Source: Candidatus Bathyarchaeota archaeon
GTDB taxonomy: Archaea; Thermoproteota; Bathyarchaeia; TCS64
Length of the DNA: 64,000 bases
Direction of reading: 5' to 3'
NCBI GenBank assembly: GCA_043826455.1
Contig: JBDRQD010000055.1
Span: forward strand, 19,380 to 83,379
Positions 1 through 64,000 of this stretch are shown piece by piece. Below the pieces are notes generated by a model. It was given only the letters and a program-made list of their open reading frames with translations, was not told the origin of the DNA and made no database searches. Position 1 is the stretch's first letter. Each line of letters opens with the position of its first letter. The position numbers were made by a program, and so were the translations under genes.

Positions 1-1
1 C

Positions 2-1927
2 TCGGGGGACCTCGCCGACGCGGCGGGCATCGAGCTGAACCGCTACGGGTTCGCCAAGACCAGCCTATTCAAGCCCCTGGAGACCACGAGGCCCGGCGTC
101 TACGTGGCCGGGGCCTTCCATGGCCCCAAGGACATCCCGGACAGCGTGGCCCAGGCAAGCGGTGCGGCCGCCAAGGCCGCCAGGCTCATCGCGCCGGAGC
201 GGGGCAAGCTCATCACCAAGGTGGAGTACCCCGCCGAGAAGCCTGTGGTGGGGGAGGAGCCCCGCGTCGGCGTCTTCGTGTGCCACTGCGGTATCAACAT
301 CGGCGGCGTCGTGGGTGTCAACGAGGTGGTGGAGTACGCCAGGACGCTGCCCAACGTTGTCTACGCGGAGCAGAACCTGTACACGTGCAGCCAGGACACC
401 CAGGACAAGATCAGGGAGACCATCAAGGAGCACAACCTCAACCGCGTGATAGTCGCCAGTTGCACCCCTCGAACCCACGAACCACTGTTCAGGGCGACCC
501 TGAAGGAAGCTGGGCTGAACGAGTACCTCTTCGAGATGGCTAACATCAGGGACCAGTGCAGCTGGGTCCACATGCACGAGCATGACAAGGCTACTCAGAA
601 GAGCAAGGACCTTGTGCGCATGGCTGTGGCCAAGGCGCGGCTCCTGGAGCCCCTGGAGAAGCCGGTCATCAAGACCACGCCCGTGGCCCTCGTCATAGGT
701 GGCGGCCTCACCGGCATGACCAGCGCCTTGGAGATAGCGGATCAGGGCTACCAGGTGCACCTCGTGGAGAAAACCGGCGAGCTGGGAGGCAACCTACGGA
801 ATATAAAGTTCGTGCCCACCGGCGAGGACCCCGAGAAGGAACTAAAAGCGCTGATCAAGAGGGTCAGCAAGCACAAGAAGATCAGTGTCCACCTGAACAC
901 TCAGGTGGCCGACGCCCACGGCTACATAGGCAACTTCGAGTCCACCCTGGTGAGCTCGGAGGCTGAGACCGTGGTGAACCACGGCGTGGCCATCTTGGCA
1001 ACGGGCGGCGTCGAGTACAAGCCCAAGGAGTACATGTACGGGGCGCCGGGCGTCATGACCCAGTTTGAGCTGGAGTCTAGGCTCCACGAGGGCTACAGGC
1101 CGGGCTCCGTGGTCATGATCCAGTGCGTGGGCTCCAGGTGCGAGGAACGCACCTACTGCTCAAGGGTGTGCTGCACGGGCGCCGTGACCAACGCGTTAAA
1201 GATCAAGGAAGTAAACCCGGACGCCGATGTTTACGTGCTCTACAAGGACATGAGGACCTACGGGTTCAAGGAGGACTACTATCGGGCGGCGGCGGATAAG
1301 GGCGTCGTCTTCATCAGGTACACGGACGAGGACAAACCGGTTGTCGAGGCCAAGGGCGGCCTCACCGTCACGGTTACCGACCCTGTGCTGAATGAGAAGG
1401 TGGAGCTGCCCGCGGACGCCGTGGTGCTGGCTGCAGCCGTGCTGCCTCAGGAGGACAACGGTAAGCTAGCGGGTATCTACAAGGTGCCCCTCAGCAAGGA
1501 TGGGTTCTTCCTGGAGGCCCACATGAAGCTGAGGCCCCTGGACTTCGCCACGGACGGCGTCTTCCTGGCCGGCCTGGCCCACGGACCCAAAACCGTGGAC
1601 GAGTGCATCAGCCAGGCGTCCGGTGCGGCCGCCAGGGCGTTAACCATCCTCAGCCAGCCCACCATCGAGGTGGAGGGCGCCATCGCCAATGTGGACGAGG
1701 ACAGGTGCAGCGGCTGCAGGATGTGCGAGAACGTCTGCGAGTTCAAGGCCATTGAGATGGTGGAAGAAGAGGACGGCAAGGTCCACAGCCACGTCATACC
1801 CGAGGTCTGCAAGGGCTGCGGCGTATGCGTGGCCACGTGCCCGTCGGGCGCCATCACGGCCGGCCACTTCACGGACCCGGAGATACTTAGCCAGGTCCGA
1901 GCCGCCCTGCAGGAGGTGAAGGCATGA
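2..1927 (+). CDS. hdrA: Heterodisulfide reductase subunit A-like flavoprotein, tandem/long form, 5'-truncated by window edge
   Basis: Frame is open from nt 2. End of one HdrA unit (GAFHGPKDIPDSV) is followed by a full second unit: GVFVCHCG, ASCTPRTHE, NIRDQCSWVH, GGGLTG FAD motif, CSRVCC, C-terminal 2x[4Fe-4S]. Confidence 0.93.
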   Translation, partial: SGDLADAAGIELNRYGFAKTSLFKPLETTRPGVYVAGAFHGPKDIPDSVAQASGAAAKAARLIAPERGKLITKVEYPAEKPVVGEEPRVGVFVCHCGINIGGVVGVNEVVEYARTLPNVVYAEQNLYTCSQDTQDKIRETIKEHNLNRVIVASCTPRTHEPLFRATLKEAGLNEYLFEMANIRDQCSWVHMHEHDKATQKSKDLVRMAVAKARLLEPLEKPVIKTTPVALVIGGGLTGMTSALEIADQGYQVHLVEKTGELGGNLRNIKFVPTGEDPEKELKALIKRVSKHKKISVHLNTQVADAHGYIGNFESTLVSSEAETVVNHGVAILATGGVEYKPKEYMYGAPGVMTQFELESRLHEGYRPGSVVMIQCVGSRCEERTYCSRVCCTGAVTNALKIKEVNPDADVYVLYKDMRTYGFKEDYYRAAADKGVVFIRYTDEDKPVVEAKGGLTVTVTDPVLNEKVELPADAVVLAAAVLPQEDNGKLAGIYKVPLSKDGFFLEAHMKLRPLDFATDGVFLAGLAHGPKTVDECISQASGAAARALTILSQPTIEVEGAIANVDEDRCSGCRMCENVCEFKAIEMVEEEDGKVHSHVIPEVCKGCGVCVATCPSGAITAGHFTDPEILSQVRAALQEVKA

Positions 1928-2355
1928 GCTACGAGCCCAAGATAGTCGGATTTCTATGTAACTGGTGCAGCTACGCCGGCGCTGATCTTGCCGGCGTTAG
2001 CAGGTTCCAGTACCCCACAAACCTGAGGGTCATCAGGGTCATGTGCAGCGGCAGGGTTCACCCCGCCCACATCCTGGAAGCGTTCAAGAATGGAGCAGAT
2101 GGCGTGCTGGTTGCCGGGTGCCACCCGCCCAACGACTGCCACTACATCTCAGGAAACCTGAAGGCCAAGAGACGCGTCGCCATGCTGAAGAAGCTCATGG
2201 ACCAAATGGGCATGGACCCGGAGCGGCTCCGGCTGGAGTGGGTGAGCGCCGCCGAGGGCGAAAAGTTCGCCAGGCTGGTCACCGAGTTCACCAACATGCT
2301 GAAGGATAAGGGGCCATGCCAGTTGAAGGCTGTACTCGCACAGGAGGCCGACTAG
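1924..2355 (+). CDS. mvhD: Methyl-viologen-reducing hydrogenase delta subunit ([2Fe-2S])
   Basis: FLCNWCSYAGAD, RVMCSGRV, GCHPPNDCHY, WVSAAEG motifs; overlaps the hdrA stop. Confidence 0.95.
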   Translation: MSYEPKIVGFLCNWCSYAGADLAGVSRFQYPTNLRVIRVMCSGRVHPAHILEAFKNGADGVLVAGCHPPNDCHYISGNLKAKRRVAMLKKLMDQMGMDPERLRLEWVSAAEGEKFARLVTEFTNMLKDKGPCQLKAVLAQEAD

Positions 2356-2356
2356 G

Positions 2357-2863
2357 ATGACCATCAAGGTAACAGAGGAAGCCAAGGAGTTCAGGAAACG
2401 GGTTCTGGAGACCCCCGGCGCTGAGAAGATCATGCACTGCTACCAGTGCGGAACCTGCACAGCCGACTGCCCCATAGCCAAACGAGTGAAGGAGTTCAGG
2501 CCCAGGCAGATAGCCCGGCTGGTCATGTACGGCCAGAAGGAGAGGCTCATGGAGGGCGACCTCCTGTACCTGTGCGCGGGCTGCTACACGTGCTACGAGC
2601 ACTGCCCCCAGGAGGTCCACGTAAGCGAGATCGTCTCAGCCCTGCGCAAGATGAGCCTCAACGAGGGCCACCTGCTGCCCGGGTTCAAGGCATTGATGGA
2701 GGGCGTCGCCGAGATGGGGTACATCTACGAGATCGACGAGTTCGCCAACGAGATGAGGGAGGACGATGATCTGCCCCCGGCCCCCGAGCCCGACACGGAC
2801 GGCATAGAGGCCGTCATGAGGGCTACAGGGTTCCTAGGCAAAGTGGAGGCGAGCACACGATGA
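2357..2863 (+). CDS. hdrC: Heterodisulfide reductase subunit C
   Basis: CYQCGTCTADCP and CAGCYTCYEHCP [4Fe-4S] motifs; operon context. Confidence 0.92.
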   Translation: MTIKVTEEAKEFRKRVLETPGAEKIMHCYQCGTCTADCPIAKRVKEFRPRQIARLVMYGQKERLMEGDLLYLCAGCYTCYEHCPQEVHVSEIVSALRKMSLNEGHLLPGFKALMEGVAEMGYIYEIDEFANEMREDDDLPPAPEPDTDGIEAVMRATGFLGKVEASTR

Positions 2864-3720
2864 AGTACGCTTTCTTCGTGGGCTGCACGGTGCTCAGCAG
2901 GCTGCCCGGCTACGAGAAGTCGGCCCGGAAGTTGGCCGAGAAGCTGGGCGTCGAGCTGCTGGACATGCCCGGGTCAGGGTGCTGCGGCACCACATACCTG
3001 GAGACCCTGGACCACAAGACCGGCCTGGCCGTCGCGGCCCGCAACATCGCCATAGCCGAGGAGATGGGCCACGACATAGTCACAGTGTGCAACGGGTGCA
3101 CCGAGGTGCTCACCAAGGCCAACAAGGAGCTCAAGGAGAACCCCGAGCTGAGGGCCGAGGTGAACGAGGTTCTAGCTGAGGCGGGGAAGGAGTTCAAGGG
3201 CACCGTGGAGGTCAAACACTACGTCAGGATGTTGAAAGAGGACGTGGGCCTGGACGCCATCAAGGAGAAGGTGGAGCACAGCTTCAAGGGCTTCAAGGTG
3301 GCCAGCCACTACGGGTGCCACATGCTGAAGCCGGCCGAGATACTGATGAGCGACGACCCCGAGAACCCGACGGTGATGGATGAGCTGGTGGCCGCCACAG
3401 GTGCCGAGCCCGTGGAGTACCCCAGCAAGCTGGAGTGCTGCGCCGGCCCTGTCATGGGGGTCCGGGAGGCGGTCACCTGGAGCGTCGGCATGGACAAGGT
3501 CAAGGAGGTCCAGCAGTACGGCGACGCCCTGGTTACCGCGTGCCCCTTCTGCTACCTCACCTTCGAGCGGTGCCAGCTCATGCAGGAGAACAACCCCAAC
3601 CTGCCGGTGCTGCACATTCCCCAGCTCCTGGGCCTGGCCATGGGCCTGGACCCGGACGAGGTGGGGCTCAGCCACAACAAGGTGGGAGCTAAGGCGGTGG
3701 CCGGGAGGCTGGAGGGATAA
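2860..3720 (+). CDS. hdrB: Heterodisulfide reductase subunit B
   Basis: Two CCG domains (GC, GCCG, CNGC; HYGCH, CCAG, ACPFC). Confidence 0.93.
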   Translation: MKYAFFVGCTVLSRLPGYEKSARKLAEKLGVELLDMPGSGCCGTTYLETLDHKTGLAVAARNIAIAEEMGHDIVTVCNGCTEVLTKANKELKENPELRAEVNEVLAEAGKEFKGTVEVKHYVRMLKEDVGLDAIKEKVEHSFKGFKVASHYGCHMLKPAEILMSDDPENPTVMDELVAATGAEPVEYPSKLECCAGPVMGVREAVTWSVGMDKVKEVQQYGDALVTACPFCYLTFERCQLMQENNPNLPVLHIPQLLGLAMGLDPDEVGLSHNKVGAKAVAGRLEG

Positions 3721-3722
3721 CC

Positions 3723-4691
3723 ATGGGTAAGCTGAAGTTCGGGTTCTACTGGGCGGCCAGCTGCGGAGGCTGCGAGATCGCGGTCCTGGATGTGGACGAG
3801 GCCATACTGGAGGTGCTGGACGTGGCCGAGGTGCTGTTCTGGCCCGTGGCCATGGACATCAAGTACAAGGACGTCGAGGCCATGCCGGACGGCCACATGG
3901 ATGTCGTCTTCTTCAACGGAGCCATAAGGAACAGCGAGCAGGAGCACCTGGCCAAGCTGCTCAGGAGGAAAGCCAAGTTCGTGGTGGCCTTCGGCTCCTG
4001 CGCCTACACGGGCGGGGTCCCCGGCCTGGCTAATGTGGCTGACAGGGAAGAGGTCTTCGACAGAGCCTACCTCTCGTCACCCTCCACAGTCAACCCGGAG
4101 AACCATGTGCCCCAGACGGAGTACCAGGTGCCCGAAGGCAAGGTGCATCTCCCGGTATTCTACGACACCGTGGTGCCCCTGGACAGGGTGGTGGACGTAG
4201 ACTACTACCTGCCTGGGTGCCCACCCCCGTCGAGCCTTGTACTCAACGCGGTGAGGGCCATAGCCTCCGGTAACCTGCCCCCCAAGGGCTCCATACTGGC
4301 CCCGGAGCTGGCAGTGTGCGACGAGTGCCCACGGAAGAAGGAGGACAAACAGATCACGGAGATCAAGCGCATCGTGGACCACGTCCCGGAGCCCGAGAAG
4401 TGCCTGCTGGAGCAGGGATTCATCTGCATGGGCCCGGCCACCAGAGGCGGCTGCGAGGCCCAGTGCATCAACGCCAACATGCCTTGCACCGGCTGCGGCG
4501 GCGCGCTGCCCGGAGCAATAGAGCAGGGCTCGGCCATGATCTCTGCCCTCTCGACCATACTCGGGCTGGCGGCGGAGAAGGAGGAAGGCTTCGACTTCGA
4601 GGAGCTCCTCGCCCAGCTGAAGGACCCTGTGGGCACCTTCTACAAGTACTCGCTGGCTGACAGCATCATCAGCAGGAGGATCAAACGATGA
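3723..4691 (+). CDS. mvhG: F420-non-reducing [NiFe]-hydrogenase small subunit
   Basis: [39 protein letters not shown]. Confidence 0.93.
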
Positions 4692-6145
4692 AGACCATAA
4701 CCATAGACCCCATCACTAGGCTGGAGGGCCACGGCAAGATAGAGATATTCCTCAACGACAGGGGAGACGTGGAGAACGCGTACCTCCAGATACCGGAGCT
4801 CCGAGGCTTCGAGCGGTTCTGCGAGGGACGCAGAGCCGAGGACATGCCCATCATCACGCCCCGCATCTGCGGCGTCTGCCCGGTGGCCCACCACTTCGCA
4901 GCCACCAAGGCCCTGGACGCCTGCTACGGCGTGGAGCCCACGGAGACGGCTAAGAAACTAAGGGAGCTAATGAACTGCGGATACTACGTATACGACCACA
5001 CCCTCCACTTCTACTTCCTCGGCGGACCCGACTTCGTGGTGGGCCCAGATGCGCCGGCTGCGGAGCGCAACATCTTCGGCGTCCTCAAGAAGGTGGGCCT
5101 GGACGTGGGCAAGGAGGTCATCAAGCACCGAGCCTACGGCCAAAGGATCACAGAGATACTAGGAGGCAAGGCCACCCACCCAACGTGTGGAGTGCCCGGC
5201 GGCATCAGCAAGGGGCTGAACGAGGAGGAGCGCCAGAGCATCGAGGACATGGCCAGGAGCAGCATCAAGTTCGCCAAGTTCACCCTCGGCGTCTTCAACG
5301 ACATAGTGCTCGCCAACCAGAACTACGTGGACCTCATCCTCAGCGACCCCTTCCAACTGGACACCTACAACATGGGCACCGTGGACAAGAACAACCACGT
5401 CAACTTCATCGACGGAGACATAAGGGTCACCGACCAGAAAGGCAGGGAGTACGTCAAGTTCGGGGACCAGGAGTACCTGGACCACATATGCGAGCACGTG
5501 GAGCCCTGGACCTACAGCAAGTTCACCTACCTCAAGAACGTGGGCTGGAACGGCTTCACGGACGGCCCCGAGAGCGGCATCTACAGGGTAGGCCCCCTGG
5601 GCAGGCTCAACGCAGCCGACGGCATGGCCACGCCCCAGGCAAACGAGGAGTACAAACGCATGTTCAAGACCCTGGGCGGGAGGCCGGTGCAATCTACTCT
5701 GGCCTTCCACTGGGCGCGCCTCGTGGAGCTCCTCTACGCAGCGGAGCGCGCACTGGAGCTAGCCAAGGACCCGGGGATCACTGACACGGACCTAAGGAAC
5801 CCGGTGGGCGAGCCCGGCGAAGGCGTAGGCATAGTCGAAGCAGCCAGAGGCACCCTGATCCACCACTACAAGCTCGACGAGGAGGGCCTCGTGAAGAAGG
5901 CCAACCTCATCGTGGCCACCACCAACAACTACGCCGACATCTGCATGAGCATCAGGGACGCAGCCAAGGGCCTGATAAAGGGCGGAAACGTCAACGACGG
6001 CCTCCTCAACATGGTGGAGATGAGCTTCAGAGCCTACGACCCCTGCTTCGGCTGCAGCACCCACGCCCTCCCCGGGCAGATGCCCCTCAGAGTCAACATA
6101 TACGACAGCGACAAGCAGCACCTAAAAACCGTGCAGAGAGGCTAA
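4688..6145 (+). CDS. mvhA: Group 3c [NiFe]-hydrogenase large subunit
   Basis: [17 protein letters not shown] (L1), DPCFGCSTH (L2) plus a cleavable C-terminal extension. Confidence 0.95.
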
Positions 6146-6151
6146 CCAGGC

Positions 6152-6598
6152 TTGAGGACCCTCGTCATCGGCGTGGGCAACCTCCTCAGGTGCGACGACG
6201 GGGCCGGCGTCCACGTCGTCAACCGCCTGAAAAGTGAGGCGCCCCACATCGACGCCGAGGACGTTGCCATGGGGAGCATAGAGATCCTTGAAGCCATGAA
6301 GGGCTACGACAGAGTCATCATAGTGGACTCTGTGAAGACGGGCGCAGAGCCCGGCACAGTTTTCCTCGTCAACATAACAGGGGGCGATGAGCCCCCCGTC
6401 ATCGGGTCCAGCCACGGGGTGGACCTGGTGACCACTCTGCGCCTGGGGGCCACCCTCTTCCCCGAGGAGATGCCCGGGGAGCAGATCATCATCGGCGTCG
6501 AGGCGGGGGACATCACCACCCTGAGCGAGGAGTGCACGCCGCCCGTGGAAGCCGCTATAAATAGGGTCGTAGAAGAGATCATCTCACTCGTGGGTTAG
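6152..6598 (+). CDS. Hydrogenase maturation protease (HyaD/HybD/HycI family), probably for MvhA
   Basis: GVGNLLRCDDGAG, IVDS, SSHG motifs; immediately follows mvhA. Confidence 0.9.
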   Translation: MRTLVIGVGNLLRCDDGAGVHVVNRLKSEAPHIDAEDVAMGSIEILEAMKGYDRVIIVDSVKTGAEPGTVFLVNITGGDEPPVIGSSHGVDLVTTLRLGATLFPEEMPGEQIIIGVEAGDITTLSEECTPPVEAAINRVVEEIISLVG

Positions 6599-6601
6599 CA
6601 G

Positions 6602-7216
6602 ATGCGGTCGGCGGTGATCCTCGCGGGGGGCTCCTCCAGGCGCCTCGGATACGATAAAGGACTCAGGGCTCTGGCTGGTAAACCTCTCGTATCCTACGCC
6701 GTTGACGCCTTGAGGCCGCTTGTGGACGAGGTGATACTTGTGGTGGCCTCAGACGCCCAGCGCGGATCATACCGTGCAAGCCTCCCCGCCTCAGTCAAGA
6801 TATCGGTTGACATGTACCCGGGCGGCTCACCCCTCGTGGGCCTCATCACCGGCCTCACAGAGGCCCGCGGAGACTACGCCCTCGTCACGGGGTGCGACAT
6901 GCCCTTCATCAGCCCGGGCCCCGTGGAGCTCCTATTCAGCAGAGGTGAGGGTAGGGACGGCGCCGTCTTCCTGAAGCCCAACGGCTGGATCGAGCCGCTG
7001 CTAGCCGTCTACAGGGCGGACACGTGTCTGCCCGAGGCGCTGCGTCTCCTCAGGGCGGAGGACCTTCGCATCAGGATGGTGTTAAGAAACCTCAGGGATG
7101 TGGCGTATGTTCCCGCATCGAGCCTCGGCGTTGACCCTGAGCTGCTTTTCTTCGACGCGGACACGGAGGAGAGGCTGGCGGAGGCTGAGCGCCTAATCGT
7201 GAGCCGTAGGACTTGA
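6602..7216 (+). CDS. mobA: Molybdenum cofactor guanylyltransferase
   Basis: ILAGGSSRRLG.DKG, GCDMPF, EPLLAVY. Confidence 0.88.
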   Translation: MRSAVILAGGSSRRLGYDKGLRALAGKPLVSYAVDALRPLVDEVILVVASDAQRGSYRASLPASVKISVDMYPGGSPLVGLITGLTEARGDYALVTGCDMPFISPGPVELLFSRGEGRDGAVFLKPNGWIEPLLAVYRADTCLPEALRLLRAEDLRIRMVLRNLRDVAYVPASSLGVDPELLFFDADTEERLAEAERLIVSRRT

Positions 7217-7226
7217 TGGAGAAGTG

Positions 7227-7722
7227 TACAGGTTAATGGGTGATGTTGTGAAAACATTAACCGGGCTTTTGTAATTATAGTTTTTACTGGTATATATTTA
7301 TTGGCCGAGCCTCTAGTATTACACGTATATATAATATTACTGCAATATTTATCGAGAGGGCCCCCGTTCATACGTGCCGGTGATTAAAAGTGAACGCACC
7401 ATGGCACAATGTGGTCCAAAAGGTCCTTGATAAGGACGACTCGCCTGTGAAGAACTTCCCAGGAAACTCGGACAAAAAGTACGGATACTTGGTCCTCACG
7501 AAAAAGAAGCTGGTATTCGTTCAGGAGAAGGGGTTATTCTCTAAGAGCTATGAGGTGGTCTGGGACCTACCTTACAACGGCTTGAAGGAGTTCAAGCAGT
7601 CGGACAAGTACAAGATCGAGTTAAACGGCGGAGACAAGAAGTACATCGTCGAAACAGGCGAGCTCAACCCGAAGATAGTGCTAAACGCCATACAGGACGC
7701 GAATGGAAGCCATTAACCTGTA
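7227..7722. repeat. Perfect 13-bp inverted repeat pair TACAGGTTAATGG (7227-7239) / CCATTAACCTGTA (7710-7722) enclosing one gene and its AT-rich promoter
   Basis: Read directly; the right copy contains the TAA stop of the enclosed gene. Confidence 0.75.
7390..7716 (+). CDS. Hypothetical protein, PH/GRAM-like fold likely
   Basis: GYLVLTKKKLVF pattern typical of bacterial/archaeal PH domains; C-terminal helix. Confidence 0.6.
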   Translation: MNAPWHNVVQKVLDKDDSPVKNFPGNSDKKYGYLVLTKKKLVFVQEKGLFSKSYEVVWDLPYNGLKEFKQSDKYKIELNGGDKKYIVETGELNPKIVLNAIQDANGSH

Positions 7723-7766
7723 ACCACCTTACGGCGTCTAGATCAGCTCATCTTTTTCTCATCTGC

Positions 7767-8828
7767 TTAAAGCAAACCGGTTGCATGCTCTCTGAGACGT
7801 GTGGCCTCCGCCTCGTCGTCGAGGCCCTCGATGATGGTGACGCCCGACGCCAGTACGCTGCCCTTCACCCTGCCCCGAGTGAATGTGGTGCCCATCCTGG
7901 CCCTCACAGTCAGCTCGCAGCCGTTCTCCTCCAGGCGCCTGTTCACCTCCTCCAGGTCCAGTCCCTGGTCCTCTTCGGGGGAGAAGACGAACACCCTTCT
8001 GCCCTCCCTGCCACATATCTCCTCAGGAGAGACGTGGCCTATCGGGGCCGGCTCGCCTCTGGGAGAGGAACCGCAGACCGGACACGACTCAACCTTGGCC
8101 AGGGTGATCTTCTCCAGGGACAGGTCGCTAAGGTCGGCGAAGAGGAGCCTGTTGGCCAGGACTGGTTTCTCGCCCAGGAGCAGCTTGATGGTCTCGCTTA
8201 CCTGGACGCTGGCTATGAGGCCGATGACCGATGGGTGGACCCCCATGACGGCGCAGCTGGGGAGGCCCGCGTCGTCTATGCCTCCTTGGAAGCACTCCAG
8301 GCACGCCGTCTCCCCTGGGATGATGGTGGTGGCGTTTCCCACCTGCATTATGACGGCCCCGTGGACGAAAGGAATGCCCAGCCTCTGGGTGGCCCTGTTC
8401 AAGGCGTACCTGGCCCTCATGGAGTCCAAGGCGTCCACCACCACATCCGCCCCAGCTATGATCCTCTCGGCGTTCCCCGGGGTCACCGACAGGGGCACAG
8501 GCTCCACGTCTATGAATGGGTTGAGTTCCCTCAGCCTCCTCTCCGCGGCCTCCACCTTGGGAACCCCGATGACGTGGACCCCGTAGAGGTGCTGCCTCTG
8601 GAGGTTGGACAACTCCACTATGTCCCTGTCCACAACCCTCAGGGTGCCCACCCCCATGCTGGCCAGCTGGGTGAGGATGGGGCTTCCCAAGCCCCCCGCA
8701 CCCACGACGCACACCTTGCTCTCCCTGAGCCTCCTCTGGCCCTCAAGGCCAATTTCCTTCAATACCATCTGCCTCGAGTAGTAGTCCATCTCATTCTCGG
8801 TGAAGTCTCTGGGCGTGGGACGAGTCAT
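7767..8828 (-). CDS. MoeB/ThiF/UbaA E1-like adenylyltransferase with extra C-terminal domain
   Basis: YSRQ, GAGGLG, DRDIVELSNLQRQ, CLEC...CPVC Zn site. ATG at 8828 is preferred over the ORF-track start 8906, which abuts fdhD. Confidence 0.9.
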   Translation of the reverse strand: MTRPTPRDFTENEMDYYSRQMVLKEIGLEGQRRLRESKVCVVGAGGLGSPILTQLASMGVGTLRVVDRDIVELSNLQRQHLYGVHVIGVPKVEAAERRLRELNPFIDVEPVPLSVTPGNAERIIAGADVVVDALDSMRARYALNRATQRLGIPFVHGAVIMQVGNATTIIPGETACLECFQGGIDDAGLPSCAVMGVHPSVIGLIASVQVSETIKLLLGEKPVLANRLLFADLSDLSLEKITLAKVESCPVCGSSPRGEPAPIGHVSPEEICGREGRRVFVFSPEEDQGLDLEEVNRRLEENGCELTVRARMGTTFTRGRVKGSVLASGVTIIEGLDDEAEATRLREHATGLL

Positions 8829-8907
8829 GGGATATGAGTGGTGTCCCAGGGTTTTTATCTTAACGCCCTTTATCGAGGGTCTTTTATCGCGCTTAACGTA
8901 GCTCAAG

Positions 8908-9663
8908 GTGATCGCGTTGAGTGTTCAGGGCGTCAAAATCAGGCGAGTCTACAGCGATGGCCGGGAGGAGCACCACGACGACGTGGTGGCCAAGGATGTG
9001 CCTGTCTGTCTGTTCGTGAACGGTGAGCCGTATCGAACCCTCATCGTGTCCCCCGGTATGGTGGAGGAGCTAGCCGTGGGCCACCTCTACATTGAGGGTG
9101 TCATCTCCTCCCTGGAGGACGTGGTTGAGTTGGCTGTCAAGCCTAACCGTGTTGACGTTACCCTGGACAAGGAAATCGATCCCTTGGAGACCCAGATGGC
9201 CACCTACAGGCTGCTGACCACAGCTTGCGGCGATGCCTCTTCCGGCGGCTCCAGCCTTCAGAGGATTTCACCTGGAGTTGGCTTCGATCCCTCTCTCATC
9301 AGGACACTTGTTAAGGCCCTCAACGACCGGAGCTCAGTGTTCAAGGCGACGGGAGGCACCCATTCAGCCCTCCTACACTCTGAGTCTACGAATTTCTTCG
9401 CTGAGGACGTGGGCAGACACAACGCCCTGGACAAGGTCATAGGCGCGGGCCTCATGAAGGGCGTCGACTTCAGCGGATGCGTCCTGGGTTCAAGTGGGCG
9501 CCTGGCCGGGGAGATGGTGCTCAAGGCTGCGAGGGCGGGCATACCGGTGATCTTCAGCGTGTCGGCTCCGCTGCTGTCGGGAATAAGGGTGGCCGAGGAG
9601 GCCGGTATCACGCTCATTGGCTTCGTCAGAGGGAACCGGATGAACCTCTACACCCGGCCATAA
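8908..9663 (+). CDS. fdhD: Formate dehydrogenase accessory sulfurtransferase
   Basis: ATGGTHSA, EDVGRHNALDK, SSGR, GFVRG. Confidence 0.92.
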   Translation: MIALSVQGVKIRRVYSDGREEHHDDVVAKDVPVCLFVNGEPYRTLIVSPGMVEELAVGHLYIEGVISSLEDVVELAVKPNRVDVTLDKEIDPLETQMATYRLLTTACGDASSGGSSLQRISPGVGFDPSLIRTLVKALNDRSSVFKATGGTHSALLHSESTNFFAEDVGRHNALDKVIGAGLMKGVDFSGCVLGSSGRLAGEMVLKAARAGIPVIFSVSAPLLSGIRVAEEAGITLIGFVRGNRMNLYTRP

Positions 9664-9751
9664 TGCCAATGGAAATGTTAGGAACACGGGTTTCAGTTGG
9701 TTCCTCCGCGTTCCTCTAATACAAACCAAGGGCAGCATAAGCTGAGCCTGG

Positions 9752-9859
9752 ATGAGTCAAAAGAAAAGCAAACCAAAGAATCAACAAGATAAGTCACGTA
9801 AAAGGCTCATACTCTCCGAGAAGGACTGCCTCAAGGAGTTTTACAGGAAGATATCCTGA
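9752..9859 (+). CDS. Possible 35-aa basic small protein (MSQKKSKPKNQQDKSRKRLILSEKDCLKEFYRKIS)
   Basis: ATG-TGA ORF filling an intergenic gap; below the ORF-track cutoff. Confidence 0.3.
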   Translation: MSQKKSKPKNQQDKSRKRLILSEKDCLKEFYRKIS

Positions 9860-9911
9860 GCCCGCAGGCTGATTGAGATGGTTTAATAACGATAACCTTC
9901 TGCATACGAGT

Positions 9912-10853
9912 ATGCAGTTCGGAGTCTACATCCGGTCAGTCGTGACCTACGAGAATATGCTTGAGCTAGCCAGGGCCGCCGAGAGCCTCGGCTACTACGG
10001 CGTCTTCCTCAACGACCACGTCGAGGGGCTCTCAGGGGACAGGAAGGAGCCCTACCTGGAGGCCTGGACCGCCATGGCCGGCCTGGGTGTGCAGACTAGG
10101 AGGATACGCCTCGGCCACATAACCCTCTTCAACAGCCTCAGGAACCCGGCCTACCTGGCCAAGTCTGTGGCCACCCTGGACAACATGACGGGGGGCAGGT
10201 ACGAGCTCATCTTGGGTGCCGGCTGGAACGTGCCCGAGTACGAGGGCTACGACCTCATGGAGAGGGGCAGGGGCATGCCCTCGGCTGGTGAGCGGGTGGA
10301 GCGCCTGAGGGAGTCCGTGGAGATACTGGAGGGCATGCTCCACCACGAGGTCTTCAGCTACGAGGGCAAGTACTGGAGGCTCAAGGAGGCTGTCAATGTC
10401 CCTCAGCCGGTTCAGAGGTCTTTCAGGGTCAGCGTGGGGGCAAGGCAGCCCAGGTTAATCAGGATCACAGCCAAGTACGCTGACGGCATCAACGCCTCAG
10501 GCAACCTGAAGAACATACGAGAAATCCTGGGTCACTACTATCCAGCCCTTGAGGAGTACGGCAAGACCGTTGACGACGTGTTCATCAGCGGCTTCGCCCC
10601 CAGCGTCCAACTCATGAAAGACGACGCGGAGTACGAGGACACGTTGAGAAAGTGGGCTGAGAGGGGCACCGACCCGGAGGAGGCGCGGGCCAACGACTTC
10701 ATAGGCACCCCGGAGGTGCTCGTGGGGAAGTGGAGAAAGGCTATGGACATGGGCATGAAGATGAGCATCATCAACGTGCGCCCGGGGCAGACCCTTCAGG
10801 ACAACATAGAGATGCTGGCCCGGTTCAGGGACTCGGTAGCGACCCAGCTATAA
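9912..10853 (+). CDS. LLM-class flavin (possibly F420)-dependent oxidoreductase
   Basis: AESLGYYGVFLNDH, RNPAYLAKSVATLD, GRYELILGAGW, EGKYW. Confidence 0.9.
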   Translation: MQFGVYIRSVVTYENMLELARAAESLGYYGVFLNDHVEGLSGDRKEPYLEAWTAMAGLGVQTRRIRLGHITLFNSLRNPAYLAKSVATLDNMTGGRYELILGAGWNVPEYEGYDLMERGRGMPSAGERVERLRESVEILEGMLHHEVFSYEGKYWRLKEAVNVPQPVQRSFRVSVGARQPRLIRITAKYADGINASGNLKNIREILGHYYPALEEYGKTVDDVFISGFAPSVQLMKDDAEYEDTLRKWAERGTDPEEARANDFIGTPEVLVGKWRKAMDMGMKMSIINVRPGQTLQDNIEMLARFRDSVATQL

Positions 10854-10999
10854 AATCCACAATTTTACCTTTATAATGCTAACAGCGCCTAAAAAGAGTC
10901 GCCGGAACCTCTTTCACACCATTTAGTATAGCCCAACTAAGTGAAATCCTGTTCAGAGCTAGTATCATTTTTTAGGCAGGCACCTCTACATGTGCTGAG

Positions 11000-11479
11000 A
11001 TGGACTTAGAGTCACAGCTCCGAGAGTTCTTCGGAGAAGCCGAGAAACGGGTAGCACTGGTGGGTGTCGGCAACCCTCTCAGGGGAGACGATGGCGTCGG
11101 GGTGAAGATTATTGAGCTCCTCGAGGAGGCCGCCCTAGAGAACGTCATGCTGCTGAACACTGAGACTGTGCCAGAGGCTTTCACGGGGAAGGTGGCGGAG
11201 CACAAGCCCACCCACGTGCTGCTTCTGGACGCAGCAAACTTCCGTGGAGAGTTAGGCGACGTGAAGCTTATAGAGTCGTCGAAGATAGGTGGTCAGGCCA
11301 TATCCACCCACAGCCTGCCTCTTACCATATTCATAAGCTACATCGAGAAAATGATGGGCGCCAAGGTGCTGCTGCTTGGCGTACAGCCGAGGAACATCGA
11401 GTTCTTCACCGAGATGAGCCCAGAGGTAGAGAAGACGGCTGAGGATATAGCCGTCTTACTGACAAGAATACTTGGTTAA
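11000..11479 (+). CDS. hycI: Hydrogenase-3-type maturation endopeptidase
   Basis: GVGNPLRGDDGVG, ETVPE, LDAANF, STHSLPL; convergent with the group 4 hydrogenase operon. Confidence 0.9.
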   Translation: MDLESQLREFFGEAEKRVALVGVGNPLRGDDGVGVKIIELLEEAALENVMLLNTETVPEAFTGKVAEHKPTHVLLLDAANFRGELGDVKLIESSKIGGQAISTHSLPLTIFISYIEKMMGAKVLLLGVQPRNIEFFTEMSPEVEKTAEDIAVLLTRILG

Positions 11480-11490
11480 AGAAAGAGGGT

Positions 11491-11874
11491 TTAATCTTCC
11501 TTCTTGGCCGGCGCTGGGGGTGGGGGCGGCGTCCTGTCAAAGTTGAGGATGCCGTCCTCCTTCTTCAGGACCGCCAGCTCGTACGCTGTTGTGAGCCACA
11601 AGGCGTCCCTGGGACATATCTCCTCGCACTGCTGGCAGAAAAGGCACTTACCCAGGTCGACGGTGAGGCCCGTGCACTTGGGGCCGGGGCCCCCCTTCAG
11701 GGTTATGGCGAAGCTGGGGCATATCCTCACGCAGAGGGCGCAGCCTATGCACTTGTCTCCGTCGTACTCGTGCTTGCCACGTAGACCTTTCGGTGGCTCC
11801 AGCTTCTCGAAGGGGTATATGAGGGTCGCCGGCTTCTTGAACAGGCTTCTCAGTAGCTCTCTTTCCATGGCCAT
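11491..11874 (-). CDS. NuoI/MbhN-like 2x[4Fe-4S] subunit
   Basis: T.YPFEK, CIGCALCVRICP, CLFCQQCEEICP. Confidence 0.92.
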   Translation of the reverse strand: MAMERELLRSLFKKPATLIYPFEKLEPPKGLRGKHEYDGDKCIGCALCVRICPSFAITLKGGPGPKCTGLTVDLGKCLFCQQCEEICPRDALWLTTAYELAVLKKEDGILNFDRTPPPPPAPAKKED

Positions 11875-11875
11875 C

Positions 11876-12886
11876 TTAGATCACTCCCGATATGGCCACA
11901 ACGGCCATCACCTGTAGCACCGCCAGGGGCACCAGGTACCTCCACGCCCCTTGGACAAGCTGGTCTATCCTGAGCCTGGCGAAGAGGACGCTCAGGTTAC
12001 TGAGGATGAAGACGCAGAAGGTGGTTTTGAGAATGAACCAGACCACCGGGGGCAGTACTGGTCCCGCGGGTCCGCCCAGGAACAGGCTCGTCAGAAGGGC
12101 GGCCGCCAGCACCATCTTGATGTCACGCCCAGCGTTAAGGAGAGCCAGCTTCTTGCCGCTGTACTCCACCTGCCAGCCGTGGACGATCTCCGTCTCGGCC
12201 TCGCTCATGTCGAAAGGCTTCATCTCCAGTTCCGCTAGTAGGCAGACTGTGTAGATGACGAACCCTATGAAAAGGACCCCACCTGTAATTAGGCCCCAGA
12301 CATCGGGCGCGGCCAGGAAGGCGCCGAAGCTGGCCACCTGCCAGTCCACGATCTTGCTTATGCTGAGGCTCCGGGCCAGTATGGCGGGGCCTATGGCTAC
12401 CAATCCTAGGGGTATCTCGTATGCCAGCATCATGAAGGCCACCCTGGTGGCTCCCACGGCCCCGAAGAGGTTGCCGCTGCTCCACCCCGCCAGGAATATG
12501 GCGAGGACCGTGATGCTCATGAGGAACAGCACCATGATGAGGTCGCCCTCGAAGCTGGCCACAGCGTCCCAGGCCCAGAGGTTGGTGATGCTCTGGATGG
12601 GTATTAGGAAGGTGGCCGCCAGGGGTATAGCGAAGATGAAGAGCGGCGCGGCGTTAAACACTGGCTTGTTGGCCGCTGCGGGCGTGATGTCCTCCTTGAC
12701 CAGCAGCTTGATGAAGTCGGCCAGAGGCTGAAGAATGCCCTGCCACCCGGTGTGGAGGGGGCCCACCCGGTTCTGCAGTCGGGCAGCAACCTTTCTTTTC
12801 ACCCACTGGGCGTAGAGACTGTAAGTCAGTATGAAGGATAGTCCCGGGAACACCAGGACCGCTATCAGGGTTGTTATGAGGCTCAT
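11876..12886 (-). CDS. NuoH/MbhM-like membrane subunit
   Basis: RKVAARLQNRVGP, QPLADFIKLLVKE, PFDMSEAETEIV.GWQVEYSG, R.RIDQ. Confidence 0.93.
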   Translation of the reverse strand: MSLITTLIAVLVFPGLSFILTYSLYAQWVKRKVAARLQNRVGPLHTGWQGILQPLADFIKLLVKEDITPAAANKPVFNAAPLFIFAIPLAATFLIPIQSITNLWAWDAVASFEGDLIMVLFLMSITVLAIFLAGWSSGNLFGAVGATRVAFMMLAYEIPLGLVAIGPAILARSLSISKIVDWQVASFGAFLAAPDVWGLITGGVLFIGFVIYTVCLLAELEMKPFDMSEAETEIVHGWQVEYSGKKLALLNAGRDIKMVLAAALLTSLFLGGPAGPVLPPVVWFILKTTFCVFILSNLSVLFARLRIDQLVQGAWRYLVPLAVLQVMAVVAISGVI

Positions 12887-14064
12887 TTCTTGTACCACTC
12901 CAACCCGTATCTGCGGAGCTGCTCCTCGTCCCAGACCCAGGTTTTATCCTTGCCCTCGTCGTAGAATACCATCCTGTCGGTGCAGCTGAAGCAGGGATCG
13001 ATCCCCGCCAGCGTGATGGGTATATCCGCTATGTACCCACCCTTCAGGCGCTCGACGAGGCTGGGGATGTTACCCAGGGTCGGGGCCCTGATCTTGTGCC
13101 TGTAAGGCATGTTCCTGCCGTCGCTGATGGTGTAGTGGATGAGCTCGCCCCGCTGGGCCTCCACTATATAGACAGCCTCTCCCTCAGGCAGCTTCTGCAT
13201 TGGGTTGAACTTGACGGCGATCTCTCCTTCCGGTATGTTGTCTAGGACCCACTTGCATATCTTCACAGCCTCCAGTGTCTCCAGGACCCTGACCAGGACC
13301 TGGCCCAGGACGTCGCCGTTGTCCACGTAGATGTGCTCGAAGGGTATCTCGTCGTAGAGCAGATAGGGCGCCGTCTTCCTGGTGTCGCATGGGACGCCGC
13401 TGCTTCTGGCGTTGGGGCCGCAGCCGCTGAGCCTTATCATGTCCTCCTTGCCCAGGTACCCAACGCCCACCGCACGATCCAGTATCGTCTGCTCGGTGGA
13501 TGCGACCTTGATGTAGTAGTTGGTTCTCTCAGCCAAGGCGTCTAGGACCTTGTGCCACCTGGGGAAGTTATCCTTGCTGATGTCACGTCGGACGCCGCCG
13601 ACCGTGGGTATGGCGTAGTTGACCCTATTACCGCTGATCTCCTCCAGGAGATCCATGACAAGCTCGCGGTCACGCCACACGTAGTAGAACATGGTGTCGA
13701 ATCCTATCTCGTGGGCGGCTACCCCCACCCACAGGAGGTGGCTGTGGATGCGCTCAAGCTCGTGGAAGAAAACGCGGATGTACTTGGCGCGCTCAGGTAT
13801 CTCGATGCCTCCCACCTCCTCCACGGCCCCCGTGTAGGCGGTCTGGTGGGCGTTACTGCAGATACCGCAGACGCGCTCAGTTATGTAGAGGTTTTGGATG
13901 TAGTTGCGGGCCTCCATGGCCTTCTCGATGCCCCTGTGGTTGTACCCGATGCGGGGCTCCACGTCCACCACGGTTTCGCCGTCCACGGTGAAGTAGAAGC
14001 TCTCAGGCTCCTTGAGGGCGGGGTGCTGTGGCCCTATAGGTATAACGAACTGTCTGTCACTCAA
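12883..14064 (-). CDS. Group 4 [NiFe]-hydrogenase large subunit (NuoD/MbhL/EchE-like)
   Basis: GPQHP, HRGIEK, ERVCGICSNAH (L1), DPCFSCTDR (L2) plus C-terminal extension; TTG start at 14064 inferred. Confidence 0.93.
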   Translation of the reverse strand: MSDRQFVIPIGPQHPALKEPESFYFTVDGETVVDVEPRIGYNHRGIEKAMEARNYIQNLYITERVCGICSNAHQTAYTGAVEEVGGIEIPERAKYIRVFFHELERIHSHLLWVGVAAHEIGFDTMFYYVWRDRELVMDLLEEISGNRVNYAIPTVGGVRRDISKDNFPRWHKVLDALAERTNYYIKVASTEQTILDRAVGVGYLGKEDMIRLSGCGPNARSSGVPCDTRKTAPYLLYDEIPFEHIYVDNGDVLGQVLVRVLETLEAVKICKWVLDNIPEGEIAVKFNPMQKLPEGEAVYIVEAQRGELIHYTISDGRNMPYRHKIRAPTLGNIPSLVERLKGGYIADIPITLAGIDPCFSCTDRMVFYDEGKDKTWVWDEEQLRRYGLEWYKK

Positions 14065-14557
14065 CGTCTTTCCCCCACTTTTTTCCGTCCACCTTCTCAC
14101 GGAGTGTCTGGATGTCCCACTCCTTGCGCAGGGGGTGAACTCCCTCGGGCCAATCATAATCCAGTATCAACCTCTTTGGGTCTGGGTGCCCCTCGGGGAA
14201 CACTCCCAGGAGGTCATTGACCTCCCTTTCGTAGAGGACAGCCCCGTTAAGTATGTCCGTTATGCTGGGGACCTTGGGGTCGTCCTTGGGCACCGATACC
14301 TTAAGGTTCATGTTGAAGCCCTCGCTACGCAGGTGGTACACCACCTCGTACCTGTCCTTCATGTCCACGCCCGATATGGTGACGACATGGACGAAGCCGT
14401 GCTTCTCCTTAAGATACTTGACCACGTCCCTGAACACCTCCCGTTTGACGGTGGCGAAGGCCCTGTACAGCCGCGGAACCTTGGTGTCGGATACGTTTTC
14501 CTCGCCGAACTTTTTCACCAGGTCCTGCACGACTTTTGATTGTTCTTTAATGCTCAT
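14057..14557 (-). CDS. NuoC/MbhK-like subunit
   Basis: ISGVD, YEVVYHL, PSIT...AVLYERE..DLLGV.PEGHP..RLIL...P...HPLRK. Confidence 0.92.
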   Translation of the reverse strand: MSIKEQSKVVQDLVKKFGEENVSDTKVPRLYRAFATVKREVFRDVVKYLKEKHGFVHVVTISGVDMKDRYEVVYHLRSEGFNMNLKVSVPKDDPKVPSITDILNGAVLYEREVNDLLGVFPEGHPDPKRLILDYDWPEGVHPLRKEWDIQTLREKVDGKKWGKDVE

Positions 14558-14569
14558 TCACTTTTCACC

Positions 14570-14989
14570 TCAGTACCCCGCGCTCACCAGGAGCTTCACG
14601 ACGCCGTCCAGGATGGCCTCCGGCTTCGGCGGGCACCCTGGAACGAAGGCGTTCACCGGTATCACCTTGTCCACACCCTCCATGACGTTATAGCAGTCCT
14701 GGAAGACGCCGCCACTGATGGCACAGGATCCTACGGCTACCACGAACTTGGGCACGGGCATCTGCTCATAGATTCTTTTAAGCCTGTCCCTAACTTTCCT
14801 GGGGACTGAGCCGGACACCACCATCACATCCGCGTGCCGAGGTGTGCCCTTAAGAACGCCTCCGAACCTCTCCACGTCGAACCTGGGCATCAAGGCGGCC
14901 AACACCTCGATGTCGCAGGCGTTGCACGCGCCGGCGTTGAAGTGGATAAGCCAAGGTGAACGTGTTCTCGCCCATGCAAGTATGCTCAC
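14570..14989 (-). CDS. Group 4 hydrogenase small subunit (NuoB/MbhJ-like)
   Basis: GACNACDIE, PRHAD, GSCA.SGG, PGCPPKPE. Confidence 0.93.
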   Translation of the reverse strand: MSILAWARTRSPWLIHFNAGACNACDIEVLAALMPRFDVERFGGVLKGTPRHADVMVVSGSVPRKVRDRLKRIYEQMPVPKFVVAVGSCAISGGVFQDCYNVMEGVDKVIPVNAFVPGCPPKPEAILDGVVKLLVSAGY

Positions 14990-14990
14990 T

Positions 14991-15344
14991 TTACAGCCTC
15001 CACTTGGCGTTGAGTATCACTATGGAGATGAGGCTGGCACCGGCGTAGAATAGGGGCAGGAGAATGTTCACTGGGTTGGCGAAGGCGGTGACGAGCACGA
15101 AACCCAACACGTCGAATATCATGAAGTACACCGCATAGATGAAAAAGTTCTCAGTGTTAACCCTAACCTTTGTCGGTTGCACAGGTTCTCCACAAGCATA
15201 TGGGGCCAGCTTTCCTTCGGTGTCGGGGCTCTTGGGCGCGTAGTCGTTACCAAGAGCGATTATGATCAGCGCGACTACTAAGGAAAGTCCCATAATTAAA
15301 GTAAATCCACTAAGACCTGCTAGCAAACTTTGGTCCCTCAACAT
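14991..15344 (-). CDS. NuoA-like subunit
   Basis: K.APYACGE, YFMIFDV, three TM segments. Confidence 0.85.
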   Translation of the reverse strand: MLRDQSLLAGLSGFTLIMGLSLVVALIIIALGNDYAPKSPDTEGKLAPYACGEPVQPTKVRVNTENFFIYAVYFMIFDVLGFVLVTAFANPVNILLPLFYAGASLISIVILNAKWRL

Positions 15345-15569
15345 AGCGTTTTATTGGTGCATATAAAGATTTACGACAGATAAGATTATTCCCCTAATTT
15401 GGTACAGGTGGATATTCGGGGGTCCGTTTCATAGTATATTTTATTATTTTTGACCCTTTTAGTTGTCTTTCATTTATTAATGGAATCCCCGTTTTTAGGC
15501 GTATCAGCAGCGAAATTTTTATAGTGATAAAGATGATAGGTTAGCAATTCAAGATTAGGGGAGTTGTAA
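15345..15569. promoter_or_regulatory. AT-rich divergent promoter region between the hydrogenase module and the antiporter module
   Basis: TATA-like boxes on both strands (ATATAAAG ~15361; TTTTTATA ~15516) between divergent operons. Confidence 0.6.
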
Positions 15570-15815
15570 GTGGCGTCAGAAGTAGTTCAAATTATACTCA
15601 TTGCCGCAACCCTAGTCTTCGCTTTCATGGCCGCTGGACTCAAGGACCTACTGTACGCCGCCCTTAGCCTGGGCGGGATGGCCATCTGCCTGGGGGGCCT
15701 CTTCTGGACCCTCAACGCGCCGTACGTAGCCTTGTTCCAGATGCTCATCTATGGCGGAGCTGTGGTTGTCCTCTTCGTCTCCGTGATAATGTTCGTGAGG
15801 AGTGGCGAAGGATGA
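15570..15815 (+). CDS. NuoJ N-terminal / MbhD-like membrane subunit
   Basis: L.APYVALFQMLIYGGAVVVLF; three TMs. Confidence 0.8.
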   Translation: MASEVVQIILIAATLVFAFMAAGLKDLLYAALSLGGMAICLGGLFWTLNAPYVALFQMLIYGGAVVVLFVSVIMFVRSGEG

Positions 15816-16084
15816 GTGAGAGTAAGATCAGCCTCTACGCAGGCATCGTAGTAAGCGTACTCATCTTCGGGTCCCTCGTCCTGATCCTGGTCAACGAGCC
15901 GTTCCCCAGCTCCAAGCTGGTGCATAGCGAGATGATCCCGACTCAGCCAGGTTCACAGATCGGAGGCGCGATGAGTGGGTTCCTCTGGGACTTCAGAGGA
16001 ATGGATCTGGTGTTCCAGACACTAATCCTATTCACGACAGCCATCTGCTGTCTAGCAATGCTGAGAGAGGAGATACGGAAATAA
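15812..16084 (+). CDS. NuoJ C-terminal / MbhE (MrpA-C/MrpB)-like subunit
   Basis: LWDFRGMDLVFQTLILF resembles the DxRGxDT motif. Confidence 0.7.
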   Translation: MSESKISLYAGIVVSVLIFGSLVLILVNEPFPSSKLVHSEMIPTQPGSQIGGAMSGFLWDFRGMDLVFQTLILFTTAICCLAMLREEIRK

Positions 16085-16085
16085 G

Positions 16086-16397
16086 ATGAATGCAGTGGTT
16101 TGGCTCGGCTCGGCTTTCGCGTTGTTCGCCATAGGACTCTATTGTGTGTCCAAGCGAAACATGATACGCATCCTTCTAGGAATAGAGATAATTCTCAACT
16201 CCGGAAACCTGGCGTTCATATATTTCGCGTCAAATTATCCCGGCCTAGGCGTCGTGGACCCCCTCGGCCAGTCAGTGGTCTTCATGTCCATAGTGATCGG
16301 TGGGGCAGTGATGGCCATCGGCTTAGTTCTCATAGTCAACGCCTACAAGCAGTTCAAGACAACCGACTCCCAAGAGCTTAGGAGGTTGAAGTGGTGA
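16086..16397 (+). CDS. NuoK/MrpC/MbhG-like subunit
   Basis: RNMIRILLGIEIILNS, DPLGQ, ELRRLKW. Confidence 0.88.
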   Translation: MNAVVWLGSAFALFAIGLYCVSKRNMIRILLGIEIILNSGNLAFIYFASNYPGLGVVDPLGQSVVFMSIVIGGAVMAIGLVLIVNAYKQFKTTDSQELRRLKW

Positions 16398-17878
16398 TAC
16401 CCACAGCCCTCTACTACCTTTTCGCGCCTCTGCTGGTCGTCCTTGTGGGCGTAATGGCGGAGAGAATGGGCTCCCCCAAGCTACGGGACGGCTTTTCCAT
16501 ACTTGCGAGTATCTGGGGGATTGTCTCCGTCTGGATGCTTTTCAACATGCTCCAGGCTTCCCCTGACAAGATCCTGGTAATCACCATCGGCGGGAACCCG
16601 CCTCTGGCAGCGTGCCTGGAGATCGATGCACTAAGCATCTACGTGGCCTTCAGCGCCGCCCTTCTGGGGTTCTTCGCCAACGTATACAGTTATAGCTACA
16701 TGGACCACGATACGCGGCTGACTGAGTACTACACGCTGCTCCACGCTCTCGTAGTGGGAATCATTGGAGTGGCTCTCGCAGGCGACCTGTTTACAATGTT
16801 CATCTTCTGGGAGACCATGGGGATATCAAGCTACGCTCTGGTCGCCTTCAGGAAGGACACCCCTGGGCCCATCGAGGCGGGCTTCAAGTACATGATAATG
16901 GGCAGCGTCGGCAGCACGATCCTGTTCTTCGGGGCAGCCCTGCTCTACGGGATGACGGGTACACTGAACCTGGCTCAGATGAGCTCAGTGATCCGGGGGC
17001 AGGCTATAAACCCCTGGCTGTACCTGGTCTTCGCCATGCTGATCGTCGGGTTCGGCGTAAAATCCGCCATTGTACCCATGCACACATGGCTCCCCGACGC
17101 CCACCCAGAGGCGCCCAGCCCCATCAGCGCCATGCTGTCAGGGATAGTCATCGAGACCGGCCTCTACGCCATGGTCAGGGTGCTCTTCCTGCTCTTCGAG
17201 CCAAGCTTCTTCACAATGCCCATGATGATCCTAGCCATCATAACCATGAGCCTGGGGAACATCATGGCCCTGCTTCAGACCGACCTTAAGCGTCTGCTGG
17301 CCTACTCCAGCATCGCCCAGATCGGGTACATGCTGATAGGCGTCTCAACGGGTCTGAGCTATGGCCTCCTCGGGACGTTCATGCACGTGTTTAACCACTC
17401 CTTGATGAAGGGGATCGCTTTCCTCGCCGCGGGCAACATTGTGCATGAGACAGGGACCCGTGACATCAACGAGATGCAGGGCGTAGGAAGAATGATGCCA
17501 TTAACCACCTTGGCCATCACCGTAGCTTTCCTGGGCCTAGGCGGCGTACCCGGAACCAGCGGCTTCATCAGCAAGTTCATACTGTTCAACGCCTCGCTGG
17601 GCGCCGGCCTCCCAATACTGGCGATTGTCGGCGTCCTCAACAGCACGCTGAGCATGGCATACTACCTGAGAGTAATCATGACCCTCCTCAGCGGCAAGAT
17701 GCCGGAAGGTAAGGTAGTAAAAGAGGCCCCGCTCATGATGGTGGGAGTCACATTAGTCATGTCAATACTCGTTATCGCCTTCGGGCTTTACCCTAGCCCC
17801 ATAATGGGCATCTCAACCGATGCCTCTGAGGCCCTGATTAAGGGCCTCGTCAACTACATAGGAGCTGTTCTAAGATGA
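16391..17878 (+). CDS. Antiporter-like subunit 1 (NuoN/MrpD/MbhH-like)
   Basis: FWE, EAGFKY, VKSAIVPMHTWLPDAH, KRLLAYSS, GFISKF. Confidence 0.9.
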   Translation: MVIPTALYYLFAPLLVVLVGVMAERMGSPKLRDGFSILASIWGIVSVWMLFNMLQASPDKILVITIGGNPPLAACLEIDALSIYVAFSAALLGFFANVYSYSYMDHDTRLTEYYTLLHALVVGIIGVALAGDLFTMFIFWETMGISSYALVAFRKDTPGPIEAGFKYMIMGSVGSTILFFGAALLYGMTGTLNLAQMSSVIRGQAINPWLYLVFAMLIVGFGVKSAIVPMHTWLPDAHPEAPSPISAMLSGIVIETGLYAMVRVLFLLFEPSFFTMPMMILAIITMSLGNIMALLQTDLKRLLAYSSIAQIGYMLIGVSTGLSYGLLGTFMHVFNHSLMKGIAFLAAGNIVHETGTRDINEMQGVGRMMPLTTLAITVAFLGLGGVPGTSGFISKFILFNASLGAGLPILAIVGVLNSTLSMAYYLRVIMTLLSGKMPEGKVVKEAPLMMVGVTLVMSILVIAFGLYPSPIMGISTDASEALIKGLVNYIGAVLR

Positions 17879-20058
17879 GTGCACTAGAGACATTCCTGGA
17901 GTACCCTGGGCCGTTCCTCACGTGGATGCTCCCGATCATTGGCGCCATAATGATGCCCATCCTTGGGAAGATAAACCACAAGCTGAGAGACTACGGAGCA
18001 GTCCTGTTCGCGTTCTCTGCTGTGCTAGCCGCGGGAACCATGATACCTTACCTGTTCAATGGTCACCCGCCCGGGGACATCAAGCTCTTAACCTGGTTAA
18101 CTCTGCCCAACGGCACCCCACTGGAGTTCGGAGTACTAGTTGACCCCCTCAGCATAATTATATGTAACGTTGTGGCTCCCATCAGCTTCCTCATCGTGGT
18201 CTACTCCACGTCGTACATGCACGGGGACCCCGGCCTTGACAGGTACTGGTTCCTGTTCCTGTACTTCATCGGGAACATGCTGCTGCTGGTCCTAGCCAAC
18301 AACCTCATAATGACCCTGATAGGCTGGGAGGGCGTAGGTATATGCAGCTACGGCCTCATCGGCTACTACTACAGGGACCCGGAGAAAAGATGGTTGGGCG
18401 GTCCGCCCCCCACCAAGATGTTCCCCCCCAGCCACGCCGGCATGAAGGCCTTCGTGGTCACAGGCGTCGGGGACGTGCTGCTCCTGGCAGGTATCTTCAT
18501 AGTGTACCAGTACGCTGGAACCTTCAACTACGTGGAGCTCATCCACCACTCCCAGGAGTGGCTAGCGCACATGGCCCACGTTCCTGGGCTCGTGGCGTTG
18601 ATGGGTGTTCTTCTACTGGGGGGCCCCATAGGCAAGTCTGCCCAGTTCCCACTGCACGAGTGGCTTCCTGAGGCGATGGCGGGCCCCACAAGCGTATCGG
18701 CTCTCATCCACGCCGCCACCATGGTCAAGGCGGGCGTGTACCTGGTAGCCAGGCTGAGCCCCATCTTCTACATAGGAACATGGACCCTTCACCTTCCCGA
18801 GGCGCAGGTGTACTTCATCGCCATAGCCATAGTGGGCGCCTTCACCTGCTTCCTGGCGGCCAGTCAAGCCCTAGTGGCGTTAGAGCTCAAGAAGATACTG
18901 GCCTACTCGACTGTAAGCCAGATCGGTTACATGATGATGGGCATAGGGCTGGGCGGGTTCTCCGAGGAGGCCTACATTGTCGGGCTGACCGCTGGGGTGT
19001 ACCACCTGGCCAGCCACGCGTTGTTCAAGGCTGCGCTGTTCCTGGGCGCAGGGTCAGTGATCCACGCGGTCGAGAGCATCTACACCTTCGACATGGGTGG
19101 GCTGAAGAAGCACATGCCCAAGACCTACTGGCTCATGGTGTTAGCCACCTTAAGCCTATCAGGTATCCCGGTGTTCAGCGGGTTCTGGAGCAAGGACGCC
19201 GTATTCATCTCCGCCCTGGTGGCGGGGACACCCCTGGCCTACGCGTTGCTGGCGGTGGGCGTCCTCTGCGCGGCCATGACCTTCGCTTACAGCATCAGGT
19301 TCATTAGCAGGGTCTTCAGGCACGATGAGAGCAAGTTCATCAAGGACCTGGAGCACCACGGACACCACGTCCACGAGGCCCCCACAGTCATGTGGGCGCC
19401 CATAGCGATACTGGTGGCCCTGTTCTGCACAGTAGGTCTGCTGGGCTTCGCGGGCCTGTTCAACCAGGGGTTGAACCCCGAGATATTCATCGAGGAGCAG
19501 ATGCACCACATGGCCGAGTATATCCTGCCTCACGAAGTAGCGGCACACCTCCACGTGCCCCATATCAGTAGCTCAATCAAGCTCGTGGGCGTGGGGCTGA
19601 GCGCGGTCGCACTAGCCATCGGCGGGTACCTGGGCTACAACTTCTACTGGACCCGCAAATGGGACTCCTGGGCCTGGGTGCAGGCAAGCCGAATGCGAAC
19701 CATCACCCACAGCTTCCTCTGGAACAGGTGGTACATGAACCCGGTATACTACAGGGTCTTCGTGGACGGCACACTCGCCCTGAAACAGGTACTATACGAC
19801 AGCTTCGAGGCAAAGGTACTCATCCCTCTCAGCGACTTCGTGGCCAAGACATCTCAGACAGTCAGCGACGTCATGTACGCCGTCGTAGAGGAGAGAACCA
19901 TCTTCGGGATCATAAACACCGGGGTGCCCTCAACCGTTGTCAAGGTGTACAACCGGGTCAAGAAGACGCAGACAGGTCTACTAGGCATAAACATAATCTA
20001 CGTGATGGCCCTGCTCCTGTTGCTAATAATAGGAATGATGATCATGGGAGGTCTGTAA
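17875..20058 (+). CDS. nuoL: Antiporter-like subunit 2 (NuoL/MrpA-like) with extended amphipathic helix
   Basis: GWEGVG, GKSAQFPLHEWLPEAMAGPTSVSALIHAATMV, GFWSKD, C-terminal QTG followed by a TM anchor. Confidence 0.92.
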   Translation: MSALETFLEYPGPFLTWMLPIIGAIMMPILGKINHKLRDYGAVLFAFSAVLAAGTMIPYLFNGHPPGDIKLLTWLTLPNGTPLEFGVLVDPLSIIICNVVAPISFLIVVYSTSYMHGDPGLDRYWFLFLYFIGNMLLLVLANNLIMTLIGWEGVGICSYGLIGYYYRDPEKRWLGGPPPTKMFPPSHAGMKAFVVTGVGDVLLLAGIFIVYQYAGTFNYVELIHHSQEWLAHMAHVPGLVALMGVLLLGGPIGKSAQFPLHEWLPEAMAGPTSVSALIHAATMVKAGVYLVARLSPIFYIGTWTLHLPEAQVYFIAIAIVGAFTCFLAASQALVALELKKILAYSTVSQIGYMMMGIGLGGFSEEAYIVGLTAGVYHLASHALFKAALFLGAGSVIHAVESIYTFDMGGLKKHMPKTYWLMVLATLSLSGIPVFSGFWSKDAVFISALVAGTPLAYALLAVGVLCAAMTFAYSIRFISRVFRHDESKFIKDLEHHGHHVHEAPTVMWAPIAILVALFCTVGLLGFAGLFNQGLNPEIFIEEQMHHMAEYILPHEVAAHLHVPHISSSIKLVGVGLSAVALAIGGYLGYNFYWTRKWDSWAWVQASRMRTITHSFLWNRWYMNPVYYRVFVDGTLALKQVLYDSFEAKVLIPLSDFVAKTSQTVSDVMYAVVEERTIFGIINTGVPSTVVKVYNRVKKTQTGLLGINIIYVMALLLLLIIGMMIMGGL

Positions 20059-21537
20059 ATGTACGGTTCACTTTGGCTAGCCATACTGGCTCCTGTTCTC
20101 TTCATACCCATAGTCTATTTCTTAGGTAGAAGAATGGGGAAACTTGTAAGCTGGGTAGCTCTGGTTCCCCTCCTCTACAGCACACTATTTTTCCTAAGCC
20201 TCCTAGGAACGGTGGCCGAGAGTCCGGTCAGCGAGTACTTCTACTGGCTCCCCGGGATAAGGTTCGGGCTATACGCAGACGGGCTGAGTTTACCCATCGT
20301 CCTAACCGTCGCGGTCCTGTCAGCCATCATAGTGATCTACTCACAGCCTTATATGGTGCACAGCATCCACGAGCAGTACCACCACGAGAACAACAAGGCC
20401 CACGCCACATACTACGCGCTCTACCTCGCCTACGTGACGAGCATGATGGGCGTGGTACTCAGCACCAACCTGTTCGAGTTCTACCTGTTCTTCGAGTTGA
20501 TGATAATCCCCTCATGGGCCCTCATCAACGCCTACGGCTCAGGTGAACGCGAGAAGATAGGCCTCATGTACCTTCTCTGGTCCATCGTGGGCGCAGTGGC
20601 CTTCGTCACAGGGGCGCTCTCAGCCTACGCACAGACAGGCTCCTTCGAGTTGGTAGGCCTGGTAAAGCTGATAGGCTCCCCGTGGGCAGGGTTTATCGTC
20701 GTATCCATGTTACTGGGCCTATGTGTGAAGATGGCCCTATTCGGTCTACACATATGGCTGCCTTTCGCCCACGCGGAGGCACCAACCCCCATAAGCGCCC
20801 TGCTGAGCCCGGCCATGATCGGCCTGGCGGCTTACGCCATTGTGAGGATGCTTCTACCCATCACGGGGGTGATGGACACCTACTTCACGTTGACCCTGAT
20901 CTGGGGCCTGGCGACAATGATCTACGGAGGGATGATGGTGATGGCGCAGACGGACATCAAGCGTCTGCTGGCCTACTCCAGCATGAGCCAGATGGGGTAC
21001 CTGTTCGTGGGCATCGCCAGCGCCACAACCCTAGGCGTGGGAGGAGCCATGATGCACTACATCAGCCACGGCCTGGGAAAGGCGGCTCTTTTCCTTAGCG
21101 TCGGGGCCATAATGCACCAGACAGGCAATAGAGACATCCGTCAACTCGGCGGCCTCGCGGCGAAGATGCCCATCACAGCGATGGCCTTCATAATAGGGGC
21201 CATGAACATCTCCGGCATCCCGCCCACCATGGGCTTCGTGTCCAAGTTGATGATATTCATGGGCGCCTTCGGCCCAGGGGTCCACGAGATCTCCACGGAG
21301 CTCGTGTTAGCCCTCGTAGCCATCCTGTCCACCGCTTTAACGATAGGGTACACCATGTGGGCGATGCGTCGCATCTTCTACGGTCCTATCCCTGAGCATC
21401 TTGAGGACGTGAAAGAGGCGCCCCCCCTGATGACCATACCCATGGTTCTGCTGTGCGTCCTATCAATACTGATTGGCATCTATCCGAGGCCAATCATCGA
21501 CCCAATAATGGAGGTAGTAGCGGCGCTACTCATGTGA
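20059..21537 (+). CDS. Antiporter-like subunit 3 (NuoM-like)
   Basis: LYADGLSLP, FFELMIIP, HIWLPFAHAEAP, KRLLAYSS. Confidence 0.9.
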   Translation: MYGSLWLAILAPVLFIPIVYFLGRRMGKLVSWVALVPLLYSTLFFLSLLGTVAESPVSEYFYWLPGIRFGLYADGLSLPIVLTVAVLSAIIVIYSQPYMVHSIHEQYHHENNKAHATYYALYLAYVTSMMGVVLSTNLFEFYLFFELMIIPSWALINAYGSGEREKIGLMYLLWSIVGAVAFVTGALSAYAQTGSFELVGLVKLIGSPWAGFIVVSMLLGLCVKMALFGLHIWLPFAHAEAPTPISALLSPAMIGLAAYAIVRMLLPITGVMDTYFTLTLIWGLATMIYGGMMVMAQTDIKRLLAYSSMSQMGYLFVGIASATTLGVGGAMMHYISHGLGKAALFLSVGAIMHQTGNRDIRQLGGLAAKMPITAMAFIIGAMNISGIPPTMGFVSKLMIFMGAFGPGVHEISTELVLALVAILSTALTIGYTMWAMRRIFYGPIPEHLEDVKEAPPLMTIPMVLLCVLSILIGIYPRPIIDPIMEVVAALLM

Positions 21538-21538
21538 G

Positions 21539-23041
21539 GTGAATGATGTGGTAAACAACATGCTGTTCCTTATGATCCTGGTGGCGTTCCTGCCGGCACC
21601 CCTCGTCTACTTGATAGGAAAAAGTGTGGGTAAAAAGGTGGGCTGGGTGGTCTTCGCCGTCCTCCTAGGGATCACCATCGTCCTCGGGGGGCTCATCTCC
21701 GTGGTCGAGCACGAGGTACTGTTCGAGGAGTACAGCTGGGTGGCCTCACCCGTTAAACTAACCTTTGGGTTGTTAGCTGACGGGCTCAGCGTGCCCATGC
21801 TGTTCACGTACCTGTTCGTGTTCGCTGGGGCGACTCTATTCAGTGTGCCCTACATGGAGAGACGGCTCAAGCTCGGCGACATCGAGGAGAGCAACACGCA
21901 GTACGCAAGGTTCTACACCTTCTTCCTGCTGTACGCGGCCAGCGTCGCTGGGTCCATGCTCGCCACCAACCTGATAGAGTTCTTCCTCTTCTTCGAGATG
22001 GCTCTCGTCTTCTCGTGGCTGCTGGTGTTCCTCTACGGCTACGGGGACCGGAAGCGCACCTCCATGCTATACTTCATATGGACCCACATCGGAGGCGGCG
22101 CCCTCCTGGTGGGCATCCTCGGCGCATACTGGACGGTGGGCAGCTTCGAGATCGCTGACCTGGCGCACATCGCCTCGCACCCCAATGTCCTGTGGATTGG
22201 GATCGCCATCACCCTCGGCCTCTTCGTCAAGATAGGTGCTCTCGGCTTCCACGGCTGGATGCCGGACACATACTCCGAGTCGCCAGCCCCCGTCAGCGCG
22301 GTTCTAGGAGCCACCTCGGTGATGCTGAGCACCTACGCCATGGCCAGGCTTCTCCCACCCTTCCAGGAGGTACTTCAGGGAATCAGCGGATGGTTCATGC
22401 TCTGGGCCCTAGCCACGATCCTCTACGCCGGCATCATGGCGCTGGCTCAGAGGGACACAAAGCGCCTGGTGGCCTACCTGAGCATGAGCCAGATGAACTA
22501 CTGTGTTCTAGGAGTCTTCACATTCGTACCATACGGCGTCCTCGGCGCGGTATCCTACAGCATCAGCCACGGCTTAGCCATCGGGCTGCTGTTCCTCGTC
22601 TCAGGCGCCCTGCTATACGTGACTGGGACACGGGACATGACCAAGATGGGCGGGCTGTCAGAGAAGCTTCCCATCACTCTCTTGGCTACCCTAGCGGGTT
22701 TCCTAACCATAGGTGGAGTGCCCCCCGCGGTGGGCTTCAAGTCCAAGTTCATCCTCCTGAGCGGGGCCTTCGTAAGGGGCTTCGCGACGGGGTGGATGGA
22801 GTTGCTTGTAGCCATCCTGGCGGGAAGCCTGGCCACATTGATCACCCTGGGATACGAGTTCCGGACAATATGGCGGGTATACTACGGCAAACTGCCTGAT
22901 GCCATCAAGGAGGTGGCGCGTGTGCCTGACGTGATGGTCGTCGCGTTTGTGGCGCTCAGCGCGCTTTCAATAGTGTTCGGTATATGGCCTGCGCTGTTCA
23001 CGAACGCCCTGGACGTGTTCATAGAGCATATATTCCACTAA
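21539..23041 (+). CDS. Antiporter-like subunit 4 (second NuoM-like)
   Basis: LADGLSVP, FFEM, HGWMPDTYSESP, KRLVAY, GFKSKF. Confidence 0.88.
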   Translation: MNDVVNNMLFLMILVAFLPAPLVYLIGKSVGKKVGWVVFAVLLGITIVLGGLISVVEHEVLFEEYSWVASPVKLTFGLLADGLSVPMLFTYLFVFAGATLFSVPYMERRLKLGDIEESNTQYARFYTFFLLYAASVAGSMLATNLIEFFLFFEMALVFSWLLVFLYGYGDRKRTSMLYFIWTHIGGGALLVGILGAYWTVGSFEIADLAHIASHPNVLWIGIAITLGLFVKIGALGFHGWMPDTYSESPAPVSAVLGATSVMLSTYAMARLLPPFQEVLQGISGWFMLWALATILYAGIMALAQRDTKRLVAYLSMSQMNYCVLGVFTFVPYGVLGAVSYSISHGLAIGLLFLVSGALLYVTGTRDMTKMGGLSEKLPITLLATLAGFLTIGGVPPAVGFKSKFILLSGAFVRGFATGWMELLVAILAGSLATLITLGYEFRTIWRVYYGKLPDAIKEVARVPDVMVVAFVALSALSIVFGIWPALFTNALDVFIEHIFH

Positions 23042-23177
23042 AAACACCTTTTTTTCAACATTTTATATTACATCACACTGCAAGTACTTTTACACACGAG
23101 CCGCCCAGGGAAGCCTCTTTCACGGTTTTTCGGGTGTGCATAAGTTTTTTTAGGCGAGAAAACGTTGCTGATAGGAA

Positions 23178-23495
23178 ATGAGCATAGCTGTCATTGGCCC
23201 CTCCTCTTTCGTCACATGCTTCGAACTCATCGGCGCCGCAGGCTACGAGGAGCACGAGGAGGGGACAGTGGTCGCGACCCTAACCCGCCTGGTCAACGAG
23301 GGTGACTTCAAGCTCATCGTCATACCTGAACGATACGCTGGAGCCACCCGGCCCATAAGGGAGGAGGTCATGAAGAGGGGCAGGATCACCCCCATCTTCG
23401 CCCTCATCCCCGACCTGACCATGGAGACAGGTATGAGGATGGAGGAGCTCCAGGCGGTGGTCTCGCTCGCAATAGGGACAAGGTTGGAGTTATAG
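23178..23495 (+). CDS. atpF: A/V-type ATPase subunit F
   Basis: IAVIG...F.LIG, size ~105 aa, AIG C-terminus, operon context. Confidence 0.8.
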   Translation: MSIAVIGPSSFVTCFELIGAAGYEEHEEGTVVATLTRLVNEGDFKLIVIPERYAGATRPIREEVMKRGRITPIFALIPDLTMETGMRMEELQAVVSLAIGTRLEL

Positions 23496-23499
23496 AACA

Positions 23500-23832
23500 A
23501 TGGAAATGAAGAGCATCCTTTCATTGGGCGGAAGACTGAAGAGGCTCCTAGCCAAGGCCGAGGAGGAGGCCCAGGGGATGGTGTCCGAGGCCCAGGCCAA
23601 GGCGGACGAGATCGTCAACAACGCCAAGAAGGAGTCCGAGCAACGTTTAACAAAGGCTCAGTACCGCACAGATCTCGACGAGTTCCTGGTGGACGCCGAG
23701 AGGGAGGCCAAGGAGAAGGCCAAGCAAGTCGAGAAGGACTACGCCAAAAGAGCCGATGACATCAGAGTCGTCCCCGGCGACAAGGTCAAGGAGGCCGCGG
23801 GGATGGTGGTTAAGGAGGTGCTGCCGAAATGA
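23500..23832 (+). CDS. atpH: A/V-type ATPase subunit H/G (peripheral stalk)
   Basis: EEEA...EA..A coiled coil, 110 aa, operon context. Confidence 0.7.
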   Translation: MEMKSILSLGGRLKRLLAKAEEEAQGMVSEAQAKADEIVNNAKKESEQRLTKAQYRTDLDEFLVDAEREAKEKAKQVEKDYAKRADDIRVVPGDKVKEAAGMVVKEVLPK

Positions 23833-24452
23833 GCCAGGACTTGGACACCAAGCTGATAGAGAAGATCGTGGAGCAGCGTAACCAGTTCCTGGTAGAGGCC
23901 AAGGAGAGGGCCCAGAGAATACTGGAGAAGGCCGAGGAGGATCGCGAGAGGATCATTGAGCAGACCGCTAAAAGCATCGAAAGTATAGTGGGATCAGAGC
24001 TCAGGGCCGTTCATGACAGGATCGTGGGCAGGGCCCAGTTGGAGGGCAGGAGGAAGCTCCTTGAGGCCAGGATTGAGGTCTTGGAGACTGTCAAGTCCGA
24101 GGCCATGGTGGAGCTCAGATCCCTGGCGGAGGGCAAACACCCCGAGTATGACTACTCGGAGATACTGGTCAAGCTCATAGTGGAGGCAGACGAGGCCATA
24201 GTGGAAGACGAGTACGTCGTCTCCGCCAACAAGAGGGACCTGGCGTACCTGAAGAAGAACCTGAGCCAGGTGAGCAAGGCCCTCGGTGGCAAGAAGGTGG
24301 TGCTCAGCGAGACCCCCCGGGATATCCTTGGAGGGGTGATCGTGATGAACTCTGACGGCACCAAGACACTGGAGAACACCCTTGAGAGGAGGCTGGAAGC
24401 CGCCAACAGCAGGCTCCAGACAGAGATCGCCGTGAAGCTGGGGGTGATCTAG
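23829..24452 (+). CDS. atpE: A/V-type ATPase subunit E
   Basis: N-terminal coiled coil; ILGGVIV...DG....NTLE.RL. Confidence 0.85.
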   Translation: MSQDLDTKLIEKIVEQRNQFLVEAKERAQRILEKAEEDRERIIEQTAKSIESIVGSELRAVHDRIVGRAQLEGRRKLLEARIEVLETVKSEAMVELRSLAEGKHPEYDYSEILVKLIVEADEAIVEDEYVVSANKRDLAYLKKNLSQVSKALGGKKVVLSETPRDILGGVIVMNSDGTKTLENTLERRLEAANSRLQTEIAVKLGVI

Positions 24453-26225
24453 ATGGCGCAGCGAATTGAAGGAACGATAGAGAGGATCAACGGTTCACTG
24501 GTGGTGGCCAAGTTCACCGAGGAGCCCAAGATGGGCGACCTCGTAGAGGTGGGGAGCCTCAAGCTCATGGGGGAGATCGTCAGGCTCAGAGAGGAGACCG
24601 CCTACATCCAGTGCTACGAGTCCACCTCCGGTCTGAAGCCCGGGGAGCCCGTCATAGACATCGGCACACCCCTGGTCGCCGAGCTGGGCCCCGGACTCAT
24701 GGGTCAGATCGTGGACGGTGTGGAGCGCTCAGAGATAGAGCTCTGGAACATGACAGGCCCCTTCATCACCAGGGGCGCCAACATCGCCCCCCTCAACAGG
24801 GAGAAGAAGTGGGAGCTCAAGCCCACCGTGAAGCCGGGGGCCGAGGTGACAGGCGGCGACGTCATAGGCACGGTTCAGGAGACCGAGACCTTCGTCCACA
24901 GGATACTCGTGCCCCCGCAGCTCACCGGGACCATCAAGTCCCTCAAGGCGGGCACCTACACAGTCACCGACGCAATAGGCGTCCTCGAGACCGAGGCGGG
25001 CGAGGAGGTCCCCCTCAAGATGATGCAGACGTGGCCCGTCAGGCGGAGTAGGCCCATCAAGGAGAGGATGGCGCTGAACGCGCCCCTAATCACGGGGCAG
25101 AGGGTCATCGACACCTTCTTCCCGTGCGCCAAGGGGGGCGCCTCAGCTGTCCCCGGGGGCTTCGGCACCGGCAAGACGGTCACACTTCAACAGATCGCCA
25201 AGTGGAGCGACGCCGACATCATCGTCTATATCGGGTGCGGCGAACGCGGCAACGAGATGGCCGACGTAGTTGAGCAGTTCCCTGAGATCAAGGACCCGCG
25301 GAGCGGCAGGAACCTCATCGAGAGGACCATCATCGTGGCCAACGTATCCAACATGGCGGTCTCCGCCCGTGAGGCCAGCATCTACATGGGCCTCACCATA
25401 GGCGAGTACTTCAGGGACATGGGCTACGACGTGGCCATCATGGCCGACTCCACCAGCAGGTGGGCCGAGGCCCTCCGTGACATCTCGGGACGCCTGGAGG
25501 AGATCCCCGCCGAGGCCGGGTTCCCAGCGTACCTGGCCGACAGGATCGCCGAGATCTACGAGCGGGCGGGCAGGGTCCAGCTCATAGGCACTGAGGACAA
25601 GTACGGCAGCCTCACCCTTTTGGGGGCCGTGTCGCCGCCCGGCGGAGACTACTCGGAGCCTGTTACTACCACGACTCTCAGGTTCATCGGCACATTCTGG
25701 GCCTTGGACAGCCAGCTAGCCTACAGGCGCCACTTCCCGGCCATCAACTGGCTGAGAAGCTTCACCAGGTACCTGACGGTTGCGGCCAGGTGGTGGAGCC
25801 AGTACGAGTCCAGGTGGGAGGACACGAGGAGCCTGGCGCTGAGAGTGCTTGAGGAGGCCGCGGAGATCGAGGAAACGGCGCGCATCATAGGCGAGAAGGC
25901 GCTGCCCGACGACCAGAGGCTTGTGCTGCTGGTGGCCGAGATGCTCCGGGAGGGCTTCCTGGTCCAGAGCGCGTACCACGACGTGGACACGTTCTGCGCT
26001 CCCGAGAAGCAGGTGAAGCTACTATCCCTCTTCACGGACTTTTACACCATGTCCCGGCCCCTAGTCGAGCAGGGCATACCCATCGACAAGGTCCGTGAGC
26101 TGGACGTCATCAGGGAGATAATGAGGCTCAAGGAGCGGGAGGGCACCAAGCCCATCGACCAGGCCAGAGGCATGATGATGGACGAGATTAGGGATCTGAA
26201 GGCCCAGTACGAGGTGAACAAGTAG
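24453..26225 (+). CDS. atpA: A/V-type ATPase catalytic subunit A
   Basis: GGFGTGKT Walker [29 protein letters not shown]; no intein. Confidence 0.97.
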
Positions 26226-27619
26226 TGAGTATGCTAGCGCGTGTAGTGTATAAGACCACGACGGAGATCAAGGGCCCCATCCTCATGGTGGAGCGGATCA
26301 GGGATGTGGCCTTCGACGAGATCGTCCTCATCGAGCGGCCCAGCGGCGAGATGGTGCAGGGCAGCGTCCTGGACGTGAGCAGGGACTGGGCCATGGTCCA
26401 GTGCTTCGGGGAGACCTCGGGCCTGGACATCAGCACAAAGATCAGCTTCACGGGGGACGTCCTCAGGATACCCGTCTCGGAGGACCTAATCGGTAGGGTC
26501 TTCAGCGGAAGCTTCCAGCCCCTGGACAAGATGCCCCAGATAATAGGCAAGGAACGGCGGGACGTCAACGGCGGCGTCATCAACCCCGCCGCCAGGGAGG
26601 TGCCCAGGGAGTTCATCCAGACAGGAATCAGCAACATCGACGGCATGAACAGCCTGGTCCGCGGACAGAAGCTCCCCATCTTCAGCGAGTCCGGCATGCC
26701 CCACAATCAGCTCGCAGCCCAGATAGCTAGGCAGGCCACCATCCCGGGGGCCGAGAGCGAGTTCGCCATAGTCTTCGGCGCCATGGGCATCAAGAACGAG
26801 GAGGCAGCCTACTTCAGGGAGGAGTTCGAGAAGACCGGGGCCCTCAACAAGAGCGTCATGATCCTCAACCTGGCCGACGACCCCCCCATCGAGAGGATCG
26901 TCACGCCCCGCATCGCCCAGACCATCGCCGAGTACCTGGCCTTCGACCTGGGCCTGCATGTGCTGGTCATCCTCACGGACATGACCAACTACGCGGAGGC
27001 GCTTAGGGCCATCAGCATCGCCCGCGAGGAGATTCCCACAAGGAAGGGGTACCCCGGGTACCTATACAGCGACCTGGCCACCATATACGAGCGGGCGGGC
27101 CGCATCAAGGGGAGGCCCGGCAGCGTCACCCTGATGCCCATCCTGTCGATGCCGGCCGGCGACATCACCCACCCCATCCCGGACCTCACAGGATACATCA
27201 CCGAGGGCCAGCTACTCATCCAGCGTGAGCTCAGCCTCAGAGGCATCTATCCGCCCATGAACGTCCTACCCAGCCTCAGCAGGCTCATGAAGGACGGCAT
27301 CGGAAGGGAGACCACCCGCGAGGACCACCAGGACGTAAGCAACCAGCTGTACATGGCCTACGCTGAGGGGACGAGAGCTCGCGGCCTGGTCCGTATCGTC
27401 GGAACCGTGGGCCTCTCGGAGCGTGAGCGCCAGTGGCTCAGCTTCGCGGACAGGTTCGAGAGAGAGTTCGTCCACCAGGGCATCTACGAGAACAGGACCA
27501 TAGTGCAGACCCTGGACCTGGCCTGGGACCTGCTGGCGGACCTCCCGGAGGAGGACCTCATCAGGGTGCGTGAGTCCTACATCAAGAAGTACCACCCCAA
27601 GCATAAGAGTGAAGCGTAA
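26225..27619 (+). CDS. atpB: A/V-type ATPase subunit B
   Basis: [48 protein letters not shown]. Confidence 0.97.
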
Positions 27620-27621
27620 GC

Positions 27622-28239
27622 ATGTCCGCTGCATCCGGCGTCAGGCCCACAAAGGGCTACCTCATGGAGACCAAGACTCGCATCCAGGTCGTGGAGCGCG
27701 GGACCGAGTTCCTGAAGCTCAAACGCGACCAGCTGGCCAAGCAGCTCACAGAATCCTTGGATGTGCTCCGGGGCCGACGCATCCTCCTGCTGAAGAACCT
27801 GCAGGAGGCCTACAGCGCCTTGACGGCGGCGTACCTGAGCCTGGGGCCCACGGAGGTGAAGAGCCAGGTGCGGGCCATCAGGAAGCCCCTCACATTGGAG
27901 GTGCTGCCCCGCAGCGTCATGGGTGTGGTCTACCCGTCTGTACGCGTCAAGGATAAACCCGAGATAGCGGCCGAGCTGGACATAACCCTCGCCCACGCAG
28001 CAGAGCAGGTGTACGAGATCATCGAGGAGCTCATCCACCTGGCCGAGTTCGAGGAGCGGGTGGAGCGCATCGCCCAGGAGCTGGGCACAACGAACCGCAA
28101 GGTGAACGCCCTGGAGAACTTTGTAATACCGGACATGAAGGCCATCATCAAGTTCATAGAGGACAAGCTGGACGAGGAGAGCATGGAGGAGCTTGTACGG
28201 ACAAAGCTCATAGGAGGTGCTAAGACATCGAGAAGATGA
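27622..28239 (+). CDS. atpD: A/V-type ATPase subunit D
   Basis: PTK, LKLKRD.L, TNRKVNALE..VIP, LDE. Confidence 0.93.
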   Translation: MSAASGVRPTKGYLMETKTRIQVVERGTEFLKLKRDQLAKQLTESLDVLRGRRILLLKNLQEAYSALTAAYLSLGPTEVKSQVRAIRKPLTLEVLPRSVMGVVYPSVRVKDKPEIAAELDITLAHAAEQVYEIIEELIHLAEFEERVERIAQELGTTNRKVNALENFVIPDMKAIIKFIEDKLDEESMEELVRTKLIGGAKTSRR

Positions 28240-29261
28240 AGCTGGGCACCACATACGCGGTGCTGAGGACCCACGCCAGGATCGCGGACCTCCTGGACCA
28301 GGAGCACATGAGGCGGCTAGCTGAGGCCCCAGACATCCTGGAGTTCCTGCTCCGGCTCAAGGAGACCCCCTACGGGGAGGTGCAGGTCCAGATGGACGAC
28401 AAGCTGGCCATCAGCCTAGAGAAGGTGTTCATACAGAAGTTCACGGAGCGCATAGAGAGCATCGTCAAGATCACACCTACGAAGATGGGGGAGTTCCTCC
28501 GCGCATACTTCGACCTCCGCTTCGAGGTGGTGAACCTCAAACGCATCCTCAGAGGCAAGTTCACCGAGTCCCCCGAGGAGGAGATAAGGGACTCCCTCAT
28601 ACCCATCACCCCCTACCTGATAAACAGCTACGACGGACTCATCAGGGCGGATAGCCTGGAGGAGGCTTTGGTCCTCCTTGAGGGGACACCCTACGGGGAG
28701 CTTGTTGAGAAGCTGGAGATATACAAGGAACTGGACGCCCTGTGGCCCCTGGAGCTCACCCTCAACCACATATACGCCAAGAGGACCCTGAGCCTGGGGA
28801 AGGGGCTGCCTAAGAAAAACCAGCACATAGTGGACAGCCTGGCCAAGTTCGAGACCGACGTGGAGAACATCCTAGTGGCCCTCAAACGCCGCGGCAGGAA
28901 GGACGTGGACTTGGGGGAGATATTTCCCGTCACCTACAACGTGGATCAGGAGACCCTCCAGAACGTCATAGAGGCGGAGAGCCTGGGCCAGGCCATCGAC
29001 GACCTCAAGGAGCCCTACAGGGGCGTCATGGAGCCCATCAAGACGGGGGACATCGCCCTGGTGCGCGCCATGGTCCGGAAAGGAAAGTACGAGACGGCCA
29101 GCAAGGCCAGATCAGGGGACGAGTTCGGGTTCAACGTGATACTGGCGTTCCTCGTCTACAGCGAAATCGAGAAGGACAACCTTGTCGGCCTAGCCTGGGG
29201 TAAGGTGCAGGGCCTGGGCAGCGAGGAGCTCATGAAGTACATAGTCATCCCCTGGGACTAG
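28236..29261 (+). CDS. atpC: A/V-type ATPase subunit C (d-like)
   Basis: YA..R..A, L.ETPY, NLKRILRGK, GTPY, E.DNL. Confidence 0.85.
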   Translation: MKLGTTYAVLRTHARIADLLDQEHMRRLAEAPDILEFLLRLKETPYGEVQVQMDDKLAISLEKVFIQKFTERIESIVKITPTKMGEFLRAYFDLRFEVVNLKRILRGKFTESPEEEIRDSLIPITPYLINSYDGLIRADSLEEALVLLEGTPYGELVEKLEIYKELDALWPLELTLNHIYAKRTLSLGKGLPKKNQHIVDSLAKFETDVENILVALKRRGRKDVDLGEIFPVTYNVDQETLQNVIEAESLGQAIDDLKEPYRGVMEPIKTGDIALVRAMVRKGKYETASKARSGDEFGFNVILAFLVYSEIEKDNLVGLAWGKVQGLGSEELMKYIVIPWD

Positions 29262-29300
29262 CCCCAACCATTTATCTCTCCAGAACCATTCTCTATACCC

Positions 29301-29867
29301 ATGAACCAGAAGTGGGAGACAGTCTACTTCGATAAACCCGGCAAGGAGAACACCGAGGAGACGCTGAGGCTGGCGAAGATGCGAGCCGACCAGTTGGGCA
29401 TCAGGAACATCGTGGTGGCCAGCTACACGGGCTATACGGGCGCCCAGGCCTCAGAGGTATTCAAGGGCTACAACCTGGTGGTCTCCGCGGGAATGATGGG
29501 CTTCCAGGAGCCCAACCAGGCCAGGATGAGCCCGGAGCATCTGAGTAAGATGGAGGACAACGGGGCCAAGGTCTTCTACCACCTCCACGCCTTCGGTGGC
29601 CTGGGCCGAGCCGTGAAGAACAAGTTCGGGGCCATCCAGGTGGACGAGATCATAGCCCACACCCTGAGGCTCCTCAGCCAGGGTGTGAAGGTAGGCTGCG
29701 AGATAGCCTGCATGGCGGCGGACGCGGGCCTCATCAGGACAGACGAGGAGTGTGTGGCCGTTGGGGGAAGCGGCGGAGGGGCCGACTCGGCCGTGGTGCT
29801 GCTTCCGGCCAACACTCACAGGTTCTTCGATACGAGGATAAGGGAGATAGTCTGCAAGCCCAGGTGA
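29301..29867 (+). CDS. Pyruvate-kinase C-terminal-like alpha/beta domain protein (MTH1675-like)
   Basis: YFDKPGKENT, IVVAS.TG, QGVKV..EI..MAADAGLI, GGSG.GAD.A. Confidence 0.85.
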   Translation: MNQKWETVYFDKPGKENTEETLRLAKMRADQLGIRNIVVASYTGYTGAQASEVFKGYNLVVSAGMMGFQEPNQARMSPEHLSKMEDNGAKVFYHLHAFGGLGRAVKNKFGAIQVDEIIAHTLRLLSQGVKVGCEIACMAADAGLIRTDEECVAVGGSGGGADSAVVLLPANTHRFFDTRIREIVCKPR

Positions 29868-29868
29868 G

Positions 29869-29970
29869 CTACCTCACCAGGACGTTCTTGGCCCACCACT
29901 TTATTATGGGGGCCATCATCATGAGCCACGTCATGAGGAAGTTCAGCACTTTGATGGTTTCAAGGTCCAT
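29869..29970 (-). CDS. Possible 33-aa single-TM small protein (MDLETIKVLNFLMTWLMMMAPIIKWWAKNVLVR)
   Basis: Host-like codon usage (many C/G-ending codons), AT-rich upstream region, convergent with the preceding gene. Confidence 0.45.
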   Translation of the reverse strand: MDLETIKVLNFLMTWLMMMAPIIKWWAKNVLVR

Positions 29971-30210
29971 GGTTCGTCTGAGATATACTATACTGGTATT
30001 CCATATTATTGTAACTGATTAATGATACGTATTCAGATGTAAAACACAGTGTAAACAGATGTATGTTTGAGGTGAACAAAGAAAAAAATTGTAATTAAAA
30101 CATAAAAAACGCCAGAAAAAAGAAAATAGATTAACATTAAAATATAAATTGATGGTGATAGATGAACGAGGGAAAGGTTAAACATCATTGACGTAAATCA
30201 ATCTGGCATC

Positions 30211-30447
30211 ATGGACATGCCAAAGGACACGATTAACAGGATCGTGTCGGAGAACCTGAGTAAACTCTACGGAGGCAACCTGCTCAGCCTGGAGGTTGTG
30301 GGGGCCATGCCCTACCCCCTGAAGAAGGACAAGTACGTGGCCATATACAACCTCCGCCTCAAGGAGCAGCCCCCCATCATGCTGGCCAAAATCGTGGTGA
30401 ACCTAGCCTCGGGCGAGTTGGAGGCGTACGAGCCCGACCTCCTCTAG
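30211..30447 (+). CDS. Hypothetical protein (78 aa)
   Basis: Host-like codons; AT-rich promoter upstream. Confidence 0.65.
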   Translation: MDMPKDTINRIVSENLSKLYGGNLLSLEVVGAMPYPLKKDKYVAIYNLRLKEQPPIMLAKIVVNLASGELEAYEPDLL

Positions 30448-31139
30448 TCTATTCTCCTGATGATTTTCACTGCTTCCTTCAGGTTACTAGTCTCGTAGTC
30501 CGGCTGCTGCTCGGGGCTCGACGGCTTCTCCTCCATGTCCCTGTTCACCCAGATGGTCCAGATGCCAACCAGCTTGGCCGGCCTTATGTCGCTGAGAGGC
30601 GTATCCCCCACGCTCACAGTCTCCCGGGGCTTCGACCCCAGAATACTCAGGGCCTTCCTGTAGTACCCTGGCTCCGTCTTGAGGAGCCCCAGCTTCGGCT
30701 CGCTGAAGGTCTCAGTGAAGTAGCTTTTCCCTGTCCGCTTCTCCAGGGTCTCGGCCTTCCTCTCGGCCCCGAAGCCTGTGCTCAGGCAGAGGGTGACCCC
30801 CATCTCCTTGAGCGCATCCAGCGCGGGGATGACGTCAGGGTAGTATATGGGGTCAGCCTGGGCCTTCTCGTTGGCCTCCTCGAACTTTGTGCATATCTCC
30901 TCGGCCGCGGTCTTGTCGAAAGGGAGCCTGAGCTGGTCGAATAGGAGCCTGCAGTGGAATATGGCGTCGTCGTGGCGGTCCAGGTACCTGGTGTGGATTA
31001 GGGCCCTGTGGACGTCGTACACCCAGATCCTGTACAGGTCCTCCCCGCTGTAGCCCAGGACGCCATCCAGGCTCCTCTCCATGACGCCGTCCATGTCGTG
31101 GATGGTGCTGTCGTAGTCCATGAGGACGGTCCTGATCAT
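30444..31139 (-). CDS. HAD-superfamily hydrolase
   Basis: DYDST motif I, ST motif II, K, VGD...DI..A..G. Confidence 0.88.
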   Translation of the reverse strand: MIRTVLMDYDSTIHDMDGVMERSLDGVLGYSGEDLYRIWVYDVHRALIHTRYLDRHDDAIFHCRLLFDQLRLPFDKTAAEEICTKFEEANEKAQADPIYYPDVIPALDALKEMGVTLCLSTGFGAERKAETLEKRTGKSYFTETFSEPKLGLLKTEPGYYRKALSILGSKPRETVSVGDTPLSDIRPAKLVGIWTIWVNRDMEEKPSSPEQQPDYETSNLKEAVKIIRRID

Positions 31140-31183
31140 GGTTCAAGGGATGCCGCGGCTTTATTTAACACCCGGCCCATTCA

Positions 31184-31564
31184 ATGGGTATGAGGGTCAG
31201 GGTTCCCGAGGCGGTGCTGGGGGGGATTATGGAGCTGGCCGTGGGCGCCCACCCCCGGGAGATGATAATGCTCCTCAGGGGCGAGAGGGCCGGCGGAGAT
31301 GTGAAGATCACGGAGACTCTTTTTCCGCCCATGGGCGTGGGGGGCAGGGGCTTCGCCAGCTTCCCCGTCCACATGCTGCCCATCGACCTGAGCATAGTGG
31401 GCACGGTTCACAGTCACCCCTCGGGCAACCTCAGCCCCTCACAGGGGGACTTTAACGGCTTCTACGGGCGCATCATGATGATCGTTGGGCCTCCCTTCGA
31501 CAGGTCAGCCGTGGCCGTGTACGACAGGCGGGGCGAGAGGCTGGAGGTCGAGGTGGTCGGCTGA
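31184..31564 (+). CDS. JAMM/MPN+ (Mov34) metalloprotease
   Basis: HPRE...GTVHSHPSG...PS..D JAMM motif. Confidence 0.9.
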   Translation: MGMRVRVPEAVLGGIMELAVGAHPREMIMLLRGERAGGDVKITETLFPPMGVGGRGFASFPVHMLPIDLSIVGTVHSHPSGNLSPSQGDFNGFYGRIMMIVGPPFDRSAVAVYDRRGERLEVEVVG

Positions 31565-32161
31565 GTGGGCTCTAAGCGGCTGAGCACGGCCAAGGCCGTG
31601 TCCCTCGTCTTCAACGCCCCGTTCCTGGCGGTGTGCACGTTCCTCTACGTCTACCTGAGAGCAGAGCCTACTCCCGGCTATGGGCTGATGGTAGCCGCCG
31701 CGTTCTTCTCGGGTGTTCTGCCCATCCTCCTGATACTGTACATGAAGAGGAGCGGAATAGTGTCCGAGATGATGGTGGATAGCAGGGAGGACAGGACCAG
31801 GCCCTTCCTGGGGGCCCTGGCCAGCTACCTTCTCGGCGCTGCGTTTCTACGTCTCCTGGGTGCTCCCCCAGGCATGGTCTACCTCATGGCCTGCTACTTC
31901 GTGAACAGTCTCGCCATGATGCTCATCACCCTAAGGTACAAGATCAGCATCCACGCCGCCGGTGTGGCGGGCCCCTCCGTGTTCCTGGTCCGCCTGTATG
32001 GTTTAGCCATCTGGCCCTTCCTGCTGGTGGCCGCTGTCGTCTCTTGGGCCCGGTACCAGCTTGAGGTGCACACCGTCTGGCAGCTCATACTGGGCCTCTT
32101 GGTCACCGGGCTGCTTACCTACGTCCAGTTGGAGGTCTACCCTTTCATCCTCCCACTATGA
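31565..32161 (+). CDS. Integral membrane protein, PAP2-like C-terminus
   Basis: Multiple TMs; KISIHAAG, WAR..L..HT..Q. Confidence 0.7.
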   Translation: MGSKRLSTAKAVSLVFNAPFLAVCTFLYVYLRAEPTPGYGLMVAAAFFSGVLPILLILYMKRSGIVSEMMVDSREDRTRPFLGALASYLLGAAFLRLLGAPPGMVYLMACYFVNSLAMMLITLRYKISIHAAGVAGPSVFLVRLYGLAIWPFLLVAAVVSWARYQLEVHTVWQLILGLLVTGLLTYVQLEVYPFILPL

Positions 32162-32345
32162 TGGGGAAGATGGCGACCTCGTCCCCCGGTGCAAGCCTGG
32201 CCGAGTCCCATAGCCGTTTGCCGTTGACGACGACACCCACGACTCTTCTGTCGTAGGCGTAGAGGGTCTCCTCCCCCAGCCCGGCTATGAACTCCCGGAG
32301 AGTGGATGCTTCCTCCACCGTCAGGGTCATGGGCTTGGGGTACAC
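32145..32345 (-). CDS. MoaD/ThiS/SAMP ubiquitin-like protein (start uncertain)
   Basis: VVNG....L..GDEVAIFPIIVGG C-terminal di-glycine. Confidence 0.8.
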   Translation of the reverse strand: MYPKPMTLTVEEASTLREFIAGLGEETLYAYDRRVVGVVVNGKRLWDSARLAPGDEVAIFPIIVGG

Positions 32346-32370
32346 GGTTATGAACTGTGAATGGCTGCAG

Positions 32371-32769
32371 TTAATCCTTGTCTAGGCCCATATCCCTGCG
32401 CCGCTGCAGGTACCGGCGGTACCAGGTGTCAACGTTGTCCCTGGTGACGTGGCTCTTGTGGTGCCTGAAGCCGCCCTTGAAGCCCTGGGGGATGTGCATG
32501 AGCTCGTGGATGAGGGTCCTGTTCTGGACCTCCACGGGGTAGAAGTCGAATAGCTCGTGGATGACCTCGATGATGTAGGTGGGCTCCATCCTCATGGCCT
32601 CCTGCCATATCTTGCCCAGGCCGTGGATGCGGGCGATGGTGCGCTTGGCCTCGCTGCCCCTGCTCCTGACGCAGTAGATCCTCGCCAGGTCCACGTGGTC
32701 GAACCTGAGGAGCTCAGTGATCTCCGTGATGCGTCTCTTGATGTCCGGGGCCTCGAAGTACTCGATCAC
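32371..32769 (-). CDS. Putative zincin metallopeptidase
   Basis: LIHELMHIP HExxH; ARIHGL. Confidence 0.8.
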   Translation of the reverse strand: MIEYFEAPDIKRRITEITELLRFDHVDLARIYCVRSRGSEAKRTIARIHGLGKIWQEAMRMEPTYIIEVIHELFDFYPVEVQNRTLIHELMHIPQGFKGGFRHHKSHVTRDNVDTWYRRYLQRRRDMGLDKD

Positions 32770-32841
32770 GGGTGTGCATGGGTGCCGGCGCGTAAAAACT
32801 CAGCGGCAAAGCTTATTGGATGGATGATCCATCCAATAACC

Positions 32842-33378
32842 GTGGACTTGGAGAGAGAGCTGACCCCCGCCAGGAAGGCGTCCCTGCTGGCCGTGTTCAC
32901 GGCTGCGGCGGTGGCCACCAACTACCTGCTAATCGGGGTGGTTAACGTGAAGTTTATGGACCTCATTGTGTTCTCGGGGGGGTACCTGTATGGGGCCGGT
33001 TTCGGCGCCACCCTTGGGGCCATGGTCTGGCTTGTGTACGGCACGGTCAACCCCTACGGGTTTAACCTGCCGACGCTGGCGGCGACCATGCTGGGGGAAA
33101 CTTTGTACGGGGTGGCCGGTGGGGTCATCAGGAGGAGCATGGGTGTGAGGCCGGGGTGGAGCCCTGATGCTCGTCTGGGGGTGGTGGGTTTTCTGCTTAC
33201 CTTCGTGTACGACCTCTTCACCAACGTGGTCTCCGCCTACGTGGCGGGGGTGCCTGTGGCCGTGGCCCTCATTGGGGGCGTTCCCTTCGCCCTGCTGCAC
33301 GAGGTGAGTAACGCCGTCTTCTTCTCGGTAGGTGTCCCGCCTCTCCTCCAGGCCGTGAAAAGAGTTGAAACATCATGA
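32842..33378 (+). CDS. ECF transporter S component (CbrT/cobalamin-like)
   Basis: NVKFMDLIVF..G...G; ~6 TMs; HE.SN; followed by a DUF4430-like gene. Confidence 0.7.
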   Translation: MDLERELTPARKASLLAVFTAAAVATNYLLIGVVNVKFMDLIVFSGGYLYGAGFGATLGAMVWLVYGTVNPYGFNLPTLAATMLGETLYGVAGGVIRRSMGVRPGWSPDARLGVVGFLLTFVYDLFTNVVSAYVAGVPVAVALIGGVPFALLHEVSNAVFFSVGVPPLLQAVKRVETS

Positions 33379-33821
33379 TCAGTGATTCGAGCTACAAGTG
33401 GGTGGCCGCGGCTCTCCTGTGCACTACCTTCGTCTCGGGGGCCGCCGCCCTATACCTGAACAACAGGGTGAACACCCTGGAGGCGGACTACATGAAGGCC
33501 CTCAATGAGCTGGAGGAGTTTACAGTGACAGTGGACATCATGATAGACTACGGCAACGGCACAGTGGCCTGGTACAATGAGACCCGGGTCGCTGCCGGCG
33601 AGTCCCTCCTGGAAGCTTCCGGGCGGGTGGCTGAGCTGGACTACTCGGTTACCGAGTACGGGGCCTTCGTCAACGCGGTGAACGGGGTCAGCGGTGAGCC
33701 CAACAAGTACTGGATGTGGAGCTACTACGACGGGGGCTGGCAGTATGGACCCGTGGGGGCCGACCAGTGGAGGCTCCACAGCGGTGACAGGGTTGCCTGG
33801 GTCTACACGGGATTCTCATAA
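33375..33821 (+). CDS. Membrane-anchored DUF4430 / transcobalamin C-terminal-like protein
   Basis: YGAFVNAVNGV...YWMW......GA....L..GD.V.W.Y. Confidence 0.75.
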   Translation: MISDSSYKWVAAALLCTTFVSGAAALYLNNRVNTLEADYMKALNELEEFTVTVDIMIDYGNGTVAWYNETRVAAGESLLEASGRVAELDYSVTEYGAFVNAVNGVSGEPNKYWMWSYYDGGWQYGPVGADQWRLHSGDRVAWVYTGFS

Positions 33822-33852
33822 AACTTAACCGGGGCAGGGTGAATCAGAGACC

Positions 33853-34455
33853 GTGAACCCCGTCGAGACCCTCTACGCCTTGTCTGGGAAGGAGGCACCC
33901 GGCCGCTCACCGGAGTTCACTGCAGCCCACGTGCTCATGGCTCTGCGGATAATAGGGGAGCGGGGCCCGGGCAGGCAGCAGCTCTCCGCTGAGCTCCGGC
34001 TGGGGGAGGGCACCGTCAGGAACCTGCTGAGGAGGCTAACGGAGGAGGGACTTGTGTCATCCACAAGGCGGGGCGTAGCGCTGACGGCAGAGGGGGAGGG
34101 GCTGATGGACGAGCTGGGGGCGGTCATCAGGGGCAGGCCTGTTCCCAGGAGCCGGCTCACTGTGGGGGAGCACAACCACGCTGTGCTGGTGAAGGGGGGC
34201 GCCGCCGGGGTCCGTTTCGGCGTGGAGCAGAGAGACAGAGCCCTCATGTCTGGTGCGTTGGGCGCCACGACCCTGGTGGTGGAGGGTGGGGGCCTCAAGG
34301 CGCCGGCCCTTGCGGATGTGGTCGAGGAGGCTCTGAGGGACGGCATCACGGAGCTCTCTCCTGAGGACGGAGACGCCGTGATAATTGGCACGGGCGACTC
34401 CCCCTTCTGGGCGGAGATCGGAGCCCTCTCCGCTGGCCTGGAGATGCTTCGTTAG
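33853..34455 (+). CDS. wHTH-containing protein (DUF4443-like)
   Basis: GRQQLSAEL.LGEGTVR; G.EQRD.A...GA.GATTL. Confidence 0.8.
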   Translation: MNPVETLYALSGKEAPGRSPEFTAAHVLMALRIIGERGPGRQQLSAELRLGEGTVRNLLRRLTEEGLVSSTRRGVALTAEGEGLMDELGAVIRGRPVPRSRLTVGEHNHAVLVKGGAAGVRFGVEQRDRALMSGALGATTLVVEGGGLKAPALADVVEEALRDGITELSPEDGDAVIIGTGDSPFWAEIGALSAGLEMLR

Positions 34456-34465
34456 GCTGATTGGT

Positions 34466-35474
34466 CTCAATATTTTAACCCCCAAACCCAAACCCAATTT
34501 CTTTCAATTTTTTTTCTGTATTCTTTTTATTTCTCTCTTTCCATACCACTTATCATGTATATCATGTATTTCACAAAAAGTCGCGCGCAAAATAGAGTTA
34601 AATAAACCTTTTAACTATTTTTAGATCATGACTTCTGAAAAAGGGAAAACCGCGGATGAGGTCATCAAATTAACTCAAGAGTTGAAGGAATACGCTAAGT
34701 CATACAGCTCCTGGCAGACACGCGCAGACCTCGTGGGGATAATCCCAGCGGAGAGGCTTGATGAGATACCCAGCTACCGGCAAGATTGGATGAATACATC
34801 CACCATGAAAACAACGGAGCAGATGAAGGACGCCAAATCAATCATTCTCCTCGGATACCATGCTTCAGATGACATCTATGAGGTCGTTGTGAGAAAGGGA
34901 GACTCAGCACAATTCCTCGGATACCTCCCATTAGGAATAAATCAACGAGAATTAATCCGTCAACTTCAGGCCAAGGGATTCGAGGCGAAGGTGGCTGACG
35001 ATAGGCTGCCGAAGAAGCAGATGGCTAGGCTGGCGGGATTCGGCAACTATGGTAAAAACGCTCTTATAATCACCCCAAAATATGGTCCTTGGATCAGGCT
35101 AGCTGCGATTATCACCAACGCCGAGTTCGTTTACGATGAGCCGTTCGATAAGGATCTCTGCGGAGACTGCGATAAATGTGTCAAAGCCTGCCCGACTGGG
35201 GCATTGACCCCTTACAGGATTGATTATACGAAATGTCTCGTTAACCCATATGATTATGATGACTGGGCTAAACTGATCTCAGGCGAGTTAAAATTTAGTG
35301 AAAAGTTCAGCAAAACGCCAGATGTTGACACAATCTTTAGCAAGCACAGCCCGAGACTCACCGACAATTCGGTATTGATGTGCATGACCTGTCAGAGGGC
35401 TTGCCCATATGGGAGAAAAGAGCGAGGGTTAGAGAAGAAAAGTTAGGTTTGGGTTTGGGGCTCAATATTTTAAC
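34466..35474. mobile_element. Non-autonomous single-gene cassette: 14-bp direct repeats (CTCAATATTTTAAC, 34466-34479 and 35461-35474) outside perfect 15-bp inverted repeats (CCCCAAACCCAAACC 34480-34494; GGTTTGGGTTTGGGG 35446-35460)
   Basis: Repeats read directly; enclosed DNA is AT-richer than its flanks; no transposase inside. Confidence 0.8.
34628..35446 (+). CDS. Epoxyqueuosine reductase (QueG)/reductive dehalogenase-like 2x[4Fe-4S] protein
   Basis: ADLVGI, ARLAGFG.YGKN.LIITPKYGPWIRL..I.T, CGDCDKCVKACP, CMTCQRACP. Confidence 0.85.
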   Translation: MTSEKGKTADEVIKLTQELKEYAKSYSSWQTRADLVGIIPAERLDEIPSYRQDWMNTSTMKTTEQMKDAKSIILLGYHASDDIYEVVVRKGDSAQFLGYLPLGINQRELIRQLQAKGFEAKVADDRLPKKQMARLAGFGNYGKNALIITPKYGPWIRLAAIITNAEFVYDEPFDKDLCGDCDKCVKACPTGALTPYRIDYTKCLVNPYDYDDWAKLISGELKFSEKFSKTPDVDTIFSKHSPRLTDNSVLMCMTCQRACPYGRKERGLEKKS

Positions 35475-35587
35475 GCCAACCCAAATCCACATGCTCCCTC
35501 TCACACATTCACACACAAGCACATGTTAGAATTGAGCGCGTACGCTCGCTCTATTCTTAAGGGCCTCAAAAAAAGGGAAGTGGTTGT

Positions 35588-35848
35588 TTACTGGCTGAAG
35601 TAATCCATTTCTAAATGCGAAACTTTGCTATAGTCTCTTGATAGTTTCCTGCCCATCTCCATCCATTTCTCGAATGTCTCCGCCTCGAAGAAGTATGCCC
35701 AGTGATACTTCTTGTTGTGGGGGCCCCATCGTCCCATGTATTTTACTCCTGTCTCTTTACAGGCTTTCTCGACCTCTTTGTCCCACTTCTTCAGTTCTTC
35801 CATTGTTCCATCCCAGTCGATGTACTCGATAATCCTCATCTTTTTCAT
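35588..35848 (-). CDS. Hypothetical protein (possible dimeric alpha/beta-barrel)
   Basis: 86-aa ORF with its own AT-rich promoter and non-host codon usage. Confidence 0.7.
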   Translation of the reverse strand: MKKMRIIEYIDWDGTMEELKKWDKEVEKACKETGVKYMGRWGPHNKKYHWAYFFEAETFEKWMEMGRKLSRDYSKVSHLEMDYFSQ

Positions 35849-36059
35849 CCTCTCTTCTTTTTTTTATTTAAAAGAACAAATAAAAAACAATTAATTAACT
35901 ATTTAAATTTTTTTTGCGGGAGATTTAGCTATCCATCCCTCAACCCCGTGCAGAGCCTTTCGTACCCATCAAATTCCTTTTGGTTGGGCCTTAATTAATA
36001 GGGCAATCATGTGCGTAGCCGTTGGTTAATGCTAAATGGGCTGAAGTCATGTCTCATCT

Positions 36060-36509
36060 ATGTACCACTTCGGCTACGGCTCCAACCTCAACCAGGGGTT
36101 CCTGCGCCAGTACTGCCCCAGCGCAGAGTTCGTCATGAAGGCTTACCTGCCCAACTACGAGGTCCAGTTCCGGTTCTGGAGCAAGAGGCGTCAGGGGGGC
36201 ATCAGCACAATCATCGAGAAGCCGGGGAGCTTGGTCCACGGCGTCGTCTACGAGGTGCCTGAGGCGGAGCTGCTGGTTTTGGATGAGCTGGAGAGCGTCC
36301 CCCAGGGGCTCTACAGACGCGAAAAGTTCCTGGTCCTGGATGAGTGGGGCAAGTGGCAGGAGGCCGACCTGTACCGCGTCGCCGCCCCCCAGGGCCCCTT
36401 CACGCCCTCCAGGAGCTACGTGGAGCTCATGCTCACGGGGGCCCGGGAGCATGGTCTGGACCCCGGATACGTGAAGAAGATAGAGGAAATACTCGCCAGG
36501 TCAGTGTGA
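36060..36509 (+). CDS. Gamma-glutamylcyclotransferase family protein
   Basis: FGYGSNL, V.GVVY, LDELE, PS.SY...GA.EHGL. Confidence 0.9.
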   Translation: MYHFGYGSNLNQGFLRQYCPSAEFVMKAYLPNYEVQFRFWSKRRQGGISTIIEKPGSLVHGVVYEVPEAELLVLDELESVPQGLYRREKFLVLDEWGKWQEADLYRVAAPQGPFTPSRSYVELMLTGAREHGLDPGYVKKIEEILARSV

Positions 36510-38174
36510 GGCCTCGTAGACCACCTCGCCGCCAACGATGGTCATGAGGACCCTGGCTTTCACTATCTCCTCGGGGTTCACCCTGGTGATGTCCCTGTCC
36601 AGGGCCACGAAGTCGGCCAGCTTCCCCGGCTCCACGCTGCCTTTGGTTGCCTCGCTTCCCTCTAGATAGGCGGCGTTCAAAGTGTAGGCCCTTATGGCGT
36701 CCATGATGCTGATGGCCTCACCCTTGCAGAGGACTTGCCCTGTCCTGGACTTCCGGGTGACGCACCCGTAGATGCCTGTCAGCGCCCAGCTGGAGCCGAA
36801 GCCGTCGCTGTTGCCTGCTGCCACGATGCCGTGGTCCTTGAAGCTTTTCATGGGGTAGTACCCGCAGAGGCGGCTCTGCCCCAGGGCCGCGATGTGGCTG
36901 TCCCCTATGGGGTAGCAGAAGCCTATGGAGGCTGAGACGTTGACGCCCAGCTCCTTCATCTTCTTCAGCTGCCTGGGGAGCACGTAGCCGGCGTGCTCTA
37001 TCCTGTGGCGGTGGCCCGGCCAGCGCCTGGACTTTACGGCTGCCTCGATGGCCTCCAGGGCCATGTCTATGGCGCGGTCTCCTATGGCGTGGGTGCAGGT
37101 GCGGAGCCCTGCCCTGTGGCAGCGGACCACCTCGTCCGTTAGGTCCTCCTGGGTGCAGCGGACGATGCCCTTGTTGCCCGGGTCGTTGCTGTAGTCCTCG
37201 TGGAGGGCCGCCGTCAGGCTGCCCATGGCCCCGTCCACCCCCACCTTGACGCCCACAACGTAGAGCCTGTCGCTCCAATAGAATGGGGTCGTTATTCCCT
37301 GCCGTGTGAGGTCGTCTGCGGCGTACCCCTTATAGGGGGTCATCCCGTCCAGCATGAGGCCCACCCTCATCCTCAGCCTGCCCTCACGCTCCAGCTTCTG
37401 GTAGGCGAGGGCCTGGGGCGCCTTTATGTGGGCCTCGTGTACGGTGGTGATGCCCCAGCTGAGGAGCTCCTCCTCTATGGTGGGCCAGTTCCTGGACAGC
37501 AGCTCCACCTCCTCCTCAGGCCCCGGCTGAGGTATCCTGTCCCTGACCATGTCCATGGCGGCGATCTCGTCCAGCCGTCCCGTGGGCTCACCGTTCTCAT
37601 CCCTCTCGATGTTGCCTCCGTGGGGCTGGGGCGTGTCCTTGGTGATGCCCGCCAGCTCTAGGGCCAGGCTGTTGGCCACGGCGTTGTGGCCCCCTGCCCT
37701 GCCCAGGTAGATGGGGTGGACGGTTGATGCCTTGTCTAGGTCGTACCTGTTGGGGAACCGTTTGTCCTTCCACTGGCTCTCGTCGAACCAGCTTCCCACA
37801 ACCCACTCGCCCTCCGTCTTGGACCCGGCCTTGGCCTTGAGGGCCTCCACCGCCTCACCCAGGGCGCCCATGGCCTTACAGTTCACCCAGTCCAGCTGGA
37901 GGCCCCGCCTGATGCAGTGCTCGTGGGTGTCGATGAACCCCGGGAAGAGGGCCCGCCCCTTCAGGTCGATGATCTTGGTCTTCCTGCCGGCCAGCTTCTT
38001 GACGTCCACGGTTGACCCCACCCTGAGCACCCTGCCGTCCTTCACTGCCACGGCCTCAGCCACGGAGTCGAAGGGGTTGACGGTTATGACCCGCCCGTTC
38101 ACCAGAACCAGGTCAGCTAAAAGCTCCTCGGGGAGAACGCCTGACAAAATTTCACCTGGTTTAGATTGGGGCAT
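36501..38174 (-). CDS. Amidohydrolase 3 (YtcJ-like)
   Basis: PGFIDTHEH, DG.MGS.TA, HAIGDRA, RIEHA, GSVEPGKLADFV. Confidence 0.92.
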   Translation of the reverse strand: MPQSKPGEILSGVLPEELLADLVLVNGRVITVNPFDSVAEAVAVKDGRVLRVGSTVDVKKLAGRKTKIIDLKGRALFPGFIDTHEHCIRRGLQLDWVNCKAMGALGEAVEALKAKAGSKTEGEWVVGSWFDESQWKDKRFPNRYDLDKASTVHPIYLGRAGGHNAVANSLALELAGITKDTPQPHGGNIERDENGEPTGRLDEIAAMDMVRDRIPQPGPEEEVELLSRNWPTIEEELLSWGITTVHEAHIKAPQALAYQKLEREGRLRMRVGLMLDGMTPYKGYAADDLTRQGITTPFYWSDRLYVVGVKVGVDGAMGSLTAALHEDYSNDPGNKGIVRCTQEDLTDEVVRCHRAGLRTCTHAIGDRAIDMALEAIEAAVKSRRWPGHRHRIEHAGYVLPRQLKKMKELGVNVSASIGFCYPIGDSHIAALGQSRLCGYYPMKSFKDHGIVAAGNSDGFGSSWALTGIYGCVTRKSRTGQVLCKGEAISIMDAIRAYTLNAAYLEGSEATKGSVEPGKLADFVALDRDITRVNPEEIVKARVLMTIVGGEVVYEASH

Positions 38175-38206
38175 ACCTATTTAACATCGCACCTCTTTGA
38201 ACCACC

Positions 38207-38842
38207 ATGCCTATCGACGGCTGGGTGACCTTTGTGGCTCTAGGCGACAGCATGACCGCAGGCTTCATGTCGCCCCACGGCTACTTTGGGCCCCGGTACT
38301 ACCCCTACACGGCGGTCCTGGAGGTCCTCATGAGGGGCGGCCTAGGCAGGGGCTGCGGCTTCAACGTAGTGGTAGTGAACAAGGGGGTCAACGGGGACAG
38401 CACCGACGGCATGCTTGAACGGTTCGACCGCAGCGTCGCCCGGGAGGAGCCGGACTACGTCATTCTGTGGGCGGGGATAAACGACCTCTACGCGGGTGCT
38501 AGCCCGGAGCAGGTCGCCGACAACATAGCCGAGATCACGGAGAGAGCCCGTCTGATGGAGGCGGCGCCCATCGTCTGCGCCTTGACCCCCGTGGAGGGCT
38601 CACCCCACTTCAACGAACGGATAAGGGCCCTCAACGCGTTGATACGTGAACACTGCGAAGCCGAGGAGCTCCCCTACGTGGACCTCTACTCAGCGACGGC
38701 CAACCCTGAGCAAAGGCTGGACCCCAGGTACAGCGACGACGGCGTCCACCTCAGCCAGGAGGGTTACACCGTCGTAGCCTACACAATATACCGTGAAGCG
38801 GTGAAGGGGATACTGGAGAAACTGGCCACACAGGATTCCTAG
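38207..38842 (+). CDS. SGNH/GDSL hydrolase
   Basis: GDSMTAG, GVNGD, GINDL, DGVHLS. Confidence 0.92.
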   Translation: MPIDGWVTFVALGDSMTAGFMSPHGYFGPRYYPYTAVLEVLMRGGLGRGCGFNVVVVNKGVNGDSTDGMLERFDRSVAREEPDYVILWAGINDLYAGASPEQVADNIAEITERARLMEAAPIVCALTPVEGSPHFNERIRALNALIREHCEAEELPYVDLYSATANPEQRLDPRYSDDGVHLSQEGYTVVAYTIYREAVKGILEKLATQDS

Positions 38843-38908
38843 GCGCATAACGGCATTTCTCGCCACATTTATAACGAACCTCAGTGGATACGTGGTGAGG
38901 CTTGGGAG

Positions 38909-39217
38909 ATGCCAAAGAAAAGAAGTAGCGGAGGACGCAGCAAAGGAGGGAAAGGGCGGTCCGGCATGGTTCAGTGCAGCTACTGCGGCGCCCAAGTACC
39001 ACGAGACAAGGCCAAGAGGACCACAAGGTACACGAGCCTGGTGGACTCGAGGATCATGAAGGAGCTCAAGGACCAGGGTGCGAGCATAAACCGCACCAAG
39101 ACCACCAAATACCTTTGCATCAGCTGCGCCGTCCACCGCGGAGTGGTTAACATCCGCGCAAAGGAGGACAGACGCTTCGTCCCCCGGCGCAGGAGACCCA
39201 GAGGGCCCTCAGACTAG
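38909..39217 (+). CDS. rps26e: 30S ribosomal protein eS26
   Basis: MPKKR..GGR.K, CSYCG..VPRDKAK, CISCAVH..VV.IR. Confidence 0.95.
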   Translation: MPKKRSSGGRSKGGKGRSGMVQCSYCGAQVPRDKAKRTTRYTSLVDSRIMKELKDQGASINRTKTTKYLCISCAVHRGVVNIRAKEDRRFVPRRRRPRGPSD

Positions 39218-39813
39218 GGGCTCTCAACCCTTTTTCTGAAGTATAGTGTTCTCTGGGCCACCGTCAGGTGAGCCAGCGCAGCCAAGACAGCTACTCCAAC
39301 GTTCAATGCGGGCAGCCACCAGTAGGAGGCCAGGCTCAACGCGGCTAGAAGCAGCATCCGTTCAGCCCTCTCGGCGAGCCCCACTCCCGCCATCTTGACG
39401 CCCTCAGCCTCCGCCCTGCTCCTGCAGTAGCTCACCATGAGGGAGCCCACCAGAGCAGCGAGGCCCACCCAGGCGTCGCAGAGGCCGCCCAGGACCAGGC
39501 CCGAGAAGGCCAGGGCGTCGCTGTACCTGTCGGCAACGGAGTCGAGGAAGCCCCCGAACCTTGACGCGTTTCCGGTGGACCGCGCCAGCACCCCGTCCAC
39601 GGCGTCCAGCAGCCCCGAGAGGAGGAGGGTGGCCGCTGCGGCCACCAGCCGGAGCCTGTCTCCGTCCCAGGTCCAGTAGATCCAGGCCGTGAGGCACGCC
39701 ACAAGGACTCCCAGGGCGGTGACGTGGTTAGGGGTAACCCCTATGCCCGCCAGTGGCTTTACAATGGACTGGGCGATTTCCTCGAACCTTTTCTTAAGGG
39801 CGCTGGATACCAA
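39214..39813 (-). CDS. CDP-alcohol phosphatidyltransferase (archaetidylinositol-phosphate synthase-like)
   Basis: TPN.VT, DAVDG.LAR....S.FGGFLDS..DR..D, SY.R.RAE, ERAER; TTG start inferred. Confidence 0.9.
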   Translation of the reverse strand: MVSSALKKRFEEIAQSIVKPLAGIGVTPNHVTALGVLVACLTAWIYWTWDGDRLRLVAAAATLLLSGLLDAVDGVLARSTGNASRFGGFLDSVADRYSDALAFSGLVLGGLCDAWVGLAALVGSLMVSYCRSRAEAEGVKMAGVGLAERAERMLLLAALSLASYWWLPALNVGVAVLAALAHLTVAQRTLYFRKRVESP

Positions 39814-40046
39814 AGCCGAACAGTATACCGCTGGTTGTGGTTTAAGATTATCCCCGGAGCTGACAAGCGCCTGCATGGGTTGAAGCGTTGGACCTTGAGT
39901 TTCTGATGAGGCTTGCGTCGTCTTCTTCCAATCGCCGTGCGACATGTTCCCTTGCTGCGTATGGTGCTGGTGCGCTCCATAGTCGCCTCGGTTCTGGGAA
40001 AACCTTGTATTCTGGTTGACTTCATCAGTGTTTGGAGTGCACACAC

Positions 40047-40184
40047 ATGAGCTGCCACATCTGCGGTGAACCCGAGGAGATACTGGTGAAGTGCAAGGAA
40101 TGCGGCAAGAACTTCTGCGAGTACTGCGGCGACATGGAGAAGAAGACCTGCTCCAGGTGCCTGAAGAAGCAGAGGAAGCAGTAG
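40047..40184 (+). CDS. 45-aa double zinc-finger microprotein (4x CxxC), absent from the ORF track
   Basis: MSCHICGEPEEILVKCKECGKNFCEYCGDMEKKTCSRCLKKQRKQ; host-like codons; followed by a T-tract. Confidence 0.8.
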   Translation: MSCHICGEPEEILVKCKECGKNFCEYCGDMEKKTCSRCLKKQRKQ

Positions 40185-40194
40185 CTCCAATTTT

Positions 40195-40794
40195 TCATTT
40201 ATTCCCGGTCTTTCTTAGCAGGTTACGGTGGTCATTGAGTTCCATGCCGGCCATGAAGGTGCCCGGTAGGACCACCACGAAGAAGTAGGTGGCCACCAGG
40301 TCAGGGTTCAGGTCGAGGCCGAGGACGACGATGGCTACGGACACCAGCATGAAGGCCGCGTACAGGTTTAGGGTTCTACGGATCACCCGGTGGACCCACT
40401 GGGTCGGGTACAGTTGAGTGAGGGTGTAGGGGTCCAGGGGCACGCCCAGCTCCCGGTAGAGCTGCTCCAGTCGGTCGCCCCAGTAGAGGAACCCGGCCTC
40501 GCCCATTCTGGGTATCTCCTGGGTGAAGGTTATGTTCATGACCGCGCTGTTACCGAAGGTGCTGATGTTGACCTCAACGTTCTTGGGGTTCATGTCTCTG
40601 AGGCCGAGTTGTAGCATGGTGCTATTAGCAGGAAAGTAGGCCTTGATGCTCTTGGGCGGGGTGGACTCCCGTATGGTGCAGGAGCTGTAGCGTAGCCAGG
40701 TCTCCACGGTCACGTGGAGCTCCTCCGGGGTCATCCCTCTTACCACGGCTCTCTGCTGGTATGTGGTCCCTCTAGGCAGCAACCTGTGCTTCAT
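40195..40794 (-). CDS. Hypothetical protein with two C-terminal TM helices
   Basis: Host-like codon usage from the ATG at 40794. Confidence 0.7.
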   Translation of the reverse strand: MKHRLLPRGTTYQQRAVVRGMTPEELHVTVETWLRYSSCTIRESTPPKSIKAYFPANSTMLQLGLRDMNPKNVEVNISTFGNSAVMNITFTQEIPRMGEAGFLYWGDRLEQLYRELGVPLDPYTLTQLYPTQWVHRVIRRTLNLYAAFMLVSVAIVVLGLDLNPDLVATYFFVVVLPGTFMAGMELNDHRNLLRKTGNK

Positions 40795-40934
40795 GTAGTT
40801 TATCCAGAATATAAAAGGGTCTCCGGGGTAGGTTTTGCGCCCCCCGCAGCAATATTGCACGTAACTGTTAAAACAAACCATAAATACGGCTGGTTATGCA
40901 TTATGCGTGTAAGCCGGTTTCGTGTTGACCCACC

Positions 40935-41888
40935 ATGAAGGAAGCCATTGTTGTTGATGACCCCCTAGGCGGGGGCAAGGTAGAGGTACTCAGGTACAGC
41001 GACATGTTCAGCGGTAAGCCCGCGCCGAGGCGCGGCAAGGTCCGGGACGTCTACGATCTGGGGGACCACCTGGTCATCGTCACAAGTGACAGGATATCCG
41101 CCTTCGACGTCGTCTACCCGACCCTCATCCCCCACAAGGGGCCCAGCCTCCACGCCCTCAGCGAGTATTGGTTCAGGGAGACCCGGGACGTGATACCCAA
41201 CCACTACGTGGAGACCCTGGGGCCCAGGGCCATGAGGGTCCGGAAGGCCGTGCGGGTGGACGTGGAGTGGGTGTGTCGCGCTTATCTTTACGGTTCCGCG
41301 TGGAGGGCCTACAGCAAGGGGGCCAGGACCATCAGCGGCGTGGAGCTGCCCGGCGGCCTGGTGATGGCGGAGGAGCTGCCCGAGGTCATCCTGACGCCCA
41401 CCACCAAGGAGGACGCGGGCCACGACAAGGAGATCAGCAGGGCCGAGGCCATAGCTGCAGGCCTGACCACCGGGGACGAGTGGAACGAGCTGGAGGAGGC
41501 CACCTTCAGGCTCTTCAAGCGTTACAGGGAGGTGGCGAAGAAGGCCGGCTTGATCATCCCCGACTTCAAGCTGGAGTTCGGCAGGGTCGGCGGAGAGCTC
41601 ATACAGATAGATGAGCCGCCTACCCATGACAGCGCCCGGTACTGGGCCGAGAAGTTTTACAGGGTGGGGGAGGAGCAGGAGGCTCACTGCCTGGACAAGG
41701 AGTTCCTCCGAAGCTACCTGAAGAACACCGGGTATATGGGGGACGGGCCGCCGCCGGAGATACCTGGGCCCGTGGTCCGTGAGGTGTCCAAGCGGTGCAT
41801 AGCGTCCTATAAGGTGATTAGCGGCCAGGCCAGGCTGGGGGACTTCGACCTGAGGACCGTTGGCCAGGTGATGGAGGAGCTGGGGTGA
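40935..41888 (+). CDS. purC: SAICAR synthetase
   Basis: GKVRDVY, SDRISAFD, TPTTK, DFKLEFG, DS.RYW, DKEFLR. Confidence 0.95.
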   Translation: MKEAIVVDDPLGGGKVEVLRYSDMFSGKPAPRRGKVRDVYDLGDHLVIVTSDRISAFDVVYPTLIPHKGPSLHALSEYWFRETRDVIPNHYVETLGPRAMRVRKAVRVDVEWVCRAYLYGSAWRAYSKGARTISGVELPGGLVMAEELPEVILTPTTKEDAGHDKEISRAEAIAAGLTTGDEWNELEEATFRLFKRYREVAKKAGLIIPDFKLEFGRVGGELIQIDEPPTHDSARYWAEKFYRVGEEQEAHCLDKEFLRSYLKNTGYMGDGPPPEIPGPVVREVSKRCIASYKVISGQARLGDFDLRTVGQVMEELG

Positions 41889-43339
41889 GCCCCAGGGAGA
41901 AGTGCGGCGTATTCGGAGCATACTCACCTGACAAGGATGTGTTTCCCCTCCTGTACTGGGGGATGCTGGCCCAGAACCACAGGGGCCACCACAGCCACGG
42001 TTTCGCCACCTGCGGTGACGGCGTCGAGTCCTACACTAGCCTGGGGCTGATACCCACTGAGAAGGCGCCTGGGGGGGAGAGCCCCGTCCGGGTGCTTGGG
42101 GGCAGGGTGGGGGTAGCCAACGTGAGGTACGCCACCTCCGGGTCCAGCGGCGTGGAGTCCCTGGTTTGTGACGCCATGCCCCTTGTTCTGAGGGGGGAGA
42201 GGCGCTGCGTGGCCATCAGCTTCAACGGCAACATAGTGAACGTGAGGGACCTCCAGGAGAGGGTGGGGGCGGACCGGGGCAGCTCGGACACCCACGCTCT
42301 GGGCATGCTCATGCTTCAGACCCTGGAGCAGGGAGGAGGTATAGGGGACGCGGCCAGGGCATGCATGGAGGGAGTGGACGGTAGCTACAGTATTGTGGGG
42401 GTGACCGAGGACGGGACCCTGTTCGCCTTCAAGGACCCTGTGGGCGTCAAACCTCTGTGCTACGGTGCTAAGGACGGGGTTCACGCCTTCAGCAGCGAGA
42501 GCGTGGGCCTGGACATCAACGGCCTGGAGCATGATCACGAGCTGATCCCGGGGGAGCTTATGACTGTGAAGGATGGGGACGTCACCCGGGAGCAGGTGCT
42601 GCCCTGGAGGAGGCAGGCCTTCTGCGCCTTCGAGTTCGCCTACTTCGCCCGGCCGGACTCCCGGTTCAACGGCAAGTACGTGTACCAGGCCCGGGTGGAC
42701 TTCGGCAAAGCATTGGCCAGGGGCTTCCCAGACAGGGTGAACAGGTGTGATGTCTGTGTGGGTATCCCGGAGACGGCCAACGACGCGGCGTATGGGTTTC
42801 ACTTGGAGTCGGGGCTGCCGTGGGAGCAGGCCGCCAGGAGGCACAGGTTCGTCACCCAGAGAGCCTTCATCTCGGCTGCTGATGAGCGGGCGGATGTGAT
42901 AAGGCGTAAGGTGAACCTGCTAGGGGACATGGTCCGGGGCAAGTACCTGGCCGTGGTGGATGACAGCATTGTGAGGGGGGACACCACCAGGGGTACTGTG
43001 AAGAGGTTCAGAGACGCGGGGGCCAACGAGGTGCACCTGTTCATCACGTATCCCCGGATCACGGGGCCCTGCTTCTATGGTATCGACATGGCCTCCTACT
43101 CGGAGCTCATAGGCGCCCGCATGGGGCCTGAGGAGATTGCGGCTGAGGTGGGGGCAGATAGTGTCAGCTACCTGAGCGTGGAGGATTATGTCAGGAAGAC
43201 GGGGATGCCTAGGAACAAGCTGTGCCTGGGCTGCGTCACGGGGGAGTACCCGACGCCCCTGGCTAACAGGCTGTCCAGGGAGATGAGGGACAGGCTCAGG
43301 AGGGGTAAGTCTGAGAGGGGCCGAATATACGAGTCCTAG
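41885..43339 (+). CDS. purF: Amidophosphoribosyltransferase
   Basis: EKCGVFG N-terminal nucleophile, HRG, RYATSG, YFARPDS, VDDSIVRG.T, PCFYGID. Confidence 0.95.
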   Translation: MSPREKCGVFGAYSPDKDVFPLLYWGMLAQNHRGHHSHGFATCGDGVESYTSLGLIPTEKAPGGESPVRVLGGRVGVANVRYATSGSSGVESLVCDAMPLVLRGERRCVAISFNGNIVNVRDLQERVGADRGSSDTHALGMLMLQTLEQGGGIGDAARACMEGVDGSYSIVGVTEDGTLFAFKDPVGVKPLCYGAKDGVHAFSSESVGLDINGLEHDHELIPGELMTVKDGDVTREQVLPWRRQAFCAFEFAYFARPDSRFNGKYVYQARVDFGKALARGFPDRVNRCDVCVGIPETANDAAYGFHLESGLPWEQAARRHRFVTQRAFISAADERADVIRRKVNLLGDMVRGKYLAVVDDSIVRGDTTRGTVKRFRDAGANEVHLFITYPRITGPCFYGIDMASYSELIGARMGPEEIAAEVGADSVSYLSVEDYVRKTGMPRNKLCLGCVTGEYPTPLANRLSREMRDRLRRGKSERGRIYES

Positions 43340-43490
43340 CGGCCCTGAGTCCTTCAGGTCTCTAGCTTGAGTGCTCCAACTCTTTTACTAAGCTAATCTT
43401 ATTTGGTGCAACATTATGGGCAGCTTCAGTTGTCCACTTGGCTTTTATTGGGTTATCGAGGTGTGTATACGTTAACATCTGTGAACGAGA

Positions 43491-45221
43491 ATGACCAAGA
43501 AGATCAATTCGGACATACTGGTTATCGGAGGCGGGCTCAGTGGCTGCATGGCTGCAATAAACGCCTCGATTCATGGAGCCAGAGTAGCGGTTATGGAGAA
43601 GAGCCACATAGAACGAAGTGGGGCAGCAGGAACAGGTAACGATCACTTCTGGTTCTACGACCCCGAGATACATGAGCCCAGAGGCTGGACCGTCCCAGAC
43701 ATGGTCCGGGACATCAGCACCGACGGCGAATATGGCAAGACCAAGGGAGGCCTCATGGACCAGGAACTCCTTGAGATAGTCGCAAAGGGCACCAAGGAGG
43801 CTGTGGACCGCCTTGAAGGCTGGGGGGTCCAGTTCCGGTACGACAAGGTCTACCCATGGAACCTCAGGTATGATGCTCCTGAGGGCGAGAAGATGTATAG
43901 GATCGTACCCCAGTTTCAGAGCGAGTGGGACACCCTCAACTACGATGGCAGGGACATCAAGAAGCGCCTCGCAGAGCAGTGTCTCAAGCACGGTGTTGAG
44001 GTATACAACAGGGTTGCCGGCACAGGGCTGCTCACCAATAAAGGCAAGGTCGTGGGGGCCACGGGCGTTCACATGAGGACCGGTAAGTTCCACGTCTTCC
44101 AAGCTAAAGCCGTCATAATGGCCACGGGCATGGACCAGTGGAGGCTCTTCAAGCCCAACAGCGGCCACTGGTTCAACAGCCAGAGCCCACCCTACATCAC
44201 GGGCGACGGAGAAGCCATGGCCATTAGGGCAGGGGCGGAGGTGTTTATTTTGCAGGCAGGTAAGTCCCAGCACCATGGGTTCCAGTATTGGAGAAACATC
44301 TGTAGAAGCAGCCCCGCTGCCACTACTTGTTACCCGGCGGGCAGGCTCGTCAACTCTGAACGTGAGGTTATGATTAGGCACCCGGCGGTGCGTGAGCCCA
44401 TGCGCAAGTACAGGCAGAAAGTCGAGGATAGTGTGGCTGAGGGTAAGACTCCTTTCTATCTGGACTGGACGGAGGCCTCCGAGGAGGAAGTAGAGTACGC
44501 TCTCTGGTCCTACGGGAATGAGGGGCTTTGTTGGGGACTCCTAGAGATAATGAAAGACTTAGGCATCGATTTCAGGACTCACATGATCGAGCTTGAGCTT
44601 GAGGAGCCCGGTAGAAACTCGGGCGGGTTCCTTGCTCCCTTCATCGATATCGACTGTAAGACCAGCCTGGAAGGACTCTTCGTTTGTAGTCCTGTCCAGT
44701 TCACGGGTGAGGTGGCGGCTCCAACGTACACTGTTCTTGGTTGGAGGGCGGGCGAGAAAGCGGCGGAGTACATTAAGGCTTGGCTTGAACCAGTCTTGGA
44801 TGATGCGCAGGTAGAGGCTGAGGAAGAGCGGGTATTATATCCGCTCAACGCTGACGAGGGCCATACCTGGCAGGAGGTAAACCTGGAGCTCAACCAGGTG
44901 ATGGAAGAGTACAAGAAATATGTCGCAGGCACCCATCCGCCCGGGAAAAAAGATGTAATTAGCACATCAGGGCTCAGAAACACATTAGAGATGTTGCAGG
45001 AACTTGCTAGTGTCAAGATGAAGGCATCTGATCCACATGAGCTTGTGCGATGCAACGAGGTGATGAACCTCATCGATGTAGGTGTTCTAATGGTTCAGGC
45101 TGCCTTTGAGCCTGACCAGTACAAGCAGGGATGCTGGTTCTTGGGAAGAGTGGAGGGTGGTAGGCCGGTGTTCAGGTCGGTGCCCATTAAGGTAAAGTAT
45201 CCGCCTCGGGAGGTCGCTTAA
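43491..45221 (+). CDS. AprA/SdhA-family FAD-dependent oxidoreductase
   Basis: DILVIGGGLSG, EKSHIERSGA..GNDH, AKAVIMATG, TGDG.AMA.RAGA. Confidence 0.85.
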   Translation: MTKKINSDILVIGGGLSGCMAAINASIHGARVAVMEKSHIERSGAAGTGNDHFWFYDPEIHEPRGWTVPDMVRDISTDGEYGKTKGGLMDQELLEIVAKGTKEAVDRLEGWGVQFRYDKVYPWNLRYDAPEGEKMYRIVPQFQSEWDTLNYDGRDIKKRLAEQCLKHGVEVYNRVAGTGLLTNKGKVVGATGVHMRTGKFHVFQAKAVIMATGMDQWRLFKPNSGHWFNSQSPPYITGDGEAMAIRAGAEVFILQAGKSQHHGFQYWRNICRSSPAATTCYPAGRLVNSEREVMIRHPAVREPMRKYRQKVEDSVAEGKTPFYLDWTEASEEEVEYALWSYGNEGLCWGLLEIMKDLGIDFRTHMIELELEEPGRNSGGFLAPFIDIDCKTSLEGLFVCSPVQFTGEVAAPTYTVLGWRAGEKAAEYIKAWLEPVLDDAQVEAEEERVLYPLNADEGHTWQEVNLELNQVMEEYKKYVAGTHPPGKKDVISTSGLRNTLEMLQELASVKMKASDPHELVRCNEVMNLIDVGVLMVQAAFEPDQYKQGCWFLGRVEGGRPVFRSVPIKVKYPPREVA

Positions 45222-45222
45222 G

Positions 45223-45444
45223 ATGCCACCGGTGTTTAACGAGAACTGCGTCAAGTGCTTCAAGTGCGTCGAGGTGTGCCCAGGGGATGTGTTACGTGAA
45301 GGCCAGGGTGGGCCGGTGTTGTCTTATCCTGATGAGTGCTGGCACTGTGGGGCATGCATGATGGACTGTCTTGTGGAGGCTGTTCGGCTGAGCCTTCCGT
45401 TGTGGATGAGGCCAGTCGCGAAACGCGTGGATAATCATGAATAA
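45223..45444 (+). CDS. AprB-like 2x[4Fe-4S] ferredoxin
   Basis: CVKCFKCVEVCP, YPDECWHCGAC..DC. Confidence 0.88.
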   Translation: MPPVFNENCVKCFKCVEVCPGDVLREGQGGPVLSYPDECWHCGACMMDCLVEAVRLSLPLWMRPVAKRVDNHE

Positions 45445-45523
45445 ATGGTATTGCACACTCGCACTCCTCTAGTATTTTATTTTGGATAATGTCTCGTTGA
45501 AAGGAAACTCGAAGATACGAGTC

Positions 45524-46309
45524 CTAGCTGAGGCGCCTGTGGGTGGTGTATGCGGCTCTGGCTATGCCGTGGGCTAGCTGGAGCCTGTAGACCCAGGACT
45601 CGGGGCTCTCCTCGTAGTATTGTTTGGGGTCTACTTGTCTTCCGTCGGGGAGGGTCATGGTGCTCCTCTTGAGGTGGGTCTCCCACTCCAGGCCCTCCAC
45701 CTCCATGTAGTCTAGCTGGATGCCGTTGTGGTGGAGGATGATGGGCCACTCTGAGTCGGAGTCGAAGAACCTGCCGTGGCTGTGTTGGAGGATGGTCTCG
45801 GCTGCTTTTCTGCTGATGCCTCTTGAGGCTGCGGTGATGTCCATGTCTCTGCCCAGGATGAGGCTGAACACCTTGTTGGCCAGGGCCTCCGTCTCCGCCT
45901 GGTTCCTAGGGTGGGTGTCCATGGCCCGCCTGGTTCTACCTAGGATGAGGAAATCGTGACCAGGTATGGCTGTCGCAACCCTCTTCAGCTCCTCGGGGTA
46001 GCTGCGGGCCCAGTGGAGAGCCCTGTCCATGTCCACCAGGTGGATGAAATCTGAGCCCCGCTCCAGCGATGCTCTCAGGACACGTCGCCGGGAGTCCGTG
46101 ATGTGCTGGACGCCGACCCTGCTCCTGGGATCAACGATGATCCAGCCTTTCTCTTTGAGCGCTTCCACAACCTCTGGCATGGTTCCATCCGTCACCACGA
46201 CCAGGCGGCTGTCGTAGCACTCATCCAGCAGTTTTGCTGTCTCTGAGAGGGGTTGGAGTGTCCAGCCGGTTGAGTCGTGGAGCGTCGTGGCCAGGGATAC
46301 GGAAGGCAT
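45524..46309 (-). CDS. Hypothetical protein, possible GT-A-like fold
   Basis: LATT.HD, DMDR (DxD), GRT.RA..THP..Q..TE, D.EWP. Confidence 0.65.
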   Translation of the reverse strand: MPSVSLATTLHDSTGWTLQPLSETAKLLDECYDSRLVVVTDGTMPEVVEALKEKGWIIVDPRSRVGVQHITDSRRRVLRASLERGSDFIHLVDMDRALHWARSYPEELKRVATAIPGHDFLILGRTRRAMDTHPRNQAETEALANKVFSLILGRDMDITAASRGISRKAAETILQHSHGRFFDSDSEWPIILHHNGIQLDYMEVEGLEWETHLKRSTMTLPDGRQVDPKQYYEESPESWVYRLQLAHGIARAAYTTHRRLS

Positions 46310-46443
46310 GGGCTCAGATATGGTTGAGCCTGATTTATCTCCTATCTTTGGGTATTGCATTTTTAATATGTAAGTGAAGATATAATAACTCGAATTGGAG
46401 CCCTTAAAATATCTTGGAACAATTAAAGGCCAGATTCTAAAGG

Positions 46444-46572
46444 CTATACACGCGCGACTGTTGTCGCATACACTCTTACCCGTACTTCATTGTCCTTGGG
46501 AGTAGGTTTTTCTACCTCTTTGAGCTGAAGCACTTCGGGTGACCCATATTTTTCATATACAATCGCTTTCAT
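46444..46572 (-). pseudogene. Truncated second copy of the MDR/NAD(P)-dependent dehydrogenase N-terminus (42 aa)
   Basis: [39 protein letters not shown] then stop; nearly identical to the N-terminus of 46587-47510. Confidence 0.85.
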
Positions 46573-46586
46573 TTGAGAATCCTTCC

Positions 46587-47510
46587 TTATTGATGCTCCA
46601 AAGTTATGATTACGTTTCCCTTTTTGTGCCCTTTATCGACATACCTGTGAGCCTCAGCAATCTGCTCCAACGGGTAGCGTCTATCTATAACCGATTTTAT
46701 CTTTCCCGCCTCAATGAGCTCTTTGAGGAAAATCAGATCTTCACGTTTGGGTTCAGGGCCTGTAGTTCTAATGTAGGCTCCGTTCGGGGTTAGAGCTTTC
46801 TTGCATTTTGAAGGCGAGCTCTTACTAACCGCGTCAAAGATGAGATCATAAAGCTCTCCTCCTTCCGGAAAGTCCTCTTTGGTGTAATCAATTACCTTGT
46901 CGGCACCAAGAGATTTCACCAATTCAAGGTTCGCGGTACTGCATACACCTGTAACTTCTGCTCCAAAATGCTTGGCTATCTGTACCCCATAGGTTCCTAA
47001 ACTCCCAGAGGCCCCGTTGATGAGGACCTTTTTCCTGCTCTGGATCTTGCCCGTGTCTCTAAGAAAAACTAGTGCTGCAGTTCCCCCAGATGGAACGGGG
47101 GCTGCTTCCTCGTATGTCATGTTTGTTGGTTTTATTGCTATCATTCCGTTTTCAGGTAGACATATGTACTCTGCGTATGCACCGAAACGTAGCCCAGGGT
47201 AGGTAGATGCAAACACTTGGTCACCTACCTTGAATTGTGTTACCTTCTTACCTACTGCTTCAATTTCCCCGGATAACTCCATTCCAAGTATTTTTCGTCT
47301 TGGTTTAAAAACGCCTATAACCATTCTTCCTATGAGTCTTTCCCAGAGAGAACCAGGTACTGTGAAGCTTCGCATTCTCGCATCTCCTCGATGGACTGTT
47401 GTAGCAAATATTTTGATGAGCACTTCATTGTCCTTAGGAGAAGGTTTCTCTACCTCTTTGAGCTGTAGAACCTCCGGTGGCCCGTATTTTTCGTATACGA
47501 CTGCTTTCAT
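46587..47510 (-). CDS. NAD(P)-dependent MDR-family oxidoreductase (quinone-reductase/ADH-like)
   Basis: [37 protein letters not shown]-rich. Confidence 0.92.
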
Positions 47511-47538
47511 TTGGGCATTATTCCTTATTTTGATGTGC

Positions 47539-48237
47539 TCATTTTACCTCGTTTACTCCTGTTTTAGCAGACTCGGAAGCAATTGCAGATGAATTGAATC
47601 CTTTAACTATCAGCCATACAGCCAGAGCCATTTCTTGCAAGGCTATTGGAGCAGCTAAAATCATAAATTGATCCAAGCCAAAAAACGCTAACAACTCTGC
47701 TGGAATATACACTAATGCTCCAACAAGCCCCCAACCTGATAACCATCGAGGGACTAATTTTGATTTATATAATGCATAATTCAAAACCAGAGCAGATAGG
47801 GCAAAAGCGATTGAGGGCCCAACCCAAAAGGCCCAATCACGTGCTGCCAGCAATAATGTGCCTGAAGCTTGATAATAGGAAGCATCCAGGACTCCTGTTA
47901 CAAATTCCTTACTTAATGTCAATAGTGATAGTTGGCAGACGATGCCAAGAAAAACGAAAACGCCCTCAATGAGCCTTAGACTGAAGAATCCGAGAGCTAA
48001 GGCTTCATTATGCTTTTTCAAGATTGGGAACAGCATAACTGGGATGCCGACACATGTAAGAGCCCAAATACTTTGAACTAGCATTCCTTCCAACACTTGG
48101 CTTTCATTTGCAGCAACACTAACAAGATAATCCGGAGCATCCAGAGATCCTATAAAAAAACCAGATAAAATAGACGATACCGTGCAAGCAATAAACAATA
48201 CTCCCACAATTCTTGCGGTCATTTTGTACGAATTCAT
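47539..48237 (-). CDS. DUF4386-like membrane protein
   Basis: [31 protein letters not shown]-rich. Confidence 0.8.
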
Positions 48238-48554
48238 TTTAAAACGAGGTAACTCCCTTTTTTATGATATATAAATGTTCATGAAGCGCATATTTTTTAT
48301 AACATTATCTTAACTTCTCCGTACTTTTCCATATTTTTATTAAATAGAATTGATCAATAATGACAATAGAAAATCATTATCCGTGTTAAACGGAGCAATG
48401 ACGAATATCTAAAGTGCCTAAATCATAATAGCTCAGCACAAAATTATCTTCAACTGAACCAAGCTCTCCCCTATGTAATATAACCCCAATTATCAAGTGA
48501 AAGCAGGCGTTTTGAGGCAACGTTTTTCTTGTACCCAGCAGCCCTCATCACCTC

Positions 48555-49649
48555 ATGGGTATACCCGAGAAGATCAAACAGATCGAGGAGGAGATGCGCC
48601 GCACCCAGATCAACAAGGCCACAGAGCGGCACCTCGGGGTACTCAAGGCCAGACTCGCCAGACTCAAACGCATGCAGGAAGAGCAAGCCTCCAAAGGAGG
48701 CGGAGGCGACGACGGCTACAGCGTCAAGAAGGACGGCGACGCCACCGTGGTGCTCCTCGGCCTACCCAGCGTCGGCAAGTCCACCCTCCTCAACCACCTC
48801 ACCCGCAGCAACAGCAAGGTGGCAGCATACGACTTCACCACCCTCACAGTCATCCCCGGCATACTCAACCACAAGGGCGCCAGGGTACAAATCTTGGACA
48901 TCCCCGGCATCATCAAGGGCGCATCAGAGGGCAAGGGCCTAGGCAAGCGCGTCCTATCCGCCACCCGCAGCGCCGACCTCCTGCTGGTGATGCTGGACGT
49001 CTTCAACCCCGACGCCAAGGAGCTGCTCCTGGACGAGGTCCGCGCCATCGGCATAAGGCCCGACGCCACCCACCCCAGGGTCACAATAGAGAAGCGGTCC
49101 TCGGGCGGAGTCACCGTCACCGACCTGGTGGGCGCCACCCACGTGGACGAGGAGGGCGTCAAGCAAGTCCTCCGGGAGTACGGCCAACCCAACGCCCACG
49201 TGATGCTCCGCGAGGACATCACCTACGACCAGCTCATCGACGTCCTCATGAAGAACCGCATCTACATCCCGACGCTCACGGTGGTCAACAAGATCGACAT
49301 GGTGGACCAGAGCTACCTCACAGACCTCAAAGAGTCACTGAACTTCCCCTTCCTGCCCATCAGCGCCGACAACGACGTCAACCTAGACCAGCTCAAGGAC
49401 CAGATATTCAGGAAACTCGACTTCATACGAATATACATGATGCCCAAAGGCGAGAAACCCGACTACCAGGAACCCATGATCATCCGCAACGGCGCCACCG
49501 TGGAGGACATCGCAGACAAGGTCCACAGGAAACTCAAGGACGAGCTACGCTACACCCGCATATGGGGCAGAAGCGTCAGGTTCGGCGGCCAGAAGGTGAG
49601 CCTCACCCACCCACCCATGGACGAGGACATAATCACCTTCTACTCGTAA
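48555..49649 (+). CDS. DRG/OBG-family GTPase with TGS domain
   Basis: NKATE.H, G.PSVGKST, YDFTTL, DIPG, NKID, TGS C-terminus. Confidence 0.95.
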   Translation: MGIPEKIKQIEEEMRRTQINKATERHLGVLKARLARLKRMQEEQASKGGGGDDGYSVKKDGDATVVLLGLPSVGKSTLLNHLTRSNSKVAAYDFTTLTVIPGILNHKGARVQILDIPGIIKGASEGKGLGKRVLSATRSADLLLVMLDVFNPDAKELLLDEVRAIGIRPDATHPRVTIEKRSSGGVTVTDLVGATHVDEEGVKQVLREYGQPNAHVMLREDITYDQLIDVLMKNRIYIPTLTVVNKIDMVDQSYLTDLKESLNFPFLPISADNDVNLDQLKDQIFRKLDFIRIYMMPKGEKPDYQEPMIIRNGATVEDIADKVHRKLKDELRYTRIWGRSVRFGGQKVSLTHPPMDEDIITFYS

Positions 49650-49929
49650 CCGGATCACCCGGGCAGCCAGCCAAACCCAACCCGAAAACCACACTCCTCC
49701 ACGCATCCACAAGGCCACCCTCCGACAAGCAGCACCCCGCGGCGGACACCGCCACCCACCGCCACCCACCACCACCGCCTAAGAACCCCGAAAAAGCCTC
49801 CAAACCACAAAACAAGCCAGAAAACAGGGAATCGCGGTGGCGGTGACGGGACCCCCCCTCCCCCCCACATGCACGCACACACAAACACAACAAGAAACAA
49901 ACCCCGGAAGCTCAAAGAAAATAAAGACA
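49650..49929. other. Low-complexity C/A-rich intergenic tract
   Basis: Runs such as CCACCACC and ACAAACACAACAAG, very few T on the + strand. Confidence 0.6.
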
Positions 49930-50418
49930 CTACTGCCTACTCAAATAGATCAATATCGTAGACGCCACCGTCGTAAACAGATCCGGCAAATAATTAAAAT
50001 ACTGAACCACCGCCACCCCCGAACCCCCACCCGAAAAGCTCAACAGCACAGGATTAGTGAACAAACTATAACTCAGCAACGCACCGCTCAGGAACACCAG
50101 CCCCAGAGTGAACCCCGCCTTAGTCTTCCTGTACATATCCATATAAGTCGCGAACAGATAAACCAACAACACCGTGTTCACCAAACCAATCAATATCTTA
50201 CCCCTCATGAACGACGCCAGCTGACCACTCAACGCCCTCAACTGCTCGTAGCTCAAGTCCTCCAGCCGGGGATCCACAAGTATCCTAGGATCATCCAGCA
50301 GCCTGAACAGGATGTCCTCCTCGCTAGGCAACACCCACGCCAAGCTAGCCTGTATGCTCACCACAAAGTATAGGGCCATGATGGCCACCGCCACCTGCTG
50401 CTTCCTGTTCATCTGCAA
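49930..50418 (-). CDS. Hypothetical membrane protein
   Basis: ~4 TMs; Y..MYRKTKA.FTLGL; directly downstream of the wHTH gene. Confidence 0.7.
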   Translation of the reverse strand: MQMNRKQQVAVAIMALYFVVSIQASLAWVLPSEEDILFRLLDDPRILVDPRLEDLSYEQLRALSGQLASFMRGKILIGLVNTVLLVYLFATYMDMYRKTKAGFTLGLVFLSGALLSYSLFTNPVLLSFSGGGSGVAVVQYFNYLPDLFTTVASTILIYLSRQ

Positions 50419-50419
50419 C

Positions 50420-50746
50420 CTACACGCCTCCACCATCACTATTATCCGTTGTTCCAATTCTCTTCAGAATCTCTTCAAAATCCCCGTAGGACTCATCCAG
50501 CTCCGCCGACACGAAGTACATCTTCCCGTACCGCTTACCCAGGGTCGTCACCAGCCCGTTCTTCTCCAGGATATCCATGTGGTGCCGGACGGTACGGTAG
50601 TCCACCCCCAGCACGTCGCACAGCTGGTTGGCGTTCATGGGCTCCTCCCGGATGGCCACTATGATCCTGGCCCGGTTCTCCCCGCCCCGGCTACCAGCGA
50701 TGAGCCACTGCAGCACATGCTTGAGGTACCGGTTCCTGGAGGACAC
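50420..50746 (-). CDS. ArsR-like winged-helix transcription regulator
   Basis: WLIAGSRGG.NRARII, P.NANQL...L.VDYRTVRHH...L. Confidence 0.88.
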   Translation of the reverse strand: MSSRNRYLKHVLQWLIAGSRGGENRARIIVAIREEPMNANQLCDVLGVDYRTVRHHMDILEKNGLVTTLGKRYGKMYFVSAELDESYGDFEEILKRIGTTDNSDGGGV

Positions 50747-51217
50747 ACTACAACCCCACAGTATGGGCATACTCATGCGAATGGGGTTTTAAAGCATGCT
50801 GCATACTGAAGAGATTCTGATCAAATTATGAAGAGATACTGAAAAACCGTTTAAAACCCGTCCACGGCAAGGACACCCATGCAGAAGGACGAGCCCCAGG
50901 AGAGAAGCCCCACGCCCCCACGGCCCTGGAGCGGGCCCTGAGGGCCCTGAGCCTCGCCATGAGGAACCTGAAACAGGTGGAGGCTCCGTACCTGGAGCCA
51001 GCGTAGGAGGAAGCACGGTGAACTGGGAGCAGATGTATGCCGCAGTTAGAACCCCGAAGAGCATCCTGCTCCCAGATCATACCCCAGCCGGAGGATCAAG
51101 TTTACGATTGGCCCCGCCTCTTTCTTATCGATGCTTAGTTCTCAACAACCATCAGTATAAACCCCTGAATCCCCGCGGCGCGCAATGGTTGTCAGACTCG
51201 GCTAGGAGGAAGCGTCC

Positions 51218-52432
51218 GTGAACATACTCGACGTAGCACGCATGTCAGTTGAGGGGCTTAGCGAGAGAAGGTTCAGGTTCGCCCTTAACCTATTGGGTAT
51301 CCTCATAGGGTGCGCCGCTATAACAGGGTTAATCGCCTTGACTCAGGGGATGAGTGTGGAGATTAACAGCCAGCTAGGGTCGCTGGGCACCCAGACGATC
51401 ACTGTGTTGCCTAATGCCCAGATGGGTATGGGTGGAGGAAGTAGTATGGGTGGAGGCTCAACCAGGAACACCGTGGTGCTGGACTGGAGGACAGTTAACG
51501 TAATCGAGAAGATTAACGGCGTGAGGGAGGTCTCACCCGTAAGCTCTGGGGGGACCATCAATTACCAGGTTAGGGGCTCTACTTACTACGCCTCCGTGAC
51601 TGGGGTAACCGAGAGCTACTTCAAGGTAAATGAAGCCCTAGAGGTCTCAAGGGGTAGGACCCTTATAAGAAGCGACTCGGCTTCAGCGGTGATCGGGTCT
51701 AGTATAGCTAACCCACTTGGCAGCGAACAGTCGGTCCTGAAGATAGGGGACAGGATCAAGGTGACGGCGAACGTCAGGGGGGTCCAGAAGGAGATGACTC
51801 TACGGATCATCGGGGTGATTAAAGAGTCGGGGACTGTGTTTCAGAGCTCAGACAGCATGATACTCATTCCCATAAGGACGTATGAGCAGTTCTTTGAGAC
51901 CGGCAGCGTCTACTCCAGCATACAGGTGATGGTTGCCAGCCCAGACGCGGTGGAGGACGTGGCCGAGGCGATTAAGGAGAATATCAGGGGGGTGACCGCG
52001 CTAACGGCGGCTGCAGCTATGGAGATGATGGGTAGCATCATCGGCACCATAAACGCTGTGCTGGGGGGCATCGCAGGCATCAGCCTGCTGGTGGCGGGCG
52101 TGGGCATCATCAACACTATGACGGTGAGCGTCCTGGAGCGCACCAAGGAGATAGGCACCCTGAAAGCCATAGGGGCCAAGAGCGGAGACGTCCTCATGCT
52201 TTTCCTCAGCGAGGCCGTGATGACGGGGATAATAGGCGGGGCCCTGGGCGCTGTCGCCGGGTTCGGCCTAAGCCACCTCGTCGCCGGCTACGTGGGGATA
52301 AGCTCGGCCCCCTCAGCCGACCTGGGAGCCCTCATCGTGGGGTTCGCTGTGGTCACATGCGTCGTCTCGGGCCTGTACCCGGCGTGGAGAGCGTCAAAGC
52401 TGAACCCGGTGGAGGCGCTGCGTCATGAGTGA
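51218..52432 (+). CDS. ABC transporter permease (MacB/FtsX family)
   Basis: L.LLGI.IG, GIINTM..SV.ERTKEIG.LKAIGA, YPAWRASKLNPVEALR. Confidence 0.93.
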   Translation: MNILDVARMSVEGLSERRFRFALNLLGILIGCAAITGLIALTQGMSVEINSQLGSLGTQTITVLPNAQMGMGGGSSMGGGSTRNTVVLDWRTVNVIEKINGVREVSPVSSGGTINYQVRGSTYYASVTGVTESYFKVNEALEVSRGRTLIRSDSASAVIGSSIANPLGSEQSVLKIGDRIKVTANVRGVQKEMTLRIIGVIKESGTVFQSSDSMILIPIRTYEQFFETGSVYSSIQVMVASPDAVEDVAEAIKENIRGVTALTAAAAMEMMGSIIGTINAVLGGIAGISLLVAGVGIINTMTVSVLERTKEIGTLKAIGAKSGDVLMLFLSEAVMTGIIGGALGAVAGFGLSHLVAGYVGISSAPSADLGALIVGFAVVTCVVSGLYPAWRASKLNPVEALRHE

Positions 52433-52550
52433 GAACAAGGCGGAGAAGACACCAGTGAAAGCTGAGGAGTCTAACAGTTTAGCGGAGTACCTGCTGGGTG
52501 AGGAGGGCGGGGAGTGGCTTTGGCTTCTGGCGCCACTCCTGGTCAGGTGA
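52425..52550 (+). pseudogene. Short 41-aa ORF overlapping the permease stop, probably a truncated membrane-protein gene
   Basis: ATG at 52425 overlaps the permease 3' end; ...SLAEYLL....EWLWLL then an early stop. Confidence 0.4.
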
Positions 52551-52600
52551 GCCGCCTCCAGTTTTTATATCTGCGTGCGTACCTTTTATCCGGTTTCTGT

Positions 52601-53734
52601 ATGTCTGAAGGCGAGTTTCAGGCTGAGGTGTCCGTTGACCAAGACTACTTCAAGGAGAAGACAGGCCTCAGCCTCCGAGAGCAGTACATTAAACATCACC
52701 CTCAGGTTCTCAGCGGCTTTGAGGAGGACATGGAGCGGGTGTGGGGCCGCAAATGGAAGGCCAACACCAACGTGGGCAAGCTCAGAGTGGTGCTCCTGCA
52801 CAGCCCCGGCAGAGAGTTTCTTTCGATAGGTAAGCCCACGCCGTGGCCGCCCCACGGCACAAGCCTGCCCCAGTGGCGGATGAGCGAGAAGATGAGCCTG
52901 GAGGAGCTCCAGCTGCACCACCAGAACCTAGTGGACGCATACAGGGCGGAGGGGGTGGAGGTGGTCATCAGGAAGCCGGAGACCAATGATCCGCCGTACC
53001 AGGTGAAGGCCATCTACACGGACGATGTGTGCCACCCAGCAGTCTACGGGCAGGTGATCCTCAGGATGTACGACCACATGAGGAGGGGCGAGGAGCTGTT
53101 CACCTACCAGACCCTGGCTGAGCTAGGCTGCCCCGTCGTCAGCATGATCCAGGACAGGGGCATGGCTGAGGGGGGTAGCATAGGCTGGCTGGACGAGAAG
53201 CACCTTGTGATAGCGGTTCATTTTCCGAGGGTCAACACACGTGAGCCCGCTGTGATGAGGGCTAACGAGTCGGGGCACGTTCAGTTCGCTAACATCGTCA
53301 AGCTGCAGGACCCTGAGGTGGATGTGCGGATCTGTCCGGGGTACGGCACCAGCCTGGGAGTCAGCCACTACAGCTTGGTGGACAGGCACACCAGCGTCCA
53401 GGACCCCCGGTCCGTTGACCCGTACCTGAGGGACTGGATGGAGACCGAGATGGGGTGGAGGTTCATCGATCCGCCGGACGAGGTGTGCGTCAAGGTGCAC
53501 ACCGGGGACCCGAGGATGCCGGTGGTGAGGCGTGCGCCCAACACGGGGGTGGTCCTTGAGCCCAGGAAGATACTGGTGCCCGCGGGCAACCCGAGGGCTA
53601 CCAAGTGGTTCGAGGGCCTGGGGATCGAGGTAGTGGAGGTGGAGGTGGGTACCCTGGTCCGGCCCCGGAACAGCGGCAGCATCAAGTGCACCTGCGGCGG
53701 CATCATGAGGGACCCTGAGCCCAAGGGCTACTAG
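52601..53734 (+). CDS. Pentein superfamily (amidinotransferase/arginine deiminase-like) protein, divergent
   Basis: G.LR.VLLH.PG.E, H..L..A....GVEV, R.GEE, EGG, N......KI, GS.KC. Confidence 0.8.
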   Translation: MSEGEFQAEVSVDQDYFKEKTGLSLREQYIKHHPQVLSGFEEDMERVWGRKWKANTNVGKLRVVLLHSPGREFLSIGKPTPWPPHGTSLPQWRMSEKMSLEELQLHHQNLVDAYRAEGVEVVIRKPETNDPPYQVKAIYTDDVCHPAVYGQVILRMYDHMRRGEELFTYQTLAELGCPVVSMIQDRGMAEGGSIGWLDEKHLVIAVHFPRVNTREPAVMRANESGHVQFANIVKLQDPEVDVRICPGYGTSLGVSHYSLVDRHTSVQDPRSVDPYLRDWMETEMGWRFIDPPDEVCVKVHTGDPRMPVVRRAPNTGVVLEPRKILVPAGNPRATKWFEGLGIEVVEVEVGTLVRPRNSGSIKCTCGGIMRDPEPKGY

Positions 53735-53800
53735 TGTCTCCTCACTCTCCATGATCGTTGTTGACGAAGATTTTTGTTAACAATGGACGTTGACTGGGGC

Positions 53801-54274
53801 ATGGGTGACGCCAAGCTTCTTTCACGGTGCGGCATATACTGCGGCGCCTGCTACGTGTACAGGGCCGAGAGGGACGGAGGCGAGTACCTGAGGAGGGTGG
53901 CAGAGTGGCAGAAGGTGAGGCCCGAGGAGGTTCACTGCGTGGGCTGCGGCGGCCTCGAGGAGGAGATGTGGGTCAACTGCCGCCTCTGCCCCGTGCGGGG
54001 GTGCCTGGACGAGAAAGGGTACGTGACATGCTCAGAGTGCGAGGAGTATACGGGCTGCTCCTGTGAGAGGTATGAGGGGCTCGCGGCTTTCTGCTCGAAG
54101 CGGGGCGAGGATGTACGGGCCTCGGTGGCATGGCTGAGCCGCGACCCCGAGGGGTGGCTCGTAAAGATGGGTGAGAGGTGGAGGTGCGCTTCCTGTGGAC
54201 AGATGATCTCATGGTATGATGAGGTGTGCCACAGCTGTGGCGCCGACCTGGGGAGAACTGATCTTAGGCCTTAG
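53801..54274 (+). CDS. DUF3795-like Cys-rich protein with C-terminal zinc ribbon
   Basis: [13 protein letters not shown].....C, C..C.E; CASCG...C.SCG. Confidence 0.8.
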
Positions 54275-54704
54275 CCTGTTCTTCTTTCTGTTTTATGAGC
54301 TTCTCGGTCAGCTCTGGGTCGTTTAGGGCGAGTATCTGGGCGGCGAGGAGGGCGGCGTTCCTGGCGTTGTCTATGCCCACTGTTGCTACGGGGACGCCTG
54401 GGGGCATCTGGGTGATGCTGAGGAGGCTATCCAGGCCCATGAGTTTGGCGTCCTTGGGTACGCCTATTACTGGTTTTATTGTGTGGGCGGCTACTGCGCC
54501 TGGTAGGGCGGCGGATAAGCCGGCTATGCATATGTAGATCTTGGCGGGGCTGTCTCTGATGTAGCTGATGAGCTTGTCGGGGCTGCGGTGGGCCGAGATG
54601 ACTTGCTGGTCGTAGGCTATGCCTAGCTCCTTGAGGGTCTGGGCGGCCTTGTCTGATAGTTCCTGGTCTGATTTGCTTCCGGCTATTATGGCTACATTGG
54701 GCAT
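54264..54704 (-). CDS. purE: N5-CAIR mutase
   Basis: [43 protein letters not shown]. Confidence 0.95.
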
Positions 54705-54931
54705 GGTGTACCTTGTGTTGGGTGCGCCTTATTTTATTGTTGGTTTGTTCCTAGTGGCTGGGAATTGTCGATTTTTGGGGGGCTTCGGGTTTGTTACTTG
54801 TGGCTTGTAATTTGGGGAGTCTGGGGGGTTTGATGACAGCTGCGTGGAAGAATGTGATATTTTTTTGGGTTGCATTTAGCTAACTGCCTGTCTGGGTAAC
54901 GTATATTTGGGGCGGTTCCGCGGGTTCCAGG

Positions 54932-55471
54932 ATGAGTGTTGACGGCTGCGAGGTGGCTACCCTTGGGGGTGGCTGCTTCTGGTGCTCTGAGGCGGTGTTC
55001 AGTAGGCTGAGGGGTGTGGTCCGGGTGGTGCCCGGTTACAGCGGGGGCGATGTGGTGGACCCGACGTATCTGCAGGTGTGCTCTGGGCGGACGGGGCACG
55101 CTGAGGTGGTTCAGGTGGTCTTCGACCCCGAGGTGATTGGCTTCGCGGAGCTGTTGGAGGTGTTCTTCGCCACCCACGACCCTTCTACGCTTAACCGGCA
55201 GGGGGCGGACGTGGGCACCCAGTACAGGTCCGTGATCTTCTACCACGGCCCTGAGCAGAAGAAGGTCGCCGAGGAGACCATCAGGCGGCTGGAGGCGGAG
55301 GGCACATTCAGGAAGATCGTGACCCGCGTTGAGCCCTTCAAGGTGTTCTACCCCGCGGAGGGCTACCACATGAACTATTACGAGAACAACAAGAATCAAC
55401 CCTATTGCATGTTCGTCGTCGCCCCCAAGGTGGGTAAGCTACGGAGGGGCTTCGCTGAGAAGCTGAAGTGA
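54932..55471 (+). CDS. msrA: Peptide-methionine (S)-S-oxide reductase
   Basis: GGGCFWC, GYSGG, TGHAEVV, HDP...NRQG.D.GTQYRS, AE.YH..Y, YC. Confidence 0.96.
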   Translation: MSVDGCEVATLGGGCFWCSEAVFSRLRGVVRVVPGYSGGDVVDPTYLQVCSGRTGHAEVVQVVFDPEVIGFAELLEVFFATHDPSTLNRQGADVGTQYRSVIFYHGPEQKKVAEETIRRLEAEGTFRKIVTRVEPFKVFYPAEGYHMNYYENNKNQPYCMFVVAPKVGKLRRGFAEKLK

Positions 55472-55649
55472 GTGTAATCCACACATCGTAGATGCGTGTG
55501 AGATGCGGTGAGGTTAGCACATGCTACACTTAGTATCTCAGGGAATGCTTGAGTACCAGGCAACGTCCTTGCTGGCGTAACTCCTAATCGTCACAGTCAT
55601 CGGTTGAGCTAAAAGAACATACATGGTCAAGAATAACCAGTGAGGCCGG

Positions 55650-55670
55650 TTGACAAAATTTTTTTGTCAA
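55650..55670. terminator. Perfect palindrome TTGACAAAA-TTT-TTTTGTCAA downstream of purQ (terminator or protein-binding site)
   Basis: Read directly; lies between convergent msrA and purQ. Confidence 0.45.
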
Positions 55671-55696
55671 AAAACGTGATTCAAAAACGGTTAGGG

Positions 55697-56512
55697 TTAG
55701 AACCTCTTCTCCACGTAGTCCACAATGGACTTGAAGAAGGGGTAACCGTCCCCGTGCTCAGGTGGAGCTCCCCCCCTTGTCCACTCCGGCATCAGGTACC
55801 CGTAGAAGGCCCGCTCAGGGTGAGGCATCAACCCCAGGACCGTGCCCTCAGGGTTGCAGATGCCAGCTATATCATGGTAAGCCCCGTTGGGGTTCTCAGG
55901 CCAGTCGAGCTCCGCGAAGCTCCCGTCCGCCCGGACGTACCGCCACACCAGCATATCCAAGTCGTACAGCCTTTGTAGAAGCTCCTTCCGCCTGTCGGGA
56001 GGCAGTATGAACCGGCCCTCCCCGTGAGCCACAGGGCATTGAAGGACGAAGCCCGGCTTCAAGCCGCCCAGCATGCCACAGTTGCCCTCGCCAACGTACC
56101 GCATCCTGATCCACCTGTTCTGGTACCCGTGGGTGCTGTTGCCCAGCGCAGCCTCAGGGTACATGCTCTTACCCTCCCAGCCCGGCAGGAAACCCATCTC
56201 CACCAGCTGCTGGAACCCGTTGCAGATGCCGATGACCGGCTTCCCCGAGTCCACGAAAGCCTCCAGCTCTCTGCCGATCCTGTACTCGCACTCCTTGGCC
56301 CAGATTGCCCCCGAGCGCACGTAGTCGCCGTAGCTGAAGCCCCCGGGGAACACTAGGATGTCGTACTTTTCCAGGTTCCTGTCTCTGAATATCTTTTGTG
56401 TGTGGATCAAGTCTACTTTGGGTCCCAGGTCCCTGAAGCTGCGCACCGCCTCCAGGTCGCAGTTGGTGCCCGGGGCCCGCATCAGCAGCACCCGCATGTC
56501 TTCCCGCTTCAT
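55697..56512 (-). CDS. purQ: FGAM synthase glutaminase subunit
   Basis: PGTNCD, PGGFSYGD, GICNGFQ, AHGEG, NPNG, MPHPER. Confidence 0.97.
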   Translation of the reverse strand: MKREDMRVLLMRAPGTNCDLEAVRSFRDLGPKVDLIHTQKIFRDRNLEKYDILVFPGGFSYGDYVRSGAIWAKECEYRIGRELEAFVDSGKPVIGICNGFQQLVEMGFLPGWEGKSMYPEAALGNSTHGYQNRWIRMRYVGEGNCGMLGGLKPGFVLQCPVAHGEGRFILPPDRRKELLQRLYDLDMLVWRYVRADGSFAELDWPENPNGAYHDIAGICNPEGTVLGLMPHPERAFYGYLMPEWTRGGAPPEHGDGYPFFKSIVDYVEKRF

Positions 56513-58881
56513 CGTCTCGCCTCCAGAGGCGTCTTCCAGGCGCCAATCAACGCGTCCAGTCCCTCCTCCAGGAGCCTCTCACCGTCCTTGGTCACGGTGA
56601 GCCTCCTCTCCGTCTTCACGGCGCCGATGCAGGCGTGAGGCGAGTCGCCCATCAGCGCCTCAAACTCCTCGGTCTTGGACGCGGGCACCTCCACCAGCAG
56701 CCGCCCGTTACTCTCACTGAACAGCGCATAGTCGTCCCGCATGGACTCCGACACAGGCAGCTTACCCAGGTCCACATCGAGGCCCAGGTCGCCGGTGAAA
56801 GCCATCTCGGCCAAGGCCACGGCTAGGCCTCCTTCGCTGCAGTCGTGGCACGCCCGCACCAGGCCCCCGTCCATGGCCTCCAGCACCCGCCTGTACGCCT
56901 TGATGTTGGTCTCCGCGTCCACCCTGGGCACAGAGGCCCCCAGCATCCCGTGGAGCCTGAGATACTCACTGCCCCCCAGCTCTGGCTTGGTCACGCCCAC
57001 CATGTAGAGGGCGTCCCCTGCCTCCTTCAGCTCCATGCTCACGGCCTTCCTGATGTCCGGGACGATGCCCAGGGCCGTCACCAGCAGCGTCGGCGCCACC
57101 GGCCCCAGAGGGCTCTCGTTGTAGAGGCTGTCCTTACCCGACACGAAGGGGGCGCCATAGGCCTTAGCCGTGTCGTAGCAGCCTCGGCACGCGTACACAA
57201 GCTGGCCCAGCCGGTCACTGTACTCGGGGTTGCCCCACGTGAAGTTGTCCAGGAGCGCCCAGCGCCTGCCGCCGACGCAGACGCTGTTCCTCACGGCCTC
57301 GTCTATGACGCTGGCTGCCATCCAGTAGGGGTCTATCTTGCCATACCTGGGGTTGATGCCACAGGCGACGCTGATCCCCTTCCACGAATCGTCCAGGGGC
57401 TTCAGAACAGCTGCGTCGCTGGGCCCGGCCCTCCACCCCTGCAGGGGCTTGATGACGGTCTGGCCCTTCACCTCCTGGTCGTAGCGGCGCACCACCTTCT
57501 CCTTGCTGGCGATGTTATACGCCTTCAGGAGCCTGAGAAGGACCTCGCCCAGATTACCCGGCTCGGGGATGGTAGGCTCCTCCAGCTCCAGCGGAGCCCA
57601 GTCCGTCTCCCTTTCCACCCTGGGCGGATTGAAGAGGGACTCCAGTACGATGTTACCGATCTCCTCACCCATGAAATGTATCCTGGCCAGCTTCGTCTCG
57701 TTGTACTGGCCGAGGACGGTGGCCTCCACCTGCTCGTCCCTGAAAATCTGGAGGACCCTCTCCAGGTTATCCGGGTGCACGGCCAGCAGCATCCTCTCCT
57801 GGCTCTCGCTGATCCATATCTCCCAGGGCGCTATCTCAGCCGCCTTCAGGGGCACCCTATCCAGGTGCACCTCCACGCCTAGCCCGTACCTGTCAGCCGT
57901 CTCGCAGACCCCACAGCTGAGGCCGCCTCCACCGATGTCGGTGATGCCTGAGCCAAGCTTCAGCTGGCTGATCTGCTCCACTGCGCGCTTGATCTTCTCC
58001 TCCTCGATGGGGTTGGCTATCTGCACCGCGGGCCTGCTCAGCGTCTCCGAGTGCTCGGTGAGCTCGGCGGAGGCGAAGGTGACCCCGTGGATGCCGTCCA
58101 GGCCCGTCCTTCCGCCGGCCAACACAACCAGGTCCCCGGCCTTCACCTGCCTAACGTACTGGTCCTTGGGCAGGACCCCGATGCAGCCGGCGTACACCAC
58201 CACGTTCCCCGTGTAGTCCTCGTCGAAGACGGTGGCCCCGTTCACCGTGGGGATGCCTATGCTGTTGCCATAGCTGCCTATGCCGTCCACCACGCCGTTG
58301 AACAGGTACCGGGGGTGCTTCACCCCCTCAGGCAGCCGCTCGTAGGGGTAGTCGGGGGGCCCGAAGCACAGCACATCCGTGTTGGCTATGGGGTTGGCCC
58401 AGACGCCCATGATGTCCCTGATGACGCCCCCCAAGCCGGTGGCGGCGCCGCCGAAGGGCTCTATGGCTGAGGGGTGGTTGTGGGTCTCCACTTTGATGGC
58501 CACTGCCACGTCCTCGGTCAGGTCCACTATGCCGGCGTTGTCCTCGAAGACGCTGAGGCACCACTCAGGCTTTAGATCATCAATTAACTTCCTGAAGTAG
58601 GTGCTCAGGAGGCCGTCCACCACTCCCTCTGGGGTCCTGATCCTGCCCTTGAAAGTCTTGTGGCTGCAGTGCTCGCTCATGGTCTGGTCGAAGGTCTGCA
58701 GCTCGATGTCCGTGGCCTTTCGCTCCCTGAGCAGGTAGTGGTCCCTGATGTACCTGAGCTCCTCCAGCCTCAGCCCCAGGCCCAGTTGCTCGGCGACCTC
58801 CTTCAGCTCACCGTCCCCTGCGTTCATGAGGTCTACTAGGTGGTGGCTGAAGGGCTTACCGCTCGGTGTGACCCTAATCAT
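56509..58881 (-). CDS. purL: FGAM synthase synthetase subunit
   Basis: SEHCSHK, DNAG, KVETHNHPS..EPFGGA.TG.GG.IRD, SESQERM, HDCSEGG, FSES. Confidence 0.97.
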   Translation of the reverse strand: MIRVTPSGKPFSHHLVDLMNAGDGELKEVAEQLGLGLRLEELRYIRDHYLLRERKATDIELQTFDQTMSEHCSHKTFKGRIRTPEGVVDGLLSTYFRKLIDDLKPEWCLSVFEDNAGIVDLTEDVAVAIKVETHNHPSAIEPFGGAATGLGGVIRDIMGVWANPIANTDVLCFGPPDYPYERLPEGVKHPRYLFNGVVDGIGSYGNSIGIPTVNGATVFDEDYTGNVVVYAGCIGVLPKDQYVRQVKAGDLVVLAGGRTGLDGIHGVTFASAELTEHSETLSRPAVQIANPIEEEKIKRAVEQISQLKLGSGITDIGGGGLSCGVCETADRYGLGVEVHLDRVPLKAAEIAPWEIWISESQERMLLAVHPDNLERVLQIFRDEQVEATVLGQYNETKLARIHFMGEEIGNIVLESLFNPPRVERETDWAPLELEEPTIPEPGNLGEVLLRLLKAYNIASKEKVVRRYDQEVKGQTVIKPLQGWRAGPSDAAVLKPLDDSWKGISVACGINPRYGKIDPYWMAASVIDEAVRNSVCVGGRRWALLDNFTWGNPEYSDRLGQLVYACRGCYDTAKAYGAPFVSGKDSLYNESPLGPVAPTLLVTALGIVPDIRKAVSMELKEAGDALYMVGVTKPELGGSEYLRLHGMLGASVPRVDAETNIKAYRRVLEAMDGGLVRACHDCSEGGLAVALAEMAFTGDLGLDVDLGKLPVSESMRDDYALFSESNGRLLVEVPASKTEEFEALMGDSPHACIGAVKTERRLTVTKDGERLLEEGLDALIGAWKTPLEARR

Positions 58882-59129
58882 CGGTCCTCACTTATCTCGA
58901 ACCTGTAGTCGTCCTTGGTGGGGTTGGTGAGGAGCCTCCTGCACATCTCGTCTATTAGGGCCTCAGCCTTCTTCCTGTCTCTGGCCTCGAAGATGACCTC
59001 GTAGGCCTTGCTGGCCCGGACACTCTCCACGGGGTACCCCAGGCCTTTTAGGGCCTCTGCCGTGGTCTCTCCCTCTGGGTCGCTGTAGCCTTTCTTTAGA
59101 GTGACGTACACAAATGCTTTGAACTTCAA
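58878..59129 (-). CDS. purS: FGAM synthase subunit PurS
   Basis: V.LK....DPEG......L..LG, MC.RLL.NP. Confidence 0.93.
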   Translation of the reverse strand: MKFKAFVYVTLKKGYSDPEGETTAEALKGLGYPVESVRASKAYEVIFEARDRKKAEALIDEMCRRLLTNPTKDDYRFEISEDR

Positions 59130-59326
59130 TTTTCATCCACCACATGTCACGCTGGCAGAGGGCCTTACATGTTGACCCAACCCCCAGCCACGGATATTTA
59201 ATGAAAGTGTCAATATATAAAATATTTTACCCACAAAATAACAACATTATTGTAAATTACGTGGTTTTGTTACACACTACCAGATAGCTCTGAAAAAGGA
59301 AAAAGAAGACGCCCCTGTTGAGCAGG

Positions 59327-59755
59327 CTAACCGCTCAGCAGGATAGCGACGATGAGTCCATAGATAGCGAGGCCCTCACCGAGAGCTACGAAGAGGAGTG
59401 ACCAGATGCTCAGCTCCGGCCTCTCCACCAGCATCTCGGCACCTGCTTTCGCGGCGACCATGATACACAGAGCTGAAGCAAAAGCAGCCCCAATCATGGT
59501 AAGTGCACCGGTCAGCAAAGGCCATGCAGATTCAGGAATCATGCCACCTTCACCTCCTCCAAACAATATCACGATAGTGAACAGTAAATTGACAACGACA
59601 GTAAAACCACCGAAGGCGTTCAGGCTAACACCCCAGACCGGCGTGCCCTTCCCCTCCATCTCAGCCGAAGCGTTGATGATCGATCCTTGGATCATAGACC
59701 ACGCCGCTGCTAGAATGCTAGCGCCGACAATTATAGCAATGGGTAAAAGTTCCAC
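59327..59755 (-). CDS. atpK: A/V-type ATPase subunit K/c (4-TM, single carboxylate)
   Basis: E.PE...SLLFVALGEGLAIYGLIVAIL in the second hairpin; GGAGG upstream of the GTG start. Confidence 0.88.
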   Translation of the reverse strand: MELLPIAIIVGASILAAAWSMIQGSIINASAEMEGKGTPVWGVSLNAFGGFTVVVNLLFTIVILFGGGEGGMIPESAWPLLTGALTMIGAAFASALCIMVAAKAGAEMLVERPELSIWSLLFVALGEGLAIYGLIVAILLSG

Positions 59756-59915
59756 TACTTTAATGCCTCCATGTTTTCTGCGTTGTGAGATAACGTGATT
59801 TCACAGTCGACTCTCACCTTTTCTCACCTAAGTCAACCTTCTATACATAAATATCTTTTCCACGACAAGCTGTTTTATAAAAACGGAAAAATGAAAAAGG
59901 GTTTGCCGTGTGAGG

Positions 59916-62072
59916 CTACTCCTTTATCTGGAAGGGCTTGAAGCGCACACCGGTCCCGTGGTAGAACTTGCCCATGAACTCGTAGTACAGCAGTCTCAGG
60001 CTCTGTACGCTGCTGGACACGAACTCGAAGCTGAGGGCTATTATGTTCATGATTATCAGCGCCATGAGTGGGTTTTGTAGGGCGTGGCCCATGGCCTCCC
60101 CGGCTCCCGCCAAGCTGGCGTGGGCCAGGGCGAAGGCCGCGATACGTAGGAAGCTGAACAGGTTTGCCAGCCCCTCCACGAAGGTCATGAGGAGGCCGCC
60201 GACTCCTTCGCCCACTGCCTCTATGCTTACACCATGGCCGTGCATCAAGGAGTGAAGCACAGGCTCAAGGAAGGACAGGAGCATTCCAGCGAGCATGAGC
60301 TTGAATGGCCAGTTGGCTACAAGCAGCGTGACGTTGAGGCCCTCCGTGAACATCCTTCCCGCTGACAGGTACAGGCCTAAGACGTAGAGGCCCATGCCGA
60401 AGCCGTGCTCGCCCAGCATGCCCACGTAGTTCTTCTCCTTGTAGGAGTTGAAGGCCCCCAGGAGTGAGCCGAAGATGACCTCCACGGTGCCCACCAGGAA
60501 TATGAGGTTCATGAGCTTGCCTATCTCATAAACCGGGTTGGGCATTATCGGGTAGTGGAAGGGTAGTTCTATGTGGGCGGCGTGAAGCCAGTTGCTTATC
60601 GCGTGCTCTACTAGGAAGACGCTGTCGTACATGAACCCGAAGATGATGGCAGCTATGCCCATTGGTATAAACAGAGCCGTCAGGTACCTCATCATCCCCT
60701 TCTCGAATCTTCTGTGCAGGGTGATGCCTATGAGCAGATATAGAAGGCCCTGCCCAACGTCACCGAACATGAGGCCGAACTGGAAGCAGAACACCAGCAC
60801 AGATATGTATCCAGGGTTCAACTCTCCTGCTGAGGGCCAGCCCCTGAGCCTTGTAAGTATCCATGCAGGCTCCAGGAAGCCCGGCATCTCCAATGCAGGC
60901 GTCGGGGCGTGGTGGTCGTCGTGCCCGATCTCCGTGACCTCGACGAAGAGGGTCTGCCCTATGGCGCTCTCCACCTGTCCCACGGCTTTTCTTAGTTCAG
61001 GTATCTTGCTCTCGGGTGTGTAGCCTTGGATTACGCTGATGACCTTGCTTCTCAGTATGGGGGACGACGTCCTTGAGAGCGTCTTCAGCATGTTGACGTA
61101 GAAGCTGATCTCGCCTAGGACCGCGGCCTGGTCCTTCTGGAACTGGGCATTCGCGTCTTTGTGCTTTTGCTCGTTTTCCCTGATCTTTCCCTCATACTCC
61201 TCTTTCAACGCCTGTACGCTTTGCTGATGTTTCTTTTCCAATATGCGTTCAGGCGTCTCATCCTCTGGAGTCTTCCACTTTTTATCGATCTCAGTGAGTT
61301 GAGCTCGGTACTTCTCGATGGCCTGCTGTCTCCTAGCCGGGTCCAGCACGAGGATGACGTCTCTGGGATCGAGGACATCAAAAATGTCCCTTATCTCAAA
61401 CACGAGGAAGAGGGCATCGATCCATTTACGGCTCTCCTCTGATCCAAATATGAATAGGAGACTTTCCTCCTCCGATATCTTGGACGTCCTGGAGTATGTT
61501 TCCGGGTACCTCTTCAGGTACTCGTTCATCCTAGGTATGATATCGTTCTGAACAACGCCCACGGCGAAACAGTTCTTTAGTTCATCGGGCTTCAGGGCCT
61601 CGATGGACTCAAGTCTAGCCTTGAGGGTCACTCGCTCATTCCACTGCTCAGACTTGACCGCTTCATACTGCTCATTCTCCTTTCCAAGCTTTTCTTGAAG
61701 TTCATTCACTAGCTTGTTGTTTCGGAGATGATATTCTTCCTGGCCTGCCCTGAACTTCTCGATTAAACTGGTGGCCTGATTGATGAGCCCTTCAACTTTT
61801 CCATCAGGGTCAAGAGCGAAAGTCCTTAACTCGCCAGCTTCCGGCGTCACCCGCTCAACCGTCATGTCACCCAAGCCTAGTGGCTCAACAAGGCGGGTTT
61901 GGACTCGCTGGTAAAGTTCCTTGTAGTCCACCTCTTGCGCTGAGGGCGTTCTGAGTCCCTCAAACTCGGCTCCGGTGACGGGTTTAAGCTGCGTCACCCT
62001 GGCCTTCCCTAGGGACTCCAGAACCAGGCCCTCATACTCGGGGGGAGTGATGATGGTGACCTTCTTCATCAA
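59916..62072 (-). CDS. atpI: A/V-type ATPase subunit I/a
   Basis: MKKVTII, FGLMFGDVGQG, SFLRIAAFALAH (essential Arg), LRL.YYEF.GKFY.G.G..F.PF. Confidence 0.92.
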   Translation of the reverse strand: MMKKVTIITPPEYEGLVLESLGKARVTQLKPVTGAEFEGLRTPSAQEVDYKELYQRVQTRLVEPLGLGDMTVERVTPEAGELRTFALDPDGKVEGLINQATSLIEKFRAGQEEYHLRNNKLVNELQEKLGKENEQYEAVKSEQWNERVTLKARLESIEALKPDELKNCFAVGVVQNDIIPRMNEYLKRYPETYSRTSKISEEESLLFIFGSEESRKWIDALFLVFEIRDIFDVLDPRDVILVLDPARRQQAIEKYRAQLTEIDKKWKTPEDETPERILEKKHQQSVQALKEEYEGKIRENEQKHKDANAQFQKDQAAVLGEISFYVNMLKTLSRTSSPILRSKVISVIQGYTPESKIPELRKAVGQVESAIGQTLFVEVTEIGHDDHHAPTPALEMPGFLEPAWILTRLRGWPSAGELNPGYISVLVFCFQFGLMFGDVGQGLLYLLIGITLHRRFEKGMMRYLTALFIPMGIAAIIFGFMYDSVFLVEHAISNWLHAAHIELPFHYPIMPNPVYEIGKLMNLIFLVGTVEVIFGSLLGAFNSYKEKNYVGMLGEHGFGMGLYVLGLYLSAGRMFTEGLNVTLLVANWPFKLMLAGMLLSFLEPVLHSLMHGHGVSIEAVGEGVGGLLMTFVEGLANLFSFLRIAAFALAHASLAGAGEAMGHALQNPLMALIIMNIIALSFEFVSSSVQSLRLLYYEFMGKFYHGTGVRFKPFQIKE

Positions 62073-62171
62073 AGTGATTCACCTATATGGATTTCTTTTT
62101 GATAAAAAGGTTTCCTAGTAAGATGTTAATATGAGTTACCCTATTTGAGCCATAAAATAAGATGTTTTTCC

Positions 62172-62594
62172 CTATTTTTTCCTCAGGAGTGGACTGAACT
62201 GGGCCAGGGAGGTCAGGGTCACCGCCCGCACCAGGTCGGTCTCGGACACGATGCCCACAAGCTTCTCCCCGTCGCTCACAAGAAGCCTCCGGACCTTCTT
62301 GTTCTTGAGGGTCCTCATAGCCTCCAGTATGGGCGTGTCTTTTTTCACTGAGATGAGAGGGCTTGACATTACCTCCCTCGCCTTGCACTCTTTAGGGTCT
62401 CGGCACTTCACCAGTACTCTGCTCAGGAGATCGCTCTTGGTGACGATCCCAATGGGTTTCCCGTTCTCCACGACGATGATGCTGCCGATATGGTGCTCCA
62501 GCATCACCTCGGCGGCCTCTTTTATGGAGGCCTCCCCGCTGATGGTGATCAACTCGTTGGCGATGTCGGCAACGACGGATGGGAACCTCTCCAA
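62172..62594 (-). CDS. Stand-alone CBS-pair protein
   Basis: Two CBS repeats (GSIIVV..G.P.GIVT..D; M..P.I.V...; RRL.V....LVGIV...D). Confidence 0.92.
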   Translation of the reverse strand: MERFPSVVADIANELITISGEASIKEAAEVMLEHHIGSIIVVENGKPIGIVTKSDLLSRVLVKCRDPKECKAREVMSSPLISVKKDTPILEAMRTLKNKKVRRLLVSDGEKLVGIVSETDLVRAVTLTSLAQFSPLLRKK

Positions 62595-62605
62595 TCTAGC
62601 TCACC

Positions 62606-62851
62606 TCAGCCTTTTTTCGGAAACCCTGCGTGAATGAGAGTAGTTGTGGCCTCTACGCCATCTATTGTACGCAGCTTGCTGAAGACGAAATCATCCAGGT
62701 GCTCCAAGGACTCGACCTCCACCTTGATTATGATGTCATACTCCCCGTAGGTAGTAATTACCTCCTTCACCTCAGCGAGCTCCTTGATCTTGTTGTAGAC
62801 CATTAGATCCTTGGCCGGCTGAACCCGTGCAAGCGTGTAGCTAATCACCAA
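62606..62851 (-). CDS. Stand-alone Lrp/AsnC ligand-binding (RAM) domain
   Basis: V.EV..TYGEYDII.K......L..FV...LR.IDGV..T.TLI; no HTH. Confidence 0.88.
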   Translation of the reverse strand: MVISYTLARVQPAKDLMVYNKIKELAEVKEVITTYGEYDIIIKVEVESLEHLDDFVFSKLRTIDGVEATTTLIHAGFPKKG

Positions 62852-62905
62852 CTCTAACCTGTCCCCTGTTACTCATAATAAATAAGTAGTAAAGAAAATT
62901 TAGGT

Positions 62906-63184
62906 TTATAGGTTCTTTACGGCTACAGTAAGCTCCTTCAGGCCCAGATCGTCCATGACCTTCGTCACAGCAGAGGAGTCCACTGTCGCCGCGGCCCTGA
63001 TCAAGGTCTCTATACCCGTGGGGGATGCGAGCTGGTCCTGTCTCCACAGGTAGATGATCTTCTTGGTCATCTCGGTGGATACCGCGTCTCTATCATCCGA
63101 GTCCAGGATGATGGACACCAGCTTGTCTGACAGGGTCTTGTACAGGGACACCGGGACTTTGTTTATGGCTTCCATATCGGTCAA
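62906..63184 (-). CDS. Hypothetical alpha-helical protein (92 aa)
   Basis: Host-like codon usage; co-oriented with the Lrp-domain and CBS genes. Confidence 0.65.
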   Translation of the reverse strand: MTDMEAINKVPVSLYKTLSDKLVSIILDSDDRDAVSTEMTKKIIYLWRQDQLASPTGIETLIRAAATVDSSAVTKVMDDLGLKELTVAVKNL

Positions 63185-63495
63185 ACATACAATGTCTGTT
63201 GATGGATATAGCAGGTTTCATTAAGAAAAACATAGAACAACTGCGAAAACTTGGGATTTCTTTAATCTTATTTAATGTTTTCAACAGTTTCTTTAATGGT
63301 TCCACCAACACATTGTATATATATATTATAATTACTATGCTGGAGGGTGTGTTTTTAACATATTTTTGTTGAAATGGCGTAGTCCCAAAAATCTCTTCAA
63401 TTTTGTTATGGAAAACACATAAATAATTGAGGAAAACATAAATCAGATTAAAGAATCTTAAAATATGTGTTCAGCTAAGAATAGATCGAACAGAC

Positions 63496-63942
63496 ATGTC
63501 CCTCGACATTCTCGACTTAAAAATAGTGAAATGCTTGACCGAGGACGCCCGATGCACCTATAAGAAGATCGCGGAGGAGACCGGTGTAAGCGAGGCCACT
63601 GTGAAGAACCGCATAGACAAGCTCATGGAAGCGGGCATAATCAAAAAGTTCACAGTTATAATGGACTACCACAAGCTCGGCCGGGCCATCAAGGCGTTCA
63701 TAGGCCTCAGGATACAGCCCGCCAAGCTCCCCGAGATCGTTGAACACATCCAGAAGAACCCGGACGTCCACGTGCTGTACCGCACCAGCGGCGACGTTGA
63801 CCTTCTCATCGAGGTAATCTTCGAGCAGATGGAGGACCTGAACAAGTTCCTGGAGTCAGAGCTCGCCCTAGAAGGCATACTGGGGACCGTCGTGACCATC
63901 GTGATAGGGCCTTACAAGAGGTGCCCCTGGACCGGCCTCTAG
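63496..63942 (+). CDS. Lrp/AsnC family transcription regulator
   Basis: LD..D.KI...L..DAR.....IA...GVSE.TV..RI..L...GII; SG..D. Confidence 0.95.
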   Translation: MSLDILDLKIVKCLTEDARCTYKKIAEETGVSEATVKNRIDKLMEAGIIKKFTVIMDYHKLGRAIKAFIGLRIQPAKLPEIVEHIQKNPDVHVLYRTSGDVDLLIEVIFEQMEDLNKFLESELALEGILGTVVTIVIGPYKRCPWTGL

Positions 63943-64000
63943 ATCCAGGCGTCCTCTTTGGGCTCGGTCACCTTGAAGATAATGAGGTCCTTTATGTTGG
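63939..64000 (-). CDS. C-terminal fragment of a gene running off the window (…NIKDLIIFKVTEPKEDAWI)
   Basis: Open frame with host codons ending in a TAG that overlaps the Lrp stop. Confidence 0.5.
   Translation of the reverse strand, partial: NIKDLIIFKVTEPKEDAWI

Follow-up and report, generated by a model that had tools for sequence, protein, structure and literature searches.

The window, i.e., the whole stretch of 64,000 nucleotides analysed here, comes from the genome of an uncultured archaeon of the Bathyarchaeia (97.7% complete, 7.2% contamination) and carries a divergent hydrogenase locus on two strands. All genes that an earlier note had listed for it, an A-B-C-D-H-I arm and an arm with split J, K and four antiporters, were found:

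11000..11479, plus strand, HycI-type hydrogenase maturation endopeptidase (TIGR00142, 137.5 bits, cut-off 119.1; PF01750)
11491..11874, minus strand, I subunit (NuoI/HycF-like) with 2x[4Fe-4S], likely the ferredoxin docking site (profile matches)
11876..12898, minus strand, H subunit, NuoH-like membrane anchor (PF00146, 295 bits; aligned to E. coli NuoH)
12883..14064, minus strand, D, [NiFe] large subunit of 393 aa with a TTG start (motifs and profiles)
13846-13875, minus strand, D motif L1, RVCGICSNAH (sequence)
12973-12999, minus strand, D motif L2, DPCFSCTDR (sequence)
14057..14557, minus strand, C subunit, NuoC-like (PF00329)
14570..14989, minus strand, B, small subunit with hydrogenase-type CxxC (profiles and motif)
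14991..15344, minus strand, A subunit, NuoA-like (PF00507 above cut-off)
15345..15569, no strand, AT-rich divergent intergenic region (sequence)
15570..15815, plus strand, J1, N-half of NuoJ (PF00499)
15812..16084, plus strand, J2, C-half of NuoJ (no Pfam match; resembles the C-half of fused J)
16086..16397, plus strand, K subunit (PF00420)
16391..17878, plus strand, N-position antiporter, MbhH/MrpD-like, 495 aa (best PDB match MbhH, 5e-84)
17875..20058, plus strand, L antiporter, 727 aa (TIGR01974 above cut-off)
19723..19968, plus strand, lateral helix region of L, 82 residues (anchor alignment)
20059..21537, plus strand, M1 antiporter, 492 aa (TIGR01972 above cut-off)
21539..23041, plus strand, M2 antiporter, 500 aa (profiles, residue alignment, orthologues)
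23178..29261, plus strand, A1 sector of an A1AO ATP synthase (F, G, E, A, B, D, C)

The gaps from J1 through M2 measure -7 to +1 nt, and J1 and J2 correspond to the two halves of a single fused ORF in 5 relatives. Both promoters likely lie inside the region between the arms; contigs from RNA libraries of relatives stop near 15328 and begin at 15564-15575. A scan of the locus for sigma-70 promoters and terminators stayed at chance level. The RNA-library contigs, drawn from four studies and mostly 90-99% identical, cover both arms and span the N-L and M1-M2 junctions, leave the HycI bin almost without cover, and are of a kind from which transcription or its level cannot be read. In 7 other genomes the two arms stand together on a single contig, and 4 metagenome contigs also carry both, which bears out their co-conservation in relatives. 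M2 orthologues occur in 25 of the 46 genomes of the family and, in a set of 301 genomes of the class, in just one more, and relatives of genus g4 have a collinear three-pump form. The ATP synthase genes, found downstream of the arm in most relatives, are a conserved neighbour outside the hydrogenase complex.

The head of the enzyme supports its assignment as a true group 4-type [NiFe]-hydrogenase. D keeps both Ni motifs (CGICSNAH and DPCFSCTDR), which fit the Ni-binding patterns quoted in the sections of PMC7886697 compared here, and continues for 29 C-terminal residues past L2; among solved structures it comes nearest to P. furiosus MbhL (8e-86) and E. coli HycE. The Cys motif of B is the CxxC of hydrogenases and not the CC of NuoB. 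This CxxC, the maturation endopeptidase and the D tail, predicted to be cleavable, are marks of group 4 [NiFe]-hydrogenases, and the earlier preference for a true hydrogenase over Nuo/Fpo, based on the Ni motifs, the D extension and the adjacent HycI (TIGR00142), is upheld. A Ni-less Nuo/Fpo identity was rejected on the L1 and L2 Ni cysteines of D, as the large subunits of Fpo, Nuo and MBS have no Ni cysteines and end at the final DR. Some relatives pair the same arm with a Ni-less paralogous head of the Fpo/Mbs-like kind.

All 11 Nuo/Fpo core subunits are present, with J split and M doubled. A profile search found neither NuoEFG nor FpoF/FpoFO in the cluster; one NuoF-like domain lies elsewhere in the genome, on a different contig. 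No Mbh Na+ module was found at the hydrogenase cluster, and MrpE (PF01899) had no match in the whole genome, the control search being positive in 7/14. The Na+ and NuoEFG/FpoF input modules are thus missing from the cluster, as had been noted, with MrpE the one component of the Na+ module searched genome-wide. The A subunit keeps the D79 equivalent and lacks E81, and K keeps the E36 equivalent and lacks E72. For the classification of the large subunit, the ESM Atlas returned generic clusters only.

By its predicted subunits the enzyme is of the Hfo type, i.e., an Fpo-like, 11-subunit [NiFe]-hydrogenase, with a duplicated NuoM. Hfo (group 4g) was described from Bathy-6 Bathyarchaeia by Loh, Herve and Brune in 2021 (PMC7886697), and according to the sections compared it shares with the window locus the A, B, C, D, H, I, J, K, L, M, N core and the L1/L2 Ni motifs; both lack an F420/NADH module as well as the Na+ module of Mbh. 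Like the enzyme of the window, Hfo is not biochemically characterised. Hfo has three antiporters in Fpo gene order, whereas the window locus has four antiporter genes in two divergent operons, a split J, a TM12 Lys in the M subunits and an L helix that is 27-28 residues longer. The enzyme type, with three antiporters, and the proposal of reverse operation had already been published; the fourth antiporter is what the compared sections on Hfo do not contain. The solved structure nearest to D is MbhL and the one nearest to N is MbhH, both in the MBH/MBS group of Pyrococcus furiosus (PDB 6cfw, 6u8y). MBH has one antiporter and a Na+ module and E. coli Hyf has three antiporter genes, whereas the window has four and no MrpE. 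MBS has three antiporters and no Ni. No four-pump hydrogenase was found in the literature searched.

N, L, M1 and M2 all match PF00361. N has a Glu at the TM8 Lys position (35/35 sequences), L lacks the equivalent of NuoL R175, and M1 carries the TM5 Glu, TM7 Lys, TM11 His/His/Lys and TM12 Lys. M1 and M2 share 38% identity and form sister clades (SH-aLRT 100) within the Thermoproteota M group, separate from the clade-2 type second M, in an IQ-TREE fast-mode tree of 94 sequences and 479 columns; the single M is placed as sister of M1+M2 with a support of 80.8 only, and a smaller first FastTree left M1, M2 and the single M unresolved. By this phylogeny, M1 and M2 are sister paralogues from a NuoM duplication and not Mrp subunits, and the duplication would be independent of that in clade-2 2M, because the clade-2 second M groups with bacterial NuoM; a derivation of the pair from the clade-2 type was rejected for this reason. 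An Mrp identity of M2 was rejected on its position within Thermoproteota M and the lack of MrpE in the genome, so that the second M would belong, as first supposed, with the hydrogenase arm and not with a separate Mrp antiporter. An assembly duplicate was rejected on the divergence of the pair and the M2 orthologues in many genomes.

Complex I with a second NuoM (2M) was reportedly described by Chadwick et al. in 2018. According to the parts compared of papers citing that work (PMC6606698, PMC7300363, bioRxiv 10.1101/2021.11.15.468770), its clusters combine the second NuoM with a helix insertion of about 26 aa, and a higher H+/2e- ratio with reverse flow to ferredoxin was proposed for it, as we do here. 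In section 10 of the bioRxiv paper, this insertion marks the clusters with an extra pump; the window has it, with 82 residues against 53-55, and it has the second NuoM gene in the cluster, while in place of a quinone-reducing NuoD without Ni ligands its head is a Ni-binding hydrogenase, with an independent duplication and the order L-M1-M2. The locus resembles a 2M arm in its working, yet is not a complex I. The earlier statement that 2M complexes are known mainly from bacteria needs correction, as archaeal members have been described (PMC7300363, 2020). In hot-spring Bathyarchaeia Family-5 (Qi et al. 2021, PMC8407382), an fpoM copy is likewise inserted into operons described as Fpo-like, without analysis of Ni motifs, helix or paralogy in the text compared. 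Published work thus already covers Hfo (2021), 2M complex I (2018, and 2020 for archaea) and, in Bathyarchaeia, an additional fpoM (2021).

The lateral helix of L speaks for a longer arm. By the same anchors it measures 50 residues in E. coli NuoL, and in the window it holds two docking units, the first beginning with Glu645 (nt 19807) and the second with Glu672 (nt 19888). Its length is 82 residues in every complete M1+M2 locus (19/19), whereas ordinary loci with a single M have 53-55 (10 loci) and hydrogenases with L and N only have 27, and G065, with three M genes, has a helix of 108 with three units (one locus). Across 88 tails of relatives the lengths fall only on steps of about 27 residues (27, 53-55, 79-82, 108-109, 136), M genes never exceed helix units (0/54 complete loci, a count that leaves out incomplete loci, including G025), and no M1+M2 locus has a short helix. 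The quantised lengths and the single-M relatives had been overlooked in the first reading. A lag-score test for internal repeats gave a weak signal at 27-28, clear repeats being confined to G086 (89% between units) and G025 (70%).

Because the helix has 82 residues in all 19 complete M1+M2 loci, the four antiporters very probably stand together in one arm, the lengthened helix giving room for the fourth pump as had been expected. Length alone is no proof of four different subunits, because 11 single-M loci also have 82 residues and 7 have 108-109. The rows corrected or set aside for these counts are G043, which has 109, G081 and G083, where a frameshift divides a single M, and, outside the single-M count, G050, whose second M lies upstream, and G051, which is laid out differently. 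Such helices could suggest that a three-pump arm has one slot filled by either M1 or M2, or that M2 works elsewhere, with the surplus helix a leftover or intermediate; in the compared text on Ca. Manganitrophaceae (Yu et al., bioRxiv 10.1101/2021.11.15.468770), whose Complex_I_3, a bacterial quinone-type complex, has five pump genes, helix insertions without extra pump genes are taken as intermediates and not as a ruler. The steps of about 27 residues, the match of three M genes to three units in G065, the lack of M1+M2 loci with a short helix, and units 1 and 2 having diverged in step with M1 and M2 make this reading very improbable.

The order L-M1-M2-N is rather likely. M1 would adjoin L, since the Asp of helix unit 1 is kept where the TM7-loop Tyr of M1 is kept (4/4 loci) and is absent in the other 17/17, and M2 would adjoin N; the pairing reflects about three independent events, with an exception in G039 and a mismatch with gene order in G065. 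M2 may relay rather than pump, since the TM8 Lys, TM10 His, TM11 Lys and one TM11 His are absent in 17/17 sequences and M2 is the longest branch among the M sequences. That it assembles as a non-pumping spacer or relay, with stoichiometry at the three-pump level, is unlikely in view of the retained TM5 Glu and TM7 Lys (17/17) and TM12 Lys and a new invariant Lys in TM12, two residues before the retained one (16/16 readable); moreover, E. coli NuoM can do without the TM8 Lys, and none of the Paracoccus NuoM variants in the compared part of PMC9802314 lowered the stoichiometry. By analogy to complex I, we infer that 4-5 H+ would be moved per H2, 4 being more likely because the E-channel is partly lost (K without E72, A without E81).

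We hypothesize, with slightly less than even confidence, that the helix is a molecular ruler in which each 27-residue unit recruits one M, giving arms of two to six pumps. One M gene product may then be recruited two or three times by a long helix: the docking motif is kept in every unit of the single-M genomes with helices of 82-109, and in those with 82, 108-109 or 136 residues M would line up as homodimers, homotrimers or longer rows. The M-M contact would be made charge-compatible by the Glu-to-Lys change in M TM12 and the loss of the L R175 equivalent. This archaeal order would tune its pump number by gain and loss of helix units, G064, G086 and G025 would have five- or six-pump [NiFe]-hydrogenases, and the M1-M2 pair of the window would be the gene-duplicated, specialised form.

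Our best overall reading, with a probability of about 0.5, is an Hfo-type hydrogenase with an L-M1-M2-N arm that moves some 4-5 H+ per H2 and most likely runs in reverse. For the net direction taken separately, from H2 to ferredoxin, the predicted redox partner, we see the odds as even. Inward proton flow would drive ferredoxin reduction from dilute H2; the extra pump would shift the equilibrium point of the enzyme to about 0.01-1 Pa H2, above which proton-motive force would be spent on H2 oxidation to supply reduced ferredoxin to the Wood-Ljungdahl pathway, and the venting of H2 would fall to two smaller group 4 hydrogenases of the same genome. The presence of these two enzymes and of CdhA, CdhC, FwdA and Mch favours this direction, which Loh et al. 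proposed for Hfo in the sections compared (PMC7886697).

The same four-pump arm could run forward in a peptide and aldehyde fermenter, where oxidation of ferredoxin would release H2 into a habitat starved of it, with about 4 H+ pumped for the adjoining ATP synthase; we consider this possible, with the odds against it. The genome has 8 full-length matches to the AOR family and 10 to the POR family as likely sources of reduced ferredoxin, in most relatives the arm is followed by ATP synthase genes, and besides the two small hydrogenases no other primary pump was found in the genome, including Rnf, MtrA, McrA and cytochrome oxidase. The arm is shared with the Ni-less Fpo/Mbs-like head, on which flow is likely forward. 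Two more points weigh against reverse flow: a nearby Mvh-Hdr cluster could reduce ferredoxin without proton-motive force, and if ATP hydrolysis had to supply the 4-5 H+, more than 1 ATP would be spent per ferredoxin. The limits calculated from redox potentials and constants, with ferredoxin at -500 mV, depend on the force: 4 H+ forward is allowed below 0.6-14 Pa H2 at 100-120 mV (about 0.6 Pa at 120 mV) and only below 0.006 Pa at 150 mV, and we counted forward pumping of 4-5 H+ as excluded at 150 mV and above. The earlier argument that the ferredoxin/H2 span is too small for about four protons thus stands at higher H2 or proton-motive force and fails at very low H2 (below about 0.6 Pa at 120 mV). 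Forward operation needs a force of about 120 mV or less, whereas the c subunit in the window, with one Glu per two hairpins, would imply a low H+/ATP ratio and a higher force, and Ni-bearing relatives with helices of 108-136 would exceed any forward limit if each unit holds a pump.

If the reading of a four-pump arm is true, this hydrogenase exceeds respiratory complex I in its number of pump modules. With four antiporter genes where one to three are usual, it is likely a higher-geared proton pump, predicted to operate on very dilute hydrogen. The higher gearing would suit the very low H2 of anoxic habitats rich in Bathyarchaeia. Among the relatives, the same heads carry arms of two to five, and possibly six, modules, a natural series that opens a long-standing question to direct testing, namely whether H+/2e- scales with antiporter number and whether the helix sets that number. 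If the helix is indeed a ruler, gene counting underestimates the pump number in many genomes.

ORF calling of the window bore out the genes, sizes and strands that had been read at the hydrogenase locus, which lies among the following features.

Gene clusters of the window (nucleotide positions)
104-6598, HdrA, MvhD, HdrC, HdrB, MvhG, MvhA and a protease, 4.4 kb upstream of the locus
11000-23041, hydrogenase locus: A, B, C, D, H, I (minus strand); HycI, J1, J2, K, N, L, M1, M2 (plus strand)
23178-29261, A1AO ATP synthase F, G, E, A, B, D, C, adjoining the pump arm
59330-62072, A1AO ATP synthase I, K, 30 kb from the remainder

By Pfam and NCBIfam models, one arm of the locus holds HycI, I, H, D, C, B and A, and the opposite arm J1, J2, K and four proteins of PF00361. 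Among these four, L exceeds the NCBIfam cut-off for NuoL (TIGR01974) and M1 that for NuoM (TIGR01972); NuoM is also the best NCBIfam model for M2, with a score slightly below the cut-off, and PDB comparison finds P. furiosus MbhH closest to N among solved structures. The named relatives nearest to L are from Bathyarchaeia (86-93%). N (16391-17878) carries Glu at the position of the MbhH/NuoM TM8 Lys in 35/35 relatives. The proposed hydrogenase large subunit is confirmed in D, which has 393 aa from a TTG start, both Ni motifs and 29 more residues, and MbhL and HycE as top PDB matches. In line with the lack of a Na+ module noted at the locus, a search for MrpE gave 0 matches in the genome (97.7% complete). 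The same genome contains two additional, smaller group 4 hydrogenase clusters, L129 (G000:C48) and L130 (G000:C15), with one and two antiporter genes, respectively, and the presence of 1, 2 and 4 pumps could possibly serve as a gearbox.

The earlier note had proposed a complex with four antiporters, and a test it did not contain, the length of the lateral helix of L, favours a single four-pump arm. Counted between fixed anchors, the helix spans 82 residues in the window's L, 50 in E. coli NuoL and 54-55 in most Nitrososphaerota and bacterial NuoL. The 88 tails compared fall into steps of 27 (n=4), 53-55 (n=16), 79-82 (n=58), 108-109 (n=9) and 136 (n=1), with no intermediate spans among them; 27 helical residues measure about 41 Å, roughly the width of one antiporter. 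Among 54 complete loci (truncated ones, including that of G025, were left out, and G050 and G051 are outside the single-M count), L and N only go with span 27 (n=1), one M with 53-55 (n=10, and 3 further loci of that span lack an M after L), M1 plus M2 with 82 (19/19) and three M genes with 108 (G065). M genes outnumbered helix units in 0/54. In published work, extra-pump clusters are marked by an insertion of 26 aa (bioRxiv 10.1101/2021.11.15.468770). The spans support L, M1, M2 and N as parts of one putative four-pump arm. The range of forms extends from Ni hydrogenases with L and N only and helix 27 (L051, L056, L057, L114), a two-pump form, to L240 (G065:C24, 8087-16465), where N, L (helix 108), a single-type M, M1 and M2 are five consecutive antiporter genes with a Ni-less head.

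M1 and M2 are 38% identical and form sister clades (SH-aLRT 100) in a tree of 94 sequences (LG+F+G4), together sister to the order's single M (SH-aLRT 80.8), all within the Thermoproteota M group. This placement, in a tree without Mrp reference sequences, and the MrpE result argue, as had been assumed, that M2 is no Mrp subunit. The second M of M-L-M-N loci (G050, L047) falls with bacterial NuoM (support 100); M1/M2 represent an independent duplication. Such a separate 2M cluster, with helix 79-80 and the second M near bacterial NuoM, occurs in other Bathyarchaeia (L047, L115).

The expected synteny was found in relatives: the Ni head and N-L-M1-M2 share one contig in 7 other genomes (G007, G010, G014, G020, G028, G030, G077; in two of these genomes a contig end cuts off part of the head) and 4 metagenome contigs. 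Across 301 genomes of the class, M2 orthologues turn up in 25/46 of the family and in a single genome besides. The L-M1-M2 module is also found behind a collinear head with no Ni cysteines in D (G027, G068, G069, G070), and the distal arm is thus common to two heads; N is separated from L-M(-M) in some genomes. The collinear B-C-D-H-I-J-K head with Ni-less D was seen on the same arms in L078, L096, L103, L107, L108 and L225-L228. At L080, L087, L095 and L099, HycI lies immediately 5' of L-M(-M) and ATP synthase, and the Ni-less head and N are on a separate contig; this layout is a remnant of head exchange.

Whichever way electrons flow, a fourth pump would suit the enzyme to dilute H2. Calculated for ferredoxin at -500 mV, the direction at 120 mV would reverse at 0.63 Pa H2 for 4 H+ and 0.006 Pa for 5 H+; with 4 H+, reversal falls at 0.006 Pa at 150 mV and 14 Pa at 100 mV. 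Sediment H2 is about 0.1-1 Pa. Flow from H2 to ferredoxin has, in our view, an even chance, favoured by CdhA, CdhC, FwdA and Mch in the genome, by lower-geared hydrogenases available for venting, by a c subunit with one Glu per two hairpins, and by Ni-bearing relatives whose longer helices would exceed any forward limit. Forward flow, to which we give a distinctly smaller but real chance, draws on 8 full-length AOR-family and 10 POR-family matches, on the lack of Rnf, MtrA, McrA and COX1 matches in the genome, on the nearby Mvh-Hdr cluster (104-6598), predicted to be of the electron-bifurcating type in this genome without an McrA match, on the adjoining ATP synthase and on the ATP cost that reverse flow would carry. 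The window's ATP synthase genes are split into two clusters; the single Glu of the two-hairpin c subunit is followed by Gly, a site we take to be H+-like by motif. A further ATP synthase cluster, L262 (G000:C38, 1240-1944), has a triplicated c subunit with Glu-Thr/Ser sites, presumably Na+-like by motif. Directly 3' of M2 lies a T-rich run (23042-23070), likely an archaeal terminator by its sequence, so that the ATP synthase genes may form a separate transcript. In the RNA libraries of 4 studies, contigs from close relatives match both arms and join M1 to M2; presence there does not equal transcription. A heme-copper oxidase subunit I match (G002:C13:21464-22714) in 1/21 genomes searched could be contamination.

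TM5 Glu and TM7 Lys are retained in M1, M2, single M, N and L. TM12 carries Lys in this lineage's M (49/49 readable) and Glu in other M (18/18); PMC7419157 describes this Glu as unique to NuoM. Placed opposite the TM5 Glu of the next subunit, the Lys would make M-M junctions resemble N-M junctions. In M2 the TM11 Lys and one His are gone, and TM12 has acquired another Lys (16/16); L in these loci no longer has an equivalent of R175. E72 is missing from K and E81 from A, which makes a fifth, E-channel proton doubtful. In Paracoccus the lateral helix is structural, D648 anchoring it to NuoM H239 and Y315 (PMC9802314); the H239 equivalent is invariant in these M subunits, and by position the Glu of each helix unit probably corresponds to D648.

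The four-pump locus is real and better supported than the earlier note could show. 2M complex I was reportedly treated by Chadwick in 2018. It is known from PMC6606698, PMC7300363 and bioRxiv 10.1101/2021.11.15.468770, Hfo from PMC7886697, and Bathyarchaeia Family-5 has an extra fpoM (PMC8407382); bioRxiv 10.1101/2024.07.04.601786 gives Asgard complex-I-like hydrogenases shorter arms. The locus works like a 2M arm on an Hfo head. It belongs to the group 4 hydrogenases, as a variant of Hfo, and is not a 2M complex I. A search of the open-access literature found no four-antiporter hydrogenase, and PMC11697101 and PMC10321748 do not bear on the question. By these sources, the fourth antiporter on an Hfo head would be new, and Hfo, 2M complex I and the extra fpoM in Bathyarchaeia are already known.

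Single-M loci with a long helix have span 82 in 11 cases and 108-109 in 7. In a whole-genome PF00361 search of 9 such genomes (88-96% complete), no further M gene was recognised: G002, G037, G040, G064 and G086 have exactly three matches; the additional match of G036 (single contig) belongs to an Ech-like cluster away from the locus; G061 has a fourth match, which might be of any type; N is cut in G032, and a contig end falls inside M in G025. M genes away from the locus occur in G046 and G053. The congeners G064 and G065 both have helix 108, with one and three M genes. Helix length changed repeatedly across the single-M tree, and recent 27-residue tandem duplications are 89% (G086) and 70% (G025) identical; the Ni hydrogenases concerned, L233 (G086:C4, span 109) and L141 (G025:C130, span 136), could reflect assembly error. 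E-x4-D is kept in every unit of single-M loci (14/14 at span 82, 8/8 at at least 108), despite only 47% identity of unit 1 between loci. The unit Asp is lost where the corresponding M lacks the TM7-loop Tyr: from both units in 17/17 M1+M2 loci (the loop has Phe in 14 and is unread in the other 3), from unit 2 only in 4/4 loci whose M1 retains Tyr, and in 7/7 in genus g4; G039 is an exception, gene order is not followed in G065, and these counts include kin and are not independent. The simplest reading would be that every helix unit docks one M, the product of a single M gene being used several times. In the rival reading, which follows a proposal by Yu et al. (bioRxiv 10.1101/2021.11.15.468770), the surplus helix would be an intermediate that is tolerated. 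The lateral helix may be a ruler along which a single M forms homo-oligomers (probability roughly 0.45). The phrase 'molecular ruler' occurs in none of 11 papers listed from the open literature, and this testable reading is the part likeliest to surprise specialists.

Follow-up and report, generated by a model that had tools for sequence, protein, structure and literature searches.

A single-gene unit in a low-GC island

Between a gene for a DUF4443 HTH protein and a gamma-glutamyl cyclotransferase-like gene, the window, by which we denote the whole stretch of 64,000 nucleotides analysed from a Bathyarchaeia contig, contains a low-GC island of about 44% GC, compared with 58% for the genome. 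The island starts with a unit that carries one passenger gene, also contains a second gene of 86 codons and ends near position 36050 (Table 1). The 14-bp direct repeats, the perfect 15-bp terminal inverted repeats (TIRs) and the spacing of 981 bp between the direct repeats that had been described in a first-pass annotation were all confirmed. The reported absence of a transposase was likewise borne out, as the unit holds its single passenger gene without an enzyme of its own and no solo Cas1 is encoded inside it.

Table 1. Features of the 981-bp unit, the adjoining second unit and the host flanks, in window positions
Feature	Position	Strand	Remark
Host flank gene, DUF4443 HTH protein	33853..34455	+	outside the element
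Left direct repeat, 14 bp, CTCAATATTTTAAC	34466..34479	+	read as target-site duplication
Left TIR, 15 bp, (CCCAAA)n arm	34480..34494	+	common to Cas1-encoding elements
Sub-terminal leader	34495..34627	+	promoter-like TTAAATAAA at 34598-34606; putative promoter role
QueG-like passenger gene	34628..35446	+	272 aa/codons
Right TIR, 15 bp	35446..35460	-	perfect match to left TIR
Right direct repeat, CTCAATATTTTAAC	35461..35474	+	doubles as left boundary of second unit
Decayed left end of second, tandem unit	35475..35520	+	aligns with the end behind the L137 repeat
Second passenger gene, 86 aa, Bathyarchaeia hypothetical family	35588..35848	-	homologue lies immediately inside an L244 end
Possible decayed right end of second unit, TTTTGGTTGGG plus AT-rich core	35978..36003	-	uncertain; core about 6/14 against the repeat
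Host flank gene, gamma-glutamyl cyclotransferase-like	36060..36509	+	outside the element

The passenger gene, whose GC content is lower than that of the host, is predicted to encode a QueG/reductive-dehalogenase-like 4Fe-4S dicluster protein. Its description as QueG-like is retained, but it is not QueG proper, scoring 83.8 bits against TIGR00276 at a cut-off of 200. The overlap of its stop codon with the right TIR is real, in that the G of TAG is the first TIR base, but it is secondary, as homologues stop earlier. A codon that reads AAA in the window is a stop codon in the homologues (TAA in six and TGA in one), and in those that have an arm it begins a few bases beyond their stop. The stop of the window gene falls inside the TIR because the TAA of the homologues reads AAA here.

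As the arms are of low complexity, chance repeats or misassembly might have produced the structure. The low-GC stretch was resampled 2000 times with a first-order Markov model; 20 resamples contained an exact 14-nt direct repeat, 48 an exact 15-nt inverted repeat and none both. An assembly artefact was excluded because the junctions of the unit are spanned by contigs from three other studies (X2, 34172-34503 and 34474-35545; X4, 33633-34648; X5, 35123-35639). The core-plus-arm pattern of the ends furthermore occurs in 96 of the 401 genomes of the class at up to 16 copies per genome, while the reversed pattern, a control counted by eye, occurs in about 35 genomes at up to 4 copies. The probability left to chance or misassembly is negligible.

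No other exact copy of either repeat exists in the 2.95-Mb assembly from which the window is taken (G000), and the proposed search for the bracketing motif would yield nothing if confined to this genome, the family being visible only across genomes. A profile built from 160 ends of other genomes ranked the left end of the window 1st and its right end 2nd in G000, where it gave 13 matches above 16 bits compared with 2 for the reversed profile. Further decayed family ends were found in G000 at C30:114819, C30:115877, C73:995 and C2:3503-3545. The leader of the unit is common to the homologous units L137 and L139, and about 100 bp of it are also shared with the end at C30:114819. No Rfam family was matched. 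On the inward strand the 160 ends are G-poor for about 100 bp from the arm, with a GC skew of -0.15 to -0.18 that is near 0 beyond.

We read the island as repeat, QueG-like unit, repeat and decayed second unit, with an uncertain far end; the candidate right end is absent from the best 30 end-profile matches in G000. The same arrangement of a QueG-like unit, a shared repeat and then an end is found in L137, where a Cas1 gene lies downstream of the end that matches window positions 35475-35520. Tandems at a shared target were observed in L137, L241, L246, L292 and L327 in addition to the window.

Neither passenger gene nor an arm was found at the orthologous locus in the 17 relatives from the genus in which a single contig carries both flank genes. 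In 5 of these the flank genes are separated by 43-220 bases, and in the other 12 by about 1.0-3.6 kb containing other genes, which where read are mostly MFS-type. The island is therefore an insertion, and the possibility that orthologous loci keep the gene without the repeats, which would have spoken against a mobile unit, finds no example in these relatives. In one relative, G008, the same flank gene is followed at a distance of 20 bp by a sequence that matches the core at 12/14 and borders low-GC genes belonging to that genome. The 16 others have none, and the target may thus have been used, or been present, in two lineages. When the exact core was searched in the genus, matches were obtained in 5 of 31 other genomes, of which four looked like chance and only that of G008 lay at the orthologous place. 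This G008 locus (L021:2167-5750) contains, besides the core-like 14-mer, small low-GC genes of its own that flank an MFS gene. The window itself has another low-GC stretch at 46001-49000, in which the arm is weakly matched, with two mismatches, at 46757 and 47817.

Neither empty-site alleles nor circular-junction reads of the unit, both of which the first-pass annotation had suggested looking for, were found in contigs of four of the 24 listed runs, small-share runs being set aside, nor was a joint that skips the unit. A lone joint from 34290 to 36056 with 247 other letters between (X2) was rejected, as its contig differs at 44 of 246 letters and was read as another species.

Homologous units and a class-wide family of ends

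Of the 11 loci returned by a metagenome scan for the passenger gene, 8 are close homologues with 77-91% identity. The direct repeats of the homologous units are 13-15 bp long and differ from that of the window, and the neighbouring genes differ at every locus. L137, L138 and L139 have both (CCCAAA)n arms and each its own direct repeat, GGTTAAATTTATCCC, GGATAAGATTATGG and CGAT(A/G)ATTTTATC, respectively. In L136 the arms are decayed and the repeat is 13 bp long, L141 and L146 have one end each, and two of the 8 close homologues (L140 and L143) end in GCGCGC runs and have no arms. Of four further gene copies (G081, G064), one has a right arm and core, another is followed by a core and an arm, and the remaining two lack a clear end. 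Cas1 is encoded near the homologue in L137 and L143. Runs of GCGCGC were also seen to terminate or break genes at several loci, including a QueG-like copy and a Cas1 fragment (L140, L143, L146, L431, L460).

The Cas1 of the L137/L143 type has 1897 relatives at E<=1e-40, and 74 of its 78 loci in genome_contigs are labelled Bathyarchaeia. Among 71 near-full-length copies, arms are present on both sides in 14, on one side in 12 and on neither in 23, and the remaining 22 lie on short contigs. A direct repeat matching at 11/13 or better lies beside the arms in 13 of the 14 two-armed loci. These 13 together with two loci from genome searches, all found via Cas1, give 15 distinct Bathyarchaeia elements of 3.6-7.7 kb that have the same ends as the window unit, with ungapped TIRs of 10-98 bp, and encode an intact-looking solo Cas1. 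Cas1 is the only gene present in all 15; 14 encode a small AEP-like protein bearing a DxD motif, and a second conserved gene is found in 10. No PolB was found among the 88 non-Cas1 ORFs (at least 75 aa) of these elements, and no Cas2 or effector gene among their ORFs.

The element Cas1 proteins are 338-384 aa long, match the Cas1 domain alone in Pfam, have no C-terminal HTH and keep the catalytic residues E164, H229 and D241 invariant or nearly so; their best PDB match is 4n06 and they are nearest to type I-A Cas1. For the AEP-like product, Pfam PF24387 matched 7 of 13 members, below its cut-off, and a fold search with a model of pLDDT 84.6 gave no match at E<=0.001, with LigD polymerase domains as weak rows. 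In a quick Cas1 tree the arm-bearing elements fall into more than one clade, and arms are mostly missing from a well-supported subclade of 14 copies (L348, L351-L357, L360, L362-L365 and neighbours), which may use other ends.

In loci of 3 kb selected by the motif, this Cas1 family was present in 9 of 120 (8 places) and a tyrosine recombinase in 1 of 120, with neither in 76 controls. Close Cas1 is encoded in 54 of the 401 genomes of the class, and the bare arm reaches 26 and 37 copies. At least two end copies occur in 20 of the 54 genomes with Cas1 compared with 15 of the 347 without, a co-occurrence that was not used statistically because kin-linked genomes are not independent. Neither a Cas1 relative nor the end motif was found in viral contigs.

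The linked XerA, integrase or casposase that the first-pass annotation had asked for was thus found in part: none is linked in G000, but Cas1 is present in related elements with the same ends. Neither Cas1 nor the AEP-like gene was found in G000 (97.7% complete, 81 contigs), and on this account the unit is probably either stranded now or arrived from a neighbour. A left end and Cas1 are present in G003, a genome of the same genus.

Probable target duplication and its alternatives

Two sister genomes have the empty site with one copy of the repeat, and the direct repeat is therefore taken to be a target duplication. For L294, the sister contig G360:C7 joins both flanks with a single TTAAAATTTTTAT; for L297, G374:C28 joins them with one copy of the 13-mer at one mismatch. 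In the four relatives compared for L299, divergence was too great for an empty target to be recognised, and for L166 and L238 the flanks in relatives were diverged or not adjacent. Within the 15 elements, which were preselected at a match of at least 11/13, the two repeats are identical (13/13) in 13 and match on average at 12.8/13, while between elements the mean match is 9.4/13 and perfect in 8 of 210 pairs. The window repeat is 14 bp long; most family members have 13 bp. The targets follow a loose, AT-rich and near-palindromic consensus, and several of them appear to resemble archaeal promoter boxes.

In our assessment the 981-bp unit is highly likely to be a naturally occurring casposon that carries a gene, is non-autonomous and was moved in trans by the solo Cas1 of a PolB-less Bathyarchaeia casposon. 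It is called a non-autonomous derivative because it contains no Cas1 while 15 elements with the same ends encode one. Of the two readings that the first-pass annotation had offered, this corresponds to the cargo-carrying non-autonomous element with a long target-site duplication (TSD) and a casposase, which gained support from the same ends on Cas1 elements, the site-dependent repeats and the one-copy empty sites. The other, a Xer/dif or integron-like cassette moved by a tyrosine recombinase, was not supported: the sites score at background, no XerA reaches its cut-off in 32 genomes of the genus and a tyrosine recombinase is present in 1 of 120 motif loci, compared with 9 for this Cas1 family.

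A host Xer/dif module would be built around sites of 11-6-11 layout, which can indeed be drawn at the junctions, and the order does have conserved 11-6-11 palindromes elsewhere. Against a dif-like profile made from 45 such conserved palindromes in other genomes of the order, however, the window sites scored -2.0 and -5.4, background values attained at 651 and 2065 of 5.9 million positions. XerA above the NF040815 cut-off was found in 0 of 32 genomes of the genus, and any match at E<=1e-25 in 10 of the 32, the genomes being incomplete. The repeat moreover varies between loci, and the inner TAA/TTA motif given for archaeal dif in the accessible text of PMC11840125 is missing. A dif module is accordingly a highly improbable source of the unit. 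An earlier dif-like profile, seeded with the window sites, had drawn four palindromes on contig C68 of G000; the link to dif was dropped because the profile retrained on 45 sites did not recognise the window. Integron attC sites have the order RYYYAAC...GTTRRRY and a linked IntI. By inspection this order is absent from the window unit, which again has no Rfam family, and a tyrosine recombinase is present in the 1 of 120 motif loci given above.

Several observations on the ends do not fit plain duplication. In 51 pairs of neighbouring inward-facing ends, the cores are direct repeats in 21, both direct and inverted in 1, inverted in 4 and neither in 25, counts in which some arms are due to chance and three of the four inverted cores are near-palindromes. 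Clearly inverted cores are found in L242 and at G000 C48:235867-237163. In genus g23, one non-palindromic 13-bp core, set between mixed flanks, is present in 18 and 25 copies in two genomes and in 9, 2 and 0 copies in three others, which suggests that a core can travel or be multiplied. Inverted cores and multiplication of the g23 core keep alive a recombination explanation as well as the gene-capture view discussed below. In such an explanation, core and arms would form an att-like site of a tyrosine recombinase, or of Cas1 acting as a recombinase, and circles with one core would recombine into similar cores. Beside the inverted pairs and the lineage-constant cores multiplied next to unrelated flanks, this is favoured by the palindromic nature of the full junctions and by the circular casposon intermediate proposed in PMC10359463, which would also allow a hybrid with the casposon explanation. 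It is weakened by the 88 non-Cas1 ORFs of the 15 elements, among which no recombinase was found, by two sets of motif loci in which 1 of 120 and 0 of 20, respectively, have a tyrosine recombinase, by the joint change of both repeat halves from site to site and their equality with the empty target, and by core conservation that tracks the polarity of the core itself and not the distance from the arm. An att-like site is hence regarded as improbable, and still less credit is given to a MITE-like or passenger element with a long TSD moved by a DDE insertion-sequence transposase. The anatomy of TIR and TSD is generic, a DDE transposase gene lies inside L287 and another beside the gene in L140; yet DDE is present in 1 of the 15 elements compared with Cas1 in all 15, which were found through Cas1, and motif-selected loci are likewise enriched in Cas1. 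This makes a DDE transposase a very unlikely agent.

Further repeat structures were recorded along the way. The low-GC one-gene unit at C48:235867-237163 (L509) is bounded by a 35-bp inverted repeat that includes a family core, with arms facing outward. The g23 core (G076, G077, G082; L439-L468) forms a hub between interchangeable flanks of (TTTGGG)n, (TG)n, GC runs, poly-A/T and CTCACTTCCACC. The four 11-6-11 palindromes on C68 (831, 4557, 5732 and 7031; L053) have the consensus TTTTTGTCTCA-N6-TGAGACAAAAA and lie between genes read from their ORFs as glyoxylate-reductase-like, tdh-like and kbl-like, in some cases where two gene ends converge. Throughout the genus they are conserved at this position, and 5 of 6 genomes of family f4 have them in single copy. 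Nearby are three TTACCCTAGGGTAA-type palindromes. A conserved XerA that might read the four sites was not found. Contig C67 of G000 carries three tyrosine-recombinase genes (L047, L048, L051) and is probably an integrated element. A duplicate of about 460 bp at 88% identity, with a universal-stress-protein-like gene and its upstream region, is shared by C15:52316-52773 and C27:8741-9201.

Relation to known casposons and implications

Returning to the casposon reading, a solo Cas1 of the proposed family 5, supplied in trans, would have joined the ends of the unit to an AT-rich, near-palindromic target with an integration stagger of 13-14 nt, and repair would have duplicated the target. Since a duplicated target is itself a target, units would stack in tandem. 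We infer that Cas1 is the catalyst of end integration and that it acted in trans on the window unit, for which the mobilisation of an engineered mini-casposon (TSD-TIR-cargo-TIR-TSD) in vivo by chromosomal Cas1solo, as described in the accessible text of PMC10359463, is a precedent.

Comparison with published systems draws on the accessible parts of the papers cited. The partner Cas1 likely belongs to proposed family 5, an assignment matched by eye: the family 5 casposases Cas1_938, Cas1_1200, Cas1_1269 and Cas1_1219 (PMC9755687) resemble by eye the Cas1 of L297/L299, L305 and L298. Family 5 and the arm-bounded elements have in common that a C-terminal HTH is lacking, the catalytic residues are kept, PolB is mostly absent and the nearest relative is type I-A Cas1. 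The main text of PMC9755687, figures aside, mentions no TSD, Bathyarchaeia host, primase-like gene or non-autonomous units, and unlike the family 5 casposases the window unit is without any Cas1. Families 1-4 carry PolB (PMC9939771, PMC6563490, PMC4779613), and the unit is not a member of them. The published TSDs of 13 bp (PMC8464041) or about 14 bp with tandems (PMC4779613, PMC6563490) are of the length seen here. The family 1 casposons of Nitrosopumilus (PMC8464041, PMC6563490) are alike in a casposase of about 347 aa without HTH, a 13-bp TSD and tandem integration, and their casposase tolerates varied ends in vitro. They are unlike in a protein-primed PolB and a target that is mostly ef-2, whereas the Bathyarchaeia elements lack PolB, encode a small AEP-like product, insert at many intergenic targets and include cargo-only units. 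Family 2 of Methanosarcina mazei (PMC4779613) likewise has a 14-bp TSD and tandems with one shared TSD between, and its TSD has ATAATCTTA in common with the L146 core; it differs by PolB, HNH and an HTH-fused casposase, and its natural derivatives are reported to be solo-TIRs, not gene-carrying units (PMC4779613, PMC10359463). Acinetobacter pdif modules and archaeal XerA-dif (PMC2958812, PMC8371274, PMC11840125) resemble the unit in having single accessory genes between short palindromic-looking sites, but dif is constant and has a cognate recombinase, whereas in the present case the target supplies the repeat and XerA is not conserved. Neither a natural cargo-only casposon nor any casposon of Bathyarchaeia was found in the literature covered, which takes in few subscription journals.

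In CRISPR adaptation, Cas1-Cas2 duplicates a short target at each insertion and so builds repeat-insert-repeat arrays. The elements described here are alike in the Cas1-fold enzyme and in the short target duplicated at each insertion, but differ in that the inserts are gene-sized with TIR-like ends and no Cas2 or effector gene is present. The manner in which the unit captured its gene is something we infer; a broader view, which we hold tentatively and consider unlikely, is that family 5 casposases are a gene-capture system, in which gene-sized DNA with short low-complexity G/T-rich tails would be inserted at a 13-bp core characteristic of the lineage, with a new copy of the core made at every insertion. 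Runs of TTTGGG, TG or GC would form the tails, and the AEP-like protein encoded alongside might be what adds them. If true, this would amount to dispersed repeat-gene-repeat arrays and a living intermediate between casposon and CRISPR array, with genes as spacers.

Casposons are the proposed ancestors of CRISPR adaptation and, to our knowledge, those described are rare and self-contained. The results point to a PolB-less casposon family that is common in one abundant class of sediment archaea and that appears to move host-type genes in enzyme-free units stacking between duplicated repeats, which would be a route for accessory-gene flow in Bathyarchaeia. They would define ends, TSD and host for the barely described family 5, and the unit, with 15-bp ends and a 1-kb cargo, would offer a minimal natural substrate for testing the casposon-to-CRISPR scenario along with a compact Cas1-only integrase.
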